A stretch of DNA of 64,000 nt, taken from NCBI GenBank assembly GCA_002773855.1, contig PEZY01000005.1, positions 122,532-186,531 of the forward strand, read 5' to 3'. This document shows, piece after piece, positions 1 through 64,000 of this stretch; positions within the stretch are counted from its first letter, which is position 1; every line of letters begins with the position of its first letter. The notes beneath the pieces were generated by a model that saw only the letters and a list, made by a program, of their open reading frames with translations, made no database searches and was not told the origin of the DNA. The translations under genes were made by a program, and so were the position numbers. This stretch comes from Candidatus Buchananbacteria bacterium CG10_big_fil_rev_8_21_14_0_10_33_19. GTDB taxonomy: Bacteria > Patescibacteriota > Patescibacteriia > 2-01-FULL-39-33.

Positions 1-151
1 AATATACATTATTGTTAGCACCCAAAGTTCCAATTCTAACATCAGAACCAATAGCTAACACCGCTTGAGCAGACACTACAAATACCAATATTAGCGACAG
101 AAATAATAACAATAAATTAATTTGTTTTTTTAGCATATGTTTTATATATAA

Positions 152-2524
152 TTATTGTAGATTAATTAAAGCCATTATTTGACCACTTGAACTATTTAAA
201 TCTTCCATCGCCTTGCCGATTACTGTGCCGATTTGTGGATTTGTTGCTTTCATGGCATAACCCAGAGTATTAGATGTTGTTAGTAAATCCCCTCTTTTAA
301 TAATACCGTTACTATTGTTTACCTTAATATGAACCACGCCAGTCATCGCAACAACCGCTTTATTTTTGGCTTCAATTCTACCCATAATCACAGACGGATT
401 ATCTGATACCACGCCAACTACTGCACTATCATAAGACTTATATGATGGTTTTACTGATTTATAACCCAAATTATAATCGCCTAATACCACCACAGTACCA
501 GTTTCTATATCCTCGCTAGTAGCAAATTCTTCGGCCAAATCAGCACCAGAAGTTACAGTAATACTCGCAACAGACCAATCACCAGTAACACCACCATTGC
601 CGGCAGTATCTAATGTTAATTTTGTATCTATACCTACATCGCCGCCAGCATTTGTACTAATTTTATATTTGTTACTATCACTAGAGTCAACACCAACATT
701 CCAAGATGTGCCAAAAGACACTTGTGAATCAGTGTTTTGCGCAATAACAACTCGGTCAGAGCCCTGCCAAAATCGTAAATTATTACCAGAATCACCACTA
801 TTATAAATACCCCAATGATCATTGGCGCCAGCACCAAACTGCAATTGTATTTCTGGATTTTCTGCTGTGTCAGTAATCCTAAGTCTAGTAGTTCCAGTAT
901 TATCATTAATTTCTAATGTTTGAGATGGAGCAGTTGTACCTATGCCTAAATTACCAGTCTTATCTAACCGCATATATTCAGTACCAACTGCTGTATTATT
1001 ATGGTATTTCCACACAAAACTTGATTGACCAGTATCACTTCTCAAAGCTCCCGATGACCAGCCATAATTATCATTAGTACTTGCGGCATATGTAATACCC
1101 ACAAAACCAGTATTATCCAATACATTAGCGGCTTGTAATCTAACATGTGGGGCAGTAAAAGCTGTGCTATAATCAGACATATTTTTATTTACTGCTATCT
1201 TTCCAAGTGGTGCAGAAGTACCAATACCCACATTTCCACCAGTATTTGCAATAACAACATTCCCATTAGACCCGCCAGAACCTAATCCGGAGTTTAAAAA
1301 TAAACTACCACCATTACCACTAGAGCCAGCATTAGCAGCAGCAATTGTTAAAGATTTACCATTGCCACTACCAATTAGACTTGCAACTGATATAGTCGCA
1401 TCTTTATCTAAAGGAAAAATTAAATTGCCATTAACAAGTGCGTTACCATTAATATTAAATTTTTGAGTGCCTAAAATAAAAGTATCGCCGACAGTAACAT
1501 TACCGGTATTAGAGCTATTAATGTTGTTACCACTAGCTACCCAATACCCGCCACCGCCACCAGCTTGAGAATCTACATATCCTTTAGTAGCCGCATCATC
1601 GATATTAATGGGATCAGCTAAATTATTAATTCTTTTGGAATTCATGTTAATACCATCATATACAGTTAAATTACCGCCCTCATCCATTTGAAAAATAAGG
1701 TCATTGGAACCATTTCTAACATTAAAAAAATTATCACCTGGATTTGAAGACTGATCATAATCCATACGTAAAGCAATATTACCATTACTATTTACATAAT
1801 TCGTTTGAACACTAAAAGAATTAAGTGAACTTGGTGTGTTTATATCTCCACCACTATTTATTTCTTGGTTTGTATAAATACTTCCACCAACATGCAATTT
1901 AAAATCGCTACCGGGAAGACCAGCCCAATTGCCAAAATATAAATCACTAACACCAGCTCCATCCATGCGAATAGCTTTACCTGGAGCCATATAAATGTCA
2001 TCTCCAAATACTCCTTTCCCAGTTATATTCATATAAGCTGATTGAGGTGAAGATGGACTAGCTAAAATGTAAGGGTTAGCTACACAGGCACACCCATTCC
2101 AAGTAGAGCCGCCAGCACAAGCTGTCGGTGTTAAACAAGTGCCAGTTGAAGAACAATAAGTATCTCCGGCTATTCGACAAGTTGTGGTACAATTGCCACA
2201 TTGATCGGTGGTAACTTTTTTAGTCACACAAGTTGGATTTTCACCACTATAAGCCGGGCCACAAGTATTACCACAAGTTACATTAGGTGCCGGACAACTC
2301 CAAGAACAAGTACCACAATTCAAAGTCCATTGAGGTACTCGATTGTCAGGAATACTGGTCGTACAAGTACCGCAATATTGCTCTCCCTCGCCACAGACTA
2401 AAGTACCATAAGTTGTAGGACAGTCGGCAAAAGTCGTGGCTTGCACCGATCTAGTGTAGCCAAACAAGCCAACCCCAAAAGCTATGATAAATAAAATTAA
2501 AATTAGTAGTTTTTGATTATGCAT
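152..2524 (-). CDS. Secreted Cys-rich / Gly-Asn-Ser-rich repeat protein (790 aa). N-terminal signal peptide, a C-rich block (CGTC...), a long G/N/S/T-rich beta-like repeat region, and a C-terminal ~130-aa globular domain that may be tail-fibre/intramolecular-chaperone-like (weak).
   Basis: Long ORF with hydrophobic N-terminus. Shares the motif HWGIY..G..LRFW.GSDRV with the next gene (paralogous family). Composition typical of surface/fibre proteins. Confidence 0.6.
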   Translation of the reverse strand: MHNQKLLILILFIIAFGVGLFGYTRSVQATTFADCPTTYGTLVCGEGEQYCGTCTTSIPDNRVPQWTLNCGTCSWSCPAPNVTCGNTCGPAYSGENPTCVTKKVTTDQCGNCTTTCRIAGDTYCSSTGTCLTPTACAGGSTWNGCACVANPYILASPSSPQSAYMNITGKGVFGDDIYMAPGKAIRMDGAGVSDLYFGNWAGLPGSDFKLHVGGSIYTNQEINSGGDINTPSSLNSFSVQTNYVNSNGNIALRMDYDQSSNPGDNFFNVRNGSNDLIFQMDEGGNLTVYDGINMNSKRINNLADPINIDDAATKGYVDSQAGGGGGYWVASGNNINSSNTGNVTVGDTFILGTQKFNINGNALVNGNLIFPLDKDATISVASLIGSGNGKSLTIAAANAGSSGNGGSLFLNSGLGSGGSNGNVVIANTGGNVGIGTSAPLGKIAVNKNMSDYSTAFTAPHVRLQAANVLDNTGFVGITYAASTNDNYGWSSGALRSDTGQSSFVWKYHNNTAVGTEYMRLDKTGNLGIGTTAPSQTLEINDNTGTTRLRITDTAENPEIQLQFGAGANDHWGIYNSGDSGNNLRFWQGSDRVVIAQNTDSQVSFGTSWNVGVDSSDSNKYKISTNAGGDVGIDTKLTLDTAGNGGVTGDWSVASITVTSGADLAEEFATSEDIETGTVVVLGDYNLGYKSVKPSYKSYDSAVVGVVSDNPSVIMGRIEAKNKAVVAMTGVVHIKVNNSNGIIKRGDLLTTSNTLGYAMKATNPQIGTVIGKAMEDLNSSSGQIMALINLQ

Positions 2525-2554
2525 AATATTATATTTATATAGTTTTAATTTTAT

Positions 2555-3685
2555 TTAAAAACAACAGGCTACTTGTCTAGGGGCATTGCATTGACTCAAC
2601 ATCACACTACCCCCTTTGTCATTGGCCAAATTAAAATTCCAAATCGATCCATAAGCCGTAGCACTGCCATCTGTCCAACCAACACAATCATTTATTAGAT
2701 ATGTATCTTTAAAGCCAGCAACTCCAGTACTAATCCAAGCATAACCACTGGTACCAGATAAATCACCAGGATTTCGAGCAATGACCAACATTTCATCAGC
2801 GCTACAATTATGACTACCAGAAAAACTTGTATTGCACGTAGAATTCATACCATTATAACCACCTCGAGCACCATTATAAGTACCAGGTGTTACTAAACCA
2901 GCAAAGGTGGTTATAACACTACTATCTAAACACTTACCATCATCAGTACAAAAATCCGCCGCCGTTACTACGCCACCACCAGAAAATTTTACGCGGTCAC
3001 TACCAGTATTCCAAAACCGCAAATCATTAGTCCCACCGCCATTTGGACCATCATGATAAATACCCCAATGAGTATTGACTCCGGGTACACTTTGAATATC
3101 AATTTCGGCGTTAGCGTTTTCATTATAAATATGTAAATCTTTATTTGGAGTGTCAGTTCCAATACCAACCTTGCCACTTTCATGAATTTTAAAAATAGGA
3201 TTATCAGCACTATCTCGCACATTAACATAAGAATATGGTACCACTGAATTTCTAGATATATATAACCCCTCAGCATTGCCGGTATTAATAGCCACTTTAG
3301 CAAATGACAAGGGCCACGTTGGCAAACCAGTAATCGCTGTGCCAACGCCAATATTACCAGCATTATAAAAGATGCCATGGATATCTTCTTGCCAGACTCC
3401 CAAAACATCAGACCAACTAGTTTGACAATCTGTGCCAGTAATACCAAAACATAATTTAGTAGTAGTCGCTACGCCGCCAATAGTTAACCCCCCAGATTTT
3501 ACCTGATTGATAGAACCAGTATTAAGTGGTGGGGCAACATTGCCGTCTGGTGGCGCTAGAGTTGGTTCTTGCCAAGCGGCTAAAACAAAATTAAGGCTCA
3601 CTAAAAATGCCACAAAAAGCACGGCAGAAAATACAAAGCCGGTTACAAACGAATAAAGTTTTACTGTTTTTTTATCACCTTCCAT
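2555..3685 (-). CDS. Membrane-anchored/secreted paralogue of the preceding gene (376 aa). N-terminal TM helix, HWGIYHDG...LRFWNTGSDRV motif, Cys-rich C-terminus ending CCF.
   Basis: ORF with N-terminal hydrophobic helix. Shares motif with the 152..2524 product. Tandem arrangement with 30-nt spacing. Confidence 0.6.
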   Translation of the reverse strand: MEGDKKTVKLYSFVTGFVFSAVLFVAFLVSLNFVLAAWQEPTLAPPDGNVAPPLNTGSINQVKSGGLTIGGVATTTKLCFGITGTDCQTSWSDVLGVWQEDIHGIFYNAGNIGVGTAITGLPTWPLSFAKVAINTGNAEGLYISRNSVVPYSYVNVRDSADNPIFKIHESGKVGIGTDTPNKDLHIYNENANAEIDIQSVPGVNTHWGIYHDGPNGGGTNDLRFWNTGSDRVKFSGGGVVTAADFCTDDGKCLDSSVITTFAGLVTPGTYNGARGGYNGMNSTCNTSFSGSHNCSADEMLVIARNPGDLSGTSGYAWISTGVAGFKDTYLINDCVGWTDGSATAYGSIWNFNLANDKGGSVMLSQCNAPRQVACCF

Positions 3686-3843
3686 GGAGTAAAAGTCTTG
3701 ATTGACTTATCAACAGTTATATTATACAATTTTATTATACAATAAAATCACAAAAATCAGAAGTAAACTTTATTTATTATAACATAAAATTAACTTCAAA
3801 ACAAAATAAACAAAATTAATTAACAACTAAATTCACAAACACT

Positions 3844-4401
3844 ATGGAAAATATTATCTGGATTATCGTAGGTGTAGTTGCCTTAACAATTTTTTGGCTA
3901 ATTGCAATCTACAACGGACTAATCACCTTAAAAAACCGCACCGATGAAGCCTGGTCTGATATCGATGTCCAACTAAAAAGACGTTATGACTTAATTCCTA
4001 ATTTAATCGAAACTGTTAAGGGTTATACTAGTCACGAACAAGAAACCTTAAACCAAGTAATCGCAGCCAGAAATAGCGCCATGAGCCAATCTGGTGGCAT
4101 CGAAGAAAAAGCTCAGGCGGAAAATGCTCTATCCTCTACTCTTAAATCTATTTTTGCTTTAGCTGAAAGCTACCCAGATTTAAAAGCCAATCAGAATTTT
4201 TTAAAACTTCAAGACGAGCTAGCCGATACCGAAAACAAAATCCAAGCTGCTCGCCGATTTTATAATGGCAATGCTCGTGACTTTAATATTAAAATGGAAG
4301 TCTTTCCAAACAATTTAATTGTTAAAGTCTTAAAATTTAAAAAGTTTGATTTTTTTGAAGCTAATGACGAAGAAAAGAAAAACATTGAAGTAAAATTCTA
4401 A
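3844..4401 (+). CDS. LemA family protein
   Basis: 185 aa. N-terminal TM followed by the conserved LemA region (GLITLKNRTDEAWSDIDVQLKRRYDLIPNLIETVKGY). Confidence 0.8.
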   Translation: MENIIWIIVGVVALTIFWLIAIYNGLITLKNRTDEAWSDIDVQLKRRYDLIPNLIETVKGYTSHEQETLNQVIAARNSAMSQSGGIEEKAQAENALSSTLKSIFALAESYPDLKANQNFLKLQDELADTENKIQAARRFYNGNARDFNIKMEVFPNNLIVKVLKFKKFDFFEANDEEKKNIEVKF

Positions 4402-4479
4402 ATTTAATTAAGTAAGCTAATAATCAAACGGGCATTATCTGTCTTTAAAATTATTAGCTTATTTTAATAACCAACACCT

Positions 4480-5364
4480 ATGTATAATCAAATCGATTCC
4501 AATAAAAGAAAAACCTGGGCTTTGATAATTATTTTTATCAGTTTAATTTCACTACTTGGTTATTTTGTCGGCTATATAAGTGAAGCTGGTAACAGTATTT
4601 TAATCATCGCTATTATTATTTCAATTGCTATGAGCTTGTTTGGTTATTTTTCTGGTGACAAGGTCGCCCTAGCCACCTCTGGTGCCAAAGAAATTACCGA
4701 AAATGATAACCCTTATGTTTATCGGATGGTGGAAAATCTTTGTATTACTGCTGGTATGCCTGTGCCAAAAGTTCATCTAATAAATGACGAAGCTATTAAT
4801 GCTTTTGCTACTGGTCGCGATCCTAAGCACGCTTCTATTGCTATTACCACTGGGGCGGTAGCCAAATTAGAAAATGAAGAGTTAGAAGGGGTTATTGCTC
4901 ATGAATTAGCTCACATTAAAAATTATGATATTAGACTAATGACAGTCGTTATTATTTTAGTTGGTATTATCGCCCTCTTATCTGATTTATTTTTACGAAT
5001 GACTTTCTTTGGTGGTGGTAAACGTGATAATGATCGTGGTGGTAATCCAGTTTTATTAATTATTGGCTTAGTTTTAATAATTCTCTCACCAATTATCGCT
5101 CAGTTAATAAAATTTGCTGTGTCCAGAAAACGTGAATATTTAGCTGATGCTTCTGGCTCACTTCTAACTCGTTACCCTGAAGGCTTAGCTAAAGCTTTAG
5201 AAAAAATAGAAAACGATCATACTATTTTAAAACGAGCTAATAACGCTACTGCTCATTTATACATTTCTAGTCCGTTTCGTGGCACCAAGAAATTCTTAGC
5301 CAACGCTTTCTCCACTCACCCACCACTTCAAGACCGTATTTCTAAATTAAGATCAATGAATTAA
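4480..5364 (+). CDS. htpX: Zinc metalloprotease HtpX (peptidase M48)
   Basis: HELAHIKNYD (HExxH) motif, multiple TM segments, typical HtpX length (294 aa). Confidence 0.85.
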   Translation: MYNQIDSNKRKTWALIIIFISLISLLGYFVGYISEAGNSILIIAIIISIAMSLFGYFSGDKVALATSGAKEITENDNPYVYRMVENLCITAGMPVPKVHLINDEAINAFATGRDPKHASIAITTGAVAKLENEELEGVIAHELAHIKNYDIRLMTVVIILVGIIALLSDLFLRMTFFGGGKRDNDRGGNPVLLIIGLVLIILSPIIAQLIKFAVSRKREYLADASGSLLTRYPEGLAKALEKIENDHTILKRANNATAHLYISSPFRGTKKFLANAFSTHPPLQDRISKLRSMN

Positions 5365-5367
5365 ACT

Positions 5368-7851
5368 ATGGAAGAAACTTTCGAAAAATTCTCTAACAAC
5401 TACAAAAAATCCCTCCAAGCTGCTGCTGAACTGGCGACTGATCTTCAACATGAGTCTGTTAATCCTTGGCATATCCTTTACGGTTTAATTTGTCAAAAAG
5501 GCAGTGTCGGCGCTGAACTCCTAAATTCTCTAGAATTAAATACTGATAACATTAAAGATACTATTATCAAATTATCACTAGGCGATTTTAAGTTAGAATT
5601 AAAAACCGCTCCGAAATTTTCTGAATCTGCCAAAAAAATAATTCAAAAGTCGGTTAAAATTGCCTATATTAACGATCATAAATATGTTGGTACCGAACAC
5701 TTACTAGCCGCTATTATAGAAGCTAGTGATGATAATATCGAAAAGCTACTTAGTATTCTAAAAATTTCTAAAGCCGAGATAACCTCTCAAGTTATTACGA
5801 TGTTAAAAAGTGCTTCCAAAATTCCAGACTTAACCGAAACTTTTAAAGTTACAGACAAAGATTTAGAATATGATGAATATGATGACTTGGAAAAGCGCCA
5901 ATCTATTTTGGATTTATTTGGCACCGAATTAACTGCTGCCAAAATCCAGAAAAAAATTGACCCCATTATTGGCCGAGACGAAGAACTTTTAAGAATTATT
6001 CACATCCTATCTCGACGTAATAAAAACAATCCAATTATCTTAGGCGAACCCGGTGTTGGTAAAACTGCTATTATCGAAGGTTTGGCCAAAAAAATTGTCG
6101 ACGGTGACGTGCCAGAAGCCTTACTAAACAAAAAAATTTACGCCCTAGATTTAACCTCGACCGTTTCTGGTACTATGTATCGCGGTGAATTTGAAGGTCG
6201 CATCAAACAAATAATTGACGAGGCTAGAAACCGGCCAGAAGTTATTTTATTTATTGATGAAATCCATAATATTGTTGGAACTGGTTCAGCCTCTGGCTCG
6301 ATGGATGCTGCTAATATTTTAAAACCGGCCCTCGCTCGTGGTGAGATCAGATGCATTGGAGCTACTACTTTTACTGATTACCGTAAAAGTATCGAAAACG
6401 ACCCAGCTCTGAATCGCCGATTTCAACCAGTAAAATTAGCCGAGCCCTCCGAACAACAAGCTAAAGAAATATTACACGGTATCAAAAACTATTTTGAAAA
6501 TTTTCACCGAGTCGAAATTAGCGACGAGGCTATTGATTACTCTGTGGAATTAAGTCAAAAATATATTACTGATAAATTTTTGCCAGACAAAGCTATTGAT
6601 TTAATCGATGAAGCGAGTGCGGCTATTAGAGTTAACAAAAAACCCACTAGAGTAGAGCAAAAAATCAAAAAACTTAAATCAGACATTATAGATCTAAAAA
6701 ATAAAAAGAACCAAGCCGTCATCAAAGAGGATTATGACTTGGCCATAAAATTAAAAGACCAGGCTCAAGAATTAGATGATGCATTAACTAAAATAGAAAA
6801 AAGCCTTGAAGCCCAAAAAAATAAAATGATTGGCACTATTTCTGGCCAAAATATCGCCAAAATAGTTTCTAAAGCCACTGGTATTCCCACCGAAGATTTG
6901 ATTTCATCAGAAAAAAGAAAAATCATGCGCCTGGATAATTCCCTGCAAAAGAAAATTATCGGCCAAAACACAGCTACCGCTCTGATTTCTGATTTTATCA
7001 AAAGAGCCAAAGCTGGCTTAACCCCAGACAATAAACCCTTGGCCTCATTTTTACTAGTCGGCCCCAGTGGTACCGGCAAAACTCACACTGCTAGAATTTT
7101 AGCCGAGGAATTATTTGGTGATCGTGATGCTTTGATTAAAATCGACATGTCCGAGTACAGTGAAAAATTTAATACTTCCAAATTAATTGGTGCTCCAGCT
7201 GGCTACGTGGGTTACAAAGAAAGTGGCCATTTAACCGAGAGAGTTAAGCATAAACCCTATTCTATTGTTTTATTTGATGAAATTGAAAAAGCCAATCCAG
7301 AAATATTTGATTTACTATTACAAGTTTTAGAAGACGGCTACCTTACAGATGCCGCTGGTACCAAAATAAATTTTCGCAACACTATTATTTTGATGACTTC
7401 CAATATTGGATCACATCATTTTAGCAAAAAAAACGAAACCATTGGTTTTGATTCTTCAATTATTAATTCAGTAACTAATGATATTAATAATAAAATCATT
7501 GATGATATCAAAGAATTCTTTAAAATAGAATTTATTAACAGATTAGATGAAATAACTTGCTTTTCACCACTATCAGAAAATGACTTAGAAAAAATAACCA
7601 AACTAGAACTTAATGATTTATCAACTAGATTAAACAAAAAAAATATTACCGCTGAATTTGATCAATCAGCTATTAAACTAATAGCCAAAGAAAGCAAACA
7701 AATAGATCAAGGCGCTAGAGGTATTAAAAAAGCCATTCAAAAATTAATAGAATCTAATATCTCCCAAAAAATATTAGAAGACAAAATAATTAGTGGCTCC
7801 AGAATAAAAATAAATACCGAAAAAGAAAAAATTGTTATCAAAATTAAATAA
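5368..7851 (+). CDS. clpC: ClpC/ClpB-type AAA+ chaperone ATPase (Clp N-domain repeats plus two AAA modules)
   Basis: GEPGVGKT and GPSGTGKT Walker A motifs in two AAA domains, Clp_N repeats at the N-terminus, 827 aa. Confidence 0.85.
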
Positions 7852-7875
7852 TTTTGTCAGTAAATACAACATCTA

Positions 7876-7902
7876 AAAAACCCGCTTTGAGCGGGTTTTT
7901 TA
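7876..7902 (+). terminator. Rho-independent terminator after clpC (AAACCCGC-TTTGA-GCGGGTTTTTTATTT)
   Basis: GC-rich 8-bp stem followed by a T-run immediately after the clpC stop. Confidence 0.6.
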
Positions 7903-7957
7903 TTTACTATTTTTTATTTGGATTATTACCATAAAAAATGGTATAATAATTCTATAA

Positions 7958-8611
7958 TTGAAGATAAAAATGTCTGATAACTTAGCTCACAAATTAAATA
8001 GTTATAATTTTAATAACCAATCGTCAGTTACTAATGTAAAAGACAATTCTTTCAATTCTAATTCACCACAGCTAACCATAGATAGGTTAAAACATCAATC
8101 TAAAAATACCGACAAAACAGCCAATAACAATCAACCAAATAATAGTCCAGCCAGTCAATTAAACCAAGCTAAAAACATAGCTAGCAAAGCCTTGTCTGGC
8201 AATCTGACTGGATCAGCCACTGACAGCGTTGAGATGGGCACGCAAGTAGGCTCACAATGGCTACTCACTACTCTATGGGGTTCAGTTTGGGTAGATTGGA
8301 CATTACTATCACTACTAGGTTTAAATGTTTTTTTAGCTTTTTCACTGCTACTACCAAATTATGTTTGTCAGTTTGGTGACGATTATTTAATTGGTAAATG
8401 GCTACCGAGCAAAGATTTAGCCAAATGGACAGAAATTATTTTACTAATGATTATTAACGCTTTTATTTTGACTATTATTTTAATGCTAACATACCTTGTC
8501 TATAAATTTGCCACTTGTGGTACCTGGGATTTATTTAATTCATGGTTATCAGGTGCTCTACCAGGTGGTGACACAGCCTTGTCGGCAGTTCAAAAAAGAT
8601 GTTTTCAATAA
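7958..8611 (+). CDS. Hypothetical membrane protein (N/Q/S-rich N-terminal low-complexity region, three C-terminal TM helices)
   Basis: ORF with a hydrophobic C-terminal half and no recognisable domain. Confidence 0.45.
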   Translation: MKIKMSDNLAHKLNSYNFNNQSSVTNVKDNSFNSNSPQLTIDRLKHQSKNTDKTANNNQPNNSPASQLNQAKNIASKALSGNLTGSATDSVEMGTQVGSQWLLTTLWGSVWVDWTLLSLLGLNVFLAFSLLLPNYVCQFGDDYLIGKWLPSKDLAKWTEIILLMIINAFILTIILMLTYLVYKFATCGTWDLFNSWLSGALPGGDTALSAVQKRCFQ

Positions 8612-8637
8612 AAATAATAAATAAATAATTTATAATT

Positions 8638-9888
8638 ATGAATTTAGACTGGAAAAAATTAGGAATAATGGCTTTATTTTTAGGCGCAGTGGCTCTATTT
8701 GCTTTTTTTATTTACTATTTCTTTTTTAGACAATTCATAACCCCCTCAGAAACAGTAGTCACCAATACTAATCAAACCACCGGTCAATTACCGGTCACTA
8801 TTAACATCAATGGCCGAATCTATACTGTTAATTCTAATACTGGACTACCTGTTACTAACGATAATACTAACACTATAATTAACACCTCAACTAATAACCA
8901 ACCATCAGAAACAGCTAGCGGTGGTCTAACTACTGTCAATGAACTCACTAAAACTCCATCACTCTTTGCCATAGCTACCAAAAACGGCCAAGTTATTTAC
9001 TACAACCCGGCTGATGGCAAATTCTATACCTTATCAGCTGATGGCGATATCAAAGAATTTAGTGATGAAGTTTTTTTTAATGTAAGTGGAGCTATTTGGT
9101 CTCAAAATAGAGACAAAGCCATTTTAGAATATCCCGATGGTTCTAATATAATTTATGATTTTAAAACCAAAGAACAATTAACCCTACCACAGCACTGGTA
9201 TGATTTTACTTTCTCGCCTACCGACCAGCAAATTGCTTTTAAAAGTGGGGCCCTAGATCCAGAAAATAGATTTTTAGCAGTAGCTAAATTAGACGGCTCT
9301 CAACCAATTATTTTAGAAAATTTAAATGACCAAGGTGACAAATTTAATGTTAATTGGTCACCTAATCAACAGATGGTAGCCACCTTCACTCAAGGTAAAG
9401 ATTTAGATAAATCAGAAGTTTATTTTGTTGGCCTCAACAACGAAAATTTTAAATATATGCTAGTTGAAGGTCGTGATTTTAGAGGCCAGTGGTCACCGAC
9501 TGGTGACAAAATGGTTTATAGTGTTTATAGTTCTAATAATGATTTCAAACCTCAACTTTGGGTATCCGATGCTGGCGCTAATACTATTGGCAATAATCGT
9601 CACAGTATTGGTTTGGAAACTTGGGCTGACAAATGTACTTTTTCCAGTAACAGTAAACTTTACTGCGCTGTGCCTAATAGTTTACCAGTAGGGGCTGGTA
9701 TGAATTCTTTAGTTGCTAATAGTACCGCAGACAAACTATATGAAATTAATTTAGACACTGGTGCCAAAACCTTAATTGCCAATCCAGACGGCGATCACAC
9801 TATGTCTAATATAATAATCAACGAAAATCTTAATTATTTAATGTTTACTGATACTAACAATAATAAAATCTATAAAATTAATCTATAA
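8638..9888 (+). CDS. Membrane-anchored beta-propeller protein with PD40/TolB-like WSP repeats
   Basis: N-terminal TM. Repeated WSPNQQ / WSPTGDK motifs typical of PD40 blades. Confidence 0.5.
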   Translation: MNLDWKKLGIMALFLGAVALFAFFIYYFFFRQFITPSETVVTNTNQTTGQLPVTININGRIYTVNSNTGLPVTNDNTNTIINTSTNNQPSETASGGLTTVNELTKTPSLFAIATKNGQVIYYNPADGKFYTLSADGDIKEFSDEVFFNVSGAIWSQNRDKAILEYPDGSNIIYDFKTKEQLTLPQHWYDFTFSPTDQQIAFKSGALDPENRFLAVAKLDGSQPIILENLNDQGDKFNVNWSPNQQMVATFTQGKDLDKSEVYFVGLNNENFKYMLVEGRDFRGQWSPTGDKMVYSVYSSNNDFKPQLWVSDAGANTIGNNRHSIGLETWADKCTFSSNSKLYCAVPNSLPVGAGMNSLVANSTADKLYEINLDTGAKTLIANPDGDHTMSNIIINENLNYLMFTDTNNNKIYKINL

Positions 9889-9895
9889 TTTAAAT

Positions 9896-10630
9896 ATGAA
9901 GGCCAACAAAAAAACCAACCAAAGAAATTATTTAAAATTTATTCTTATAGCTATTGGAGTTTTTTTTATTACTCTACTATTATTGGCTATGTTTACTACC
10001 AAATCAGTAGCTACTGTCAATAATCCTCTGGCCAATATACTCAAAGACTTCGAAAACCAATCTACAATTGAATCTTCTAATTTATTAAGTTATGTAAGGC
10101 AAAATACTATCACCGAACCAACTATTAATAGTCACTCTCCTGTTTTAGGCAATACCGATGCTCCAGTTACAATATTTGAATTTTCCTGTTACGGTTGCCC
10201 AGCTAGTCGTGATATTCAACCTGTTTTAAAAAATATTTTAAATAAATACTCTGATCAAGTAAAAATTGTTTGGAAAGACCTGCCTATACCAGACCTCTAT
10301 CCTCAAGCTGAATTAGCTCATTTAGCTTCTAGATGTGCTGGGGATCAAGGTAAGTTCTGGGAATACCATAATTTACTATGGCAAAACCAAGATAACTTTT
10401 CGATTGATAATTTAAAAAGCATTGGTAAAAGTTTAAAACTTGATACCAATAAACTATCCAACTGTATAAATACCAAACAATTTCAAAATTTAATTGACCA
10501 AGATGTTAGTGAAGCCGCTGATTTGGCAATTTCTGGCACTCCACATTTTTATGTCAACAATCAAGAAATCTTTGGTGTGGCCACCCTAGAAGATTTCGAA
10601 ATAGTTATTAATGCCGAACTAAACAGATAA
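9896..10630 (+). CDS. DsbA-family thiol:disulfide oxidoreductase (thioredoxin fold)
   Basis: N-terminal TM anchor, CYGC CxxC active-site motif in thioredoxin-like context, 244 aa. Confidence 0.65.
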   Translation: MKANKKTNQRNYLKFILIAIGVFFITLLLLAMFTTKSVATVNNPLANILKDFENQSTIESSNLLSYVRQNTITEPTINSHSPVLGNTDAPVTIFEFSCYGCPASRDIQPVLKNILNKYSDQVKIVWKDLPIPDLYPQAELAHLASRCAGDQGKFWEYHNLLWQNQDNFSIDNLKSIGKSLKLDTNKLSNCINTKQFQNLIDQDVSEAADLAISGTPHFYVNNQEIFGVATLEDFEIVINAELNR

Positions 10631-11745
10631 TGAAAATAAATCAAAAAAAACTAATTATCATCTTCTTACTTTCATTTTTTTTAATGAACGTATCGAATTT
10701 TTTCGGCAATAATATTGCCCTGGCTCAAGGCGAGGCTGAAGGTGAATCCACAGGCGATTCAGAAACAAGCAATACAATTACCTTTACGCCCAATGTTCCT
10801 TTTGGAGATTTCACAGGCGATATACCGGTTGATAGCCAAATACTTTTTAAATATCTTTCTGCTTGGTACGGCTTTGTGGTCGGAGCTGTTGGTATTCTAG
10901 CCACGGTGATTATTATGTGGGGTGGTTTTAAATGGCTCACCTCTCGAGGTAATGCTGCGGCAATTTCTGATGCTAAAGATAGAATTTGGTCGGCGATTAT
11001 TGGTTTAGTTTTAGTTTTTTTATCTTACAATTTATTATATTTAATTAATCCTAGACTACTAACTATTACTCTGCCAGACTTAAAAACAGTTGCTGGTAGC
11101 CATGGCTTTGTTACTCAATCATCTACATTGCCAAGTACTACAACTCAACAACCTGGCACTAGACAATCAGCTAGTGATTTATGTCAAAATTCTAGTAATA
11201 ATGTAATAGATTATAGTAATGTCTCGCCTAGAAATCCTGGGGTAAACTTTCCCACTGAAATGAACGGCTGGTTTGATCAATATGGTGATAGTTATGGTGT
11301 CGACTCAGATATGTTAAGAGCTATTTCTGCCGCTGAGTCTAGTGGTAATCCTAGGGCTGTTAGTCCAGCTGGGGCTTACGGCTTAATGCAAATACTCCCA
11401 TCTACGGCTACTGCCGTGGTCGCTCGTGACTCCAATCTTAGAAATTTACCAGAATTTTCCGATGGTCAAATATCTGGAACGGAATTAATAAATAACCCAG
11501 AGTTAAGCGTGGCTATATCCGCCAGTTTTGTCAGTGCTAATCAGAGTGGACTAGGCCGAGCTGATATTTTTGCCGGCTACAATGCTGGCTATGGCACCGG
11601 ATCTGGCAATGCCCTTAGCCAAAGTCGTGACTGCCCAACTCCTGGAACTAGAGCTTATACTTGTTGTACTAATCCTGGAGGTTTAATTGAAACCCAAGGC
11701 TATGTTAACAACACTATGTCATATTATAATTATTACTCACAATAA
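10630..11745 (+). CDS. T4SS-pilin-like (VirB2/TrbC-like) N-terminal module fused to a C-terminal lytic transglycosylase (SLT) domain
   Basis: Hydrophobic pilin-like core WYGFVVGAVGILATVIIMWGGFKWLTSRGNAAAISDAKDRIWSAIIGLVLVFLSYNLLYLINP. SLT motif AISAAESSGNPRAVSPAGAYGLMQILPSTA in the C-terminal half. ATGA start/stop overlap with dsbA. Confidence 0.6.
   Translation: MKINQKKLIIIFLLSFFLMNVSNFFGNNIALAQGEAEGESTGDSETSNTITFTPNVPFGDFTGDIPVDSQILFKYLSAWYGFVVGAVGILATVIIMWGGFKWLTSRGNAAAISDAKDRIWSAIIGLVLVFLSYNLLYLINPRLLTITLPDLKTVAGSHGFVTQSSTLPSTTTQQPGTRQSASDLCQNSSNNVIDYSNVSPRNPGVNFPTEMNGWFDQYGDSYGVDSDMLRAISAAESSGNPRAVSPAGAYGLMQILPSTATAVVARDSNLRNLPEFSDGQISGTELINNPELSVAISASFVSANQSGLGRADIFAGYNAGYGTGSGNALSQSRDCPTPGTRAYTCCTNPGGLIETQGYVNNTMSYYNYYSQ
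10865..11051 (+). repeat. Near-identical ~187-bp tract shared by the two pilin-like genes (copy 1)
   Basis: 10900-11051 matches 11973-12124 with only a few mismatches, far above the neighbouring divergence. Confidence 0.85.
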
Positions 11746-12626
11746 TGAAAAAAATTACTATTATATTAGCCTGTTTATCATTGTTATTAATATGGTCTAA
11801 TAACTACGTCTTAGCCGCTGATGCAGATTTACCAGTCACCACACCAGCTGAAGTCACAAAAAATTGTGATAACTGTCTTAATGTCCCTATCGGTGGAGTC
11901 AAAACCATACCAAGTTTTTATGAATACATACAATTATGGTATAGTTTTGTGGTCGGTGTAGTTGGCATAATAGCCACGGTTATTATTATGTGGGGTGGTT
12001 TTAAATGGCTCACCTCTCGAGGTAATGCGGCAGCCATTGGTGATGCTAAAGATAGAATTTGGTCGGCGATTATTGGTTTAGTTTTAGTTTTTTTATCTTA
12101 CAATTTATTATATTTAATTAATCCAGAATTAGTTAAAATAAAACTACCAAGTCTCACAACCATTTCTACTACCAATTCACCAACTCATTCATCAAATAAT
12201 CAACCGCCAACTCACCCCGCTGAAGGAGCTAAGTTTGATTTAGAAGCTTTGAAAAAAACCTGTCTAGACGCTATTACCGTTACTGGAGCTGGCTTAAACT
12301 GTAATAGGTTAAATATATCTGGTCCAGTCTACGAAGCTACACTACTAGGATCTAGCGAAATGGGTTATTGGTATAATATTAACGACAATCTTTTAGAAGG
12401 TGTTCAAGAAATAGTTAACCTAATTGGTCAACCTCAAACCATTGAAGGTGTTGATGTTTATGTTATGCCAGGCACTAATCTGGCCTTTAGGGAAATAGAC
12501 AATAATATTTGGCGAGTCGAGACCACTAACCTTGTTGGTTTAATGTTGGAACAAGACACTAATAGCCAAAACATAGTCGCCTGGCCAATGGATATCTGGA
12601 ATAATCTTCATAATATACCAAACTAA
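11745..12626 (+). CDS. T4SS-pilin-like protein (paralogue of 10630..11745 without the SLT domain)
   Basis: Same ~60-aa hydrophobic pilin-like core, near-identical at the DNA level. Different C-terminal domain. Confidence 0.6.
   Translation: MKKITIILACLSLLLIWSNNYVLAADADLPVTTPAEVTKNCDNCLNVPIGGVKTIPSFYEYIQLWYSFVVGVVGIIATVIIMWGGFKWLTSRGNAAAIGDAKDRIWSAIIGLVLVFLSYNLLYLINPELVKIKLPSLTTISTTNSPTHSSNNQPPTHPAEGAKFDLEALKKTCLDAITVTGAGLNCNRLNISGPVYEATLLGSSEMGYWYNINDNLLEGVQEIVNLIGQPQTIEGVDVYVMPGTNLAFREIDNNIWRVETTNLVGLMLEQDTNSQNIVAWPMDIWNNLHNIPN
11938..12124 (+). repeat. Near-identical ~187-bp tract shared by the two pilin-like genes (copy 2)
   Basis: See copy 1. Confidence 0.85.
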
Positions 12627-12627
12627 G

Positions 12628-13974
12628 ATGGCGAAAATAAATACAATCCATGAATGCTCTAAATGTGGAGCTCAATTTTCTAAATGGCAAGGCCGCTGCA
12701 ACGAATGCGGTTCTTGGGGCACTGTCAGTCAAGAAGCTACTAATTTAGAGCCGAAAAAAGATACTGTTAATATATCAGCCGAAAAACCGATCAACTTTAC
12801 AGAGATAAACTTACAAGAAAAAACCAGAATTAAAATTGGCATTGATGAAGTTGATAGAGTGTTAGGTGGCGGCTTAGTAGCCGGCTCTTTAATTTTATTA
12901 GGTGGTGATCCGGGTATTGGCAAATCAACTTTGGCTTTACAAATTGCCCAAGGTATTGGCAATACTCTTTATATTTCTGGTGAAGAATCAGCCAGTCAAA
13001 TAAAAATGAGAGCCGATAGACTAAAATCAAATTTAACTGGCTTAAAATTCATTCCACAAACCAATATCGAAAAAATCATAGCCACTATCCTAGATCAAAA
13101 ACCAGACCTAGCCATTATTGATTCTATTCAGACTATTCATTCTAGTGATTCATCTACTGGTATCGGCTCAGCCGCTCAAATAACTGCCTGTACCACTCAA
13201 TTAATGGAAACGGCTAAGGCTTCTGGCATTCCAATAATTATTATCGGTCATGTTACCAAAGAAGGCTTTGTCGCCGGACCCAAAACTCTAGAGCACTTAG
13301 TTGATACTGTTCTTTATTTAGAAAATGATAGCCGAGATTTTTATAAAATACTTCGAGGCGTTAAAAATCGATTTGGCTCTACTGGCGAAATTGGGGTTTT
13401 TGAGATGACCGAAGTTGGCCTCAAAGAAATCACCAACCCAACAAATATTTTTATTGAGGATCATAACTCACCCGCTTCTGGCACTGCTATTTCTATTGTT
13501 ATGGAAGGTAGTCGAGCTTTCTTAACAGAAATTCAAGCTCTAGCCTCTAAAACTAGTTTTGGCTACCCTCAAAGAAAATCAACCGGTTTTGATTTGAATA
13601 GACTACAAATGATTATTGCTGTTATATCCAAAATGGCCAAAGTTAATTTATCAAATCACGATATCTATTTAAATGTAACTGGTGGTTTAAAAATCAAAGA
13701 AACCGCCACCGATTTAGCAGTCTGTTTGGCTATTGTTTCTGCCTACCTAGAGAAGGCCATTTATCCTAATATGCTAATTCTAGGCGAAGTTGGTCTATCA
13801 GGAGAAATTAGAAATGTCTCTCAAGTAGATAGACGCATAAAAGAAGCCTCTAAACTAAATTTCAATAGAATTATTACCGCCAAAAATCAACATATCAAAA
13901 ACATTCCTAATGTCGAAATAATTCAAGTCTCCAATATCGCTGAAGCCATTAGAATTATCTCTGGTCATCAATAA
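12628..13974 (+). CDS. radA: DNA repair protein RadA/Sms
   Basis: N-terminal C4 zinc ribbon (CSKCGAQFSKWQGRCNECGSWGT), RecA-like Walker A GDPGIGKST, Lon-like C-terminal domain. Confidence 0.85.
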   Translation: MAKINTIHECSKCGAQFSKWQGRCNECGSWGTVSQEATNLEPKKDTVNISAEKPINFTEINLQEKTRIKIGIDEVDRVLGGGLVAGSLILLGGDPGIGKSTLALQIAQGIGNTLYISGEESASQIKMRADRLKSNLTGLKFIPQTNIEKIIATILDQKPDLAIIDSIQTIHSSDSSTGIGSAAQITACTTQLMETAKASGIPIIIIGHVTKEGFVAGPKTLEHLVDTVLYLENDSRDFYKILRGVKNRFGSTGEIGVFEMTEVGLKEITNPTNIFIEDHNSPASGTAISIVMEGSRAFLTEIQALASKTSFGYPQRKSTGFDLNRLQMIIAVISKMAKVNLSNHDIYLNVTGGLKIKETATDLAVCLAIVSAYLEKAIYPNMLILGEVGLSGEIRNVSQVDRRIKEASKLNFNRIITAKNQHIKNIPNVEIIQVSNIAEAIRIISGHQ

Positions 13975-14004
13975 AAAAAACGGCAAATAACTTGCCGTTT
14001 TATT
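13975..14004 (+). terminator. Rho-independent terminator after radA (AAACGGCAA-ATAA-CTTGCCGTTTTATTG)
   Basis: Perfect 9-bp stem plus T-run. Confidence 0.6.
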
Positions 14005-14016
14005 GTTCAAATCAAT

Positions 14017-14220
14017 TCAAATTTTATCCCACAATCTAACAGTTTTATCAACATTTATTGCCTGATAATATTGTTCTTCTGCCTCTTCTAACTCTTTTTG
14101 GCAAACAAGACACAATACTTCTTTATCAGGGCGTAAAGCTTGATCTTCTAAAATTGATTTAACTCTCTTTTCTGGTATTATTTTACCACAACTACATTTC
14201 CTCCGACCAATACGAGGCAT
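14017..14220 (-). CDS. Small (67 aa) CxxC...CxxC zinc-ribbon-like protein downstream of recG
   Basis: CSCG and CLVC pairs. Intergenic-sized ORF with no strong homology recalled. Confidence 0.35.
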   Translation of the reverse strand: MPRIGRRKCSCGKIIPEKRVKSILEDQALRPDKEVLCLVCQKELEEAEEQYYQAINVDKTVRLWDKI

Positions 14221-14307
14221 GACTTAGCTCCTTGTAGTTGAATTAAATGTTCAAAGAATAACTATTTGCAATTTACCAGGATATAAATTTTTTGTCAATA
14301 TATAAAT

Positions 14308-16359
14308 TTATTCTAAATGCGAACTTAAATTAAGTTCAGCTAATTTTTCTTTTAAACTAACAAAATCATCCAAATTATACTGATCTATAAAATAATCAGC
14401 GGCTACACTAGCTCTTTTGGCCAAAAGCAAATCATCTAAAGTAGCTATTTTTAAACTAGAAATTCCAGACTGTTGATAGCCATATAACTGTCCAGCTCCT
14501 CTATATTTTAAGTCCATCTTCGCCAATTCAAAACCATCACTGTATTTAGACATCAAATCTAATCTATCCAAAGTCTTTTGATCATTGCTATCGCTAAATA
14601 AAAAGCAATAAGACTGATAATTATTTCTACCAACCCGCCCTCTAAACTGATGAAGCTGAGCCAAACCAAATCTATCAGCACCTTCGATCATCATAACTGT
14701 AGCATTTTTTATATCAACTCCCACTTCAATTACAGAAGTTGAAACTAAAATTTTTGTTTTACCAACAACAAAATCATTCATAACCCTGTCTTTATCTTCT
14801 GTTTTTAATTTACCATGAAGTAATCCAATTTCTAAATCAGGAAAAATATCTTTGTCTAATTTTTCAAATTCTTCAGTCACAGATTTAGCGCCTAATTTAT
14901 CAGATGGATCTATTAAAGGACAAACCACAAAAATCTGTCTACCCTGATCAATCTGCTCTCTAATAAATTCATAGGTCTTTAATCTTTTTTCCGGTGGTAC
15001 GACCTTAGTAATAATAGTTTGTCGGCCAGCTGGTGCCTGTCTAATAATAGACAAATCCAGATCGCCATAAACCGTTAAAGCTAATGACCTAGGAATTGGT
15101 GTAGCAGTTAGCGATAAAAAATGAGGCATTTTAGAGCTCTTCTGTTTTAAAGCCTCTCGCTGAGAAACTCCAAACCGATGTTGTTCATCTACTATAATTA
15201 AAGCTAATTTATTAAAGTGAACATTTTTTTGAATCAAAGCATGGGTGCCTATAACTATATCAATCTCACCATTTTGACATTTTTCTAAAAACTCTTTCTT
15301 AGAAATAATTTCATTATTTATAATTCTCTGGGTTCTCGTTAGCAGGCCAACTCTGACTAATTTACCCAGTAAATCACTGAGAGTTTTAAAATGTTGTTTG
15401 GCTAATATTTCTGTCGGCGCTAAATAAGCAGTTTGTAATTTATTTAAAGCCACATTATAAGCCACAATAGCTGTGACTATTGTTTTACCAGAACCCACGT
15501 CACCTTCTACCAACCTATTCATTGGCAAACCACCTTTCATATCAATTATCCCTTCCCAAGCGGCTTTTCTCTGATCATCAGTTAAATTAAAAGATAATTT
15601 AGAAACCAACTGCTTGGTTTCTTTTTCATAAAATTTGATCTGATAGCCCTTATGTTGGTTTAATTTTTTTCTAAGTAATTTTGACCATAATTGAATCAAA
15701 AAAAGTTCATCAAAAGCTAATCTTTCTCGGGCTTTATCTATGTCATTTTTATTCTCTGGAAAATGAATTTTTGATACTGCCTTGCCTAGTTTTAATAAAG
15801 ACTGATTTTTAATTATAGCCCTGGGCAAATAATCTTCAATTTTTGAAGACAAAACAATTATCTCTTTTAATAAAGACCTTAATTGTTTTTGAGTTAAGCC
15901 AGCTGTTAACGGATAAATCGGTACAATTTTAGCACTAACAGGTCCAGCATTAACTATTTTTTCATATTCTGGAGAATTAAAGTAAACATTAACTAAATCA
16001 CCAGACACCTTGCCAGATAAACTCACTTCGTCTCCTGGTTTTAAATTTTTACTAACCCATGGCTGATTAAACCAAACGGCTTTAACCGAGCCAGTAGCAT
16101 CAGTTACAATCGCCTCGACTAAAAATGTTTTTCGCCTAAAACTCCTTCGGCCATCAATAATTTCTACTTTACCATTAACCGTGGCTAAACTGTTAATTTG
16201 TAAATTATTAATAGTGGTTATTTCTGAAAAATCTTCATACCTAAAAGGATAATAAAAAATGAGATCGCGAGCGGTCTCAATTCCTAATCTTTTCAATTTT
16301 GAATAAGTGACTATCCCAACCTTATTCAATTGATTAACTTTTGTTTCTAAACTAATCAT
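14308..16359 (-). CDS. recG: ATP-dependent DNA helicase RecG
   Basis: N-terminal wedge domain and a superfamily-2 helicase core (GDVGSGKT, DEQHRFGV), 683 aa. Confidence 0.85.
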   Translation of the reverse strand: MISLETKVNQLNKVGIVTYSKLKRLGIETARDLIFYYPFRYEDFSEITTINNLQINSLATVNGKVEIIDGRRSFRRKTFLVEAIVTDATGSVKAVWFNQPWVSKNLKPGDEVSLSGKVSGDLVNVYFNSPEYEKIVNAGPVSAKIVPIYPLTAGLTQKQLRSLLKEIIVLSSKIEDYLPRAIIKNQSLLKLGKAVSKIHFPENKNDIDKARERLAFDELFLIQLWSKLLRKKLNQHKGYQIKFYEKETKQLVSKLSFNLTDDQRKAAWEGIIDMKGGLPMNRLVEGDVGSGKTIVTAIVAYNVALNKLQTAYLAPTEILAKQHFKTLSDLLGKLVRVGLLTRTQRIINNEIISKKEFLEKCQNGEIDIVIGTHALIQKNVHFNKLALIIVDEQHRFGVSQREALKQKSSKMPHFLSLTATPIPRSLALTVYGDLDLSIIRQAPAGRQTIITKVVPPEKRLKTYEFIREQIDQGRQIFVVCPLIDPSDKLGAKSVTEEFEKLDKDIFPDLEIGLLHGKLKTEDKDRVMNDFVVGKTKILVSTSVIEVGVDIKNATVMMIEGADRFGLAQLHQFRGRVGRNNYQSYCFLFSDSNDQKTLDRLDLMSKYSDGFELAKMDLKYRGAGQLYGYQQSGISSLKIATLDDLLLAKRASVAADYFIDQYNLDDFVSLKEKLAELNLSSHLE

Positions 16360-16412
16360 TTGTCAACGATATATTAAATGACAAATTTTATTTATAGATA
16401 AGTTATAATTTG

Positions 16413-16484
16413 TGTCCTCAGCAGGAATCGAACCTACATTTTAAGCTCCGCAAGCTCATGTTCTATCCGTTGAACTATGAGGAC
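16413..16484 (-). tRNA. tRNA, anticodon GCG (Arg, reads CGC/CGU). 72 nt, no encoded CCA.
   Basis: Manually folded cloverleaf: acceptor GTCCTCA/TGAGGAC, D-stem GTTC/GAAC, anticodon stem TGAGC/GCTTA, loop TTGCGGA, T-arm GTAGG-TTCGATT-CCTGC. Confidence 0.7.
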
Positions 16485-16514
16485 AAATTAATAATAAATA
16501 TTATTAAGATAAAA

Positions 16515-17012
16515 TTAAATCCTCAACCAGCGACGTAATCTTTCAGATATAGGTTCTACTTCTCTATCCAAGTCTTCTGCTAAAAACTGTAATAAAAATT
16601 CTCTTATTTTAACAGCATCTAGACCTTCTAAGTCTATTACTAGCCTACCTCTGAGAGGATTTTTAAAATCTATATATAAATTTTTAATGCCATAATCACG
16701 ATAAATAATAAAAAAATTATCAATACTTTTATAAAAAAAGAAATTCTTACCATGTTTAATGCCATCTGGAGTTATAATACAATCAATTACTTCAGATTCC
16801 TTAAATTCATACATTATAACTATTAAATAAAACAAGACTAGGAATACAGCAAATAAATAATTAACTGTATAAATAGCCCAGCCCACCATAGCAACTAAAA
16901 TCAAAAAAGAAATTAAATACCAATAAGTATTTTTTTTATACTTAATATAATCATGACACTTCCAAGAAAAAATCACTTCACTTAGTTGTTTATTGTCTTG
17001 TATATTTTGCAT
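16515..17012 (-). CDS. Hypothetical membrane protein. Start placed at MQNIQDNK because the longer ORF-track start (17144) would overlap tRNA-Ser.
   Basis: Two TM helices. The upstream extension runs into the tRNA gene at 17069-17158. Confidence 0.45.
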   Translation of the reverse strand: MQNIQDNKQLSEVIFSWKCHDYIKYKKNTYWYLISFLILVAMVGWAIYTVNYLFAVFLVLFYLIVIMYEFKESEVIDCIITPDGIKHGKNFFFYKSIDNFFIIYRDYGIKNLYIDFKNPLRGRLVIDLEGLDAVKIREFLLQFLAEDLDREVEPISERLRRWLRI

Positions 17013-17068
17013 GGGTATAATTTTTAGTAAAAAATATTCATAATATTTTTTAAATAAAGCATTAACTG

Positions 17069-17158
17069 CAGAGAGGAAGGGATTCGAACCCTCGATACGC
17101 TTTAAAAACGTATAACGGATTAGCAATCCGTCGCTTTCAACCACTCAGCCACCTCTCT
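17069..17158 (-). tRNA. tRNA-Ser (anticodon GCT), 90 nt with long variable arm
   Basis: Acceptor AGAGAGG/CCTCTCT, anticodon stem ACGGA/TCCGT with loop TTGCTAA, long variable arm, T-loop TTCGAAT. Confidence 0.8.
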
Positions 17159-17167
17159 ATATTGTCA

Positions 17168-17196
17168 CCACTTCGTTCACTGCGGAGAGGGTGGGA
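17168..17196 (-). repeat. 29-nt direct repeat (copy 1) duplicating the 3' terminus of tRNA-Ser(TGA) plus 14 nt of its 3' flank
   Basis: cacttcgttcactgcggagagggtgggat is identical to 17360-17388. Confidence 0.85.
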
Positions 17197-17359
17197 TCGA
17201 CATAAATCGTCCGCCGAATGCGGGACGATTTATTCTGCCCTGGGTTGGCGTCTAATGCTTCCTATAGTCGCATCATCCGATCGTTCGCCTTATTCGCTTC
17301 GGCTTCCGCCTAGCTCATAGCTCACTTCCAACCCGTTCGAATCCCTACCCATCCTTGTT
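17197..17359 (-). ncRNA. Candidate structured small RNA in the GC-rich (~52% GC) spacer between the two tRNA-Ser genes. Contains SRP-RNA-domain-IV-like motifs (GGC-GGAA-GCC tetraloop hairpin followed by GAAGCG...AAGGCGAAC, then GGAAGCA...GCCAACCCAGGGCAGA) and a perfect 11-bp hairpin.
   Basis: Compositional anomaly against the ~33% GC background. Read on the minus strand: TGAGCTAGGCGGAAGCCGAAGCGAATAAGGCGAAC versus E. coli 4.5S GGTCAGGTCCGGAAGGAAGCAGCCAAGGCAGAT. Hairpin ATAAATCGTCC...GGACGATTTAT. No ORF. Confidence 0.25.
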
Positions 17360-17373
17360 CACTTCGTTCACTG

Positions 17374-17460
17374 CGGAGAGGGTGGGATTCGAACCCACGG
17401 TCCCCGTGAAGGGACTTCAGTTTTCAAGACTGACGCATTCGACCACTCTGCCACCTCTCC
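17374..17460 (-). tRNA. tRNA-Ser (anticodon TGA), 87 nt with long variable arm
   Basis: Acceptor GGAGAGG/CCTCTCC, anticodon stem TCAGT/ACTGA with loop CTTGAAA, variable arm AGTCCCTTCACGGGGACC, T-loop TTCGAAT. Confidence 0.8.
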
Positions 17461-17594
17461 ATATCAATGATGACTAAGGCACTTTATCACAAAAAAAACA
17501 TTCTGTAAACACCATAAATAACCACAAACATATATGAATTGGCAGCCATCTTTTAATTATTATAACATAAAATCAACAAAACAAACAAAACCCA

Positions 17595-18299
17595 TCAACC
17601 TTTAATCAAAACTAGGCCCCACACCTTCTGATAGCCATATTCTTTTAACGTCTTAGCACATTCCTCCATAGTCGAACCAGTGGTATAAACATCATCCACT
17701 ATTACCAGTGTTTTATTAAAATCTACTAAACATCTATCATTAACCGCAAAACTATCAACTATATTCAATTTTCTTTGTTTAGCATTTAATCCAACTTGAT
17801 GACGATGATATTTTACCTTGGCCAACAATTGATTATTAATAATATTACCCTTAACTTCTCCTATAATATTAGATATAATCTCTGATTGATTAAAGCCCCT
17901 CTCCAAAAATCTTCGACGATGAAGTGGCACTGGCACTAAAACAAAATAATCCCGCCAATTGGGATTATTATTTATACAACTAAATATTTTAGGTTTAATA
18001 TAATTTAAAAGCTCAGTAATAAAATTGTACTTAACCAAATGTATTATTTTTTGATTTAACTGACTATTTTCCAAGACAACCATTAAACCATCAAGATTGG
18101 AATTTTTACGACAAAAGCCACAAACTGCACCATTACTATTTTCAACCTCACAAATAGGACATAAATTGTAATTATCTCGCTTAACCAAATCTAGGCATTT
18201 ATTACAAAGCCAATCACCTTCTAGCGAACAATAAATGCACTTCATTGGAAATACCAAATCTAAAACAAAATTTTTAATTCTATTGCCATTTTGCCTCAT
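17595..18299 (-). CDS. comFC: ComF family protein (double zinc-ribbon plus phosphoribosyltransferase-like domain)
   Basis: N-terminal Cys pairs (CIYCS...CNKC...CPIC), C-terminal PRTase motif VIVDDVYTTGSTM, 234 aa. Confidence 0.7.
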   Translation of the reverse strand: MRQNGNRIKNFVLDLVFPMKCIYCSLEGDWLCNKCLDLVKRDNYNLCPICEVENSNGAVCGFCRKNSNLDGLMVVLENSQLNQKIIHLVKYNFITELLNYIKPKIFSCINNNPNWRDYFVLVPVPLHRRRFLERGFNQSEIISNIIGEVKGNIINNQLLAKVKYHRHQVGLNAKQRKLNIVDSFAVNDRCLVDFNKTLVIVDDVYTTGSTMEECAKTLKEYGYQKVWGLVLIKG

Positions 18300-18852
18300 C
18301 TACTTGCCAATCATTACCACTCTTAATTAGAGTTAATTCCACCTTAGAATAATCAATAGTTGGTTCTATTTGATCGTCGCTATATTTACTTAACTGTAAG
18401 GATACTAATATAACTGCTTGATTATCAGTTAATAATATTAATTTATTATTTAAAGCCTTAGCTTCTTGAGCTTCATAGCCATCCTGTCCAATATTGGAAG
18501 TACTAATGAAATCATTTATATAGGCTATCATCTTAGAAGATGATAATATTTTTAAATCTTGTAAGTTTTTAAACTTAGCATCGCTAGAATAACTGCCGAA
18601 TCTTTCAGCATAAGAAGAGGCCAACGATTCCAAACCCAATGGGTAGTCTTCTTCATTTTTAACTCTATCTAGACTTGGTGCTGGCAAAGTTTTAATGGTA
18701 TCAGTCATTGGAGCCTGATTTTGATTGTTATTAACAACTGGCAAATCAGCAACAGGCGATTTTTTATTAAATAATCTAAAAATTAAAAATAAAATTACTA
18801 TAATCAATACAATAACTGCCACCATTAAAATTATTTTCTTTTTTCTTTCCAT
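18280..18852 (-). CDS. Hypothetical membrane-anchored protein (190 aa, N-terminal TM). Part of the T4SS-like operon.
   Basis: ORF overlapping the comF start by 20 nt. No recognisable domain. Confidence 0.45.
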   Translation of the reverse strand: MERKKKIILMVAVIVLIIVILFLIFRLFNKKSPVADLPVVNNNQNQAPMTDTIKTLPAPSLDRVKNEEDYPLGLESLASSYAERFGSYSSDAKFKNLQDLKILSSSKMIAYINDFISTSNIGQDGYEAQEAKALNNKLILLTDNQAVILVSLQLSKYSDDQIEPTIDYSKVELTLIKSGNDWQVDEAKWQ

Positions 18853-18878
18853 GACACTTAAAATAAATAAATTAATTA

Positions 18879-20777
18879 TTATTCTTGAGATAAAGATTCC
18901 TCAAATTCCTTTTTAGCTTCTTCGATTTCTAATAACTGTCTAGGATCAGAAGTAATCAATTGGTCTTCTGAATAAGAAGCTACCACCTTAATAGCCGCAT
19001 GTTTAGCTCCAGCAAAAAATATACCCTCACCTACACCACACTCTAATAATAAATATTTTTCACCCTCTGTTAATAAAAATGTTTTTTGGATTAAATCCAC
19101 TGCAGCTGGTGACTGTTTCATCAATAATTGAAGTGATGAGTTATTAACAATAGCTTGACCATAAGGCGAAGTTAAAAAATCATTAACATCCTGAGTAATA
19201 GTCGTTACACCTAAATAATATTTTCGACATCTTTTAACTAGAGCGAATATAAACTTAGCACTATCTTCTCTTTGCATTAACCACCAAGCCTCATCAACAA
19301 CTAATATTCTCTTTTTAAGTTCACTTCTTACTACATTCCAAACATAATTAACAATCGTATAAATTGCTAGTGGCTTTAATTCATCCTCTAAATCTCTCAC
19401 GCTAAAAGCTACTAATTTATTGTTCATCTGAACATTAGTTGGATTGTTCAATAAGCCGGCAAATGTACCTTCAGTATATTTTTTTAATCTTAAAACTATG
19501 TTTTCACCATTTTCCATGCCTTCTAAAATTTCCTGAAAATCCTGCATAACTGGTGGCTCAACTCTAGTTAAATCAGCTGAAGCGGTAATATCTTTTTTGG
19601 CATAAGTCTCTAGTAGCGCTCGATCAATAATCGAATCTTCTTCTGGAGTAATATCACCAATCATTAATTTAATTAAGCCCTTTACAGTAATTACACCGCC
19701 TCTAATAATATCATCGGCTTTAGCATCTTCGCCAATTGATCTTGGCAAATCAAAAGGATTAATTTTACTTTCGGAGTTTAGTGACACGTCAATATAGGTT
19801 CCGCCAACAGCATCACAAAGATGTTTATATTCTCTTTCTGGGTCGATAATAATAACCTCTGTACCAAACATCAAGCTTCGCAGCACTTCTAATTTAATAG
19901 TGTAAGATTTACCAGCGCCAGAAGTTGCAAAAACTACAGAATTAGCATTTTGCAAAGAAAACCTGTCAAACAAAATTAAACTATTATTATGACGATTAAT
20001 ACCAAACAACACACCACCATCAGAAGTTAAATCAGAAGACACAAACGGAAAAGAACTAGCCGCTGGTGAAGTATTCATATTAGTCAAAATTTGTAAATCA
20101 TCAGAAGCAATCGGCAATGTAGAATTAAAGCCCTGTTCTGCCTGATAAAACACTCTCCTAGAATAAACTAATGTTGAACCTAGTATATTTTCTATGTTCT
20201 CACAAGAAGTGTCTAATTCTTCTAAGCTCTTACCGTAAACTGTGATGTACATAGCTGTTTGGAAAAAATGTTCCACACCTTGAGTTAAATCATCTCTTAA
20301 TTTTTCCATATCTCGTAGTGCCGTTTCTCGCAGTGGATCACGTGGAGCCCCTTTTTCCGCATCAGAAATTAATCCAGCCTGTAGAGCACCAACCTTCTTC
20401 TTTAATTGTTTTAAAATAACTGAAGCCTTAACCGGATAAAAGTAAATAGCAATATCAGCAGTAGTATCCATATTAATAATCGGCGCAAACCAACCAACAT
20501 TAATATATCTTGGATACTCAATCACAAATATAGTTTTAATAAAATAATCACCCAATTTAATATACGAACTAGTTACCTCCAGTGAGGCCGGCGAAATTAA
20601 ATCTCGAACAGAGACAACCCCTTGACGATAAACACGCTCTTCTTCCAAGATTTTACGACTATCACCAATATCCTGAACCATCATCGCTTTTCTTTGCTGG
20701 GCGTTTAAAGCTTGGGCTTTTTCCTGTTCTAATTGTTTTATTTTATCAACTTGATTTAACTGATTCGGATCAAACAT
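18879..20777 (-). CDS. VirB4/TrbE/CagE-family type IV secretion ATPase
   Basis: Walker A FATSGAGKS, Walker B-like ILVVDEAWWLM (the DEAW motif typical of VirB4), 632 aa. Confidence 0.7.
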   Translation of the reverse strand: MFDPNQLNQVDKIKQLEQEKAQALNAQQRKAMMVQDIGDSRKILEEERVYRQGVVSVRDLISPASLEVTSSYIKLGDYFIKTIFVIEYPRYINVGWFAPIINMDTTADIAIYFYPVKASVILKQLKKKVGALQAGLISDAEKGAPRDPLRETALRDMEKLRDDLTQGVEHFFQTAMYITVYGKSLEELDTSCENIENILGSTLVYSRRVFYQAEQGFNSTLPIASDDLQILTNMNTSPAASSFPFVSSDLTSDGGVLFGINRHNNSLILFDRFSLQNANSVVFATSGAGKSYTIKLEVLRSLMFGTEVIIIDPEREYKHLCDAVGGTYIDVSLNSESKINPFDLPRSIGEDAKADDIIRGGVITVKGLIKLMIGDITPEEDSIIDRALLETYAKKDITASADLTRVEPPVMQDFQEILEGMENGENIVLRLKKYTEGTFAGLLNNPTNVQMNNKLVAFSVRDLEDELKPLAIYTIVNYVWNVVRSELKKRILVVDEAWWLMQREDSAKFIFALVKRCRKYYLGVTTITQDVNDFLTSPYGQAIVNNSSLQLLMKQSPAAVDLIQKTFLLTEGEKYLLLECGVGEGIFFAGAKHAAIKVVASYSEDQLITSDPRQLLEIEEAKKEFEESLSQE

Positions 20778-20789
20778 AAATAAAATTTA

Positions 20790-21467
20790 TTAATATTGTT
20801 CAATATCTAATTTATTAACATCAGACATTTTTTGATTTTCAGACATTACTGGATTGTAGGTATTATAAAACAATTCAATAAGTGATTGGGTATTTAAAAT
20901 TGACGCCCTCAGACCCATACTAGACAAGCCAGAAACTATTTTATCAACACCAATAAATAAATCCTTATGGCGCTTAGCAAATTCTCTTTGATTTAACTTA
21001 ATTAACGTTGTTGGTGACACTATATCACTACTTCTCTGCCAAAAATTTCTTTTCTTGCCAAATGATGGATTATAATAAACTACTACATAGAATCTTTTGG
21101 TCATAATATCACCCAATTCTACTAATTCAGAAATATATTTACGATATTCAGCTGTTTGTAATTTTAACAGATCATTGGTCTGTTCTTGCTCAGCTTTTTT
21201 AATATCTAACAAATAATTATCTAAATTTAATTTTCTAGACTGAATCACAATTTGTAATGTAGTATCTAAAGAATTTAAAAATGACACGTAGCCAGATATA
21301 ATGGCATTTTGTTCGTCTTCTGATTTAAGGGCAAAATTAATACTCGACACTAAAAGCACAGCTCTAAGTGTACCGTCTTTCATTACTACACTATCATCTC
21401 TAACCTCTGAAATAGTCATATAACTTTGAGTACTGGGTGTTGATTTTGTTGCTTTTCTATCCGCCAT
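20790..21467 (-). CDS. Hypothetical protein in the T4SS-like operon (225 aa)
   Basis: ORF tightly packed between VirB4 and a small membrane protein. No domain recognised. Confidence 0.45.
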   Translation of the reverse strand: MADRKATKSTPSTQSYMTISEVRDDSVVMKDGTLRAVLLVSSINFALKSEDEQNAIISGYVSFLNSLDTTLQIVIQSRKLNLDNYLLDIKKAEQEQTNDLLKLQTAEYRKYISELVELGDIMTKRFYVVVYYNPSFGKKRNFWQRSSDIVSPTTLIKLNQREFAKRHKDLFIGVDKIVSGLSSMGLRASILNTQSLIELFYNTYNPVMSENQKMSDVNKLDIEQY

Positions 21468-21489
21468 AATATAATTTATACCTAGTTTA

Positions 21490-21948
21490 TTATTTTAAAT
21501 CATTTATCGAATTAATTATACCCTCACCCTGATAAACGCCGCCAGTATCCACAATTAATGATAGCTCCGATAAATTTGAGGCATTAATAATCTGTCTTTT
21601 AATTTTGGGTACTACTATATTTACTTCTACTGGTTTTTTTAAGCTTAATTTAAGATCTTTTTCATTAACCACTTTTCGCCAAATCTTTAATTTGGGATTT
21701 TTTAAAGTAGCTATAAAATTAAGTAAAAAGTTATGAAAAGGCTGACCATTAATTTTAGCAAAAGCCACGATCATAGTTAAAGCAAACATCAAAAAACCAG
21801 ATACCACAAATGACGAAAAATAAAAAGATTTATAAAAGATAAAAATAATTATCGAACCAATTAAAATTTCAATAAACTGACGAACAGTAATTGGTCCAAT
21901 TATCTTATCTTCAACGTCCAAAAATTGTGGCACGGTTATTTGTTCCAT
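21490..21948 (-). CDS. Small two-TM membrane protein (VirB3/PrgI-like position immediately upstream of the VirB4 module)
   Basis: 152 aa with two adjacent hydrophobic helices. Gene order comparable to VirB3-VirB4 in T4SS loci; the similarity is positional only. Confidence 0.35.
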   Translation of the reverse strand: MEQITVPQFLDVEDKIIGPITVRQFIEILIGSIIIFIFYKSFYFSSFVVSGFLMFALTMIVAFAKINGQPFHNFLLNFIATLKNPKLKIWRKVVNEKDLKLSLKKPVEVNIVVPKIKRQIINASNLSELSLIVDTGGVYQGEGIINSINDLK

Positions 21949-21950
21949 TT

Positions 21951-23480
21951 TTAATACCTTAAATCTTTATTTAATTCCATCACCGAGTTAAATTCTTCTA
22001 TAGATAACGTAGGCTTACCATCTTGCATTCTTTCATTAATTATATCATCAATACCCCTTTCTTGTCGCATACTTTCTTGACCTAACAACCTGTAAAACCG
22101 ATTTACCTCGCTTTTATGCCAAGCATCTATGCCCTCCAATCTCTTAGCGTAAGAATCATTTTCTAATAGTTCTATCTTTTGCTTGATTTTAGCCGTAGCT
22201 TTGTGTGGTGTTTCACCAAGTCGTCTAAAATTAATCAAAGTCATAGTACTTAATTCTTCTATCGGCCCAACTAGAGCTCCACCGACTAAAACACCATCAA
22301 CTAATTTTTTACCAAACCTAATATTTTTTGGTGGTAAGCTAGACTGAGGCATTGGCTGTGGCTGTGGTACTGGTATGTTTTGCTTAATTTCTGGCTGAAC
22401 TGCTTTTAATTCAGTAACTACTGGTGATTTTGGTGTTTCTACTTTTTTAACCGAAGTAAACTTATCATGATTTAAATCAGTATTTAAATCATGATTTATT
22501 TTTGGAAATAAATTATTATTATCTAAATTAACCATTTTAGGCTTGACCATCAAATCATCACCATGAGGAAATTTAATAACCGGCAAACCATCCTCTTCTT
22601 CAATTATTAATTCAGTATGAATGGGTTGTTGCTTGATCGGTTTTTCGATAGTTTTTTCTATCACCATCTCTTCTACCTTTTTCGGCAGACTAATCGGTTG
22701 TTTGTTATCAATAGTTTTTTTAACATCCAAGCTAATTTTACCACGGGTAAATGGTTTTTTAGTCGGAAAAGAAATTGGTTTAACTCCATTTAAATCGCTA
22801 CCAATCTTAGACAATAAACCCTGATCAATTTTAGATTTAGCTAAGGCCACTATTTTTTTAGCCTGCTGGTCATCCATTTCTAAGCCACCAATTTTACGAC
22901 TCTTTTTTAAAGCTTCAATAGTTTCTATTTCATCTCTAATATCCTTTAATCTAGCGATAATGATATTTTTTAAACGACTAAACATTACTTCGTCACCATC
23001 CAAACTATAACCAGATTCTGATATTATTAACTCGGCCAAAGTAGTATAATCATAAACTTTAGCTGATGAATCAATATTAGAAATTATTTGCTTAATTTCT
23101 TCGTCATCGTCAGGAGAAAATGAAATAGAAGTATTTAAATTACTATCATTTTTTGGCAACTCAGTTTTTATTTCACTAGCCGCTGATCTGCCAAGCTCAG
23201 CCAATGCCTCTTCAACACCACTTATTCTATCCTTGATTGGTAATAACCTTTTTTCAATAGCGCTAATAGTAATTTTTTTTACCATTGAATCATCTTTTCT
23301 AATAACTTTTTTCATCTCTGAATAAAAATTTTTAATGTCAGCGCTACCAATAATTATTTTAGAAATTAATTTTATAATAGCTTTCACTTCGTTATCAGTC
23401 AAAGCAAACGGCGCCAACCAAGGGTTGAGCTTTTTTAATTCGACTACATCATCAAATATATTTTGAATTTCTTCGGCCAT
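21951..23480 (-). CDS. Hypothetical protein, Pro/Lys-rich central region (509 aa). T4SS-like operon member.
   Basis: Long ORF, no domain recognised. Low-complexity P/Q/K-rich linker. Confidence 0.45.
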   Translation of the reverse strand: MAEEIQNIFDDVVELKKLNPWLAPFALTDNEVKAIIKLISKIIIGSADIKNFYSEMKKVIRKDDSMVKKITISAIEKRLLPIKDRISGVEEALAELGRSAASEIKTELPKNDSNLNTSISFSPDDDEEIKQIISNIDSSAKVYDYTTLAELIISESGYSLDGDEVMFSRLKNIIIARLKDIRDEIETIEALKKSRKIGGLEMDDQQAKKIVALAKSKIDQGLLSKIGSDLNGVKPISFPTKKPFTRGKISLDVKKTIDNKQPISLPKKVEEMVIEKTIEKPIKQQPIHTELIIEEEDGLPVIKFPHGDDLMVKPKMVNLDNNNLFPKINHDLNTDLNHDKFTSVKKVETPKSPVVTELKAVQPEIKQNIPVPQPQPMPQSSLPPKNIRFGKKLVDGVLVGGALVGPIEELSTMTLINFRRLGETPHKATAKIKQKIELLENDSYAKRLEGIDAWHKSEVNRFYRLLGQESMRQERGIDDIINERMQDGKPTLSIEEFNSVMELNKDLRY

Positions 23481-23483
23481 GAT

Positions 23484-26126
23484 TTAAGTTATATCTTTTA
23501 ATTTATCATATTTCTTAGCCAATTCACTATTAGCTGGTAAACCTGCCTTTAAGCCTTCCAGTTCATCAACTATAGGCTTAACTAATAAACTACCATCTGT
23601 TGAAGCACTCAATCCCTTAATAACATTGGTGTCCAAATTTTCAGCGGCCATTCTTGTCTGTATTGTACTTTGAGTAAGATTTTTCATACTCTCCACATCT
23701 TTAACCGTAGACGTTGACATAATATCCTTTAATATTTGCCTTTTATTGTTATTTAACAATTTCTTTCCGGTTGGATCACTTGGATCAGTAGTCTCGTCTA
23801 TGCTACTTTCTTTAAATTTAGCGCCAGACATCAAAGCGTTCTTAATTTTAGCCCGTTGTTGTTCATTATTTTGTGGCGAAATATCAGTTTCTTCTATCTT
23901 ATTAATCACTGCTTCAAAACTCTTTTTTAACTTCTCTTGAATAGCTGGAGCTTGATCCTTAAACTGACTAGGCTTTATCAAATCACCAAAACTATCTACA
24001 AACTCTTCACTAACTTCTTTCATCTTCTTACCAATATCATTGCCATTATTAGACACAAAGGTTCTAATTGATTCCACATCTTCCTGGCTATTCTCGTCAA
24101 ATGTCTGCATGATATTATTAAAGTTGGTAACCTTATTAAATTTATCACGCTTCTTCTTGCCAGCATCAGTAATTTCTACTTTGCCAGTGTCTGGATTCTC
24201 TTTCTTTTTAAAACTCTCATGAGAAATATTGTCTTTATTCCAAATTTTTTCTCTAGATTCTTTTGATAAATTACCATTCATTTCACCCAAATCCTTCTCA
24301 CTAACATTTTCTAGCAAGAAATCAGCAATATTAATATTTTTATCTTTAAGTAATGACTTATTTAAATCAGCAATCTGCTCACTAGACAGCGCTGGAATCA
24401 TTTCATGAGCCTTGACCTTGCCAGTCTTAACATCTGAAACAAAAGCATCTGTTCTAAATTCTCCCTTATCATTTTTATAAACAGTATCATGGGCCAAGCC
24501 TGGATTATACTTCTTAGTATTTTCTTCAAAAGTAGAGGCTAATTCTGGTGGCAACATCTTCTTAGCATTATTAATCATCTTAATATTTTCATCTCGATTA
24601 ACCTTATCATCATCTCTAAACATACCTTGCTTCATCATCGCCTGAGTAGCCGCAATCTTGGCATATTTATCACCTTCCAAGGCTAATTTTCTTAATTCAC
24701 TCTCACTCTTGCCACCCAAATCCAAAGCCCCACTTCGTGCCGTAATCTTTTCTTGTTCCGCTTTAGCTTTGGTAGTAGCCAATTGAACCTTTCTTTGGTC
24801 AACTGCCTTACCAGCCATCGTACCTACGATTGGAATTCGTCTAGCCCCTGGAATAGCCGTTGCACCCCTTAAAGCCCCAGCACCAACAAGTCCAGCTGTG
24901 CCAAGAGTAGCCTTTTTACCCCATTTTTGTAAATTAGATACACCCTTGCCAGCCCACTCTCCACCCTTAACGCCAGTCTTTTGACCAGCAACTAAACTAC
25001 CCACCATTAAACCAATAATAATTAAAAAATCAAAGAATTTTACTGGGCTGTTTTGTAAATTAGTTAAACCTAATTTATCACCTAATAATTGTTCATCTAA
25101 TCGGACATTATCTTGCAATTGAAGACTTCCGGTTTCTGTAGTCACAGAAGCATTACCACTAGCACTGCTAGCATTATCAATATTAATAGAGCCACTAAAA
25201 AACGATAGATAAAGGAAAAATAACATCACCGGACCGACGACTAAATATTTAGCTAATTCACTCCACCACATCCCAGCATATTGTTGACCCTTAGGAAAAG
25301 TAGTTAGCAGAAAAGCGAGCGGCGATAAAATCACCAAGAACCATAACATCACAATTCTATACACTAAGACTATAGTAATCATCGCCATTACCACCACTGC
25401 TACTACTGATAATATCAAAGCAAAAAGTAAAGTTTTTAAAACCTCAGCTCCATTTAGTCCTCCACCGGGCAATGGATCAGTAAAATCTAAACCTGTTGTA
25501 TCTATGCGATACAAATTTTGTAAGCCTAAGGCTAACAAAATAATATTACCACCCTCACTAGTGCCCTTAATTGCTCCGGCCAACCACAAGGTAATGACCT
25601 GCGAAAAATCAATCAACACACCAGTAAAAACCTTAGAAAAATTAATCAAAACCGCCATCACTAGTAATTTTGGTAACAACTGACGATTATAATTTGGCAC
25701 TCTAAGTATAGTGCCCACGGCAATTACCAGTAAAATCACAATAAAAAAGTTATTAGCCACATCTCGCACAATACTCCAACCGTTTTTAACCACCTGAGTA
25801 TCCAAAAAATGATTGTAACTAGCCACATAGACCATTACACGAACAATTATATTAACCAACCAACTAAAAAAAGTAGCGATGTAAAACACAATCCAAGCTA
25901 AGACGTTAACAATGGAGTTTTCGGTACTGTCTGATTTATTTTGATCAATCGATGTAGCATCTGGTGGTGCACCATTTAAAGTTTGAGACAAAGCTTCTCG
26001 ATTAAACGAAACCTCGTCAGAAGTTTCAACAGCGCTTACATTATCAATAAACCCCAAAACCCCCACCACCAAAAAAGTAATTAGAATCAGAAGGCTAATC
26101 AGTTTTTTATTTTTTAAAATCATCAC
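23484..26126 (-). CDS. VirB6/TrbL-like polytopic membrane protein with a long charged C-terminal extension (880 aa)
   Basis: About 8 hydrophobic helices in the first ~400 aa, a Gly-rich segment, then a hydrophilic K/E-rich tail. Located next to VirB4. Confidence 0.5.
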   Translation of the reverse strand: MMILKNKKLISLLILITFLVVGVLGFIDNVSAVETSDEVSFNREALSQTLNGAPPDATSIDQNKSDSTENSIVNVLAWIVFYIATFFSWLVNIIVRVMVYVASYNHFLDTQVVKNGWSIVRDVANNFFIVILLVIAVGTILRVPNYNRQLLPKLLVMAVLINFSKVFTGVLIDFSQVITLWLAGAIKGTSEGGNIILLALGLQNLYRIDTTGLDFTDPLPGGGLNGAEVLKTLLFALILSVVAVVVMAMITIVLVYRIVMLWFLVILSPLAFLLTTFPKGQQYAGMWWSELAKYLVVGPVMLFFLYLSFFSGSINIDNASSASGNASVTTETGSLQLQDNVRLDEQLLGDKLGLTNLQNSPVKFFDFLIIIGLMVGSLVAGQKTGVKGGEWAGKGVSNLQKWGKKATLGTAGLVGAGALRGATAIPGARRIPIVGTMAGKAVDQRKVQLATTKAKAEQEKITARSGALDLGGKSESELRKLALEGDKYAKIAATQAMMKQGMFRDDDKVNRDENIKMINNAKKMLPPELASTFEENTKKYNPGLAHDTVYKNDKGEFRTDAFVSDVKTGKVKAHEMIPALSSEQIADLNKSLLKDKNINIADFLLENVSEKDLGEMNGNLSKESREKIWNKDNISHESFKKKENPDTGKVEITDAGKKKRDKFNKVTNFNNIMQTFDENSQEDVESIRTFVSNNGNDIGKKMKEVSEEFVDSFGDLIKPSQFKDQAPAIQEKLKKSFEAVINKIEETDISPQNNEQQRAKIKNALMSGAKFKESSIDETTDPSDPTGKKLLNNNKRQILKDIMSTSTVKDVESMKNLTQSTIQTRMAAENLDTNVIKGLSASTDGSLLVKPIVDELEGLKAGLPANSELAKKYDKLKDIT

Positions 26127-26147
26127 TTATTATTAAATTTGGTCTAA

Positions 26148-29100
26148 TTAATTTTTGTTAACATCCAGCCTAATACTGTCTTCCGATGTATTATAATAAT
26201 TCCAATTATCATACACCTTAATATCTACTTTTATTTTACAGCTATCTTTAGTACAACAAGGAATATTAGTAGCTCCGGCATTACAAGTTGTTGGTGTAAC
26301 ACTTTTTACCTTCCAAAAATCAAACAAATGATACAGTAAAAATGGATTTTCAATATTGGTTCTATTTCTTAGCGATACCCCGCTCACCTTAGAATGTTCA
26401 CCATCACCCCACTTAATAGTGTACGCGGTAATTGGTAACTGATCAGGATCAATCTGAGTAGAAAAAGCTAGTTTGGCCAAGCCCACACCTCTATTAATAA
26501 CTGGCGTTACTGGCTCGGTCGAATTCACATTATTTATTTTAATCTCTTTAACTAAAGGATTAATATGACAAGGCTGATTAGAAGAAGCGTCCCTAGTGGC
26601 TTCATTACAAATATTTAGAGGTACGGTTAAATAACTAGTAGTTAGATCTTCTCGTTCAATATAACTACCACCTCTTTCAGTATCTGGAGTTTGACAAGGT
26701 GATGTGGGGGTTTGAGCCGCTGTATCACCACAAACATTCCAACGCCACCACCACTCGCCATAGCTTTGAGCAAATAATTGCTCTAAACCTTTTTGGGTAT
26801 GCAGTTCACCCATTCGAGCCTGGTATGGTGCTTGAAAACCGCCTAATCTTGGTGGCTCATAAAGCAATGGGGTGTTATATATACCCTCTCGACTACTCCA
26901 ATTAGAAGGGTTTGAACTACCAGGTGGCGATACCAAAGCACCAAACGGTTGATAATCTGAAGACTGATACTCTTTATTTTGTGTCGCTGCATCTAAAAAT
27001 TTATTGTAATCAAACGGATCATAATAATAATAACTGCCATCTATTAAATCAACACCATCAATCCATTCACTAAGCGGAGCATCTGGTTTAGCATTTCTAT
27101 CAATATTAATATAACCAGAACCCTTAGCTACTCGATTAGCATAGGCTTTATTTTCACCAGAAGTATTAACCACTCGCACTAAATTATCACAATAACCAAC
27201 ATCAAAATTTCCACTGACATTCATAGTTATACCAATAACATCAGCTTCGGCAGTAGAGCGGACAAACCAAGCCGCACCTAAAATATCACCTGGTAAATCC
27301 GGAATTGGGTCAGAAACTCCACTACCTGTAATACTATCAGATTGACTATCATCAATAATTTTTAGACCCATTAGTGGTCCAAAAGCTAATGTGCCATTAG
27401 AAAATTTCGAATTATATGTCGCTGTTAGGCCAGCTATCACTTCACCATAATTTTTAGTGGCATCGTCCCAATTTAATTCCACAGCAAAACATACTGCAAC
27501 ACCAAAGTCTCCGGCATCAATTAATTTTCCACAAACAGGTATTGCCCCCCAACTACCCCATTCTTTTTTTGTAGTATCATATTTAAATGTCAAATTAACT
27601 GGAATCATAGCATATATCGTATTGTCTTTAGTATAACCAATACCAGAAACTCTTGTTTTTATCTCCTTCACATAAGGATACCTAAACAAAGGTCTAAAAT
27701 CATCTTTAATTTTAAACGAGGAAAAATTCATTTGTGTGCCAGTATTTGTATCTACAAATCCAGCCACCACCTCTTTGGCATCAGAACTTAAGGTTAAAGC
27801 ATAGCCAAATTCAGAAAAACTAACATTAAAACTTTTCTTATCAACACAATAATCCAATGGTACTCTATCATTATAACCACCCACTTCATTTAAAACTTCA
27901 CCTTCTAATTGGTCTACCGGCCACCACTGTAAACATTGTTTAGAATTAGCTGGATCCACTAATAAGCAATAACCGTAGTTACCATAAAATAAATTATTAC
28001 CTTCTAAATACCGGCAAGACAAAGAATCCTCGGCTGGATAAATACGACAAGTTCTAGAAACGTATTTTTCTGTTGGCACTGTGCTATCACTTACTTCTAA
28101 AACCGGCTTAAGAGATATATCATCAAATAAAGCCACGCCACCCAATTCACATGGAGTTAATTTATTATTATCATCACAAACATTACAACTACTTTTGTTA
28201 TTAGCGTTAGCACAAGCCGAAGCTGGGTTTGATAAATTCGATAAATTAATATAATTCTTTAATTTAATTTGGATCTTATCGGTATTAGGCAAAGACGTAA
28301 ATTCATAAATTTTCTTGGTCCAAGGTAAACCAGAATCTAGCGATAATTCACTTTTAATTTCCCAGTTACCCCAACCACCATTTTTATTATGCTGACGGTA
28401 CTGGATTTGAGATTTAATAATTTTGGATTTATCAGAATAATTTAAACCAGCGGAATTAATCCAACCAGATAAAATATATGTACTATCACTAAAGACATCA
28501 ATTTCTTCTGATAGAGCTTCATAGAATGAATTGACTATCAAATATCTAGACCCATCTGGACTACCGATAACATCTTTGGCTACAACGAATTCATAATCCT
28601 GCCAACCACTGGTTTCTGATTTGTAAGTAGCTGTATCTAATCCCGGTGACACTGGTGACCAACCAATTGGCTCGGCCGAACTGCCAACTACTGATTCAAA
28701 ACTACCATTAGTAACATCAGCGGAATCACCATGTTGGAACATTTCATAATAAGGATAATAACCAGTAACTTTTTGATTATCGAGGAATTTATAGCCTACT
28801 GATGTATAACCAGTTTTATTAACATCTTTTAATGTATATTCTTCATTGGTTACTAAATTTGATTTTAAAATAAAGTTGGTACAAACCCCGTTTTCATCAA
28901 CTGAAGCACACAAACCCAAATTTAAACATCTGTCATTATTACCATAAATTGGATCAACATTATCTGGATCATCCTTTTCATAAGTAGTACAGTAAAGCCA
29001 ATTATAACAAGCTCGGTCTGGTTGAACTTTTAAAATCACATTAGAATCACCGGTATCTGGTGCTGTTACAAATTCAGGAGGAATCGGTTTTTGATCATTA

Positions 29101-32100
29101 TCTGCTAATTGTTTGCGGTAACTAGCGTCGGCATCAAAAGACAAATAATCAGCGTTTCTTACTTTAACATTATCTGAAGATGGATTAATAGACCCGCGAT
29201 CATTAAACAAAACACAGCCGGAATTATAATCAACTAAACCATTACAACTAGTATAATCCACTTTATTAGACAAGGCATAATATACACCAGCTTGAACCAA
29301 ACTCAATTTAGCATCAACAACGTCTTTGGTTGGTAAATTAACATTAACACTACATGGCAAGCCAGAATTATCCACAATATAAAATCGACCAGTGGCTGAT
29401 TTTGGTGATGCTACTACACTAGCGCCACCAACATTCAAACTTAAATCCGGTGAAACAATAATACCATTACAACTAGGATCAATAGTAATATAAGATTTAT
29501 TAGTCAAAGATTCATCAACAGCTAGTGAATATAGAGTATGGGCTGACAAACTGATTGTTTGGTACCAATTAGTGCCACCATCATTCCAATGATCTGGCAC
29601 AGTATCTTCATCTACATCCTGTGATGTATCGGCATTCAAAATTTCATTTTTATAAACCTCGGTTGATGGATCTATGTATTCGGTACAACTATTTTGATCA
29701 GTTGGACAAGACCCTACCCAATTTTGATAAGTAATAGCTGGGCCTGGGTTTTCATTTGGCCATTCATTTTGACTAGGCAAACCATAACTATTAAACCAAC
29801 CCACTGGTTGTAACTTTTGATCAGAAGAGCCGGTGCCAATGGTTTGTAAATAAGTTACATCACAAGGCTGATTAGTACCCTTCTTATACCACTTAGCCTG
29901 AATCTGACCAGCGTCTGTCCGGTATTCACATAATTTATCTCGTGGATTTTTAAAATAAGAGACGCTTCTACTGCCTACAAATTCTTCACACCACAAAGCA
30001 TTAGCCTGACATAAATCAGTAGCATATCTGTCTGGTTGATTTTTTAGATAAACAGTATTATAGCCAATCACTTCATCCTGATTATTAATAGTTGGTAATC
30101 CTAAAGCCGAACAACCCTTACTATCTGAACCACAAGCGAATTTAGGGTCATTCACCATATAAACATAATTATCATTTGGTACTGTAACTTCTGATTTATC
30201 TCCATCATTAAAAGTGTCGCCAAAATAAGAATTAGAGTTATAAGTATCAATCAATTGTTCGCAACCCACAGCATCAGATCGACACAAATTTTCAAAAGAT
30301 TTCAAAAACCAATTTTGACCACTGCGGTCTCGATATTCCTGACAACCAATCATCTTGCCGGGATTACTTCTGATTGGGTTGAGAGCATCGCCAGTACCAT
30401 ATGGATCGTTAAGATTGTTATCACAAGTAAACGGTGTAAACCAAGAATTTTCAATAGCGTAAACACTTTGAGGCAATTCTTTTAAAAGAATATTATCTAT
30501 GTACACGGTTTTACCGCTAGGTATATTAATTTCAATATTTTGTTCAAAGTTACCAGTATTATTACCCCAATCAATAGTGACTGGGCCTAGTTCATAGCGA
30601 TTCCAATTAATAGTTAACGGTACTGGGATATCAGCTGTTGTGATAACGTCTGGATGTCCAATCATAAATGAACTTTCAGCTGGTGCTTCAGAAAATCTAA
30701 CCGAGCTTAAACTGATATTCTCGTCAGCCTTAGCCCAAAAACTAATCGAATAATTCTTACCTCTTTGAACTAGAACAGTTTTAGTAAATTGTTTTGAGTC
30801 ATTTATTGCATTACTAATAGAATTACCACCCGGATGAGTAGCTTCGCCCACCACAGTACCGCCCTGCCAACTAGAAATACCAGATTCAAAATCAGATAAA
30901 AATATATTTTTAAAACTATTACCTTGATTACCAGTGTATTCTCGACAACCTTTTAAGTTAGCCGAACAAGTGCCACCTTGATTGGGAATCGCCATATAAA
31001 TACACTCATTAAACGAATTCCAATAACCTTGGTTATTTCGACAATCTTGGGCTGCTTCACTGTCGTCATTTTGAGTTTGAGTTCGACGATATGGATGGCA
31101 ACTATTATCAACATAAATCACCCGAGACAATAAACGATAATGAATTGTGCCATCAATGTCATAAAATTCTCGACAATCCGGATTAGAATTTAAATCGGAG
31201 GCCAGACAAGCAGCATAATTTACGTCAGGATCACTACTTGGTGCTGGATCACTACAAACATTTTCACCAGCTAAATTATTTGGATAACTAATATTAGTAC
31301 ACGGAGCACTTGAATTATTGGATTCTTTAAGTTCAAAAACCCTAAGCTGATAACCAGTCGTATCACTACCCTCCCAAGTATAATAAGTAGCTTCATCGTC
31401 ATAAGCATCTGGTTTTTGACAAGTTCGTAGCTGAGTATAATATTCTAAAGCCTCACCACCTCTATCAATTTCATCTAAATTAGTAAATTCATCACAACCA
31501 ACAGCCGCGGCTGAACAAGCTTGAATGGGATCATTATTTATAAACTGTTTATATTTTGACGAAACAAAACTAGTTGGCTCTTGTTTATATACTTGATAGC
31601 CCACACATTCAGCTGGACAAACATCGGCCGAGGTAATAGTGCCTGGCACCGCTGGGTCTCCATTAGTTGGCGTATACAGTTCGCAATTCATTTCATCTTT
31701 AATACAAACACTAGAATAGCTAGAGCAAGCCGGATTACGATTTATAATAACTTGTTGCAAGCTAGTTAAACCAGTTGGCCATTGAATACCAGGGGTTACT
31801 AAATCAGAATCATAACAATTATAATAAGCTGGCGCTTTCTTCAGATAAGCTAATTGATAATCTGGCCGCTGACTAGGATCATAAGAAGTGTAAGCCGAAG
31901 GCAAAACCACTTCTGGCAAAACTTCTTCTAATTTAACGGCGTCAAAATAAACTTCTTTCTTACCTGTACCACCACCTTGTTCGATAGTTAATTTTGGTAT
32001 CACTATCTCGTCAGCTTTATTCCACACAAAACTAGTACTAATTGTAGTCCATTTATACAAATCTGCTTCTTTAAAATATTCTGGAGTAGTATTTATCGTC

Positions 32101-35100
32101 TGACCTCTTAGTCTAATGTAATAACGACCAATTTCTTGGGTATACACTCTAGCCGATAAAACATATTTTTGACCATTAATTAATGTTAGCGGTGATAAAG
32201 AGTTAGAGTTGGCTCCAATATAGGCACAAAAATTATTAGGCGCAGTAAAATCAGCTCGTAAACCAATAGCCTTGGAGCCATCAATACCGGAATTAACCGC
32301 GAATATTTCACAAGAAGTATGATTACCACCTTCAGCTGACCAATGACTTAAATCACCAAAATAATTTTCGAAACTACCATCATTAATTAAGTTACTACCC
32401 AAACCAGCTTTAACTCTAATAAACTGACTGCAACCACCAGCACTAGCATCACAAGTTTGAACATCACGATCAAAATATATTTCTGAATTTGCCTGATCTT
32501 TAGAGCCTAAATTAAGAGCGACATCACCAGTAGAACACGACTCAGGAGCCTCTCTTAAATCAAAATCGTCAAAGAAAACCGTGCCCACTGTCCCCGTGTT
32601 AGTAATTATTCTAATTTCTATCTTATCACCGGCTTGAATATTTTGAGTATTAAATTCCAGATCATATTTCTGCCAATTTTCATTAGGATTACCTATCGAT
32701 TTGTTACCCAATTCCAAAGTCGAAGATAACACTTTAATATCAAAACTACCTACACTAACAGAGCCCCTTAGATAGAAAGATAATTGATATTTTTTATTAG
32801 CTTCAACCCCCGAATCAAACTCTAAAGTAGTTTGTAGTGGATTAGGATTATTAAAACTCAAAGATTCCAAGGAATAGGAGCCAGTTCTCTTGCTAGTATT
32901 AGATCTAAACTGTCTATTATTGTCGTTCTGGTAACTCTCTACCCAAAAACGAGCATCGTAACTGGCACCACCAGTTAATTCAAAGCCACTATTAAATGGA
33001 GTTAAGATATTAACCGAACCCAAACATTTATCTAGCGAACATTCCACTCCACCATCAGGAATAGTGCAAGACTCACTAGAAAAATCACAACCATTAGCCA
33101 AAGTACAAACTTGCGCCATCACCACACCTTTATTTATTGAAGTAGCTGTTTGATCCCATTGATCAACTACTAAACCAGACACCACACAACCACTAGGATT
33201 GGTACAAGTTTTTAAAATTTGTTCACTATCAGTATTCAACCAAGTGCCATCAACAGTATTATAGAAAGTACTATACCACCGACAACCAGCCGACTGAGCA
33301 TCACAATCTCGATAATCTAAAGTATTAGATAAATAAGATCCGGTACTGCCATTTTGTGATTGAAAAGTTTGGCAAGTATTAAAACGAGGTTCACATTTTG
33401 GCGCATTTAAATTCCAAACCTTTCGCTCTTCAGTACAATAACCATAGGCCGTACAATTACCATTTTCATCCTCGCTAACACATTGTTGCTCATCAGCACA
33501 ATATTGTGTCCTCTTAACAGATCCATCTTGAGAGCTGGCCCGATCATTATGAGCGCCGTAACCTTCACGACGACAAAATAATTCTGGTGCTTTTAACACC
33601 CATTGAGGATCAATTAAATTCTCAAAGACTGAACCGTCATTATTAAAAGATTTAACCAAATCACCCAAGGTGTAAGATTTATGCTCATCATGAGCATTGC
33701 TAATGTACCGAGCGGCAATTTCCCAACCCACTGGCACAATTCTATATTTTCTTAAAATAACAATGTTTCTCAAAGAAAAAGATTCTTGAGGATTAACAGT
33801 TGATAGTGCTGGCACAAATTGTCTGTTTAATATTGATTCTGGCAAATCTTTAATTAAAGTCTTCTCTCTAATTAATTTAGACAAAATAGGATCAATCACA
33901 CAATCAGTTGGGCCGGGATTAATTTTGTTGGCCTCAGTACAAGCTGTTAATTTATTTAAAATATTATAAGGACCACCAACAGTTATTTCACTTTCAATTA
34001 AATTTAAAAACCTGGCTTCAGCCCCAATTGAACCTTCAACATATGGTGAGGATTCTGGATTAAGTAAAGACGCAAATCTAGATAAATCTGGCAGATTAAA
34101 ATTATTACCGTTACTATTACCACTAGTAAAGTAACCATCTTTTAAATTTTGCAACAATTGACCAACCAAACTATTTAAAAATGTTTCCACAAAATCCCAA
34201 ACTGTACCAGTAAAAACTGTGTCCTGCTTACCAGCCCGAGACAATGCTTCACGTTGTTGATCTCTAATCATTGTACCTGGTGTCAAAATCCAGCCAGTTA
34301 AACTCTTTAGATCCTTATAACCATTATTAATAGAAGCCTCCAAAGCTGAAACGCCAGTTTCCTTTTTAACCTTATCCATCAAAGACGAGCTAGTCTTTAA
34401 ATAAATACCAATATCGTTTTCACTGGCTTTTAAATAATTACTATACTCCACCGAAAAACTAGCATCGTTAATCGCTGATCGCCAATTATTGACCATGCCC
34501 GTAAAATTACAACTTGGCTTAGCCGGTTGATAACCCCGCAAACTAGTTTTAATCATTAATTCCACGTTAAAATTTGGTCGACATAAATTAACCCCAAATT
34601 CCTTATCAATTTCATCAATAAAAGTTCCCGCCGCATTGTCAGCGGTATTCTTTAGATAAGCACCAATACCTTCGGTGATAAACAATGGCTTTTGCCCCTT
34701 ACCGCCAGAAGCAATCCAAGATGCAGTATCGTAAGCTAATTGCTTGGAAAACACACTCAACATTGATTTCCAGGCTCCAGCCAAAGTGTCTTTCCAAGTT
34801 TGCTTTTCTATGTCTCTTAAATCATCAGCGGCTATTTGTATTGAGCCAGTTTTTGTTATTAATATATTTTGACAATTGTAAAGAGTAATTGTGCTTTGTA
34901 TCTGTGCCACTATAGCTGGCGCACACGTACCAGTGCCATTGACAAACTCACAGGAGTTACTAGCTAATGCTGCTGTAGCAGCATTAGTACAAGCCTCAGC
35001 CGCAGATATCGCCGCCCCAGAGCCAGCACTAGCTTCAGCTGCAGCGTTAAGCAACAAGGCTGTAGCAGCAGGCCCAGTAGCGTTACTATAATTAATATGA

Positions 35101-35159
35101 CCAAAAAATAAAAATATTGGTACTATTAGAAATAAAATTTTAAATCTAAATTCTTTCAT
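26148..35159 (-). CDS. Giant secreted protein (3003 aa): signal peptide, Cys-rich modules and several CBM4/9-like galactose-binding-like domains (ending ...VFFDDFDLRE, ...VYFDAVKLEE, ...VYIDNILLKE)
   Basis: Uninterrupted 9-kb ORF. Hydrophobic N-terminus followed by an A-rich segment. Repeated ~150-aa units ending in the hydrophobic-F/Y-D-D/N-hydrophobic-x-L-x-E signature typical of CBM_4_9-type beta-sandwiches. Very high Cys/Asn/Ser/Thr/Gly content. Confidence 0.65.
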   Translation of the reverse strand: MKEFRFKILFLIVPIFLFFGHINYSNATGPAATALLLNAAAEASAGSGAAISAAEACTNAATAALASNSCEFVNGTGTCAPAIVAQIQSTITLYNCQNILITKTGSIQIAADDLRDIEKQTWKDTLAGAWKSMLSVFSKQLAYDTASWIASGGKGQKPLFITEGIGAYLKNTADNAAGTFIDEIDKEFGVNLCRPNFNVELMIKTSLRGYQPAKPSCNFTGMVNNWRSAINDASFSVEYSNYLKASENDIGIYLKTSSSLMDKVKKETGVSALEASINNGYKDLKSLTGWILTPGTMIRDQQREALSRAGKQDTVFTGTVWDFVETFLNSLVGQLLQNLKDGYFTSGNSNGNNFNLPDLSRFASLLNPESSPYVEGSIGAEARFLNLIESEITVGGPYNILNKLTACTEANKINPGPTDCVIDPILSKLIREKTLIKDLPESILNRQFVPALSTVNPQESFSLRNIVILRKYRIVPVGWEIAARYISNAHDEHKSYTLGDLVKSFNNDGSVFENLIDPQWVLKAPELFCRREGYGAHNDRASSQDGSVKRTQYCADEQQCVSEDENGNCTAYGYCTEERKVWNLNAPKCEPRFNTCQTFQSQNGSTGSYLSNTLDYRDCDAQSAGCRWYSTFYNTVDGTWLNTDSEQILKTCTNPSGCVVSGLVVDQWDQTATSINKGVVMAQVCTLANGCDFSSESCTIPDGGVECSLDKCLGSVNILTPFNSGFELTGGASYDARFWVESYQNDNNRQFRSNTSKRTGSYSLESLSFNNPNPLQTTLEFDSGVEANKKYQLSFYLRGSVSVGSFDIKVLSSTLELGNKSIGNPNENWQKYDLEFNTQNIQAGDKIEIRIITNTGTVGTVFFDDFDLREAPESCSTGDVALNLGSKDQANSEIYFDRDVQTCDASAGGCSQFIRVKAGLGSNLINDGSFENYFGDLSHWSAEGGNHTSCEIFAVNSGIDGSKAIGLRADFTAPNNFCAYIGANSNSLSPLTLINGQKYVLSARVYTQEIGRYYIRLRGQTINTTPEYFKEADLYKWTTISTSFVWNKADEIVIPKLTIEQGGGTGKKEVYFDAVKLEEVLPEVVLPSAYTSYDPSQRPDYQLAYLKKAPAYYNCYDSDLVTPGIQWPTGLTSLQQVIINRNPACSSYSSVCIKDEMNCELYTPTNGDPAVPGTITSADVCPAECVGYQVYKQEPTSFVSSKYKQFINNDPIQACSAAAVGCDEFTNLDEIDRGGEALEYYTQLRTCQKPDAYDDEATYYTWEGSDTTGYQLRVFELKESNNSSAPCTNISYPNNLAGENVCSDPAPSSDPDVNYAACLASDLNSNPDCREFYDIDGTIHYRLLSRVIYVDNSCHPYRRTQTQNDDSEAAQDCRNNQGYWNSFNECIYMAIPNQGGTCSANLKGCREYTGNQGNSFKNIFLSDFESGISSWQGGTVVGEATHPGGNSISNAINDSKQFTKTVLVQRGKNYSISFWAKADENISLSSVRFSEAPAESSFMIGHPDVITTADIPVPLTINWNRYELGPVTIDWGNNTGNFEQNIEINIPSGKTVYIDNILLKELPQSVYAIENSWFTPFTCDNNLNDPYGTGDALNPIRSNPGKMIGCQEYRDRSGQNWFLKSFENLCRSDAVGCEQLIDTYNSNSYFGDTFNDGDKSEVTVPNDNYVYMVNDPKFACGSDSKGCSALGLPTINNQDEVIGYNTVYLKNQPDRYATDLCQANALWCEEFVGSRSVSYFKNPRDKLCEYRTDAGQIQAKWYKKGTNQPCDVTYLQTIGTGSSDQKLQPVGWFNSYGLPSQNEWPNENPGPAITYQNWVGSCPTDQNSCTEYIDPSTEVYKNEILNADTSQDVDEDTVPDHWNDGGTNWYQTISLSAHTLYSLAVDESLTNKSYITIDPSCNGIIVSPDLSLNVGGASVVASPKSATGRFYIVDNSGLPCSVNVNLPTKDVVDAKLSLVQAGVYYALSNKVDYTSCNGLVDYNSGCVLFNDRGSINPSSDNVKVRNADYLSFDADASYRKQLADNDQKPIPPEFVTAPDTGDSNVILKVQPDRACYNWLYCTTYEKDDPDNVDPIYGNNDRCLNLGLCASVDENGVCTNFILKSNLVTNEEYTLKDVNKTGYTSVGYKFLDNQKVTGYYPYYEMFQHGDSADVTNGSFESVVGSSAEPIGWSPVSPGLDTATYKSETSGWQDYEFVVAKDVIGSPDGSRYLIVNSFYEALSEEIDVFSDSTYILSGWINSAGLNYSDKSKIIKSQIQYRQHNKNGGWGNWEIKSELSLDSGLPWTKKIYEFTSLPNTDKIQIKLKNYINLSNLSNPASACANANNKSSCNVCDDNNKLTPCELGGVALFDDISLKPVLEVSDSTVPTEKYVSRTCRIYPAEDSLSCRYLEGNNLFYGNYGYCLLVDPANSKQCLQWWPVDQLEGEVLNEVGGYNDRVPLDYCVDKKSFNVSFSEFGYALTLSSDAKEVVAGFVDTNTGTQMNFSSFKIKDDFRPLFRYPYVKEIKTRVSGIGYTKDNTIYAMIPVNLTFKYDTTKKEWGSWGAIPVCGKLIDAGDFGVAVCFAVELNWDDATKNYGEVIAGLTATYNSKFSNGTLAFGPLMGLKIIDDSQSDSITGSGVSDPIPDLPGDILGAAWFVRSTAEADVIGITMNVSGNFDVGYCDNLVRVVNTSGENKAYANRVAKGSGYINIDRNAKPDAPLSEWIDGVDLIDGSYYYYDPFDYNKFLDAATQNKEYQSSDYQPFGALVSPPGSSNPSNWSSREGIYNTPLLYEPPRLGGFQAPYQARMGELHTQKGLEQLFAQSYGEWWWRWNVCGDTAAQTPTSPCQTPDTERGGSYIEREDLTTSYLTVPLNICNEATRDASSNQPCHINPLVKEIKINNVNSTEPVTPVINRGVGLAKLAFSTQIDPDQLPITAYTIKWGDGEHSKVSGVSLRNRTNIENPFLLYHLFDFWKVKSVTPTTCNAGATNIPCCTKDSCKIKVDIKVYDNWNYYNTSEDSIRLDVNKN

Positions 35160-35164
35160 ATAAA

Positions 35165-36052
35165 TTAATTGCCGGGGGAGTTTAATTTAGTTAAAAACAT
35201 ACTTCTTAATTGCTCATCACTCACTTGTGCCAATGTATCAGCTGGCGCCCCTTGGTCGATCATTAATTGTCTAATCTGAGCGCCAGTTAAATTTTGCAGT
35301 TCAGACAAAGACAATGATCCCAAATTACCAGTGCCAACTGCACCAGTACCACTATCAGTAGTTGGATTTTGACCAGCTATCGCCTGCTGATAAGTAGACA
35401 GCAACTGCTCATCGGTAATACTATCTAATTGCGTTTTAGGAAAACCATTTTTTAGTAGTAATTCTCTTAAGACTGTCGGATCAGATTGGGCATTTAAAAG
35501 TGTAGTTTGATCAGCCTGACTTAAATCCTGAGACAAACCAGTCTCAACCCTAAAACAAGTATCACTACCAGGACAATTAGGATCATGGCCACCGTCAATT
35601 TCTTCCTTATCAGAAATACCATCACTGTCACTATCAGCTAAATACGGACTAGTGCTATAAACATTAAGTTCGTCATAATCAGACAAGCCATCACCATCTG
35701 TGTCTTTTTGTTGCTGGGCTAAAACAGTGGAAACTTCGTTAGATATACTATCACCATTGGCAGTCAATGCCATTAAATCGTTTAAAGGCTTTTTAGCAGA
35801 GGTAGAAAATTGAGTAACACCTAAAATAATGGCAAAAAAAGCAGTAATTAAAACAAAAGCCACAGTGACTTTTTCTTTGGTTGATCTGGTATCAGCAGAA
35901 GTATTGTTATTTACATCTAGAAATTCGTATTCATTTTCTGATTGTAAATACTCTGTTGATTGTTCTCTATTAAACTGATTTTCACCTTCCATCAAGTGTG
36001 GATAAACAGTTAAGTACAAATTAATTATAACACAAAAAGCTACTTTGAACAA
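35165..36052 (-). CDS. Membrane-anchored protein with thrombospondin-type-3-like Ca-binding repeats (DTDGDGLSDYDE, DSDSDGISDKEE). The true start may be the internal MEGENQ.
   Basis: One TM helix. Two DxDxDGxxDxxE repeats. First gene of the long minus-strand operon. Confidence 0.45.
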   Translation of the reverse strand: MFKVAFCVIINLYLTVYPHLMEGENQFNREQSTEYLQSENEYEFLDVNNNTSADTRSTKEKVTVAFVLITAFFAIILGVTQFSTSAKKPLNDLMALTANGDSISNEVSTVLAQQQKDTDGDGLSDYDELNVYSTSPYLADSDSDGISDKEEIDGGHDPNCPGSDTCFRVETGLSQDLSQADQTTLLNAQSDPTVLRELLLKNGFPKTQLDSITDEQLLSTYQQAIAGQNPTTDSGTGAVGTGNLGSLSLSELQNLTGAQIRQLMIDQGAPADTLAQVSDEQLRSMFLTKLNSPGN

Positions 36053-36077
36053 AATATTTAATGGAGCAAAAAATATT

Positions 36078-36896
36078 TTATAAGTCCAATTTTTTGATTA
36101 ACTTAATCCAGTCATTAATACTCAAATCTTGAGCTCTGATTTTTTCATTCAAACCAATATCACTCAATATTGATTTGACCAATCCACTAGCTATGTGAAG
36201 TCCGTTGGCTAGATTATTATGTAATTGTTTTCTTTTGGCTGAGAAGCCAATTTTAGCCACCTTAAAAAATAATTTTGGATTATCAAAGGCTGGTTTTGGT
36301 TTTAATTTTAAATTAATTACCGCTGAATCAACTTTCGGCGCTGGCCAAAATGAATTATGGCTAACTGGAAATAAAATTTTAGGCTCAGCATAGAATTGTA
36401 CTGCTAGTGACAATAAACTCATATCACCCACTTGAGCAATTATCCTTTGAGCTACTTCTTTTTGAATCATTATTGTCATATCAACTGGTGGATTATCTGC
36501 TTCTAAAAAAGTTCTAATAAAATTAGAGGTGATATTATATGGCAGGTTAGCTACTATCTTATAAGCGCCCTGTAAGCCAAGCGAATCAACATCTAATTTT
36601 AAAATATCACCTTCGATAATCCTCAAATTATCAACCGATTGATATTTTTTATGCAAAAAACTAATGATTTTTTTATCTAGTTCCACCGCTACTACCTGAT
36701 CAGCCTCTTTTATTAAATAATCAGTCAATACTCCCAAGCCTGGTCCAATCTCTAAAACAGTATCTTTTTTATTTAAATTAGCTGATTTTACAATACTCTC
36801 TATAATATTTTCATCAAATAAAAAATTTTGTCCCTTACTTTTGGTGGGGACAATATTATATAACTGACAAACATCTTTTATTTCGTTTAAATTCAT
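36078..36896 (-). CDS. ksgA: 16S rRNA (adenine1518/1519-N6)-dimethyltransferase KsgA/RsmA
   Basis: SAM-binding motif VLEIGPGLGVLT and catalytic VANLPYNITS, 272 aa. Confidence 0.85.
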   Translation of the reverse strand: MNLNEIKDVCQLYNIVPTKSKGQNFLFDENIIESIVKSANLNKKDTVLEIGPGLGVLTDYLIKEADQVVAVELDKKIISFLHKKYQSVDNLRIIEGDILKLDVDSLGLQGAYKIVANLPYNITSNFIRTFLEADNPPVDMTIMIQKEVAQRIIAQVGDMSLLSLAVQFYAEPKILFPVSHNSFWPAPKVDSAVINLKLKPKPAFDNPKLFFKVAKIGFSAKRKQLHNNLANGLHIASGLVKSILSDIGLNEKIRAQDLSINDWIKLIKKLDL

Positions 36897-36900
36897 ATTG

Positions 36901-38082
36901 TTAAAAAAATAAATATAATAAGGTCATTAGAGCGGACAATATAAACACACTGTTCCAACCTGGCGTAAAAAATTGTAACAATATTATAGTCGCAATAATA
37001 GTAATAATTTTACCCAAGACTAAAGACATCTCAAAAAACAAAATAGTTTTCATAACGGATGTGTTATGAGCCCTCTTGTAGGTCATAGCAGTAACAGGGA
37101 TGGAAATGGCTTGCTTAGAAACTCTAGAATAAGCATCTACCAAAAACACTCCCAAAACACTTCTAGTTACCAATCTCAGCAACCAACTAAAAAAATATAA
37201 AATAACTCCAAATTTCAACAGCCAACGGCCATCATTTTTATCGGCCATTTTACCAATATACAAAAATATAATCGTCGTGACAAAAATAGAAACCGATGTT
37301 ATCACACCCAAACCCAAAAAATCTTTTAGTGCTACATAAATAAATATTGGCCAAATAGTTAAAGCGATTAATTCTTCGCCAAAACCAACCAAAGCTAATA
37401 ATTTTTTTAAATTTTCACGCTTAAATAGTCGAGTAAAGGCTCCAAAATAAGAAAAATCAGCTGGTTCAAATTTCTCTTTGGTAATTAACATAGGAATATT
37501 GGATAAAATCATCAAAATAGAAGCTACAATAAACAAAATATTAAAATTAGAAAACTTTAAAATAAACCCACCAATAAGCGGTCCAACTATATAAACCATT
37601 GATTCCAGAACTATTAAATTACTAATTTGCCGACCATGTTCGCCATCCACAGAAAATAGGGCAAAATCACTATGATAAGCTGGCCAATAAAACATTTTCC
37701 ACAGGGCATAAAAAATTATCGCCAAAAAAATAAAATAAATATTATAAGACGAGATAAACAAACTGAAATAAAACAAAGCTGTAAAAACCGTGCTAACAGC
37801 AATGGAATGTTCAAAGCCAAATCGCCTAGAAAACTTGGCCCCCAGTGGTAATAATAAAAAATACAAAACATAGACACCTAAATAAAAAAACATTACCAGT
37901 TGCAAAGTTTTACTCAAACCATATTTATCAATAAAAAGTAGATAAATAAAAACTGGCTCAAATATCGTGACCATAGAAATAGCAAAATTCAAAATCAAAG
38001 TTGAAGAATAAAGCTCTTTAACCTGCATGGTCAGTCGACGAGCAAAAAAAGAGGTTAATACATTTTTAAAGCCGTTTTTCAT
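36901..38082 (-). CDS. MFS-like polytopic transporter
   Basis: 393 aa with about 12 hydrophobic helices. Paralogue of the next gene. Confidence 0.5.
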   Translation of the reverse strand: MKNGFKNVLTSFFARRLTMQVKELYSSTLILNFAISMVTIFEPVFIYLLFIDKYGLSKTLQLVMFFYLGVYVLYFLLLPLGAKFSRRFGFEHSIAVSTVFTALFYFSLFISSYNIYFIFLAIIFYALWKMFYWPAYHSDFALFSVDGEHGRQISNLIVLESMVYIVGPLIGGFILKFSNFNILFIVASILMILSNIPMLITKEKFEPADFSYFGAFTRLFKRENLKKLLALVGFGEELIALTIWPIFIYVALKDFLGLGVITSVSIFVTTIIFLYIGKMADKNDGRWLLKFGVILYFFSWLLRLVTRSVLGVFLVDAYSRVSKQAISIPVTAMTYKRAHNTSVMKTILFFEMSLVLGKIITIIATIILLQFFTPGWNSVFILSALMTLLYLFF

Positions 38083-39247
38083 TGATTAAATTAATAAATA
38101 AAGAAGCAAATGCTGCCAAAACAAATGTCCACTGTAGACCGACAAAATTAACAACTACAATTAAAACAGCTGCACCAACTGCTCGACCAGTATTAAGAGA
38201 CATCTCTCTTAAAACTGTTAATTCGTCCACATAATGACCAGCATCTGAAGCTTTTTCATAAGTAATAGCGCTAAATGGCGTTTGCATGATTATAGCCGCA
38301 AAATTATGATAGGTTGATACCACAAATATCTGAAACCCAGTAGCTACAAAGGTTTTAAATATCCAACCCAAAGCATACAAACCAGATCCCCATTTGAGTA
38401 ATTTATATTTATCTAATTTATCAGTATATGAACCCATAATTAATTTAATGGTAATTGTTGATAGGATAATTACCGAAGAAATAACACCAACTTTTAAAAA
38501 ATCTCCACTTAGTAACTGAAAAATAAATATTGGCCAAATAATACCACCGATCATATTCTCTATGCCAGTCGAAAAAAATGACCAAAGTATGCCACGGTGT
38601 TTTTTGGAAAAAAATTGACGCCAAGTTTCTAAGAAACTGAAAGAAAATTTTTCATAAGTTGGGCGAACAATAAACAACGGCACAACTGATACAGCTACTA
38701 AAATCATTACGATCAGAAATAAGACATCAAAATCATAATTATAGATTATCCAACCAGAAATGATCGGCACAAAAATAGACACTAAACTGGAAATTGATGA
38801 TAAAAAGCCAATCACCCGTCCTCGATCCTTTTTATTAGTAAACTGAGCAAAATCGGTATGATATGGCACCCAAAACATCATCATCTGAATCTCAATTACC
38901 ACAATCATTAAGACACTAAAAATTAAAACTGGGTAACCTAAGGATAAATAATATAAACAAAGATAGAATAAAACTTTAAATGGTACCGAGATTATCATTG
39001 AAGTTTTTTGACCAAGTTTGGACATCAACATCGCTCCAAAAATAACTGCTACCGAATAAATACCATAAACCACAAAAAAATAAAACAATACCAAATCCAA
39101 TCGACCAAATTTTTCCCACAAAAAAATCGGCATAAACAGGCCGACTAGACCACCGCCAATTTCATCAATAATGATATTAAAATAAAGGGCAGTTACCCCA
39201 GAAGAAAGACGAGTATTTAAGTATAAACTTTTAAAAATTTTTAGCAT
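38066..39247 (-). CDS. MFS-like polytopic transporter (tandem paralogue, 17-nt overlap with the downstream gene)
   Basis: 393 aa with about 12 hydrophobic helices. Confidence 0.5.
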   Translation of the reverse strand: MLKIFKSLYLNTRLSSGVTALYFNIIIDEIGGGLVGLFMPIFLWEKFGRLDLVLFYFFVVYGIYSVAVIFGAMLMSKLGQKTSMIISVPFKVLFYLCLYYLSLGYPVLIFSVLMIVVIEIQMMMFWVPYHTDFAQFTNKKDRGRVIGFLSSISSLVSIFVPIISGWIIYNYDFDVLFLIVMILVAVSVVPLFIVRPTYEKFSFSFLETWRQFFSKKHRGILWSFFSTGIENMIGGIIWPIFIFQLLSGDFLKVGVISSVIILSTITIKLIMGSYTDKLDKYKLLKWGSGLYALGWIFKTFVATGFQIFVVSTYHNFAAIIMQTPFSAITYEKASDAGHYVDELTVLREMSLNTGRAVGAAVLIVVVNFVGLQWTFVLAAFASLFINLINEKRL

Positions 39248-39262
39248 GAGTGAAAATTATGT

Positions 39263-40300
39263 TTAACTCTTCTTTGTCTTGAAGAAATTATATATATTAT
39301 ACCACAAACTACTATAAACTTCATCCCAAGCGCCGATATAATTAGTTAATTCTCTGGTCTCATCAAAACCAATTTTAAATCTAGTGACTCCTGGCCATTT
39401 TTCAGCATCGACCCCCCAAAAATCATAATATTTACAGCCAGCTTCTTTAGCAGTAATAATAGTTTGCCATTGCAAAAGATATGGCGCCATTTTACTTCTA
39501 TACTCATAATCAGAAGATCCGTACAAATAGACCTGCCAATCACCAATTTTTATAACAATATTAGCTGTAATCACCTTATTTTCAAATTTAGCCACTACTA
39601 ATTCAGCTTTTTTTGATTCACCTAAAACCTCTAACAATTTTTTATAATAATTCTTTGAGTATGATGTTATTTCATTACGATCTGAAGTTTTTTCCATTAA
39701 CCGCCAAAAATCATTAAAATATTTTTTGCCATGATCAATTTGGACGCCATTTTTTTCAGCCACTTTAATATTATAACGAGTCTTGGACTTCATATTTTTT
39801 AAAATATCGCCTTCCGATTTAGTTAAATCTAATATTAAAGTTGATTTGGGCTGAACTTGACCACTAAAAATAAAACCGGAATCTTTTAAAATATTTTTTA
39901 AATCATCATTATCGCGCCAAGCCGGATCCATACGTAAAAAAATAGCTTTTTCTTGTTGAGCAATTTGCTTAATTTCATTAAACAAAAATTCTAACGTCTC
40001 AATTTGCTGATCAGCCATTAATTCATTATTAACTACAATCGGCCCTCGCGGTAGATAAAAATAACTTTTACCAAACTTTAGGGGTTGTTTGATTACCAAA
40101 GCTAGAGCCATGATTTTACTATTATCTTCTAAAACCACCCTAAATATGTGTCGCCCCAAAACCTCCTGAAATATGCCCCACTCCCACGATTGAAGCAACC
40201 CAAAATCAGCGGAGTTATTTATAATAAAATCATCCCACTTAGTCCTATATGAATTGTCACAAATTTTTACTTGCATAGTTGGTTTAATTATAACAGACAT
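39263..40300 (-). CDS. FemAB-family peptidoglycan interpeptide-bridge peptidyltransferase-like protein
   Basis: 345 aa. Tandem GNAT-like halves; C-terminal YLLQWQTIITAKEAGCKYYDFWGV is characteristic of FemX/FemAB aminoacyl-tRNA-dependent transferases. Confidence 0.6.
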   Translation of the reverse strand: MSVIIKPTMQVKICDNSYRTKWDDFIINNSADFGLLQSWEWGIFQEVLGRHIFRVVLEDNSKIMALALVIKQPLKFGKSYFYLPRGPIVVNNELMADQQIETLEFLFNEIKQIAQQEKAIFLRMDPAWRDNDDLKNILKDSGFIFSGQVQPKSTLILDLTKSEGDILKNMKSKTRYNIKVAEKNGVQIDHGKKYFNDFWRLMEKTSDRNEITSYSKNYYKKLLEVLGESKKAELVVAKFENKVITANIVIKIGDWQVYLYGSSDYEYRSKMAPYLLQWQTIITAKEAGCKYYDFWGVDAEKWPGVTRFKIGFDETRELTNYIGAWDEVYSSLWYNIYNFFKTKKS

Positions 40301-40431
40301 AGAGATAAATATAAATGGATTATTTATTTTATAGTTTCACCAATTAATTGACAAAATAGCCTATCTAGCCTATTATTATCAGTAATAATGTACATTTTAA
40401 GACTAAATCTCCAGACCATAAGGAAAAACAC

Positions 40432-41421
40432 ATGACCAATCCAGATTCATCAAAAACTCTAACAATAAAGAAATTCCTGGGCAATGATCCAACTGTTTTT
40501 TTGACAGCTTTCAATGAAATATTTATCGAAGAAAATCCAGATCATATTCCAATGGATAAAAATTTTTGGAATTGGAAATATCATTCAAGTCCTGATGGGT
40601 TTTTTATTATTATAGCTAAAGATGATCAGGAAAAAATTATTGGTATGATGGGTGTAGTAATAAGACCAATAAAATATTATGACCAATATCTTTTTGCTTA
40701 TAATATCGGTGACCTATGTGTTGAGAAAGACTTTCGGCATCAGGGCTTTATCGCTCAATGTCTAAATATGATTCCCAAAAATAAAAATCTAATCTGGGGT
40801 TTTCCTGGAGAAGAATTTTGGGACACTTATCCTAAATTACTGCCCGGTGCCAATAATTTGAGCATAAAAATATTTTATAAACCAACTACTGACAAACAAA
40901 CTATCCAGAAAAATACTGAAGTAGTTGAAGTGACTTTAGCTGAAACAGAGGTTGATAATCTCTGGCACAAAAAGAAAGCAGAAATCACCACTGGGGTTGT
41001 CAGAAATTGGCAATATATCAAATGGATGGTTGTAGACTCACCACTACCTAATAAGCTATTTTTAATAAAGCGAAATAGTGAAACAATTGGTTATTTTGTC
41101 ACTAGACAAGAGGCTGATCTTTGTCTAATTGTTGATATTTTAATTTTGAATGAGTATTTAGATCAAGACACTATGCTGGCTATAGAAAACACCTGTGGTC
41201 AATTAAATAGCAAAGAAATTAGAACATTTATCACTGATATCCAATTACAAAATTGGCTAACAGCCAATGGGTTTAATTTCTTTAAACGAGAAGAAATAGT
41301 CAATAATGCCTTTTTTGCTTTATATGATTCCAATAATAAAATCAAAGATATCTCCAATGTCTATCTGACTTGGCTAGACTCGGATTGGTATTTATATGAG
41401 GAAGCAAAAGCAAAAACTTAA
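40432..41421 (+). CDS. GNAT-fold acetyltransferase-like protein
   Basis: GDLCVEKDFRHQGFIAQCL resembles the GNAT acetyl-CoA binding motif. 329 aa. Confidence 0.4.
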   Translation: MTNPDSSKTLTIKKFLGNDPTVFLTAFNEIFIEENPDHIPMDKNFWNWKYHSSPDGFFIIIAKDDQEKIIGMMGVVIRPIKYYDQYLFAYNIGDLCVEKDFRHQGFIAQCLNMIPKNKNLIWGFPGEEFWDTYPKLLPGANNLSIKIFYKPTTDKQTIQKNTEVVEVTLAETEVDNLWHKKKAEITTGVVRNWQYIKWMVVDSPLPNKLFLIKRNSETIGYFVTRQEADLCLIVDILILNEYLDQDTMLAIENTCGQLNSKEIRTFITDIQLQNWLTANGFNFFKREEIVNNAFFALYDSNNKIKDISNVYLTWLDSDWYLYEEAKAKT

Positions 41422-41485
41422 ACTATCAAACAGTATTTATAAGCCACGACTACAATCGTGGCTTTAATTATATTCAATCAATTTA

Positions 41486-43000
41486 CTAATTATCTAAATC
41501 TTTTAATAAAACATCTTTAATATATCGACGAGTAAATAAATATCTTTTTTGTTTATTGTCAAAATCAAAGCCCACAGGACCAAAATGTTTTTGATATCCA
41601 ACAATAACATCATCTAAATAAAGTTCATTTTTCTCATTTAACAATTGATGTCTCATCATATAACAACTTTTTATCCTCTCCACATTATCCTCATAAGTAT
41701 AATCAATTCTTAAATTATACATATCATGATTTAAAAAATAACCTGTCTCCCGCAGTCTATATTTAGAGATATTTATCTCCAAATCTGAACCAAAAAGTTT
41801 TTTAGCTTTTATTTTAAAAGCGACTGCCTCAAGAAAAAATCCATAGTCAAGAAACTTAGAATAATTCATCATTTTCCGAGTCATAAAAAGCGGAAAAATA
41901 TCTGGAGCATTAGCATACATCGAAGGTCTTAATTTAATATCTATTTTTTTATCAAGAGTTTTTAGTTTACTTAAATTATCAAAAATGTCACTGGCCAATC
42001 GCTTAAACAATGGAAAGTCTAAATCATCACTAATAATTAAATATAGAAAATGCGAATCTAGGTTCAATATCTGACTCAAATAAACAGACTGCAAGCCACT
42101 AACGGCTAAAGATTTAACAAACATATCTACTTCTGGAATATTTTTAACTTTTAAGTTATTATCAATGATTTTAAATTCTACATAATCTCCGCTAACTGCA
42201 CTATCAGCCTCACTTATTTTTTCGATAATTTTAATCAAATAAAAAATGGCTGTGATAGCCAAATCATCATCGGCTACGAATTTTTTTTCTGGTAAGTCAA
42301 AAAAATTATTTAAAAAATCCCTATCTATACCATTAGAAAATAAAAAATCTTTATATTCATTTTTATCTTTGGCTTCATTTTGATTTACAAAGAAAAAAAA
42401 CATTCTCATAATACTAAGTCCATATCTATACATCATTCTGACATCATATTCACCCCTGAACACTCCTAAATAAATAGCCACTAAAAACTCTTCATAACAA
42501 AAACGCAAATAATAACCGTCTAATTCTGTCTCATCATCACCAAAATCAATTCGACAATCCGTGCCATAAATCAAATTCCAATTTTTAATATGCTTACCTC
42601 TTCTTTCGATATAGCGACGCCTAGTTTTCTGAAATAATTTAAAATTATCTTCGAACATATAAGGATAATGATCAACTGCCCCACCTAGGAACGGAAAAAT
42701 AAAATTAAACCATTTTTCCCAGCGCTTAAAATAAAAATCAATAAACTCCAATTCACGTTCAATAGACATACTATTGATAATAATAAGAATATCAATATCA
42801 CTACGACCAACTATAAATTCACTGCTATTTAGATCGGTTATTAAATAAATAGCCTTAACATTTTTCTCTTTCTTAATAAGAAAAATAAAAATAAGTAGTG
42901 ATAATTTATACAAATTCAAACCTATCTGCCTTAGTGGTCCAATTCTACTATACCTATCAAAGATTAAGGCCAATTTTTTTTGTAAAAATTTTATCATCAC
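41486..43000 (-). CDS. Nucleotidyltransferase-domain protein (minimal Pol-beta-type NTase N-terminus plus a large uncharacterised C-terminal region)
   Basis: N-terminal ...NSSEFIVGRSDIDILIII resembles the G[S]...[DE]h[DE]h NTase signature. 504 aa. Very AT-rich coding sequence (~26% GC). Confidence 0.4.
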   Translation of the reverse strand: MMIKFLQKKLALIFDRYSRIGPLRQIGLNLYKLSLLIFIFLIKKEKNVKAIYLITDLNSSEFIVGRSDIDILIIINSMSIERELEFIDFYFKRWEKWFNFIFPFLGGAVDHYPYMFEDNFKLFQKTRRRYIERRGKHIKNWNLIYGTDCRIDFGDDETELDGYYLRFCYEEFLVAIYLGVFRGEYDVRMMYRYGLSIMRMFFFFVNQNEAKDKNEYKDFLFSNGIDRDFLNNFFDLPEKKFVADDDLAITAIFYLIKIIEKISEADSAVSGDYVEFKIIDNNLKVKNIPEVDMFVKSLAVSGLQSVYLSQILNLDSHFLYLIISDDLDFPLFKRLASDIFDNLSKLKTLDKKIDIKLRPSMYANAPDIFPLFMTRKMMNYSKFLDYGFFLEAVAFKIKAKKLFGSDLEINISKYRLRETGYFLNHDMYNLRIDYTYEDNVERIKSCYMMRHQLLNEKNELYLDDVIVGYQKHFGPVGFDFDNKQKRYLFTRRYIKDVLLKDLDN

Positions 43001-43948
43001 TTACTTCATATTATTTTTTTGTCCATAGACGTAATATTCTACTAGATTAATCAAGCCAAATTTACGCAAAATATTATAGACAATATTGGATAATAAATCT
43101 GGTATAAAGTATAAAACTTTTATAAAGTTTAGGCTTGCACTATCCTCTGTCAATTTATAAAAATCTTTACTATTTTTTTTAAAGTATTTATTTATTTCAA
43201 ACGCATATTCATACAACCGAGCATCAAACTGCATTTTAGATTTTATTTGTTGCTTAATTTGTAAATCATTACTATTAAAATAACTCTTTTTAGTTTTATT
43301 CCTATTTACAAAAAATTTATTAATGCCCAATTTTTTATAAATAAATAAAAAATCTTCTGACTCCTCAGCCAAACCAATAAAATAAAATTTATTCAAGATA
43401 TTTTTTATCTTTTCTAAACTAACTATATTTTCTGGATAATCATAATTAGTCCTAAAATCATCAGTCAAAAACCTAGCCACTAAAAATTGGTAAGCCAAAT
43501 CTAAGTTATCACGTGTACAAATTAATTTATCAAGATCATAATTATCATTATCTTTTAACAGTTGTGGCCTGCCTTCAATTTTAAACCACTCATTATTATG
43601 GTCTATTTTATACTTACTAAAATTATAAAACGAAGAAAACAACTGAAATGGTGAACGAAAAAATGTGATATATCGCACTGTCCTATTGGGAAATAATTCA
43701 TGAATACCATAATAAACTTCGTGACCATAAATTATTTTTAATTTATGCCTCTGATTATCTGGCATAGCTAAAATATGTTTATTAACCGCTTCTTTATTTA
43801 CCAATCCAGCATCAGCTGATCTATACAGTAGTAAAAATTCATTTTTCTTAAAATTTTTCTCTATATGATAACGTAAAGTTATGCCTCCTGTTTTAGGAAT
43901 ATGCAAAAAAACATAAATTATATTTTCATTATTTTTATCATAATCCAT
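43001..43948 (-). CDS. Sulfotransferase-family protein (Sulfotransfer_2-like, 5'-PSB motif)
   Basis: VFLHIPKTGGITLRYHI matches the FxHIPKTGGT PAPS-binding P-loop of family-2 sulfotransferases. 315 aa, very AT-rich. Confidence 0.5.
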   Translation of the reverse strand: MDYDKNNENIIYVFLHIPKTGGITLRYHIEKNFKKNEFLLLYRSADAGLVNKEAVNKHILAMPDNQRHKLKIIYGHEVYYGIHELFPNRTVRYITFFRSPFQLFSSFYNFSKYKIDHNNEWFKIEGRPQLLKDNDNYDLDKLICTRDNLDLAYQFLVARFLTDDFRTNYDYPENIVSLEKIKNILNKFYFIGLAEESEDFLFIYKKLGINKFFVNRNKTKKSYFNSNDLQIKQQIKSKMQFDARLYEYAFEINKYFKKNSKDFYKLTEDSASLNFIKVLYFIPDLLSNIVYNILRKFGLINLVEYYVYGQKNNMK

Positions 43949-44045
43949 AAATTACTTTTTAGTATGCGAAGCTAAAAAAATAAATATATTTACAATCATT
44001 AAAAGCAAACACTAAGCATTAAAAAATTAATTATATTTTTATATT

Positions 44046-46463
44046 TTAAACCACGAAACTTAATAATCGACCTGGTACAAAGATAGTTTTTTTGATAGTT
44101 TGATTAATTAAATACTTTTTAATATTTTCATCGGCTTCGGCCAAAGCTACGGCTTCAACCTCAGTGGCATCTTTAGCTAATTTTATTTTAGCTCGTACTT
44201 TACCATTAACTTGAACGGCAATCTCCACTATTTCATTTTTAAACTTAGATTCATCGGCCTTAGGCCAAGTCTCTTTTATGACACTGGTTTGATGTCCTAA
44301 TTGTTGCCATAATTCTTCGACCAAATGAGGGGCAAATGGTGAAAGTAAAATTAAGAATTTTTCCATAATTTCCTGACTAACTGATTTTTGATCAATAATT
44401 TTATTACTCAAAATCATTAAGGCGGAAACCGCTGTATTAAATCGCATCGCCTCAATATCTTCAGAAACTTTCTTAATCGTTTTATTAACTAAAACATCTA
44501 AATCAGCATCTACCTTATCTTCTATCTTTCCCAAATCAGCATTGTAAATATTCCACACCCGATCCAAAAATCTTTTCACTCCCACTACACCCTTGGTATC
44601 CCAAGGAATAGCCTGATCAAACGGCCCCATAAACATTTCATAAAGCCTTAGAGTATCAGCTCCATATTCACTAACAACATCATCGGGATTAACCACATTA
44701 CCACGGGACTTCGACATCTTCTCACCACCTTCACCCAAAATCATGCCGTGAGAAGTGCGCTTTTTATAAGGCTCGGAGGTTGGCACTACACCAATATCAA
44801 ATAAAAATTTATGCCAAAACCGAGAATACAATAAATGAAGGGTGGTGTGTTCCATCCCACCATTATACCAATCCACTGGCAACCACTGTTTTAATTTTTG
44901 ATCATCGGCCAAAGCCTCATTATTTTTTGGATCAATGTATCTTAAAAAATACCAAGAACTACCAGCCCATTGTGGCATAGTATCAGTTTCGCGTTTGGCC
45001 TGGCCGCCACAATTAGGACATTTAGTGTTGACCCAGTCAGTTAATTTGGCAAGTGGTGACTGACCATCATCACTTGTTTGAAATTCTTTGACCTCGGGCA
45101 ATTTAAGTGGTAAATCTTTTTCCGCTACTGGCACAAAACCACATTTTTCACATTCTATTATGGGAATTGGCTCACCCCAATACCTTTGACGCGAAAAGAC
45201 CCAGTCACGTAATTTATAATTAATCGCCCCTTTACCAACACCTTTTTCCTCTAACCAACTAATCATTTTAATAATCGCCTCTTGGGGTTTTAAACCATTT
45301 AAAAAATCAGAATTAATCATTTGGCCATTATTAATATCAGCATAAGCCTCTTTGGCAATATCACCACCAGTTATCACTTCAATAATTTCTAAATTAAACT
45401 TTTTAGCAAATTCATAATCGCGTTCGTCATGAGCCGGCACCGCCATAATCGCCCCGGTACCATAAGAAATTAAAACATAATCAGAAATCCAAATCGGAAT
45501 TTCTTGATTATTCACTGGATTAATCGCTTTAACACCTTTTAGCTCGACACCGGTTTTTTCTTTTTGTAATTCTGTTCTTTCTAAGTCCGATTTTTTAGCC
45601 GAATCATTAATATATTTTTCGACTTCAGAAAAATTAGAAATTTCATTTTTTAATTTTTGGATTAATTCATGTTCTGGGGCCAAGACCATATACGTAGCTC
45701 CAAATAAAGTATCGGGTCTAGTAGTATAGACTTTTATTTTTTCATTACTATCTTTAACAGCAAAATCAACTTCGGCGCCTTCACTTTTACCAATCCAATT
45801 TTTTTGTTGGGTTTTAACTCGTTCAATATAATCAAGATCGTCTAAATCTTTTTCTAATCTATCTGCGTATTTAGTAATTTTTAACATCCATTGTTTTTTG
45901 GTTTTTTTCACCACTTCCCCACCACACCGTTCACATTTACCGTTAACTACTTCTTCATTAGCTAAACCAACTTTACAATCAAGACAAAAATTAATCGCCA
46001 TTTCAGTTTTGTAAGCTAAGCCATGTTTAAAAAGTTGCAAAAAAATCCACTGAGTCCATTTATAATACTTAGGATCAGTAGTAGATATTTCTCTACTCCA
46101 ATCAAAAGAAAAACCCAAAGACTTTAATTGTCTTCTGAAATTAGCAATATTTTCTTCGGTCTTAATAGCTGGATGAATACCCGTTTTGATCGCAAAGTTT
46201 TCTGCCGGCAAACCAAAAGCATCAAAACCAATTGGATATAAAACATTATAGCCTTCCATTCTTCTTTTCCGAGCCACAATATCCAAAGCCGTATAACTCC
46301 TCGGATGGCCAACATGCAAACCTTCACCTGATGGATAAGGAAATTCTACCAAGCAATAATATTTTGGCTTTTCACTATTATTGTCAGCTTCAAATAATTT
46401 ATGTTCTGCCCAATATTTTTGCCATTTAGATTCAATTATTTTATAGTCATAAATCTTGTCCAT
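44046..46463 (-). CDS. leuS: Leucyl-tRNA synthetase
   Basis: HVGHPRSY (HIGH) and KMSKS motifs, editing domain, 805 aa. Confidence 0.9.
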
Positions 46464-46548
46464 AATAAAGATTTTAAATTAATATAATAATCTAAAATTA
46501 CCATAAATCATCATTTTTTTCAACTTGTTATAAATATTAACACAAACA

Positions 46549-46577
46549 AAAAATACCGCTCTTTAAGCGGTATTTTT
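46549..46577. terminator. Bidirectional Rho-independent terminator between efp and leuS (AAAATACCGCTCTTTAAGCGGTATTTTT)
   Basis: 9-bp stem flanked by an A-run and a T-run. Confidence 0.55.
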
Positions 46578-46587
46578 AACAACTAAT

Positions 46588-47160
46588 TTAACTAACTCTT
46601 TCACAATATTCTTCGGTTTCCGTATTGACGCGAATAATATCGCCTTCCTTAACAAATAATGGCACCTGAATACTGACTCCAGTTTCCAGTTCAGCAGTTT
46701 TAGTAACCCGACCTTGAGCCGAATTCCCTTTTACCCCTTCTGGTGCTGACACTACTTTTAATTCTACTTTGGTTGGCAAAGATAATGACACTGGACTGCC
46801 AGCAAAATATAAGACATCTACTCTATCACCATCTTTCATATAATTAGACAGATAACCGACAATTTCTTTATCCAAACTAAACTGTTCAAAATCATCACTA
46901 GCCATAAAATAAAAATTATCGCCATCATTATAAAGATATTCCGCTTTTTTTCTCTGTAAATCAGCTTCTTCTACTTTATCACCCGGATGAAAATTAACTT
47001 CGGCTACTTTACCGTTTAACAAATTTTTCATTTTAGTTTGCATCACTGGCTTACGCTGTTGCATTCTAACAAAATTTGCCTCAACTACTGTATAAGGACT
47101 GCCTTCATAAATAATATTAGCCCCTTTTTTAATGCCATTTAAATTTGGAATAATAGCCAT
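46588..47160 (-). CDS. efp: Elongation factor P. Start placed at MAIIPNLNG; the ORF-track upstream extension is not supported.
   Basis: N-terminal KOW-like region GANIIYEGSPYTVVEANFVRMQQRKPVMQTKMKNLLNG, ~190 aa. Confidence 0.8.
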   Translation of the reverse strand: MAIIPNLNGIKKGANIIYEGSPYTVVEANFVRMQQRKPVMQTKMKNLLNGKVAEVNFHPGDKVEEADLQRKKAEYLYNDGDNFYFMASDDFEQFSLDKEIVGYLSNYMKDGDRVDVLYFAGSPVSLSLPTKVELKVVSAPEGVKGNSAQGRVTKTAELETGVSIQVPLFVKEGDIIRVNTETEEYCERVS

Positions 47161-47257
47161 AAAATATTTTAAAAAATTTAAGAGTTTAAAGGTTAAAAAT
47201 AGAAAGCCAATCATAAATTAATTTATGACTTTCTACTTTTTAACTTTCAATTTGAAT

Positions 47258-47506
47258 TTATTTGGTCACAAAAGGCAGGATAGCCATAATTCTAGCTCGT
47301 TTAATTGCTTGAGCTAGTTGTCTTTGGTGTTTGGAACAAACACCACTTCGCTTTCGTGGCACGATCTTGGAGTAAGAAGAAATAAATCTTCTTAGCAATT
47401 GTTGATTTTTATAATCAACGTGATCGACGTTATTAACACAAAAATAACAATATCGTTCTTTTTGCATTAAGTCATTTTTTTTATTATTAGTCATTTTCTT
47501 AATCAT
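47258..47506 (-). CDS. rpsR: 30S ribosomal protein S18
   Basis: CYFC... RFISSYSKIVPRKRSGVCSKHQRQLAQAIKRARIMAILPF. Confidence 0.85.
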   Translation of the reverse strand: MIKKMTNNKKNDLMQKERYCYFCVNNVDHVDYKNQQLLRRFISSYSKIVPRKRSGVCSKHQRQLAQAIKRARIMAILPFVTK

Positions 47507-47515
47507 TTAAAATCT

Positions 47516-47977
<462 letters not shown>

Positions 47978-48011
47978 TTAATTTATAAAATTCCCTCTTG
48001 ATATTTGCTAA

Positions 48012-48473
48012 TTAAATTATAGCATCATCACTTAAAATTTCATCAAGCTTATCATCTAAATTTTTCATATCAGCTTTCTTAGATTCTCTTGGTTTAGAAG
48101 CTCTTTTTTCTTCTACTTTTGGCTTAGATTCCTCAGCTGCTCTCGCTCTTTGTCTTTTTTGTCTCTCAATTTCTTCTGGCGTAATTTTTGGTTTAGTAAT
48201 AATTTGAGATCTCAAAATTTCTTTATCCAATCTAAAATCATTACTAATAGTGGCAATTAAAGTTGGGTCTTCCAACTCAAATTCAGCAACTACATAATAA
48301 CCATGATTAACTTTATCAATTGGATAAGCCAATTTCTTTTTACCTAAAAATTCAGTAAAACCTAAAACACCACCATATTTTTGTAATAGTGTATTTACCT
48401 TGTCTTTAATTGTTTTTAGTTCATCTTCAGTGTACTGATTAGAAACAATATAAAGTAATTCGTAATTTTTCAT
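48012..48473 (-). CDS. rpsF: 30S ribosomal protein S6 (with extended K/E-rich C-terminus)
   Basis: MKNYELLYIVSNQYTEDEL... Canonical rpsF-ssb-rpsR gene order. Confidence 0.8.
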   Translation of the reverse strand: MKNYELLYIVSNQYTEDELKTIKDKVNTLLQKYGGVLGFTEFLGKKKLAYPIDKVNHGYYVVAEFELEDPTLIATISNDFRLDKEILRSQIITKPKITPEEIERQKRQRARAAEESKPKVEEKRASKPRESKKADMKNLDDKLDEILSDDAII

Positions 48474-48682
48474 TGATTATGTATTTATTTGTAAAAAAAC
48501 AACCCTAAGGCACGCCTTAGAGTTTATTTGAACTGAACTCATAATTTGGCGCCCCTTCTTCTTGTTCGACTCCCAAGAAGATTATTCGCTGTAAAGCAAA
48601 TGTAAAATGGAAAAGGCTTCCTTTTGGATTGAATTTGTTGTAAGCTGATATTAACATATAAATATAAAAAAAGCAAGAGCCT

Positions 48683-49789
48683 ATGAAAGCAGAATATATA
48701 TTCATCCTTGGTAACAATACTGAGCTATCAGTCGCCGAAATCAAGGCTTTATACCCAGAAATTGAAATCACCAACAAAACCAACCTCTACTTAAGTGGCA
48801 AAATAACTGATTTTGACTGTACTAATGCCATCAAAAAATTAGGTGGCACTATTAAAATCGGCCGAGTTATTAGTCAAAATATCGATAAAGACCTAATAAT
48901 CAAGGAAATAGTCGCCAAAAAATCTGAATCCAAAATAAACTATGGTCTTAGTTTTTATGACACCAAACCTACTAAACTAGGTATGGAGATCAAAAAAGAC
49001 TTAAAAGACCAGGGTATTTCCAGCCGTTTAGTGACCAGTCAAGAAAAAGTCTTATCATCGGTAATTGTCGCCAAAAATAAAGTCTTAGAATTTTTAATTC
49101 TCCCTAATATGTTAGCCATGACCTGTGCTATTCAAGATTTTGAAGAATACGGCAAAAGGGACTATGGTCGTCCCAAAAGTGACGCTCATTCTGGTATGTT
49201 ACCACCCAAACTAGCCAAGATTATGATTAATCTATCAGGCACCACTACTTCAGATACTATTTTAGACCCTTTTTGTGGTTCTGGCACAATTTTAACCGAA
49301 GCCTTGTCACTGGGCTATAAAAATGTTATTGGCAGTGACCTGTCAGCTAAGGCTTGTGAAGACACCAAAGATAATATTGACTGGCTAAACAACGAATACA
49401 ATATTACCGATGCTAAATTTCAAATTTATAATATTAATGCCGATAGTCTAAGCAATAAAATAAAACCCGAATCAGTGAACGCCATTATTACCGAGCCATA
49501 TTTAGGTCCCACTATCCGTGATGATGAAAAAGAAAGTCATATTTTTAAAATCATGGCCGGCTTAGAAAATATTTATCTTAAAGCTTTTGAACAATTTAAA
49601 ATTATTCTTAAGACAAACAGTTTAGTAGTGATTGTTATCCCCTTTTGGCACTTAAGTGATCGTGAATTTAGATTACGGATTGAAAACAAAGTGGCCAACC
49701 TAGGTTTTAGGCGACTAGACCGTGGCACTCTTATTTATGCCAGAAGTAATCAAAAAGTTTGGCGTCAAATCCAAATTTGGCAAAAATAA
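48683..49789 (+). CDS. SAM-dependent RNA methyltransferase-like (UPF0020/THUMP-associated class; N2-guanine-MTase-like)
   Basis: SAM-binding ILDPFCGSGTILTEA and catalytic TEPYLGP (N/D-P-P-Y-like) motifs. 368 aa. Confidence 0.5.
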   Translation: MKAEYIFILGNNTELSVAEIKALYPEIEITNKTNLYLSGKITDFDCTNAIKKLGGTIKIGRVISQNIDKDLIIKEIVAKKSESKINYGLSFYDTKPTKLGMEIKKDLKDQGISSRLVTSQEKVLSSVIVAKNKVLEFLILPNMLAMTCAIQDFEEYGKRDYGRPKSDAHSGMLPPKLAKIMINLSGTTTSDTILDPFCGSGTILTEALSLGYKNVIGSDLSAKACEDTKDNIDWLNNEYNITDAKFQIYNINADSLSNKIKPESVNAIITEPYLGPTIRDDEKESHIFKIMAGLENIYLKAFEQFKIILKTNSLVVIVIPFWHLSDREFRLRIENKVANLGFRRLDRGTLIYARSNQKVWRQIQIWQK

Positions 49790-49818
49790 AAGCGGGAATA
49801 TTTCATCCCGCGAAAATT
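49790..49818. terminator. Bidirectional terminator hairpin GCGGGA-ATATTTCA-TCCCGC between convergent genes
   Basis: 6-bp GC stem flanked by A/T runs on both strands. Confidence 0.45.
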
Positions 49819-49828
49819 AAAGCTTCAA

Positions 49829-50566
49829 CTAAACTATAACTGAAGCTGTTTGATTGGACTCCTGCCAAGTCCGAAAGTAGCTGGGCTGAACCGATGGTTG
49901 CCAAAACCTCTCCATCAATTCACCAACCACCGCATACAAAAAATGCTTGGCTCGCTGAGCGGCTTCTTTGGTTTTAATTTCATCAGCCGTAATACTATAG
50001 GCGAAACAAACAGCCTGAAACTGAGCGCCAGCCCCAGAAAACACTTGAGCCTCGCCATCTTCAACAGCCCCCGAAACATCATTATTAAAACGCTGAACGC
50101 GATACATGATAGTATAACGACCTTCTGCTGACATTAAAATATCGACCATCGAATAGACACTGGCATAACCACGGCCCAATATAACAGTGGCCTGATAATA
50201 GTCCAGGCCACCTAATCTTTTGATCGAAGCCTCTTCCAGTTCTGGCAATAGTTGAGTGGGCGGTATTTTACGACGGATACAGTAAGTACCGTCTTCTTGT
50301 GGCACATTGCCAACCTTACCTTCCACAACTTTAACAACTTGTTCAAAAAATTCCATTTCAGATAACTTGGGAGCTACAATATAACATCTAATGCCATCAT
50401 CAAAAAACAAAGTATTAATATTTTCAATATTTTCCAAAACATCAAGAGCCAAATCAACGCAATCACCAGTCAAAATAATCTGATGAGTACCACTATAAAA
50501 ATAAGCAGTCACATCATCGCCATTAAAATAAAATCCATTGTCAATTTTTTCTAATTCCTTCAACAT
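49829..50566 (-). CDS. Uncharacterised protein, paralogue A (245 aa) of the GC-rich islet gene 53452..54264
   Basis: Conserved blocks shared with paralogue B: QIILTGDCVDLALDVLENIEN vs QLVLTGECVKPGLEALDAIDG; ILGRGYASVYSMVDIL vs ILGIGFSNRFSMVEIL; RYTIMYRVQRF vs RTFIYRVQKF. RBS GGAG upstream. Confidence 0.6.
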   Translation of the reverse strand: MLKELEKIDNGFYFNGDDVTAYFYSGTHQIILTGDCVDLALDVLENIENINTLFFDDGIRCYIVAPKLSEMEFFEQVVKVVEGKVGNVPQEDGTYCIRRKIPPTQLLPELEEASIKRLGGLDYYQATVILGRGYASVYSMVDILMSAEGRYTIMYRVQRFNNDVSGAVEDGEAQVFSGAGAQFQAVCFAYSITADEIKTKEAAQRAKHFLYAVVGELMERFWQPSVQPSYFRTWQESNQTASVIV

Positions 50567-50670
50567 ACTACATCTCCTGTTTTGCGATTTTTACAACCGC
50601 AGCCTCTTGCTATTAGCGCTACCACGCACTACTAGTTGTGTAAGGTACAAGCCGTTTTGTACGACTTAGT

Positions 50671-50699
50671 ATCTTAGCATAAATAACTATTTTTGTCAA
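50671..50699 (-). promoter_or_regulatory. Sigma70-like promoter for paralogue A (TTGACA-17nt-TAAGAT) followed by a ~100-nt leader
   Basis: Consensus -35 with 17-nt spacer, read on the minus strand. Leader 50567-50665 is unusually GC-rich and hairpin-rich for this genome. Confidence 0.45.
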
Positions 50700-50713
50700 T
50701 AATCAGCAAAAAT

Positions 50714-51262
50714 CTAATTTTCTTGCTTCAACAGCAAATCCATTAATTTTAGAAAAATTTTAGTATTCATCTCCACATCTGACATAGCCCGATGAGCGTC
50801 TTTATGTTCAAAACCAAAGTAACTAGCTACGTTGGTTAAAGTATTACTGGGCAAAGATAATAACTTTCTAGACAATTCTAAAGTATCAATTATCTTGTTT
50901 TCTGGTTGTTTTAAGCCCATTCTTTGACAATAATAAACAATAAAAAGCCAATCAAAACCACGAATATTATGCCCAACCACAATAGAATCACCAATAAATT
51001 CTAAAAAATTTTTAATCACCACATCAATTCCTTGGCCGTTAACTAATAGATATATTTCATTTAAACCATGAACTTTTTCGGCTTCTGGCGGAATCGGTTT
51101 AGTCGGCTGAGCCAACATTTCAAACCGATTAATCACCTCTTGACCTTTTAACTTCAGAGCGGCAATTTCCAAAACATCGTCTTTCTCAGGCTTTAAGCCA
51201 GAAGTTTCTACGTCAAAAACCGTAAACTCCGTCTCTAAAAATTTTTGGTATTTTTCATCCAT
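50714..51262 (-). CDS. DEDDh 3'-5' exonuclease (DnaQ/epsilon-like)
   Basis: Exo I FTVFDVETSGL, Exo II VVGHNIRGFDWLF, Exo III HRAMSDVEM. 182 aa. Confidence 0.75.
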   Translation of the reverse strand: MDEKYQKFLETEFTVFDVETSGLKPEKDDVLEIAALKLKGQEVINRFEMLAQPTKPIPPEAEKVHGLNEIYLLVNGQGIDVVIKNFLEFIGDSIVVGHNIRGFDWLFIVYYCQRMGLKQPENKIIDTLELSRKLLSLPSNTLTNVASYFGFEHKDAHRAMSDVEMNTKIFLKLMDLLLKQEN

Positions 51263-51404
51263 AACTTATATATTTATTTATCTATAATTTAGATAAACAT
51301 CTCCATCAATTTTAGGCTAATCTGGAATTTTAATCAACCACCATTGAAAAAATCTTAGCTTTCTGTTATAATGTCTAGGTTATATTAATCTTAATTTTTA
51401 ACAA

Positions 51405-52454
51405 ATGGCTCTCTCAGTTGGCATTGTCGGATTACCGAATGTTGGTAAATCCACTCTTTTTAAAGCTTTAACTAAAAAACAAGTTGACGCTTCTAATTAC
51501 CCATTTTGTACCATTGATCCCAACGTTGGGGTGGTTGCTGTACCAGACGAACGTCTAGATCAATTAGCTAAAGTTTCTGGCTCTCAAAAAATACTACCCA
51601 CCGCCATTGAATTTGTCGATATTGCTGGGCTAGTGGCTGGCGCTCACAAAGGTGAGGGCTTAGGTAATAAATTTCTAGCTAATATCAGAAACACTGATGC
51701 TATTGTTCAAGTTCTTAGACATTTCACTGATAAAGATGTGGCCCACGTTCATGGTAAAGTTGACCCAGAATCTGACAAAGGCACAATTAATTTAGAATTA
51801 ATTTTTGCCGATTTATCTAGTGTCGAAAATCGACTAAACAAAAATGAAAAATTAGCCAGAAGCAATGACAAAGAAGCCAAAGAGTTGCAACCAATTTTAT
51901 TAAAACTAAAACAAGGTTTGGAAAATGAACAATTGGCTATAAATATAATTACTGATGAAGAGGAAAAGGCCTTGGTTAAAGATTTAAATCTCTTGACTAT
52001 GAAGCCAATGATTTATGTTTTAAATGTAGATGAAGACAATGTTTTTCAAGAAACTGATTACATTGCCATTTCTGCTAAAATCGAAGCTGACCTATCAGAA
52101 TTGTCATATGACGAAGCTCAAGAATATTTAACCGAATTAAAACTAGACTCTTCGGGCTTAGATAAATTAATCAGAAAAGCTTATGAGACATTAAACTTGA
52201 TTACTTTTTTTACTTCTGGCCCCCAAGAAGCCCGAGCCTGGACCATTAAAAAAGGTTCCAAGGCGCCACAAGCCGCTGGTGTTATTCATACCGATTTTGA
52301 AAAAGGCTTTATTAGAGCCGAAGTAATTAATTGGCAAGATTTTATTGAGTGTGGTGGTGAAGTCAAAGCCAAAGAAAAAGGTTTAATTAGATTAGAGGGT
52401 AAGGATTATGTCATGGCTGATGGTGATGTTTGCCATTTTAGATTTGCTACTTAA
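51405..52454 (+). CDS. ychF: Ribosome-binding ATPase YchF (Obg-family, C-terminal TGS domain)
   Basis: G1 GIVGLPNVGKST, conserved TIDPNVG, TGS-like C-terminus. 349 aa. Confidence 0.85.
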   Translation: MALSVGIVGLPNVGKSTLFKALTKKQVDASNYPFCTIDPNVGVVAVPDERLDQLAKVSGSQKILPTAIEFVDIAGLVAGAHKGEGLGNKFLANIRNTDAIVQVLRHFTDKDVAHVHGKVDPESDKGTINLELIFADLSSVENRLNKNEKLARSNDKEAKELQPILLKLKQGLENEQLAINIITDEEEKALVKDLNLLTMKPMIYVLNVDEDNVFQETDYIAISAKIEADLSELSYDEAQEYLTELKLDSSGLDKLIRKAYETLNLITFFTSGPQEARAWTIKKGSKAPQAAGVIHTDFEKGFIRAEVINWQDFIECGGEVKAKEKGLIRLEGKDYVMADGDVCHFRFAT

Positions 52455-52615
52455 GTTAAATATATGGATGATGATGCCAAATTAAAAATAATACTTTATA
52501 CCATTGCCATACTTTCGGCAATAGCGGTTATTGGTGTTTGGGAAAATTTTATTAAGCCAATTGCTATATTTTTTACTGAATATATTAGTGTAGTTTAGGT
52601 TGATTTTATTATTTA

Positions 52616-52648
52616 CTAACAACGTTACTAGCGTTGTTTTTTTTATTT
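52616..52648 (+). terminator. Rho-independent terminator after ychF (CTAACAACG-TTACTAG-CGTTGTTTTTTTTT)
   Basis: Stem-loop plus a 9-T run. Confidence 0.6.
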
Positions 52649-52959
52649 GATATATTTCTTTTATCCTATTTCTTAAAAAGAATATTTCTCTTATTAATTT
52701 TTATTACTAATTATCTTTAATAATAACCTTCTCTCCTACTTCTTTAGAAGAAGTAGGACAAGAATCGCCAGTGAACTCCTTCGTCTATAAAATACCCTTT
52801 AAACTTTATTGGTTTCCAAACTCATTAATTTCATCTATTTATATTGGTCGAAATTAATTCAGACATGCGAAAACTTGGCTTATATAAATAAGCCAACATA
52901 AAGTTTAAAAGGCATTTTATGAAGACTCAGTCGTTATACTGGCCCTATTTATTAATATA

Positions 52960-53137
52960 TTTTATAAATAAATTCGAGCATATGAAAATTTGGATTAAAC
53001 GGAAAGTAAAATGAGTTACAAAGTTTTTACTGTTTGAGGTGATAGCCGAGTTTAAAAACTTTGTTAGAATTTTACTTGAAGTGCCAAATTTTCATCGCTC
53101 GGAGCTTTTGGTTACTTTTGGCAATACAAAAGTAACA
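52960..53137 (+). repeat. ~178-bp structured direct repeat, copy 1 (left boundary of the GC-rich islet). Nested inverted repeats ATGAAAATTTGG/CCAAATTTTCAT and ACAAAGTTTTTA/TAAAAACTTTGT, and a 3' hairpin GTTACTTTTGGCAATACAAAAGTAAC.
   Basis: Near-identical (about 5 mismatches) to 54398-54576. Internal palindromic arms seen directly. Confidence 0.85.
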
Positions 53138-53320
53138 GAAAAAGGAAGTAAAAAAGTGACGAAAAGAGATTTTACTTTCAAAAATACTAATAACGTATTG
53201 TGGATAAAATAACCAACTTATTTACTTACCACACTATATTTATAGTAAAATAGACAAATAAAAAATATCAAAAAAATATCCAAAATAAGCCAAAAAATAA
53301 TAAATATCCACCCCTACCAC

Positions 53321-53349
53321 TTGACAAAATTTGATAGGTGTGCTATAGT
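53321..53349 (+). promoter_or_regulatory. Consensus sigma70 promoter (TTGACA-17nt-TATAGT) driving the GC-rich gene, followed by a ~100-nt leader
   Basis: Perfect -35, 17-nt spacer, near-consensus -10. ATG at 53452 preceded by GGAG. Confidence 0.55.
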
Positions 53350-53451
53350 TTAACTATCGCACAACGCGAGACCTATACTTTATTGGTGTGGGTCGTACTT
53401 TTTAGCAAGACCAAGGGAATTACCCCACGGTCAAAATTGGAGATTTCTAAA

Positions 53452-54264
53452 ATGAAAAAGCGTATTGAATCCAGATTTACGACGGAAATGCAGAATGTCC
53501 CGGCCCAGCTCGTCCTCACCGGCGAGTGTGTCAAACCCGGCCTTGAGGCGCTAGACGCCATCGATGGCCTCGACGATTTCACCGCCAGAGTGAGGGTGAA
53601 GGGTGATGGCTCCAAAGCCGTCATTACAGTGCCGGGATTGAATATCGAGCGGCTAGTGGCCGAAGTGGCCGCCAAAATCGAGATCAATCTGTCCGACATC
53701 CCCGAAAAAGATGGCGGGATCTGGCTCAACAAAGCCGTCCCCCAGTGCATCCCGGTCAAAGACCAGGACATCAAGATTGTCGAAGAAGGTGGTTTCACCT
53801 ACTGGGCAGTTCGCATGATCCTGGGCATCGGGTTCAGTAACCGGTTCTCGATGGTCGAAATCCTGTTGCCCACCGAAAGACGGCAGGAGGCCAGGACCTT
53901 CATCTATCGGGTTCAAAAGTTTCTGAACAAGATGGATGGAGTTATGCCCGATAGCAGAGCACAGACCTTCGGCAACCAGAATACGGCCGTGGCTTTCGCC
54001 TTCGGACAGAGCGACCCACAGAACTTGGAAGGCATGGCCAAAGTGGCCAAGACAATGCTCTACAAGTTTGTTGGTGAAGCGACTGTTTGCCTCTACAGCA
54101 AGAGGGACTCAGCGGCCAAAACCGGTCGGCAAATGCACTTCGCCACCTCGGTATCGGTAGAGCAATCGATGGCGACCCTGGCGGACGCCTTCGACCTGGC
54201 CGACTTCTCTTTTGAGGAAGCCATAGCCGAAGACACCGCGGTCACCGAGACCGCCGCCATCTAA
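53452..54264 (+). CDS. Uncharacterised protein, paralogue B (270 aa), encoded in ~57% GC DNA. Start at MKKRIESR; the ORF-track start at 53338 lies within the promoter.
   Basis: Strong compositional anomaly (GCC/CTG/GGC-rich codons) against the ~33% GC background. Homologous to 49829..50566. Own promoter, RBS and terminators. Confidence 0.6.
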   Translation: MKKRIESRFTTEMQNVPAQLVLTGECVKPGLEALDAIDGLDDFTARVRVKGDGSKAVITVPGLNIERLVAEVAAKIEINLSDIPEKDGGIWLNKAVPQCIPVKDQDIKIVEEGGFTYWAVRMILGIGFSNRFSMVEILLPTERRQEARTFIYRVQKFLNKMDGVMPDSRAQTFGNQNTAVAFAFGQSDPQNLEGMAKVAKTMLYKFVGEATVCLYSKRDSAAKTGRQMHFATSVSVEQSMATLADAFDLADFSFEEAIAEDTAVTETAAI

Positions 54265-54285
54265 GGCACACACCCACCCACACCC

Positions 54286-54315
54286 GAGGGCGGATCACAA
54301 CGTTGATCCGCCCTC
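54286..54315 (+). terminator. GC-rich 12-bp hairpin GAGGGCGGATCA-CAACGT-TGATCCGCCCTC immediately after the islet CDS
   Basis: Perfect inverted repeat. No strong T-run, so it may act with the next hairpin. Confidence 0.45.
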
Positions 54316-54339
54316 AAATTATTTATACTTACTTTTACT

Positions 54340-54363
54340 CAGCACTACTGTGCTGTTTTTTTA
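54340..54363 (+). terminator. Rho-independent terminator CAGCAC-TACT-GTGCTGTTTTTTT
   Basis: 6-bp stem plus a 7-T run. Confidence 0.55.
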
Positions 54364-54397
54364 TTTAATATTTTTTAATGTTTGAATTTTTATAATA

Positions 54398-54576
54398 AAT
54401 ATATAAATAAATTCGAGCATATGAAAATTTGGATTAAACGGAAAGTAAAATGAGTTACAAAGTTTTTATTGTTTGAGGCTTTAGCCGAGTTTAAAAACTT
54501 TGTTAGAATTTTACTTGGAGTGCCAAATTTTCATCGCTCGGAGCTTTTGGTTACTTTTGGCGGTACAAAAGTAACA
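54398..54576 (+). repeat. ~178-bp structured direct repeat, copy 2 (right boundary of the GC-rich islet)
   Basis: See copy 1. Followed by additional related hairpin units: GGTACTTTTTCTAAAAAAGTACC at ~54606-54628 and GTTACTTTTTGTTATCAAAAAGTGAC at ~54658-54684. Confidence 0.85.
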
Positions 54577-54842
54577 AAGAAAAATTACTGTCGCGATTTT
54601 TGCGGTACTTTTTCTAAAAAAGTACCAATGTGATTTAGAATATAATCATGGCTCGTAGTTTTTGTGTTACTTTTTGTTATCAAAAAGTGACGAGAAGAAT
54701 AATTATCAAAGAAAATTAGATTGCTTCGTCCCTCGCAATGACGATATAGGTCAAGAGATTGCTTCGTGCCCATGCCTACAACAGGCAGGCTCGCAATGAC
54801 AGAGATATTAAAATCTACAACAGTCAGATTCACAATAACAAA

Positions 54843-54876
54843 TGTATAGAGATATCTCCAGAGATATCTCTATACA
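54843..54876. repeat. 34-bp near-perfect palindrome TGTATAGAGATATCTC-CA-GAGATATCTCTATACA (contains nested GATATC palindromes) followed by TTTT
   Basis: 16-bp perfect arms. Location between the islet and the folD 3' end. Confidence 0.8.
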
Positions 54877-54892
54877 TTTTAAAAACCACAAA

Positions 54893-54928
54893 CAAAAAAA
54901 ACAACAGAATTATTTCTATTGTTTTTTT
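54893..54928 (-). terminator. Terminator for folD (AACAACAGAA-TTA-TTTCTATTGTT flanked by A/T runs), possibly bidirectional
   Basis: Imperfect 10-bp stem plus a T-run on the minus-strand sense, directly after the folD stop. Confidence 0.45.
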
Positions 54929-54935
54929 ATTCAAA

Positions 54936-55757
54936 TTAATTTAGTTTCAAATTTATCTCTAAAACATTTTTCAGTAAACAAGCCACCGTCAGTGGCCCCA
55001 CTCCACCTGGCACCGGTGACACGAAAGCCGCCACCTCTTTTACGCTATCATCAGCATCTCCCACAATCTGACCATTTAATTTATTTATACCAACGTCAAT
55101 TATAATTGCCTCTTTTTTAATCATTTCTTTCTGCAGTGAATTCGGCTGTCCCAAAGCAATAATCACAATATCGTAATCAGCACAATTATCTGGAATTTTA
55201 GAATCACGACTAACACTAGCTATACCAAAAACAGATAAATACTTATCCAACTTGGCGGTATAAATATCACTATTAGCTATCACTAAAGTTTTTTTACTAG
55301 TCAAATCTTCATTAGTATATTTAAGCAACTCCATAATGGCGGCAATAGTTGGTGGCGTCACCTGTTCACTAGCACCACTAGAAAAAAAGCCATCAACATC
55401 CTTGTCCTTAGATATTAAATCAATTATGGCTTGAGTTTCAAAACCTTTTGGTAGTGGCAACTGTAGTAGGATGCCATCAACATCAATATCTTTATTTAAA
55501 AATTCAATTAGCTCGGCTAATTCTTTTTCACTAATATTATCCGGACATAGATATTTATGAAAATTAATACCCACTTCCAAACAAGCTTTTTCTTTACGCT
55601 TAATATAAGACACTGAAGCCTCATTGTCACCCACTAGTACCACAGCCAAACCGGGCTTTTTATTTAAAGTAAATATCTTTTTAGCTAAATCTGATTTTAT
55701 TTTATCGGCCAATTCTTGACCATTTAATATTACAGCTGACATAATTTTATTTAACAC
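54936..55757 (-). CDS. folD: Bifunctional methylenetetrahydrofolate dehydrogenase/cyclohydrolase FolD
   Basis: PGGVGPLTVACLL and the NAD(P)-binding region. 273 aa. Confidence 0.85.
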   Translation of the reverse strand: MLNKIMSAVILNGQELADKIKSDLAKKIFTLNKKPGLAVVLVGDNEASVSYIKRKEKACLEVGINFHKYLCPDNISEKELAELIEFLNKDIDVDGILLQLPLPKGFETQAIIDLISKDKDVDGFFSSGASEQVTPPTIAAIMELLKYTNEDLTSKKTLVIANSDIYTAKLDKYLSVFGIASVSRDSKIPDNCADYDIVIIALGQPNSLQKEMIKKEAIIIDVGINKLNGQIVGDADDSVKEVAAFVSPVPGGVGPLTVACLLKNVLEINLKLN

Positions 55758-56985
55758 TATAGATAGGAAATTTCTTAGTTAATTTATTTACCAATGTTTT
55801 AATTTCCTGTTTTAATTTTATATTATTTGGATCTTTTAAAATAGCGGCAATCCAATGACCGATAATCATAATTTCTTTTTCGCCCATTCCACGAGTCGTT
55901 AAAGCCGGTGTCCCAATTCTAATTCCCGACGGATGAAACGGTGTGGCTGGATCATAGGGAATCATATTAGCATTAGTGTAAATACTAGCCTCGGCCAAGG
56001 CTTCGGCTCCCACTTTACCAGAAATATTTAGTGGCCGACAATCTACTAATACCAAATGATTTTCTGTACTATCAGCTATCAATTTAATACCATTATCCAT
56101 CAACACTTTTGCCAATATTTCAGCATTTACCACGGTTTGCTTTTGATCTTTTTTAAATTTATCGGTAGTGGCCTCAGCAAAAGCGATGGCTTTAGCCGCA
56201 ATAACATTTTCCAGTGGTCCACCCTGAAGTCCTGGAAAAACCGCTTTATCTATGTCCTTACTTAGACTAGATTTACAAATTATTATGGCACTTCTAGGTC
56301 CGCGCAAAGTTTTATGAGTGGTAGTGGTCACCACATCGGCCTCAGGAAATGGTGATGGATGAACGCCGCCAATTACTAGTCCGGCAATATGAGAAATATC
56401 GGCCAAGTGATAAGCACCAACTTTCTTAGCAATTTGTGAAATCTTTTTAAAATTTATTTTCTGAGTGTAAGCCGTCGCTCCCGAGACAATCATCTTGGGT
56501 TTTTCCCGCAAAGCTATGCGCTCAATTTCAGCATAATCAAATTTATTGGTTTTAGGATCAACACTATAATGAGCAAAATTAAAAAGCTTGCCAGAAAAAT
56601 TAACTGGTGAACCATGACTTAAATGTCCGCCCGCTCCCAAATCTAAAGCCAAAATCTTATCACCGGGTTTTAGTAATCCCAAATAAACAGCCATGTTAGC
56701 TGATGAACCCGAATGAGGTTGCACATTAACCTGCCATTTCTGATCAGATAAGCCAAACATTTCAAGAGCTAAATTTTGAGCTGTGATTTCAATTTGATCA
56801 ATAAATTCATTGCCAGTGTAATACCGCTTCCCAGGATATCCTTCGCTGTATTTATTAGATAATGGTGTGCCCATAGCCTCAAGTACATCTAAACTGGCAT
56901 AATTTTCACTAGCAATCATAACCAAGCCGTCTTGTTGACGCTTGGTTTCTTGATTAATTAATTTTTGGATGGATTTTTTATTCAT
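55747..56985 (-). CDS. glyA: Serine hydroxymethyltransferase
   Basis: GYPGKRYYTGNEFIDQIE and PLP-site TTTHKTLRGPRSAII. 412 aa. Confidence 0.9.
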   Translation of the reverse strand: MNKKSIQKLINQETKRQQDGLVMIASENYASLDVLEAMGTPLSNKYSEGYPGKRYYTGNEFIDQIEITAQNLALEMFGLSDQKWQVNVQPHSGSSANMAVYLGLLKPGDKILALDLGAGGHLSHGSPVNFSGKLFNFAHYSVDPKTNKFDYAEIERIALREKPKMIVSGATAYTQKINFKKISQIAKKVGAYHLADISHIAGLVIGGVHPSPFPEADVVTTTTHKTLRGPRSAIIICKSSLSKDIDKAVFPGLQGGPLENVIAAKAIAFAEATTDKFKKDQKQTVVNAEILAKVLMDNGIKLIADSTENHLVLVDCRPLNISGKVGAEALAEASIYTNANMIPYDPATPFHPSGIRIGTPALTTRGMGEKEIMIIGHWIAAILKDPNNIKLKQEIKTLVNKLTKKFPIYSVK

Positions 56986-57017
56986 TTGTTTATATTATAT
57001 CAAACAGTGACATTAAT

Positions 57018-58601
57018 TCAATTTAATGTTTTTGTCATATAAGTTCCCTCCAATTTATAACCAAACTTTTCATAATACCTTCTCACACCCACTCCCGCAA
57101 TAATCGCCATTTTATTCAGACCATTTTTTTGACATATTTCTTCGGCTTTCAGTAGTAATGCTGTGCCCAATCCTCCATGCTGCACATTACCCTTGTGGCC
57201 AATTTCGGTTAATTTACCATAAGTATGAAGCTCACGGATTAAGCCAGCTCCCACCAGCTCTGGAACAAAATTAGTCTGAGCCTTGCTATCAATTCTTAGT
57301 CGTAAAAAAGCATACAAAACCTTCTCATCCTTAGACTCATAACTCAAAAAATATTCCATCCCTTCATTGGCTTTATACGGTCTAACCTTTAATACTAAAT
57401 CATCTATAGTTTGTGGTATGGTGTGATGACGACCGACTTCTCGACACCTAATACAACGACAAGTCCAACCTTCTTTTTTAGATTGATTATCCAATAACTG
57501 TCGTAAATTAGTAATACTATTACCAGCCAAAATACTTTCTTCTGGAATATCTCTAATTAATCGAGTAATTCGCACATACTCTGGTGTAATTTTTTTAATA
57601 TTAACTAATAATTTATGGAGTTGTTTCTCGGTATAAGGTTTATATTTACCGCTCTTCCACCAGCCATATAGCTCAGCATGCTCATTAACCACACAGGGAT
57701 AAACTTTTACCATATCTGGCATAAAATCTGGATGGGTATACACCTTTTTAAACATAGCCAAATCCTTGGCTGGCGTAGAACCAGGCAAGTCGGGCATAAA
57801 ATGCATATTAATTTTAAAGCCAGCTTCCTTTAAGAGTCTAATGGCTCTAATACTGCGTTCAATAGTATGTCCCCTTTTGTTGTAAGCTAAAATTTTATTA
57901 TCAATATGCTGTAAACCAATCTCAACTCTCGTACAGCCAAATTTTCTCATTTCTAAAATTTCTTTTTGACTAATATAATCAGGTCGAGTCTCTAAAGTTA
58001 AACCAATACAACGATGTTGAGCTGATTCATTAACTTTTTGAGCCTCAAGTAAACTAGAAGACTTCTTACCATTTAAAGCTTCAAAGCATCTTTTAATATA
58101 CCAGTTCTTATAATGATGGGTGTGAGACGACCAAGTTCCACCAATAATAATTAATTCTATCTTATCGGTATTATGACCATTGGACTTAAGGGCTTTAAGT
58201 CTCATAGTAATTTGTCGATAAGGATCAAAATCATTTAAAATAGCTCGCATCACTGCTGGCTCATTAGATAAATAACTTTTAGGCATTCTAACTTCGGTTG
58301 GACAAAAAACACATTTACCCGGGCAAGGATAAGCTTTAGTCAAAACAGTAATCACCGCTACCCCAGACATTGTCCTCACTGCTCTTTTGGTCAATAATTT
58401 TTCCAATTCCAAACTCGGTTTAATTTTTTTAATTTTAATTAAACTATGATAAGCTGAAAGTAGCTTTGATTTTTCGGGTGGTGGAAAACCCATTTTACCA
58501 GCCTCTGTTCTCACCACAAACATAAATTCCTTAGTCGAAACCGGCTTAGCCACTATCAAAGCTTTAATTATTTTTTGTAACTGTATCTTGGTCATAAGCA
58601 T
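57018..58601 (-). CDS. Elp3-family radical-SAM / GNAT tRNA uridine(34) modification enzyme homologue
   Basis: Radical-SAM cluster motif CPGKCVFCP within an Elp3-like context (RTMSGVAVITVLTKAYPCPGKC..., DPYRQITMRLKALKSNGH, IIGGTWSS) and a C-terminal GNAT domain (QHGGLGTALLLKAEEI...RRYYEKFGY). 527 aa. Confidence 0.7.
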   Translation of the reverse strand: MLMTKIQLQKIIKALIVAKPVSTKEFMFVVRTEAGKMGFPPPEKSKLLSAYHSLIKIKKIKPSLELEKLLTKRAVRTMSGVAVITVLTKAYPCPGKCVFCPTEVRMPKSYLSNEPAVMRAILNDFDPYRQITMRLKALKSNGHNTDKIELIIIGGTWSSHTHHYKNWYIKRCFEALNGKKSSSLLEAQKVNESAQHRCIGLTLETRPDYISQKEILEMRKFGCTRVEIGLQHIDNKILAYNKRGHTIERSIRAIRLLKEAGFKINMHFMPDLPGSTPAKDLAMFKKVYTHPDFMPDMVKVYPCVVNEHAELYGWWKSGKYKPYTEKQLHKLLVNIKKITPEYVRITRLIRDIPEESILAGNSITNLRQLLDNQSKKEGWTCRCIRCREVGRHHTIPQTIDDLVLKVRPYKANEGMEYFLSYESKDEKVLYAFLRLRIDSKAQTNFVPELVGAGLIRELHTYGKLTEIGHKGNVQHGGLGTALLLKAEEICQKNGLNKMAIIAGVGVRRYYEKFGYKLEGTYMTKTLN

Positions 58602-59318
58602 ATGAATAAAAAAACTATAAAAAAAATCTTAGAAGCCACTCCTAGTCTCTACAATAAAATAGCAGAAGACTTTTATCAAACCAGAAAAAAACCCTGGCCA
58701 ATTACCGATTTAATAAAATCATACACTGACTCAGCTAAAAACATTATAGATATTGGCTGCGGCAGTGGTCGACTATCAGAATTAATTGCTGACAATCAAT
58801 ATTATCTAGGAATCGATAATTCCAGTGAGCTTATTAAGATTGCTCAGAATAATTATTATAACAGAAAAAACCTAACTTTTCAAGTCCAAGATATTACCGA
58901 TAATATCTTAACAACCAAGAAATTTGATTTGGGCTTAATGATTGCTGTTATTCATCATATACCTACTACTGAGTTACAATTAAAAATTCTCAAAAATATT
59001 TATAAATCTCTAGCTATAGGCGGCGATCTAATCATCACCTCCTGGAACTTATGGCAAAAAGATTATCGTCATCACTTATTTAATTATAAATTAAAATTCA
59101 GACAATATAAAATTCTATCTTTTAACGACGCCTTTATTCCTTGGAAAAAAAACAACGTCAATGAATCCAGATACGTTCATTCTTTTTCCAAAGCAGAATT
59201 AAAAAAATTACTAGAACTATCTGGTTTTCAAATACAAGAAATATTTTATGAGGCTAGTGGTCAAAAAACTTCTCGATTCAATGGTAAAAACTTAGTCGCC
59301 ATTGCTACCAAGAAATAA
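58602..59318 (+). CDS. Class I SAM-dependent methyltransferase
   Basis: Motif I IIDIGCGSGRLS. 238 aa. Confidence 0.6.
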   Translation: MNKKTIKKILEATPSLYNKIAEDFYQTRKKPWPITDLIKSYTDSAKNIIDIGCGSGRLSELIADNQYYLGIDNSSELIKIAQNNYYNRKNLTFQVQDITDNILTTKKFDLGLMIAVIHHIPTTELQLKILKNIYKSLAIGGDLIITSWNLWQKDYRHHLFNYKLKFRQYKILSFNDAFIPWKKNNVNESRYVHSFSKAELKKLLELSGFQIQEIFYEASGQKTSRFNGKNLVAIATKK

Positions 59319-59422
59319 TTAATATTTAATATTGTTATTTATTAATGCTATAATAGACTATAGTTTTAAAGTTAGTAAAAAAACATTATTTTACAACTTT
59401 TAAGTTTTCAACTAATAGGACT

Positions 59423-60796
59423 ATGTCAAAAATAAATCAAACAATTTTTCGAGAATACGATATTAGAGGAAAATATCCTAGTGAAATAGACCTACAAACT
59501 GCCTATTTAATCGGCAAAGCTTTTGCGACTTCACTAAAAGCCAAAAAAATTGCGGCGGCTAGTGATCGACGCCAAGAATCGGCCACTATCATGCCGGCTT
59601 TTTTGTGTGGCATCAAAGACGCTGGTTGTAAAATATATTATTTAGGCATTAACAGCACGCCCACTGTTTTTTTTGCTGTCAAAGAAATGAAACTCGACGG
59701 TGGCGTGGCTTTTACCGCCTCCCACAATCCAATTGGCTACACTGGCTTAAAACTTTGTGACAAAAAAGGTTCACTACTTGGCTTAAATACCGGTGTTAAA
59801 AAAATTAGGCAGCTAGCCCAAAAAATACCCACTCCTGTAAACAATACTTTTACTATGCCCGCCCATACTAATATTGACATAACTTCGGCTTATTATAAAT
59901 TTGCCTCAAAAATTATTGACTTAGATAAAATCCGAGGTTTTAAAATAGTCCTTGATGCTAGTGGTGGCTCTGGTGCCAGATTAGCTGATTATTTTTTTGT
60001 CCGGCTACATTCTAAAATAATAAAAATGAACTTCAAACCCAATGACAAGTTTGCTGATCATGGTCCTAATCCGATGCTAGCCAAAAATCAAAAACTAGCT
60101 AGTCTAGAAGTCAAAAAAACCAAAGCTAATTTAGGCATTATCTATGATGGTGATGGCGACCGATCTATATTTATAGACGACACTGGAAAATTTATTAGTC
60201 CTTATTACATTAATTGTTTATTAGCTAAGATAATACTTAGTAAATACAAAAAAATCGGCATAGTTATGGATGCTCGCCTTAGATTAGGCTTAAGTGAGGT
60301 TATTAAAAATGCTGGCGGCACACCAATTATTTGTCGCTCTGGCTATTCAAATTTAGTAAAACTCATGCAAACCAAAAAAGCACTTTTTGGCTGTGAAAAC
60401 TCTGGTCATTATTTTTTTAATTTTAAATTAATTGATAAAAAAACTAATTTTATTTTTGGTGATGCTATCATGCCTTCACTATTAATTTTGGAGTACTTAA
60501 AAGAAAATAAGCTATCACTCAAAGAAGCTATTACTGAATTCAAAAATAAATATTTTATTTCTGGAGAAATAAATTATGAAAATATAATTTTTGAAAAAGC
60601 CGAGAAATTATTAGCCAAAAAATATGCTAAATATAAAACTGATGATTTAGACGGCTTGTCTATTTATGGCGATGATTGGTTTGTTAATATGCGTCCTTCC
60701 AAAACCGAGCCTATAGTCAGATTAAACATCGAAGCAAAAACCAAAGAAAATCTCCAAAAAATTACCCAAGAAGTGTCCAATTTAATTAAAAAATAA
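59423..60796 (+). CDS. Phosphomannomutase/phosphoglucomutase (alpha-D-phosphohexomutase)
   Basis: Active-site loop TASHNPIGYTGLK, metal-binding DGDGDR. 457 aa. Confidence 0.8.
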   Translation: MSKINQTIFREYDIRGKYPSEIDLQTAYLIGKAFATSLKAKKIAAASDRRQESATIMPAFLCGIKDAGCKIYYLGINSTPTVFFAVKEMKLDGGVAFTASHNPIGYTGLKLCDKKGSLLGLNTGVKKIRQLAQKIPTPVNNTFTMPAHTNIDITSAYYKFASKIIDLDKIRGFKIVLDASGGSGARLADYFFVRLHSKIIKMNFKPNDKFADHGPNPMLAKNQKLASLEVKKTKANLGIIYDGDGDRSIFIDDTGKFISPYYINCLLAKIILSKYKKIGIVMDARLRLGLSEVIKNAGGTPIICRSGYSNLVKLMQTKKALFGCENSGHYFFNFKLIDKKTNFIFGDAIMPSLLILEYLKENKLSLKEAITEFKNKYFISGEINYENIIFEKAEKLLAKKYAKYKTDDLDGLSIYGDDWFVNMRPSKTEPIVRLNIEAKTKENLQKITQEVSNLIKK

Positions 60797-60800
60797 AGCC

Positions 60801-60830
60801 AAAAAACACAGAATAACTTCTGTGTTTTTT
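60801..60830. terminator. Bidirectional terminator (AAAAAACACAGAA-TAAC-TTCTGTGTTTTTT) between the convergent phosphohexomutase gene and trpS
   Basis: Perfect stem flanked by A- and T-runs. Confidence 0.6.
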
Positions 60831-60840
60831 AATATATTTT

Positions 60841-61797
60841 TTATTGTAAACCAATAATTTCTTTAATTTCTCCAATGCTTTTAGCCGCAATTTTTTCCGC
60901 TTTCTTCTGACCATCTTTTAAGACTTTATCAACATATTTACTATTCTTCAATAATTTTTCTTTCTGTTGTCTAAAATCTGTAAAATAATCATATACTCCT
61001 GCAGCAATTATAGCCTTTGTCTCACCCATTCGCTCTGGGTTAAATTCACCAGGCATATTTGTTTCAAAAGCCTGATAAATACCTCGTAAATTTTCAATGC
61101 CCTTGTCAGTAGTTACCGCTTTTTTAATTTTATCTAATATCACTTCTGCTGATTCATCAATACCTAACCAGTGTTTCTCGCCCAAAGATTTAGACATTTT
61201 TTTGTCTGGATCAGCCAAGCTCATGACTCTAGCTGTAGGGGTTAATAGTGGTTTAGCTTCTGGAAAAAAATTAGTCTTATATTTATTATTAAACCATCTA
61301 GCCACATCTCTGGTTAATTCCACATGTTGAATCTGATCTTCACCGACCGGAATTAATTCACCTCGATACAATAATATATCAGCGGCTTGTAGAATTGGGT
61401 AATCAAATAAACCCATATTAATATTCTTTAATTGTCGTCCAGATTTATCTTTAAACTGAGTCATCCGCTCTAGCTCGGCCACTGGTGTGACAGTATTAAA
61501 TATCCAAGCTAATTCTGTACACTGAGGCACTTGAGACTGAATAAAGATAGTCACTTTTTCAGGATCCAAGCCAGCCGCCAAATAATCAACTACTAAATTG
61601 AAAATTTGTTGACGCTTGTCTTCTGGATTATAATTCTCGGTTATTGAATGATAATCCGCCACAAAAAAGAAACAATCATATTTCCCACTGTTTTGAATAT
61701 CAACCCAATTTTTTAGGGCTCCCAAATAATTTCCAATATGGAGTTGACCACTAGGTTGCATACCAGAAACCACTATTTGTTTTTTCATATTTACCAC
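60841..61797 (-). CDS. trpS: Tryptophanyl-tRNA synthetase
   Basis: HIGH-class motif QPSGQLHIGNYLGA and KMSKS. 318 aa. Confidence 0.9.
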   Translation of the reverse strand: MVNMKKQIVVSGMQPSGQLHIGNYLGALKNWVDIQNSGKYDCFFFVADYHSITENYNPEDKRQQIFNLVVDYLAAGLDPEKVTIFIQSQVPQCTELAWIFNTVTPVAELERMTQFKDKSGRQLKNINMGLFDYPILQAADILLYRGELIPVGEDQIQHVELTRDVARWFNNKYKTNFFPEAKPLLTPTARVMSLADPDKKMSKSLGEKHWLGIDESAEVILDKIKKAVTTDKGIENLRGIYQAFETNMPGEFNPERMGETKAIIAAGVYDYFTDFRQQKEKLLKNSKYVDKVLKDGQKKAEKIAAKSIGEIKEIIGLQ

Positions 61798-61930
61798 GTT
61801 AAATTTGATTTATACTCTAGTGTCAGTATTAATTTGTAAGTAGTTTACCAAAAAAATTGACAAACAACAAGCTTAGTTTTAAACTTAAAAAAGTAATCCT
61901 AATCTCATAATCAAGAAAGGGTGGCTAAAT

Positions 61931-62017
61931 ATGACAGAGCATATGGGCATATTCTTACAGTACTTTTTCCTTCTAGGTATAATAATTATCATCATAAAAA
62001 CCATCAAGGAGTGGTAA
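61931..62017 (+). CDS. Candidate 28-aa hydrophobic micro-peptide (MTEHMGIFLQYFFLLGIIIIIIKTIKEW)
   Basis: RBS AAGGGTGG 7 nt upstream. Putative promoter TTGACA(61857)-17nt-TAAACT upstream. Stop overlaps the next start region (TGGTAAAATG). Confidence 0.3.
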   Translation: MTEHMGIFLQYFFLLGIIIIIIKTIKEW

Positions 62018-62018
62018 A

Positions 62019-62192
62019 ATGAAATATAACAGCTGTCCTCACGCTCCACAATTATTTAAAAATGTTCTTTTCAAATTAATTCAAAATGACTTAGTTGTAA
62101 TCTATTGGTGTGATAAATGCAACGGTGAATTCAACCGTCGACCAACATCACTGGAGATTTTAGAAGCCAAGAACCTTGGTATCATCAAATAA
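62019..62192 (+). CDS. Candidate 57-aa zinc-ribbon-like small protein (SCPHAP...CDKCNG)
   Basis: Strong RBS AAGGAG 8 nt upstream. Translationally coupled to the preceding micro-ORF. Two Cys/His pairs. Confidence 0.4.
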   Translation: MKYNSCPHAPQLFKNVLFKLIQNDLVVIYWCDKCNGEFNRRPTSLEILEAKNLGIIK

Positions 62193-62352
62193 CTTGGGGC
62201 AGATATATCTGCCTTTTTTGTTTACTAATTTATTATATTTAGTTTATCAACAACCACTGGCCAAAAACCCTTGACATCATTATTAATTATCGCTATACTG
62301 GATTCTAAAAGTTCTTTAAAAAACTTTACTAATTAATAAAAGATTAAAAGGA

Positions 62353-62742
62353 ATGAAAATTTCTGCCTTACGCTTGCTTTACAAAAAGCAAAAGGCGTGG
62401 GGACTGACAGCAAGTATTGACTTGTCTGGATGCGACCATGAACTTATTCAATCGCCAAAAGCGATAAAACATTTCGTCAAAGAAATGATTACATCGATTA
62501 ACATGCAAACTCATGGACCAATGCATATCGAAAGATTTGCCGAGGGTCATTTGGAAGGTTATTCGGTAATGCAATTTCTTGAGACGTCGTCTCTAACAAT
62601 TCACTTTGATCACATGATCGGAGATCGGGCTTTTATTGATATTTTTAGTTGTAAATTTTTCGACCCAGACAAGGCGGCTAAATTTTCTAAAGAGTATTTT
62701 AAAGCAAATAAAGCAAGAACCAAAACAATTATTCGTTATTAA
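62353..62742 (+). CDS. speH: S-adenosylmethionine decarboxylase proenzyme (small bacterial/archaeal SpeH-type)
   Basis: 129 aa. Architecture of pyruvoyl-dependent AdoMetDC class 1 with conserved ...SIHFDHM... style segment. RBS AAAGGA. Confidence 0.55.
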   Translation: MKISALRLLYKKQKAWGLTASIDLSGCDHELIQSPKAIKHFVKEMITSINMQTHGPMHIERFAEGHLEGYSVMQFLETSSLTIHFDHMIGDRAFIDIFSCKFFDPDKAAKFSKEYFKANKARTKTIIRY

Positions 62743-62747
62743 AATAA

Positions 62748-62789
62748 CAAAACAAAAAACAGCAATTAATTGCTGTTTTTTGTTTTGTT
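62748..62789. terminator. Bidirectional terminator/extended palindrome AACAAAACAAAAAACAGCAATTAATTGCTGTTTTTTGTTTTGTT
   Basis: Perfect inverted repeat centred on AATTAATT with symmetric A/T runs. Confidence 0.6.
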
Positions 62790-62792
62790 ATT

Positions 62793-63440
62793 TTATTTTC
62801 TGATCAACCAAAAGTCCTTCCAATCACCACTTTTCATATCTCGTTTAATAAATATTAAAAACAAGCTACCCAACAGATTAAAGATGACAACTAATATAAA
62901 AACCCATTTAAAGCCTAAATAGTAAGCCAAGCTACCGCCAATAGCTCCAGTCATAGCTGAACCAATATCAGTCAATGTATAATAAACACCTAATTCCGTA
63001 CCCTCTTTACCATTGTCTAAATGACGATGGAAAATTGCCATATAAGCTGGGAAAGTAGCTGCTGTCACCGCTCCATAAATAGCTTGAACTAAATATAACT
63101 GAGGCACTGTTTTAATAAACACATAAGCCAATGGTACAAGTGACATAATAATTGAACCGATAAACACCACCCAAAAATCATCTCTCTCGCCTTTAATCTT
63201 ATCAATCAATGTAGCCAAAGGAATTTGAGCTATGCTTTTAGTAACCAGAAATATAGTCATAGCAATACCAGCCACCTGAATATTAGCCCCATCTATATAG
63301 TCAGTTATAAAGACAGCAAAGATTGGTCCTAGTAAACCATAGCTACCGACTATTATTAAATCAGAAATAATCATCCAACGTATCACTGAGCTAAAATTAA
63401 ACATTAAATAATTTTGCCACCCAGAATACCTTTTATTCAT
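62793..63440 (-). CDS. Six-TM membrane protein resembling one half of an MFS transporter
   Basis: 215 aa with about 6 hydrophobic helices. Confidence 0.45.
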   Translation of the reverse strand: MNKRYSGWQNYLMFNFSSVIRWMIISDLIIVGSYGLLGPIFAVFITDYIDGANIQVAGIAMTIFLVTKSIAQIPLATLIDKIKGERDDFWVVFIGSIIMSLVPLAYVFIKTVPQLYLVQAIYGAVTAATFPAYMAIFHRHLDNGKEGTELGVYYTLTDIGSAMTGAIGGSLAYYLGFKWVFILVVIFNLLGSLFLIFIKRDMKSGDWKDFWLIRK

Positions 63441-63457
63441 ATTATTTTTTTAATAAA

Positions 63458-64000
63458 TTAAACTTCAATAATGACTGGTAAAATCATTGGTCGCTTTTCT
63501 GTTTTTTGAAATAAAAATTTACCAATTTCATTTCTAAGTTTTTCCCTGATAATTTGTTCATCAGGTGAGGTCTTAGGATTATGATCTTTTAAAAGTTTCT
63601 TAGCTTTTTGTCTGGTCATTTCAATTAATTTTTTATTCTCTTTCATATAAACAAAACCTCGAGAAATTAAATCTGGATTATGAACTAGTTCGCCAGTTTT
63701 ACGACTAATAGTAGCGATAATTACTAACATACCATCTTCGGCCATCATCTGACGATCACGTAAAATAATATTATGACTATCAGAAACACCTAAGCCGTCA
63801 ACGAACACATAATCAGTAATCGCCTTTTTATTAGAAATACGACCACCTTTTTTATCAAATTCCATTATGGTTCCATTGTTGGGTACAAATATTCTGTCCC
63901 TTCTAAAGCCATCATTAATAGCTAATTTTTCTGCTTCTTTTAACATATAATGATTAGCATAAACTGGAATATAATAATCCGGTTTAACAGTTTTCAAAAA
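63458..64000 (-). CDS. rnj: Ribonuclease J, C-terminal portion (gene continues beyond the window end)
   Basis: KPDYYIPVYANHYMLKEAEKLA, HNPDLISRGFVYMKE and terminal RPMILPVIIEV match RNase J beta-CASP/C-terminal regions. The N-terminus is not in the window. Confidence 0.65.
   Translation of the reverse strand, partial: FLKTVKPDYYIPVYANHYMLKEAEKLAINDGFRRDRIFVPNNGTIMEFDKKGGRISNKKAITDYVFVDGLGVSDSHNIILRDRQMMAEDGMLVIIATISRKTGELVHNPDLISRGFVYMKENKKLIEMTRQKAKKLLKDHNPKTSPDEQIIREKLRNEIGKFLFQKTEKRPMILPVIIEV

Follow-up and report, generated by a model that had tools for sequence, protein, structure and literature searches.

Gene Content of the Locus

The window, i.e., the whole stretch of 64,000 nucleotides of DNA that was analysed, stems from a tiny-genome CPR bacterium (Falkowbacteria). 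Between leuS and a cell wall-related femX gene it contains two adjacent genes, which encode proteins of 315 aa (ST315) and 504 aa (X504). The initial annotation had described the two open reading frames as abutting, and this is exact: the spacer is 0 nt, and the TAA stop codon of ST315 directly adjoins the GTG of X504. In NCBI X504 is listed as a 503-aa protein, the ATG of which is located 3 nt beyond the GTG. The annotated neighbors, a FemAB protein, a GNAT protein and two MFS transporters, were likewise recovered, each with its Pfam family. The features are summarized in Table 1.

Table 1. Genes, protein regions, motifs and a further element at the locus (window positions)
Feature	Position	Strand	Remarks
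leuS	44046..46463	-	Conserved upstream flank of the island; 76% identity to the leuS of L001
ST315	43001..43948	-	315 aa; predicted divergent Sulfotransfer_2-type (HS2ST/HS6ST-like), PAPS-dependent sulfotransferase
5'-phosphosulfate-binding loop FLHIPKTGGIT (putative)	43877..43909	-	ST315 residues 14-24
G75-H76, candidate catalytic His	43721..43726	-	Both invariant; align with the GH of YHGH in HS2ST
3'-phosphate-binding segment R98...S106, RSPFQLFSS (putative)	43631..43657	-	R98 and S106 invariant
X504	41486..43000	-	504 aa; unnamed family, predicted ANT/KNTase-like NTase fold
X504 N-terminal half, residues 1-272	42185..43000	-	Predicted NTase domain and HEPN-like helical bundle
G65-R-S67-D68-I-D70, DxD metal-binding motif (putative)	42791..42808	-	S67, D68 and D70 invariant in 28 members
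X504 C-terminal half, residues 273-504	41489..42184	-	Predicted alpha/beta and helical region; without confident PDB match
GC-rich hairpin	41441..41464		Likely a bidirectional terminator; stem of 9 bp (5 GC pairs); X504 and the GNAT-like gene converge on it with their 3' ends
GNAT-fold protein	40432..41421	+	329 aa; PF00583, 23.7 bits (cutoff 20.7)
FemX-like tRNA-dependent peptidoglycan-precursor aminoacyl transferase (FemAB)	39263..40300	-	PF02388, 3.7e-47
Two tandem MFS_1 transporters	36901..39247	-	393 aa each; PF07690, 5.5e-22 and 5.6e-15

Base Composition

The low GC contents noted initially were confirmed. The ST315 gene (24.6%) has the lowest value among 47 ORFs (z = -2.1) and the X504 gene (27.5%) is tied for the second lowest (z = -1.4), compared to 35.2% for leuS. 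However, GC3 is just mildly low in both genes (z = -0.8 for ST315 and -0.6 for X504), and codon positions 1 and 2 hold most of the GC deficit. The residues FYMINK make up 48% of ST315 and 43% of X504, versus 33% of LeuS. In addition, the X504 homologs in all related loci exhibit the same dip of 6-10 percentage points. Because it is mainly the first two codon positions that hold the deficit, and because the dip recurs in every relative, low GC is a standing trait of the gene family and not evidence of recent import, and recent horizontal transfer was set aside as its cause in view of the small GC3 deviation and of the dip common to same-locus orthologs. The implied view of a foreign accessory block is matched by the variable presence of the sulfotransferase, but not by X504, which occupies the same locus in relatives.

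ST315 Is a Predicted Divergent Carbohydrate-Type Sulfotransferase

A comparison of ST315 with the Pfam, NCBIfam, PADLOC and PHROGs HMMs yielded nothing significant; in Pfam, PF03567 was not matched at E <= 1, and the gathering threshold was not reached. Sub-threshold matches to Transthyretin and HIUase were spurious. PF03567 is, however, matched by 8 of 15 ST315 family members (best E 5e-14), and therefore the membership of ST315 in Sulfotransfer_2 is transitive. The family profile matched HS6ST (5t03) with 6.3e-11 and HS2ST (4ndz) with 2.1e-8. Foldseek matches of the AF2 model (pLDDT 81) were led by HS2ST (E 2.3e-6, probability 1.0, TM 0.52-0.56), and the remaining list consisted almost wholly of sulfotransferases, with the glycopeptide sulfotransferases Teg12 and Teg14 low down.

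The loop FLHIPKTGGIT, which had led to the initial assignment, aligns with FLHIQKTGGTT of HS6ST and also with the loop of HS2ST. Across 15 homologs of ST315, H16, P18, K19 and G22 do not vary, and T24 is conserved to at least 90%. The putative 3'-phosphate-binding segment aligns with RDPIERLVS of HS2ST, the YHGH motif of which contains the catalytic His. Taken together, the family profile, the conserved motifs and the predicted fold support the assignment of ST315 as a divergent carbohydrate-type sulfotransferase.

X504 Has a Predicted Nucleotidyltransferase Fold

X504 did not match any HMM of Pfam (none at E <= 1), NCBIfam, PADLOC or PHROGs, and phmmer against the PDB sequences retrieved nothing; similarity to ANTs was found neither by phmmer nor by the family profile against the PDB. 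A word-indexed search with X504 uncovered six relatives, and its repetition with a 28-sequence alignment returned the same six proteins only, while an exhaustive profile search revealed a family of 140 representative clusters, of which 23 matched at <1e-30. PF01909 is weakly matched by 2 of 28 close relatives and by 28 of 67 distant relatives (best E 5.3e-9), full-length relatives among them, and hhalign links X504 to the distant relatives with a probability of 100%. As PF01909 is reached through the distant relatives and not by X504 itself, its NTase membership is transitive, too. The AF2 model (pLDDT 88.4, pTM 0.89) has the alpha/beta fold of NTases, and all of the closest structures are antibiotic nucleotidyltransferases.

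The motif GRSDIDILII, on which the initial annotation as an NTase was founded, comprises residues 65-74. D68-I-D70 corresponds to the [DE]-h-[DE]-h metal-binding motif that is expected on strand 2, and neither Asp varies in any of three alignments (6, 28 and 67 sequences). Among 10 sequences, E83 is invariant and D121 is acidic in nine, and from the alignment D121 is tentatively proposed as the third catalytic carboxylate. The h-G-[GS] motif, which is expected 9-13 residues upstream, is missing from 26 of 27 members of the X504 clade, which have IY-x-x-T55-D instead; G[SG] was seen in the one remaining member of the clade and, among distant relatives, in 21 of 65. The clade thus does not have the G[SG] nucleotide-binding motif, and catalytic competence is not assured. 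In summary, the NTase assignment is supported indirectly, by the invariant DxD motif, the distant relatives with PF01909 and a predicted ANT/KNTase-like fold, while an HMM match of X504 itself and the G[SG] motif, which would belong to it, were not found.

The two halves of X504 have a similar order of secondary structure elements. An hhalign comparison of the halves gave a weak match (P = 0.0016, probability 16%), which pairs Y52 with Y307, P103-F104 with F369-P370, and G146 with G404, with SDID lost in the C-terminal half. Possibly, the C-terminal half is a degenerate duplicate of the N-terminal half.

Conservation of the Gene Pair and Genomic Contexts

About nine genomic contexts of the families were examined (loci are denoted by L numbers). 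The homologs of X504 at the same locus have about 49-59% identity to the protein of the window. Adjacency of the two genes recurs: the order sulfotransferase-X504 is found in the window and in L003, it is reversed in L009, where the two genes overlap by 4 nt, and a decayed sulfotransferase remnant adjoins the X504 homolog in L004. No sulfotransferase is present in L001, L002, L005, L006 and L013, and in L001 leuS is directly followed by the X504 homolog. The pair is thus found in only some of the related genomes, and X504 does not need the sulfotransferase. Tests for a hidden sulfotransferase among the unannotated neighbors (L006:5849-6871, L005:2-496) and for an X504 paralog in the second 504-aa protein of L013 were all negative.

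This patchy distribution might mean that the two genes are mere neighbors; X504 would then serve a separate function, and ST315 would be an accessory gene that was independently gained or lost beside leuS. The sulfotransferase is missing from most X504 loci, leuS abuts X504 in L001, L002 and L004, and the distant relatives of ST315 never reside beside X504-like genes. However, the adjacency exists in both orders and with spacings of 0 and 4 nt, and the sulfotransferases of the paired loci are only 41-64% identical. Genes that stay adjacent despite rearrangement are usually coupled, and we consider it unlikely that the two are mere neighbors.

The most constant neighbor of X504 is the GNAT gene, homologs of which adjoin X504 in L001, L002 (two copies) and L003, and both MFS_1 genes are retained in L001 and L002. 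Between the window and L002 the identities are 92% and 83% for the MFS proteins, 78% for RsmA, 75% for FemX, 53% for X504 and 39% for GNAT. Thus, X504 and GNAT diverge far more between close relatives than the flanks of the island. High divergence inside conserved flanks is the pattern of surface-antigen loci.

The block in the window has no glycosyltransferase of its own. X504 relatives are accompanied by GT2 in L005, by two GT4 in L006, by GT4, GT2 and a methyltransferase in L013, and by GT2, GT4, Wzm/Wzt and an exosortase in the case of the relative from Cloacimonadota; others are fused to GT2 or to NosD/beta-helix domains. Sulfotransferase relatives have GT4, Wzx, MBOAT and deacetylases as neighbors in L011, and GT8, GT4, GT2 and two further sulfotransferases in L012. 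Genomic context therefore best supports modification of a surface glycan or the cell wall, the reading that had been favored initially.

Between X504 and FemX, the island of L003 additionally codes for an SDR, a KAS III, a methyltransferase and a B12-radical-SAM enzyme, and in L004 an SDR follows X504. Together with the two conserved MFS exporters, these genes would fit a secondary metabolite cluster, in which the FemX-like ligase, GNAT, X504 and ST315 would build and tailor a compound that is exported by the MFS proteins. Yet FemX aligns over nearly its full length with bona fide peptidoglycan FemX and FmhB (Weissella FemX, 1ne9, 4.8e-15; FmhB/Lipid II:Gly transferase, 6snr, 1e-18), the window is devoid of KAS, SDR and rSAM genes, and genes of these additional kinds are frequent in the tailoring of glycans and lipids as well. 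A role in secondary metabolism is thus decidedly improbable.

The X504 family has members among CPR bacteria and other uncultured lineages, and at least one DPANN (Nanoarchaeota) MAG contains a member, too. A locus search with alignment A1 gave one locus in the genome contigs and none in the metagenome and viral contigs, and tblastn with both proteins found no match in phage records. A literature search for sulfotransferases or FemX in CPR bacteria or Falkowbacteria retrieved nothing relevant.

A Possible Role in Tailoring of an Envelope Glycan

In our judgement the chances are about even that ST315 and X504 act as tailoring enzymes in a variable island for a cell-envelope glycan. In Falkowbacteria-like genomes the island is flanked by leuS and rsmA, both of which are housekeeping genes. 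ST315 would act as a cytoplasmic HS2ST-like enzyme and transfer sulfate from PAPS to a sugar hydroxyl. The first half of X504, a predicted Pol-beta NTase domain, in which the DxD motif is intact, and a HEPN-like bundle, would form a module like that of aminoglycoside and lincosamide NTases and, with two Asp residues and Mg2+, might transfer a nucleotidyl group to a hydroxyl of a sugar-containing acceptor; following the precedent of LicD, a phospho-alcohol group may be transferred instead. In the ANT(4') homodimer the substrate is bound between two subunits, and, if the second half of X504 is a degenerate copy of the first, as is probable, one chain would mimic this homodimer. We infer that the acceptor is a cell wall-associated glycan or a peptidoglycan-linked precursor, which the adjacent GNAT, FemX and MFS proteins would handle along with the pair; the donor nucleotide and the coupling of ST315 and X504, physically or within one pathway, are likewise conjectural.

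More tentatively, and rather less probably, X504 might represent a new class of single-chain "pseudo-dimeric" ANT-like enzymes without G[SG], which would nucleotidylate or phospho-modify surface glycans and in Falkowbacteria would operate with a dedicated sulfotransferase to produce a sulfated anionic wall decoration of an episymbiont. It is unlikely that X504 makes or handles an activated sulfate donor in a genome that would lack the canonical PAPS pathway, because it usually occurs without a sulfotransferase.

CPR bacteria attach to their host cells by way of their cell envelopes, which to our knowledge are almost uncharacterized biochemically. ST315 and X504, which are encoded beside FemX, an enzyme of peptidoglycan branching, in a fast-evolving island, are concrete and expressible candidates for envelope decoration. 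The X504 family, with its approximately 140 representative clusters and without a full-length Pfam or NCBIfam model, is a well-defined target for curation and, potentially, for new glycan-tailoring chemistry that is fold-related to antibiotic adenylyltransferases.

Comparison With Known Systems

The two-domain module of ANTs such as ANT(3'')(9)/AadA, AAD(9), ANT(4')/KNTase and LinB appears to be present also in residues ~1-270 of X504. The antibiotic nucleotidyltransferases as nearest structures, the PDB matches of GNAT to AAC(2') and AAC(3), the two adjoining MFS_1 transporters, and Teg12 and Teg14 in the fold list of ST315 could be taken to indicate a cluster for xenobiotic or antibiotic modification and efflux, in which X504 would act like an ANT on a compound resembling aminoglycosides or lincosamides, GNAT would acetylate it, ST315 would sulfate it, and the MFS pumps would export it. 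We consider this reading clearly unlikely, as X504 has no detectable sequence similarity to ANTs, is about twice their size (504 versus ~250-290 aa) due to its extra C-terminal half, and has lost G[SG]; the GNAT matches are weak, non-significant and generic; and the wider contexts are glycosyltransferase and polysaccharide-export clusters rather than resistance cassettes, without plasmid or phage association.

An NTase domain with a HEPN-like bundle is also reminiscent of anti-phage defence, and a variable, AT-rich and fast-evolving block as well as weak matches of two distant X504 relatives to the MntA model would be compatible with a defence or nucleotide second-messenger module of the CD-NTase or MNT/HEPN type. 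However, MNT/MntA, AF0614 and HI0073 and their HEPN partners are separate proteins, while X504 is one fused, apparently duplicated chain. In contrast to MNT-HEPN (type VII), it has neither a toxin-antitoxin gene organization nor the HEPN RNase motif R-x4-6-H, as no His occurs in MMYRYGL, the sequence after the invariant R188. With regard to CD-NTases and CBASS, PADLOC gave no match, and the Foldseek probability for CdnE was 0.03-0.05. The neighbors are leuS, GNAT and FemX and do not include an effector, searches of viral contigs and phage records gave no match, and the chromosomal position beside leuS is stable. Defence or signalling, which the initial annotation had already ranked lower, is therefore highly improbable.

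The proposed glycan-tailoring role has an analogy in the LicD/fukutin family (PF04991), NTase-superfamily enzymes that are encoded in surface-glycan clusters. Members of the LicD family with an NTase fold act on glycans with CDP conjugates (PMC11666461). The analogy to X504 is functional only; the PF04991 HMM matched neither X504 nor the 28 and 67 relatives scanned.

In comparison to HS2ST and HS6ST (PF03567), ST315 is bacterial and predicted to be cytoplasmic, without a hydrophobic window at the membrane-segment threshold, and at its C-terminus it has an additional helical tail (residues ~256-315), which is modelled with low pLDDT. Its identity to HS2ST is just 16-17%. In common with these enzymes it has the 5'-PSB loop PKTGG(T), the 3'-PB segment R...S, the GH pair and the overall predicted fold.

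The gene pair and its base composition

The adjoining genes of X504, an NTase-fold protein, and ST315, a sulfotransferase-like protein, are found where the initial annotation had placed them, and with the motifs that it had reported. Its account of the neighbourhood is borne out as well: profile matches identify a FemAB protein (PF02388, 3.7e-47), which is a genuine FemX/FmhB-type enzyme, a GNAT protein (PF00583, above threshold), and two MFS_1 transporters. A GTG-ATG directly follows the ST315 stop codon, and the database copy of X504 has 503 aa, which places the start at the ATG 3 nt downstream of the GTG. The identical database proteins, GW933_03035 and GW933_03040, are annotated as hypothetical and stem from a Candidatus Falkowbacteria bacterium (CPR/Patescibacteria).

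Coordinates of features in the window and in two related loci
Feature	Coordinates	Strand	Remarks
tRNA genes	16412-17460		three genes: Arg-GCG, Ser-GCT, Ser-TGA
Low-GC ORF	16515..17144		overlaps tRNA-Ser 17068-17158
Giant-protein region	26148-36052		just past rsmA; 3003-aa protein
MFS_1 transporters	36901..39247	-	two genes
FemX	39263..40300	-	
GNAT	40432..41421	+	
GC-rich hairpin	41441-41464		between X504 and the GNAT gene, whose ends converge
X504	41486..43000	-	504 aa; GRSDIDILII at residues 65-74
ST315	43001..43948	-	315 aa; FLHIPKTGGIT at residues 14-24
leuS	44046..46463	-	
181-nt direct repeat	52963-53143 and 54402-54582		copies 95% identical
ORF between the repeats	53338..54264		308 aa; GC3 0.68
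Sulfotransferase remnant	L004:3714-3890		in-frame stop
Sulfotransferase cluster	L012:1339-5412		three genes

The two genes had been described as an extra AT-rich block, and the low GC content is real: ST315 (0.246, z = -2.1) is the lowest of the 47 long ORFs of the window and X504 (0.275, z = -1.4) is tied for second lowest, while leuS has 0.352. At third codon positions the decrease is mild (GC3 z = -0.8 and -0.6, respectively), and most of the deficit is carried by codon positions 1 and 2. The residues F, Y, M, I, N and K make up 48% of ST315 and 43% of X504, compared to 33% of leuS. In every related locus, the X504 homologs lie 6-10 GC points under leuS or the neighbouring genes. Therefore, the AT-richness has long marked these fast-evolving genes and is no evidence of a recent import.

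Elsewhere in the window, a segment of about 1.26 kb with about 54% GC, versus 34% for the genome, lies between two copies of a 181-nt direct repeat. Each copy contains a long hairpin and a terminator-like stem (MFE -56 kcal/mol, z = -7.2). The enclosed ORF had no match in Pfam, and the repeats and segment (52963-54582) matched neither Rfam nor plasmid DNA; they could stem from a small insertion of foreign or mobile DNA, or from a chimeric assembly. A low-GC ORF that overlaps a tRNA-Ser gene may, because of this overlap, be spurious or mis-started.

The pair in related loci

Genomes related to that of the window have the gene order leuS, an optional sulfotransferase gene of the ST315 family, X504, GNAT (encoded on the other strand), FemX, MFS, MFS, and rsmA. 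The pair is kept in part of these loci. In L003 the sulfotransferase precedes X504 (49% identical) as in the window, together with genes for an SDR, a KAS III, a methyltransferase and a B12-radical-SAM protein. In L009 the order is reversed, with the C-terminus of X504 (46% identical) followed by a sulfotransferase that is 64% identical to ST315, at an overlap of 4 nt. In L001, L002 and L004, X504 (about 58-59%, 53% and 52% identical, respectively) directly follows leuS, and no intact sulfotransferase lies between or beside them. However, L004 contains, right after the X504 homolog, a C-terminal remnant with 51% identity to ST315 residues 256-315, which shows that the sulfotransferase is on its way to being lost there; relative to the window, the gene order is inverted. 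Some lineages are losing the sulfotransferase, which can be dispensed with. The two genes stay adjacent in either order, an indication that ST315 and X504 are functionally coupled; that they are mere neighbours is unlikely, though it is the most probable of the alternatives. A small-molecule biosynthetic cluster, a reading to be weighed beside the additional genes of L003, is improbable.

Between the window and L002, X504 and GNAT share only 53% and 39% identity, whereas the flanks are well kept (MFS 92% and 83%, leuS 79%, rsmA 78%, FemX 75%). Such divergence is typical of variable surface-structure loci. The flanks of L001 are more distant from the window than those of L002, yet its X504 is more similar. 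The comparison of window 40432-43000 with L002:680-4101 is suggestive of allele replacement, or of diversifying selection, within the X504/GNAT sub-block. In L002:2190-4101, two tandem GNAT-like genes adjoin X504.

ST315 is a divergent sulfotransferase

ST315 alone matched no family in Pfam or NCBIfam, but 8 of the 15 members of its family match PF03567 (Sulfotransfer_2), and the family profile aligns with heparan-sulfate 6-O- and 2-O-sulfotransferases (6.3e-11 and 2.1e-8). Invariant in the 15-member family are H16, P18, K19 and G22 in the predicted 5'-PSB loop, G75-H76 at the predicted catalytic-site position, and R98 and S106 in the predicted 3'-PB segment. The best structural match of the AlphaFold model (pLDDT 81) is HS2ST (E 2.3e-6, TM 0.52-0.56), and the remaining matches are almost throughout PAPS-dependent sulfotransferases. 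The assignment predicted from motifs and model is solid, in line with the initial annotation, and ST315 is a previously undescribed, divergent member of a known family.

The nucleotidyltransferase fold of X504

X504 itself matched nothing in the HMM libraries (Pfam, NCBIfam, PADLOC, PHROGs) or among PDB sequences. Nevertheless, the proposed NTase motif holds at the family level: S67, D68 and D70 are invariant throughout the family alignments, and PF01909 (NTP_transf_2) is found in 28 and Polbeta in 20 of 67 distant relatives. Foldseek retrieved ANT(4') with a probability of 0.99 (E 6e-3), in comparison to 0.03-0.05 for CdnE. X504 is thus an ANT-like NTase-fold protein of an unnamed family. With this fold and the MFS neighbours, an antibiotic-modification and efflux cluster was considered, but is judged improbable, if marginally less so than a small-molecule cluster. 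A role in defence or nucleotide signalling, which had already been ranked low, is very improbable: PADLOC and the fold comparison argue against it, an HEPN motif is missing, the locus is stable, and searches of viral contigs and phage records revealed no phage link.

Genomic context and proposed function

X504 relatives adjoin GT2 in L005, two GT4 genes in L006, GT4, a methyltransferase and GT2 in L013, and, in a Cloacimonadota genome, GT2, GT4, a Wzm/Wzt ABC polysaccharide exporter, radical-SAM/SPASM enzymes and an exosortase. Distant ST315 relatives occur in polysaccharide clusters that do not contain X504, next to GT4, Wzx, MBOAT and deacetylases (L011) or GT8, GT4, GT2 and two more sulfotransferases (L012). 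Of the three sulfotransferase genes of L012, two belong to the ST315 family and the third is a Sulfotransfer_1/3. In the window, a protein of 3003 aa that carries a CBM_4_9 carbohydrate-binding domain adjoins one of 295 aa with bacterial TSP3 repeats; the two probably represent a giant surface protein with its partner, and the giant ORF (~2900-3000 aa) arrangement is also kept in L001 and L002.

No stretch of 19 residues in X504 or ST315 is hydrophobic enough to reach the threshold for a membrane segment. The best-supported reading, which the initial annotation had favoured and the glycan-cluster contexts of the relatives support, is that both act in the cytoplasm as tailoring enzymes and belong to a variable island for a cell-envelope glycan or the cell wall. 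We observed the folds, motifs and adjacency; substrates, donors and coupling are our inference. ST315 would sulfate a sugar with PAPS as donor, and X504 would use its DxD-Mg2+ site to transfer a nucleotidyl group onto a sugar-containing acceptor or, alternatively, a phospho-alcohol group, for which LicD is a precedent (PMC11666461). The two proteins are clear experimental targets in CPR envelope chemistry, although the analysis reveals no surprise in their mechanism.

An unnamed family and its relation to canonical nucleotidyltransferases

A word-indexed search of 5.8 billion proteins retrieved only six X504 relatives, and 185,579 species-representative genomes contained one homolog. An exhaustive profile search yielded 140 representative clusters, 23 at E < 1e-30. 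Most family members have 450-570 aa. An hhalign comparison of the 28 close members with the 67 distant relatives spans 446 columns (probability 100%, E 5e-49); therefore, the entire architecture of ~500 residues is conserved. No NCBIfam name covers the family, distant members included, members are called only 'hypothetical' or 'nucleotidyltransferase domain-containing' in their source records, and our literature search found no paper on it. For cluster P0022 and locus L013, a full-length X504 relative with ~33% identity has a cluster member, P0160, whose annotation comes from a Nanoarchaeota (DPANN) MAG. CPR bacteria thus share the family with at least one archaeal bin (DPANN), which may reflect inter-domain transfer or mis-binning. 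Some members carry GT2 or NosD/beta-helix fusions: the N-terminal NTase module of ~150 residues lies within proteins of 710-2489 aa (P0063, P0077, P0114, P0129, P0082) that consist mainly of NosD/right-handed beta-helix repeats, and one further distant relative is joined to a GT2 glycosyltransferase.

Compared to canonical NTases, X504 lacks the G[SG] upstream of the DxD, which is absent from 26 of 27 clade members and replaced by IY-x-x-T55, while a third of the distant relatives retain 'YLRGS'. It also has an extra C-terminal half (residues ~273-504), for which no confident structural match was found. Profile-profile alignment of the two halves (P = 0.0016) pairs the invariant Y52/Y307, P103-F104/F369-P370 and G146/G404, and SDID of the first half is unmatched in the second. 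The sequence comparison tentatively points to a tandem duplication that would form a single-chain pseudo-dimer. The novelty of X504 lies in this doubled architecture, the lost G[SG] and the glycan-cluster habitat, within an uncurated ANT-like NTase-fold family.

Follow-up and report, generated by a model that had tools for sequence, protein, structure and literature searches.

Two paralogous orphan genes of a Candidatus Buchananbacteria bacterium carry conserved three-hairpin leader RNAs outside Rfam

The 5′ UTR of Escherichia coli ompA and the leaders of Bacillus subtilis aprE and ermC are 5′-terminal mRNA stabilisers, and the replacement loci of flagellin, pilin or S-layer genes are known examples of variable genes with conserved flanks. 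Here we describe a locus that resembles the former in having a hairpin at or within a few nucleotides of the predicted 5′ end of the transcript, and the latter in that the regulatory frame and the neighbouring genes are conserved while the enclosed ORF is divergent or non-homologous. It was found in a window of 64,000 nucleotides of contig PEZY01000005.1 from Candidatus Buchananbacteria bacterium CG10_big_fil_rev_8_21_14_0_10_33_19, a groundwater bacterium with a tiny genome. A large part of bacterial diversity belongs to the CPR, whose lineage-specific genes are mostly without known function. The locus offers a concrete unit in this respect, combining an RNA leader outside Rfam, reuse of a cassette frame, and an ORF evolving several-fold faster than its neighbours.

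Both ORFs proposed in the initial annotation were confirmed, paralogue A (245 aa) at 49829..50566 on the minus strand and paralogue B (270 aa) at 53452..54264 on the plus strand. In a BLASTP comparison the two proteins were 32% identical along 197 aa (E 8e-29); the shared blocks noted earlier fall inside this alignment, showing that the two genes are true paralogues. The view that the family is an unrecognised one also held: searches of Pfam, NCBIfam, PHROGs and PADLOC returned no profile above the curated or 0.001 threshold for A or B, and a BFVD search gave nothing at E≤0.001. A search of 1.84e9 proteins turned up 15 representatives of the family. For A we found 12 homologues, two of which are named by their source as proteins of CPR MAGs, and for B two orthologues, P0016 (53% identity) and P0019 (39%). 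All ORFs of the family are intact (230 to 410 aa), the traceable members lie on Parcubacteria-group CPR contigs, and every member examined, two-domain forms included, occupies one chromosomal slot. A and B thus belong to a very small, rare and fast-evolving orphan family with two distantly related copies in this genome.

AlphaFold2 predicted for both proteins an N-terminal ferredoxin-like domain (beta-alpha-beta-beta-alpha-beta) followed by a C-terminal beta-meander with helices (pLDDT 89.8 for A and above 93 for the core of B). In A the C-terminal module bears the motifs LGRGYG..YS and YRVQRF, and in some relatives it is present twice. In B the same fold is extended by a disordered acidic tail (residues 223 to 270). 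The start of B at position 53452 is backed by the N-termini of its orthologues and by a confidently modelled N-terminal strand; public gene calls place the start at Met13. Among the nearest known counterparts of the fold are small ferredoxin-like domains such as PII, ACT, uS10, S6 and de novo ferredoxin folds. A likeness to the eIF4E-type curved beta-sheet backed by helices, at 6 to 14% identity and a score under the usual homology level, is not evidence of membership. Because the family has no catalytic-looking residue that all members share, the proteins, which are acidic (pI 4.6 to 5.5), probably have a binding or structural role rather than an enzymatic one.

The promoters that had been proposed for the two genes were both found by a promoter scan, and each is of the extended −10 type with a TG in front of the −10 hexamer. 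In the case of A, the promoter (TTGACA-17-TAAGAT; 50671..50699, minus strand) has a spacer, TTATTTATG(A/C), that is kept in orthologues. It is followed by the leader (50567..50670, minus strand), which comprises the hairpins P1 (50648-50668), P2 (core 50615-50630) and P3 (50583-50601) and the Shine-Dalgarno (SD) sequence AGGAG at 50574-50578. An intrinsic terminator (49792..49811, minus strand) separates A from a convergent methyltransferase gene. On its other side A lies, as noted before, downstream of a DEDDh exonuclease gene, an RNase T/DEDDh gene at 50714-51262 that leaves a gap of 147 nt. Positional orthologues of A adjoin methyltransferase and rpsF-ssb-rpsR-efp genes.

In the case of B, the promoter (TTGACA-17-TATAGT; 53321..53349, plus strand) is preceded by an upstream box, TCCAAAATAAGCCA (53279..53292, plus strand), with the consensus CTAAAAT(A/T)AGCCA. 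Read directly from the sequences by eye, this box stands about 30 to 45 nt before the −35 hexamer and is common to B-type, C-type, two-domain and some A-type cassettes. The leader (53350..53451, plus strand) contains P1 (53357-53369, UCGC/GCGA), P2 (53370-53394), P3 (53409-53432, an outer helix with an inner GGG/CCC) and the SD sequence GGAG at 53439-53442. Two terminators follow the gene on the plus strand. The first has a 12-bp stem, GAGGGCGGATC..GATCCGCCCTC (54286..54315), and is kept after B- and C-type genes elsewhere, and the second, identified by a terminator scan, consists of CAGCAC..GTGCTG and seven T residues (54340..54362).

Both leaders, of about 100 nt as described at the outset, folded better than their shuffled versions (z −4.75 for B and −2.54 for A), and both types are kept in orthologues with compensatory changes. 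The sample was small and comprised five distinct leaders of the B/C type and seven to eight of the A type. When the five distinct B-type leaders were folded singly, each gave the same three hairpins with z values of −3.35 to −5.33. P2 of this type is only 56 to 79% identical between sequences and always forms a helix of 7 to 11 bp, and in P2 and the outer helix of P3 we observed AU/GC/CG and CG/UA swaps. In the B/C-type leaders (n=5) 77% of cells were paired, compared to 27 to 49% with slid partners, and six pairs had changed on both sides. The corresponding values for the A-type leaders (n=7) were 89.9% against 26 to 50% and five pairs; within A-type P3, both-sided changes were seen in four of six pairs. 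The observed pairing values were reached by 2 to 38 of 500 shuffles on most measures, so that the shuffle controls are only moderately convincing. P1 (UCGC/GCGA), the AAGGGA of P3, and GCGCACAUU were conserved as sequence and not as structure alone.

Rfam 15 gave no match for 50567-50670 or 53350-53451 at E≤10 in an E-value scan of 47000-57000, and a scan of the whole window at the gathering thresholds returned only three tRNAs. Membership of the leaders in a known RNA family was rejected on these results, both scan modes being empty for either leader. The three-hairpin leader is a conserved structured RNA, supported by covariation, that matches no Rfam family. We used two models, R1 for the B-type leaders (scores of 81 to 103 bits) and the covariance model R2, built from the A-type leaders. 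R2 located the B leader at its exact place (E 0.018 in 132 kb) and also picked up the leader of a two-domain gene (E 0.011). Judged from these matches of R2, the A- and B-type leaders are distantly related. Neither model detected further copies in the window. The initial annotation had pointed to the words GTCGTAC and TAGCAAGA, which are indeed present in both leaders; as evidence of kinship they failed, since such sharing was seen in about 10 to 14% of shuffles. The words lie in differing structural elements of the two leaders, are not conserved in orthologues and were discarded as a sign of leader homology.

Unlike the family-controlling RNA proposed in the initial annotation, the B-type leader is not specific to this protein family. 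In sister genomes, the promoter, leader and terminator of the B type were also found around unrelated GC-rich genes, here called C-type. The 29-nt promoter of B is identical to a C-type promoter in genome L001, with differing flanks, and nearly identical to promoters in L010 and L012. C-type proteins were rejected as remote homologues of A and B by hhalign (probability 0.04 to 1.4%). A common C-terminal docking motif, (T/A)L(G/A)(D/E)xF, in the tails of B and C was likewise dismissed, its alignment scores not exceeding those of shuffles (P 0.02 to 0.85). In L008 the neighbouring genes are 89 to 100% identical and A is 59% identical; in L010 the values are 88% for ychF, 86% for glyA and 53% for B. 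These results show that the cassette frame is conserved at the nucleotide level between genomes, that the enclosed ORF is hypervariable, and that in sister genomes a C-type ORF replaces the A/B-family ORF inside the frame.

We favour, with a probability of about 0.5, the reading that A and B are paralogues in monocistronic high-expression cassettes whose leader hairpins lend the mRNA stability or are bound by a common factor, all of these functions being predicted. Each gene would be self-contained, with an upstream box, a near-consensus extended −10 promoter and the three-hairpin leader, continued by an A-rich linker, a strong SD sequence, the ORF and one or two intrinsic terminators. The distance of the first hairpin from the predicted transcription start would be 0 to 4 nt. 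P1 begins 7 to 8 nt past the −10 hexamer in 11 of 12 leaders, corresponding to predicted positions +1 to +3 when the leader is counted from 5 nt past that hexamer. The mean unpaired probability of the SD sequence varied from 0.25 to 0.98 across the 12 leaders without pattern, no conserved pairing partner of the SD was found in them, and P3 ends 6 to 8 nt short of it. Since P1 stands close to the predicted start and nothing conserved sequesters the SD sequence or terminates transcription, a constitutive, translation-competent 5′-terminal stabiliser appears most likely. A factor common to all cassettes may bind to those bases of the loops and linker that do not vary. Together, the leader, the GC-rich body and the twin terminators would make the mRNA long-lived and its expression strong.

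A second reading, which we regard as possible and clearly less probable, is that the leaders are true regulatory RNAs, either a site for a trans-acting protein, possibly the encoded protein itself in autogenous control, or a new riboswitch that acts on translation or stability when a signal is present. It is consistent with the compensatory changes that preserve structure and with the conservation in sequence of unpaired and loop positions and of the invariant P1; structure alone would suffice for a pure stabiliser, and the sequence conservation of P1, AAGGGA and GCGCACAUU therefore points to specific recognition. The promoter spacer and the upstream box are kept across cassettes, which suggests co-regulation. 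P2 together with GUACUUUUU was flagged as terminator-like in the window, where a U-rich tract follows P2. However, this tract is shared only with L010 and is replaced by GCACAUU in L012, L001 and L006, and no alternative (antiterminator) pairing is conserved in the leaders. The three hairpins are independent of each other and form no multi-helix junction, and no Rfam family was matched even at the permissive threshold. With neither a terminator nor a helix that sequesters the SD sequence found conserved in the leaders, a classical riboswitch or attenuator, which the initial annotation had considered plausible, is disfavoured. Autoregulation by the product is made less likely by the unrelated B and C proteins that share one leader, and the acidic pI of A and B is unusual among RNA binders.

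A further-reaching and, in our view, unlikely reading takes the locus as a dedicated expression platform of the Parcubacteria-group CPR for interchangeable, fast-diversifying GC-rich ORFs (A, B, two-domain and C), its conserved frame being made up of the upstream box, the extended −10 promoter, the previously undescribed three-hairpin leader and the twin terminators. The locus would then serve an episymbiont in an arms race or as a source of variation, and its leader would found a new regulatory RNA class to which a common factor responds. Active upkeep of the GC excess would follow, through selection on the stability of the mRNA or through biased gene conversion driven by recombination.

The base composition of B also raises the question of its origin. 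The difference in GC content between A (40.4%) and B (55.6%) is 15 points and not about 25 as first estimated, the window mean being 34.1%. For GC3 the values are 0.34 (A) and 0.71 (B), compared to 0.263 ± 0.076 for 45 genes of the window. In all genomes examined, the B-type, C-type and two-domain genes have 56 to 61% GC in backgrounds of 32 to 43%. The B cassette is bracketed by two direct repeats of 181 nt on the plus strand (52963..53143 and 54402..54582) that are 95% identical. Each repeat consists of a long imperfect palindrome and a second hairpin (fold z −7.16), and segments akin to it lie between genes in L017, L001 and L005, so that the repeats, as a palindrome in several intergenic copies, resemble MITE/REP-like elements.

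That B is a recently acquired foreign GC-rich island between ychF and folD, its insertion marked by these repeats, would agree with the deviating GC3, the sharp edges of the island, the flanking repeats and a word-based search that returned no homologue except B itself. We nevertheless consider this improbable. Orthologues with an equal GC excess are present in the same locus of relatives (53% identity in L010 and 39% in L012), where they are framed by the same AT-rich elements (promoter, leader and terminator). As these orthologues have diverged and still share the GC excess, the excess has persisted over that divergence, which makes a recent foreign origin unlikely. In addition, the traceable family members are all found on CPR-type contigs in the same slot, and the repeats at the flanks are members of a palindromic family that is also present between genes of sister genomes. 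The comparison of sequences indicates that the GC excess of B is inherited and not recent. Searches of phages and plasmids by tblastn gave no matches, and no integrase or transposase was found at 47-57 kb. A phage or viral source was rejected after scans of viral contigs with the promoter, the terminator and the P3 core, which gave only chance matches (a phage promoter without leader in L019 and coding DNA in L020-L023) and none for the leader or terminator.

It is hardly credible that the B region is a large structured non-coding RNA with an incidental ORF: the strength of the promoter and terminators around this GC island, set in a genome rich in AT, and an ORF RNA that beats dinucleotide shuffles (z −5.05, 20 shuffles), would fit this idea, but B resembles A and the orthologues in its amino acids, the ORFs being intact throughout the family, the AlphaFold2 core is modelled at high confidence, the SD sequence is correctly spaced, no Rfam family matches, and against synonymous-codon shuffles the folding of the B ORF (z −2.8) lies inside the range of control genes (−2.1 to −3.4) and is thus typical of ordinary genes. 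For the B/C-type genes as a group, z against synonymous shuffles ranged from −2.8 to −8.2; for B itself, with its value inside the control range, selection for additional mRNA structure is at most a candidate.

The ORFs of the locus keep a GC3 of 0.63 to 0.78 where about 0.26 is typical of the genomes, and an explanation of this excess bears on how base composition is kept up within a genome. Candidate causes are selection for mRNA stability, biased gene conversion and repeated replacement. Should A and B be abundant, which the expression signals suggest, they would be candidates for a major component of Parcubacteria cells that has yet to be characterised.

Among known systems, the variable-gene loci of flagellins, pilins and S-layer proteins are further approached by the repeats that bracket one cassette here; they differ in that A and B have no signal peptide or surface-protein feature and that neither silent cassettes nor a nearby recombinase were seen in the window region examined. 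With autoregulatory leaders of ribosomal proteins the leaders share a short structured form, a ribosomal-protein neighbourhood, lineage specificity and covarying helices. In contrast to these, they match no Rfam family, and their products are acidic orphans rather than ribosomal proteins, with sequences that evolve much faster than those of the adjacent ribosomal proteins. The ompA, aprE and ermC leaders are also similar in the further hairpins, the subsequent single-stranded A-rich stretch with a strong SD sequence, and the monocistronic arrangement behind a strong promoter. There is no kinship in sequence with them and stabilisation is putative here, whereas the loops and P1 are conserved across genomes and one leader is reused for unrelated ORFs.

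The A-type gene (49829-50566, minus strand, 245 aa) and its B-type paralogue (53452-54264, plus strand, 270 aa), hereafter A and B, encode proteins sharing 32% identity across 197 residues (E = 8e-29), in an alignment that contains the conserved blocks from which the initial annotation had deduced paralogy. The family had also been described there as unrecognised, and searches of Pfam, NCBIfam, PHROGs, PADLOC and PDB sequences indeed gave no match. The closest database match of A is a hypothetical protein of Candidatus Falkowbacteria bacterium (NCBI name; Patescibacteria/Parcubacteria group). When 5.8 billion clusters were searched by word index, B retrieved nothing but itself and A retrieved 12 relatives, two of them with a named source (Falkowbacteria and Buchananbacteria MAG proteins); an HMMER profile run exhaustively against 1.84 billion representatives yielded 15 proteins in all. 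The C-terminal module is doubled in some members (350-410 aa). AlphaFold2 models of A (pLDDT 89.8) and B (pLDDT 85.4 overall, >93 in the core, residues 223-270 disordered) have one predicted topology, in which a beta-meander and long helices come after an N-terminal beta-alpha-beta-beta-alpha-beta unit. In an alignment of 21 family sequences, the invariant or near-invariant positions were two Gly, a third, near-invariant Gly, two Ala, Pro, Arg and Tyr, a set that suggests a role in binding or structure rather than catalysis. The majority of members are acidic (pI 4.6-5.7); three are basic.

The gene order in the window is rpsR, ssb and rpsF (minus), a UPF0020/N6_N4 methyltransferase gene (plus), A (minus), a gene for an RNase T-like DEDDh exonuclease (minus), ychF (plus), a conserved 44-aa ORF (plus), B (plus), and folD and glyA (minus). 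Every placeable family member, including the distant two-module proteins P0018 and P0021, lies in a common slot bordered on one side by ychF, the 44-aa ORF or the RNase T gene and on the other by the methyltransferase gene and then rpsF-ssb-rpsR-efp. The position adjoining the methyltransferase gene is occupied by an A-type gene in the window and the related locus L008 and by a B-type gene in loci L012 and L010; in L024-L027, two-module forms are located 3′ of ychF. The window differs from L010 by an inversion of the RNase T-ychF-44aa-B segment, and A and B stand at its opposite ends in inverted orientation. The small hydrophobic 44-aa ORF (52466-52600, plus strand), directly 3′ of ychF, begins MDDDAKLKIILY; it was also called in L011, L012 and L025-L027, and its identity is 66% in L008 and 49% in L012. 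The largest ORF of the window (26148-35159, minus strand) encodes 3003 aa without interruption.

The ORFs of A and B far outpace this surrounding frame in evolution. Neighbour proteins of L008 are 89-100% identical to those of the window, whereas A is 59% identical; for L010 the values are 88% (ychF) and 86% (glyA) versus 53% for B, and for L012 88% (ychF) versus 39% for B.

Both genes are carried in monocistronic cassettes with near-consensus extended -10 promoters, strong, correctly spaced Shine-Dalgarno (SD) sequences and intrinsic terminators, of which B has two. A consensus scan recovered the promoter proposed earlier for each gene, TTGACA-17-TATAGT for B (53321-53349, plus strand) and TTGACA-17-TAAGAT for A (50699-50671, minus strand), both with a TG extended -10. 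The B promoter, including the spacer, is nearly identical to those of the B orthologues in L010 and L012. An almost identical promoter, spacer included (ATTGACAAAATTTGTTAGGTGTGATATAAT), occurs without a leader in the terminase/portal gap of a phage contig (L019:10301-10326), probably by convergence on an optimal extended -10 promoter. Reading by eye, we found a candidate box, CTAAAAT(A/T)AGCCA, about 30-45 nt before the -35 hexamer in B-type, C-type (see below), two-module and some A-type cassettes (window 53279-53292; equivalents in L001, L005, L010, L012, L024 and L025), which may represent a shared element, either of the UP type or bound by a transcription factor. Before the window's A promoter, whose -35 hexamer is only a few nucleotides from the stop codon of the RNase T gene, the box is degenerate or missing.

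The ~100-nt leaders fold better than dinucleotide shuffles (z -4.75 for B, -2.54 for A). B-type leaders of the window, L010 and L012 share one layout: an invariant UCGC/GCGA stem (P1), a helix of 7-11 bp (P2), a hairpin (P3) whose 4-bp outer helix is joined through an AA internal loop to an inner GGG(A)/(U)CCC helix, and then the linker AAAAUU and GGAG. When folded singly, five distinct B-type sequences formed the same three hairpins (z -3.35 to -5.33), and P2 pairing was always kept despite 56-79% identity between sequences. Compensatory changes occur at P2 position 2 (AU, GC or CG) and in the outer helix of P3 (AU/GC and CG/UA swaps). In the model-derived B-type alignment, which retains one-base register errors, 77% of the cells were paired versus 27-49% when partners were shifted, and six pairs changed on both sides; 7-38 of 500 shuffles reached the observed values. 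The seven aligned A-type leaders consist of P1, single-stranded GUACCUU(U)AA, P2 (AGCGC..GCGCU), P3 and AAAAC-GGAGG, with 89.9% of the cells paired versus 26-50% for shifted partners; in P3, four of six pairs changed on both sides (GCGGUU/AACCGC, GCGAC/GUCGC, GUGACG/CGUCAC). The structured leaders of the initial annotation are thus conserved in related genomes.

A covariance model of the A-type leaders (R2) recovered the window's B leader at its exact coordinates (19.4 bits, E = 0.018 in 132 kb) and also matched the leader of a two-module gene in L025 (E = 0.011) and that of the divergent L009 (E = 6e-4), aligning over P1, a UACUUUA stretch and the AAAAYUGGAG end. A- and B-type leaders are thus distantly related. 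The kinship proposed earlier therefore stands; its original evidence, the shared words GTCGTAC and TAGCAAGA, does not, since these occur by chance in ~10-14% of shuffles, belong to different structural elements in leaders A and B, and lack conservation in orthologues. Neither R2 nor R1, the B-type model, detected extra leader copies in the window.

The B-type leader is not specific to the A/B protein family. In three genomes, a third family, C-type (~275 aa, 57-61% GC, K/A/P-rich C-terminal tail), is encoded directly upstream of the A-type gene (L001:1971-2816; L006:283-1107, equal to L017:1144-1968; L029:1-396). Its similarity to A or B was undetectable (hhalign probability 0.04-1.4%), and tblastn found no C-type gene in the window. 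C-type genes carry the B-type promoter (29 nt identical between the window and L001), the B-type leader (93-95 bits with R1) and the terminator GAGGGC(A/G)GA(T/C)C..GCCCTC common to both types, which indicates that the frame is conserved and the cargo exchanged. The contig of L015 and L001 (CAYIBK010000004.1) is titled 'uncultured Gammaproteobacteria bacterium', yet its synteny is of the CPR type and it bears A-type and C-type cassettes; it has probably been misclassified.

The GC content of A is 40.4% and that of B 55.6%, a difference of 15 points rather than the ~25 reported initially, in a window of 34.1% GC from an AT-rich genome. More striking is the GC3 of B (0.71; A, 0.34; 45 long ORFs of the window, 0.263 ± 0.076). 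All B-type, C-type and two-module genes examined have 56-61% GC against backgrounds of 32-43%, with GC3 of 0.63-0.78 where measured; A-type genes exceed their own background by 3-12 points. Recent horizontal acquisition of B is unlikely, because the GC excess is common to diverged orthologues whose expression signals are AT-rich and native, and searches for phage, plasmid and viral-contig relatives found none. The excess appears to be maintained. Compared with synonymous-codon shuffles, B- and C-type ORFs gave folding z values of -2.8 to -8.2 and ordinary genes -2.1 to -3.4, which is suggestive of selection on extra RNA structure in some B/C-type genes; the value for the window's B falls inside the range of the ordinary genes. 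The L025 locus, in a relative of 43% GC, contains two extra GC-rich orphan genes, 3392-4111 (minus strand, 239 aa, 57% GC, own TTGACA promoter) and 2155-2436 (minus strand, 93 aa, 61% GC); such genes may be a wider trait of the region.

The B cassette is flanked by sharp-edged 181-nt direct repeats (52963-53143 and 54402-54582, 95% identical), each a long imperfect hairpin or palindrome (fold z -7.16), and sister genomes have related segments between the genes of this locus (L017, L001, L005). They look like MITE/REP-type palindromic repeats and could mediate cassette loss, duplication or exchange. Between the right repeat and folD lies a cluster of short repeats (54690-54880; GATTGCTTCG...CTCGCAATGAC units and tandem CTACAACAG.. 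units) with a perfect palindrome of 19-nt arms (54840-54879). Similar '..GGGATGACAG' units precede cassettes in L001 and L005, and in L025 they appear as a spurious 125-aa ORF.

The locus combines an expression frame that is conserved and reused, a leader RNA without a counterpart in Rfam, cargo that is hypervariable and a GC3 anomaly that appears to be maintained; none of the libraries searched describes this combination. The sequence conservation of P1, AAGGGA and GCGCACAUU argues that something recognises the RNA specifically, and a regulatory function, as a leader bound by a protein or as a novel riboswitch, is therefore a serious though less likely alternative. The leader contains no conserved terminator (a U tract follows P2 in the window and L010 only) and SD accessibility showed no pattern among leaders, so that the riboswitch or attenuator suggested initially is not supported. 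Since the same leader serves unrelated proteins, a factor common to the cassettes would be a likelier regulator than the gene product itself. Most likely, the leader would promote constitutive, high and long-lived expression: P1 is predicted to start at +1 to +3 in 11 of 12 leaders, and in this geometry at the predicted transcript start it resembles 5′-terminal stabiliser hairpins.

Follow-up and report, generated by a model that had tools for sequence, protein, structure and literature searches.

BIMEs are short intergenic palindromes arranged in mosaics; they occur mainly at convergent and 3′-end sites, vary between strains and species, and do not depend on a transposase next to them. BOX elements of Streptococcus pneumoniae consist of boxA, boxB, and boxC modules and have a stable predicted fold, their mode of spreading being unknown. 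In IS608, a guide segment forms base pairs with another part of the transposon end. Telomerase RNA, SAM-II, and preQ1-II fold into H-type pseudoknots, in which a U-rich first loop lies over an A-U helix.

We analyzed a 64-kb window (the whole stretch of DNA studied here), with a G+C content of about 33%, and compared the repeats located in it with these systems. Both repeat copies lie inside the 2.5-kb spacer between ychF (51405–52454, + strand) and folD (54936–55757, − strand). The element resembles BIMEs and REPs of enterobacteria and pseudomonads in its mosaics of intergenic palindromes, its occurrence in convergent spacers, and its variation at orthologous sites. However, it has no GTAG head, no RAYT was found, its unit is longer (181 nt), and its 3′ module, in which a pseudoknot-type pairing occurs, is conserved in sequence across phyla, unlike REPs. 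Like BOX, it is built from a small set of structured cassettes, but its sequence is unrelated, and BOX is confined to streptococci whereas the 3′ module spans phyla. With foldback MITEs (Correia, ERIC/IRU) it shares a non-coding, intergenic, imperfect palindrome of 100–200 nt with inverted arms; it differs in an extra asymmetric 3′ module, and neither a target-site duplication nor a parent insertion sequence was found. Strand-specific hairpins and a short flank pairing with another part of the end are common to IS200/IS605 ends, PATEs, and our module, but the pairing partner in the module is the hairpin loop, and no TnpA or TnpB was located near the modules. The order of parts in the module (5′ strand, U-tract, hairpin strand, loop strand, A-tract strand) is that of the pseudoknots named above, and its U-tract is placed where U·A-U triples could form; in contrast to them, the module lies upstream of no particular gene, belongs to no riboswitch family, and has a third loop of zero length, a non-classical geometry.

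Strict membership of the MITE, REP, attC, or retron class fails in each case on at least one defining feature, and membership of the IS200/IS605 class is not supported by the loci examined. We give a probability of about 0.5 to the reading of the unit as a single copy of a non-autonomous, modular or mosaic palindromic repeat, MITE/BIME/BOX-like, native to Patescibacteria (CPR) genomes of the Falkowbacteria and Buchananbacteria kind. In the searched literature, repeat families of this CPR group were not found described, and the module motif was not found by sequence strings or by topic.

Repeat element of the ychF–folD spacer and its CPR relatives

The direct repeat family D1 consists of two copies of 181 nt each with 95% identity and a spacing of 1439 nt (Table 1). 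A nested-palindrome repeat had been predicted here, and the 181-nt unit was confirmed as a real, strongly folded, non-coding repeat element. RNA folding of a 221-nt segment gave −57.1 kcal/mol (z −5.6) for the + strand and −50.6 (z −7.7) for the − strand; folding with DNA parameters gave −36 (z −6.6). The z-scores were calculated against 200 shuffles, none of which was as stable as the native segment.

The foldback of copy 1, about 130 nt in total, contains, from outside to inside, the UUCGAGC/GCUCGGA stem followed by stems of 12, 9, and 12 bp. Both 12-bp pairings of the original prediction were recovered: the outer, ATGAAAATTTGG (52982–52993) with CCAAATTTTCAT (53084–53095), and the inner, ACAAAGTTTTTA (53018–53029) with TAAAAACTTTGT (53053–53064). 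The predicted terminal hairpin GTTACTTTTG/CAAAAGTAAC was also present, as a 10-bp hairpin at 53111–53136, 3′ of the foldback. Two further stems, AAGTAAAAT/ATTTTACTT and the outer UUCGAGC/GCUCGGA, had not been listed. The minimum-energy fold does not use the CCGAG/CTCGG pairing proposed earlier: the partner of CTCGG is the 5′ UUCGAGC, while CCGAG lies in the conserved internal-loop motif UGUUUGA...GAGUU. This internal loop belongs to a nested hairpin with a variable apical loop, enclosed by the arms, and is common to the foldback in the window and to the copies of Parcubacteria and other CPR bacteria. Imperfect inverted arms of about 40 nt are present, as the terminal inverted repeats of a MITE would be. 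Every difference between copies 1 and 2 falls in a loop or bulge and spares the stems, and the similarity of the copies begins and ends exactly at structural boundaries.

Additional modules were located in the same spacer. In the 64-kb window, a covariance model built from 81 sequences gave exactly four module matches, which all fall within 53097–54697. The related hairpins predicted 3′ of copy 2 were found at 54604–54626 and 54666–54691. The second of these belongs to a third 3′ module, which has no foldback, resembles the type-A terminus CGTAG-TTTTTG... of a metagenome contig (L138), and is the truncated end of another element. A motif reported to follow both copies, AAAGTGACGA(A/G)AAGA, does occur at 53153 and 54684 (at least two matches in 3 of 100 shuffles); AAAGTGACGARAAGA is the 3′ arm and flank of a further, decayed copy of the terminal module and not a separate signal.

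Other palindromes are present 3′ of these modules. Hairpins GTCATTGCGA...GAAGCAATC and GATTGCTTCG...CTCGCAATGAC of a second repeat family occur in CPR spacers and inside type-A elements of relatives; related GTCAT...ATGAC hairpins were observed in a rumen proteobacterial MAG (L065). At 54840–54879, near the 3′ end of folD, there is a perfect palindrome of 19 bp (2-nt loop), followed by a T-rich hairpin; it is probably a bidirectional terminator.

Table 1. Positions of the repeats, modules, and neighboring elements. Coordinates refer to the window unless a related locus is named.
Feature	Position	Strand	Basis
Separate palindromic element of about 170 nt, just 5′ of copy 1	52770–52940	+	Inverted repeat I6 with 23-nt arms, 91% complementary; fold z −5.7
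Repeat copy 1, complete type-A element (foldback and 3′ module)	52963–53143	+	D1 repeat; fold z −5.6; boundaries match L098, L138, and L150
Long imperfect foldback of copy 1, inverted arms of about 40 nt, CGAGCAUAUGAAAAUUUGG...AGUAAAAU	52973–53103	+	Minimum-energy and centroid folds agree
3′ module of copy 1: helix-A 5′ strand, UUUUG linker (53106–53110), hairpin (53111–53136) with loop as helix-A 3′ strand	53097–53142	+	Covariance model, 54.2 bits
Remains of another module, with the 3′ arm AAAAAGTGAC and the flank GAAAAGA	53148–53167	+	15-mer identical to that after the third module at 54684; sequence reading
Bracketed expression cassette	53321–54362	+	Promoter, leader, CDS, two terminators
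Sigma-70 promoter	53321–53349	+	11 of 12 consensus positions
Leader of about 100 nt, then CDS	53452–54264 (CDS)	+	270 aa; G+C 52–59% vs. about 33% in the host
Terminators	54286–54315; 54340–54355 and T-run	+	
Repeat copy 2, complete type-A element	54402–54582	+	95% identity to copy 1; module match of 56.7 bits at 54536–54581
Variant module, hairpin GGTACTTTTTCTAAAAAAGTACC (54604–54626)	54590–54632	+	Covariance model, 21.1 bits, E 0.0045
Third 3′ module without foldback; hairpin 54666–54691, GTTAC...GTGAC, with a U·G pair	54652–54697	+	Covariance model, 45.1 bits; pattern match
Two GATTGCTTCG...CTCGCAATGAC hairpin modules of another repeat family	54720–54800	+	Sequence; motif also in L073, L150, and L152
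Second repeat family, loci noted	Window 54720–54800; L073 2180–2250; L150 5400–5480, 6920–7010, 7285–7370; L152 188–258		
Leader of the 245-aa paralogue	Window 50567–50700; L150 7860–8000; L152 640–783	− (window)	

The same unit was found in other CPR genomes. A Buchananbacteria MAG (L098) contains a short form, in which the outer arms and the 3′ hairpin are kept and half of the interior is deleted. The full-length form of L138 has a longer apical hairpin; compared with the window copies, five base pairs are changed on both sides yet remain paired, three of them within the foldback of copy 1, and one pair is broken. The covariation of the inverted arms could, alternatively to selection on a single-stranded fold, come from two co-evolving transposase-binding ends. 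In L150 (GCA_964361645.1), the arms are those of the window, while the core is replaced by paired GTCATTGCGA...TCGCAATGAC hairpins and the 3′ hairpin by a CCTGCC...GGCAGG hairpin; in one case the 5′ arm is used, inverted, on either side of that core. At 575–765 of this locus, window-type arms surround a different core. Core and 3′ hairpin are thus exchanged between relatives, and the element is a composite of interchangeable modules. Palindromic units combined into intergenic mosaics, a feature typical of REPs and BIMEs, are present. The original prediction had named local duplication as the reading to be favored if the unit occurred only here, was not transcribed, and had no compensatory changes; both other occurrences and compensated pairs were found.

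Two element subtypes are often arranged head to head, as in L045, L051, L096, L106, L108 (Parcubacteria 0813_bin18), and L138 (4100–4520, − strand). In these arrangements, the GTTAC hairpins are the outer ends of a composite of about 450 nt, like a transposon with long inverted ends.

The 46-nt 3′ module and its pairing

The 3′ module, UUUUG-GUUACUUUU...AAAAGUAAC, is 46 nt long and has a 10-bp hairpin after UUUUG. One genome per species was scanned with the hairpin pattern alone, which yielded at least 119 stretches against a rough chance expectation of about 4. The hosts among the matches listed were Patescibacteria, Bacteroidota, Alpha- and Gammaproteobacteria, Burkholderiales, Bacillota, and Balneolaceae; the module recurs in repeat elements of several bacterial phyla, at least six. 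Single MAGs hold at least eight copies, and many copies are no more than a few hundred bases away from a contig end, which fits repeats that break assemblies. No matches to the module were found in IMG/VR, the phage collection, or E. coli, and in plasmids it was rare, with weak partial matches only.

Although UUUUG was absent from the search pattern, it is invariant directly 5′ of the hairpin in all 81 distinct sequences, and a spacing of exactly 16 nt separates the two GTTAC pentamers in 81 of 81. Modules begin with GTTAC, GTCAT, or CGAGC. Hairpin column pair 25/32 alternates between G-C and U-A and is paired in every one of the 81 sequences; the rarer variants GACAC/GUGUC, GCUAC/GUGGC, and GGUAC/GUACC retain the stem. 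In several families the conserved element extends 3′ of the hairpin. In L065, the modules at 2900–3040 and 4343–4420 are followed by three to four further CAAAAGTAAC-like words with a spacing of 24–32 nt; between two modules of this MAG, 1443 nt apart, lie two tRNA genes and one small ORF.

Helix A is formed by 4–6 nt upstream of the U-tract that pair with the hairpin loop, which gives the crossed order of an H-type pseudoknot. Covariation was evaluated for the 81 sequences in the column register of a MAFFT alignment, which is the correct one; counted in a fixed register from the start of the U-tract, helix A gives a weak signal. All four Watson–Crick pair types occur at three consecutive columns (for example, GC 32, AU 16, CG 14, and UA 3). 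The covariation score was 0.303 compared with 0.128 in shuffles, and none of 500 shuffles reached this value; sliding the partners by one to three columns reduced it to 0.05–0.095. There are therefore two crossed helices with covariation support, as in an H-type pseudoknot. With zero linker nucleotides after the loop, however, helices A and B cannot both be complete, so the pseudoknot is partial or the folds alternate. Helix A is weak (2–3 pairs) in the subfamily to which the window copies belong, where a GGCGG-type loop is conserved instead.

The supported pairs include 63 G·U and 6 A·C, that is, wobble on one strand only; the U-tract is found on the same strand in all GTGAC variants. In the covariance model, scores were 54–57 bits for the + strand of the two copies and 26 bits for the − strand (54.2 vs. 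26.2 for copy 1).

These data bear on a reading that we regard as possible at well below even odds: the element, or at least the 46-nt module, would be primarily a functional RNA (a small RNA or a transcript domain), its repeat-like spread being secondary, and the pseudoknot with a possible U·A-U triplex would guard 3′ ends from exonucleases or bind a conserved RNA-binding factor. The restriction of G·U pairs to one strand, pseudoknot-type covariation, which is typical of RNA, and the invariant unpaired UUUUG are all in its favor. Moreover, copies within one genome differ and nevertheless remain complementary in helix A (AAGG/CCUU and AAGC/GCUU in Algoriphagus), which suggests selection on each copy. 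The module of Pseudomonas brassicacearum follows, at a distance of about 70 nt on the 3′ side, a match to TwoAYGGAY (RF01731, 48.2 bits), an Rfam family rated as a probable RNA. TwoAYGGAY is a candidate RNA of unknown function with proposed CsrA binding (PMC2864571, PMC4333381); it had no match in the window, the CPR copies, or 19 other loci, and the window element, unlike it, lacks AYGGAY loops. On the opposing side, we identified no convincing promoter upstream and no U-tail after the hairpin, copies break assemblies like mobile DNA, and modules show no orientation bias in same-direction gene pairs (16 vs. 17). Searches of Rfam 15 identified no family matching the window element, either at the gathering threshold or at E ≤ 10, or matching the CPR copies; at the other related loci searched, the one nearby match was TwoAYGGAY.

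More tentatively still, the 46-nt module, a motif that spans phyla, might be read by conserved machinery, either as a recognition or cleavage structure of a trans-acting mobilization system or as a self-contained RNA device; in the latter case, it could be a triplex 3′-end protector, a ribozyme, or a guide-RNA handle before a variable sequence. Conserved machinery in either role would explain why the same 26 terminal bases are found in unrelated repeat bodies of Patescibacteria, Bacteroidota, Proteobacteria, Bacillota, and Balneolaceae.

Other RNA classes were rejected. An intrinsic terminator or riboswitch does not fit the purine-rich flank after the hairpin on the + strand, the CAAAA after it on the − strand, or the lack of a constant downstream gene. 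A hammerhead was considered on the basis of the string CUGAUGAG in Parcubacteria copies; in L051 this varies to CUGAUAAG, so it is not a hammerhead core.

Read-through of the module creates spurious ORFs with ...LLVTFG.TKVT..., as at 53039–53212 and 54469–54633 of the window and at many other loci; gene callers annotated the module as small proteins of 54 and 57 aa in L003–L006.

Genomic neighborhood and possible mobility of the modules

No conserved ORF or protein family recurred beside the module at about 140 loci, where the neighbors were housekeeping genes. Nor did any transposase-like ORF recur within 3 kb of these modules, and neither a parent insertion sequence with matching ends nor a recombinase linked to the element was found. 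TnpA, TnpB, and RAYT adjoined none of them. In a single case among the loci, L128, an ORF with a reverse-transcriptase-like N-terminus (...NLLLAWREFEKGKRDRKDV...) was observed about 1.0–2.1 kb downstream of the module on the − strand.

Both neighboring genes were called for 60 modules, 20 of which lie in convergent and 7 in divergent spacers; in same-direction spacers, the element orientations were balanced (16 vs. 17). This pattern is that of tolerated repeat DNA and not of a cis-regulatory leader. Gain and loss at an orthologous site were evident in the leuS–femAB spacer: it is 745 nt long with two elements in L138, compared with 224 nt in L150 and 290 nt in L152, both without the module. 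The number of loci was one in the 64-kb window, with its four modules, and at least three in the Buchananbacteria MAG. Eight strain contigs were identical over the compared region of about 2.6 kb around the window locus, so no empty site was seen among them.

The earlier description of the unit as MITE-like holds loosely: it is a discrete non-coding foldback, present in other genomes, with gain and loss and exchangeable modules. It does not hold strictly. No target-site duplication was detected in the flanks of the copies in the window, L098, L138, and L150, and since no cognate transposase was found either, strict MITE membership is not established.

The suggestion of IS200/IS605-type ends was not borne out. 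Such ends are part of a wider reading, which we consider improbable, of the copies as ends or non-autonomous derivatives of an HUH single-strand DNA transposon (IS200/IS605 or REP/RAYT-like); the hairpin would be the transposase binding site, and the flank–loop pairing would set the cleavage site. This agrees with the strand-specific folding, with the location of the hairpins at the element terminus followed by a variable flank, and with the short conserved (A)TAAAT directly 5′ of every CPR type-A copy; IS608 likewise pairs a guide segment with another part of the transposon end. However, no TnpA, TnpB, or RAYT ORF was clustered beside the module at the roughly 140 loci or, according to the original prediction, present in the window. 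Unlike in IS608, the 5′ flank covaries with the hairpin loop and not with an external cleavage site; there is no REP-type GTAG head, and in several families the conserved element runs on 3′ of the hairpin.

TnpB omega-RNA and IS110 bridge RNA were rejected together with IS200/IS605, since no such gene was found near the same loci. A retron msr-msd or DGR was rejected because the locus has no reverse transcriptase and the mismatches between the copies are not adenine-specific. A phage or plasmid origin was also rejected: the 1.8-kb region had no match in the phage and plasmid collections, and the module had none in IMG/VR.

Under the preferred reading of a non-autonomous palindromic repeat, the element would spread and be reshuffled as DNA in terminator-side spacers between genes. 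The agent might be a trans-acting enzyme or recombination between copies, both being candidates. Each copy would be kept by selection for its single-strand fold, as RNA if it is transcribed or as ssDNA during replication or transposition, and the U-tract may occupy the major groove where the hairpin consists of A-U pairs, with formation of U·A-U triples.

The bracketed cassette and the orphan gene family

The two direct copies enclose a self-contained expression cassette. Its 270-aa product is 32% identical to the product of the gene at 49829–50566 (− strand). The orphan family that includes this latter gene comprised 15 clusters among 1.84 billion representatives, and all labeled members were CPR bacteria; among 5.8 billion proteins, the bracketed protein matched only itself. 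It had no Pfam, PHROG, or PADLOC match, and no recognizable domain or fold was obtained for the family. The orphan-family genes (49829–50566, − strand, and 53452–54264, + strand, in the window; 5971–6816 and 8001–8744 in L150) have a G+C content of 45–58% in genomes of about 33%, which may reflect frequent recombination or recent transfer. In L150 and L152, genes of this family again adjoin the repeats; the repeats were also found far from such genes.

Comparison of L150 (5735–6940) with the window (53215–54362) revealed 34 identical bases in the promoter around TTGACA...TATAGT; parts of the leader of about 100 nt and both terminators are also conserved, with one terminator stem change compensated. 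The slot in L150 contains a GC-rich CDS of 281 codons, the product of which is not alignable with the 270-aa protein. Judged from these sequences, the expression slot looks conserved, and the gene in it looks either replaced or extremely fast in its evolution.

Orthologues of the 245-aa paralogue have a common promoter and a leader of about 110 nt, GATAAGATACTAAGTCG...GCGCGGTT...ACCGCAAAAC.GGAG, which from its sequence could be a structured regulatory leader. It matched no Rfam family at the gathering score in the whole-window search.

The arrangement of the copies also bears on a very improbable reading, in which the two palindromes of 26–28 bp are site-specific recombination sites (dif-, pdif-, or attC-like) bracketing a mobile cassette of 1439 bp. 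The fixed geometry of the GTTAC pentamers (16 nt apart in 81 of 81 sequences), the foreign-looking and self-contained cassette between direct copies, and the two copies 1443 nt apart in L065 are compatible with it. Against it, the centers of the copies differ (GCAATA vs. GCGGTA), which would block most tyrosine recombinases, most modules elsewhere are solitary and bracket nothing, and flank–loop covariation has no role in a duplex site. Integron attC and dif-like sites were rejected on similar grounds: AAGTAAC and GTTACTT do not fit the attC cores RYYYAAC...GTTRRRY, which are absent, and there is no integrase in the 20-kb neighborhood.

A plain local duplication of an arbitrary, functionless intergenic segment is hardly credible: it would suit the single locus in 64 kb and the identical strain contigs, but the similarity stops exactly at structural boundaries, the differences between copies spare the stems, and the unit is present in other genomes with compensatory changes.

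Under the preferred reading, the two direct copies would provide 181 nt of homology on either side of the cassette, which could then be deleted, duplicated, or exchanged through RecA-type recombination.

The repeats break assemblies and yield spurious ORFs, and a repeat model would improve the assembly and annotation of MAGs. The 46-nt motif, with its clear covariation and the same sequence in distant phyla, is not in Rfam and is a candidate for a new class of structured RNA or ssDNA; cultured carriers of the module are Pseudomonas brassicacearum, Mucilaginibacter dorajii, Sphingobacterium bovisgrunnientis, and Trinickia terrae. Small as CPR genomes are, this one retains a spacer of 2.5 kb that is full of structured repeats. 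These repeats bracket a locus with a conserved promoter, leader, and terminators, between which the GC-rich coding region differs unrecognizably between genomes, and the locus is possibly a recombination hot spot.
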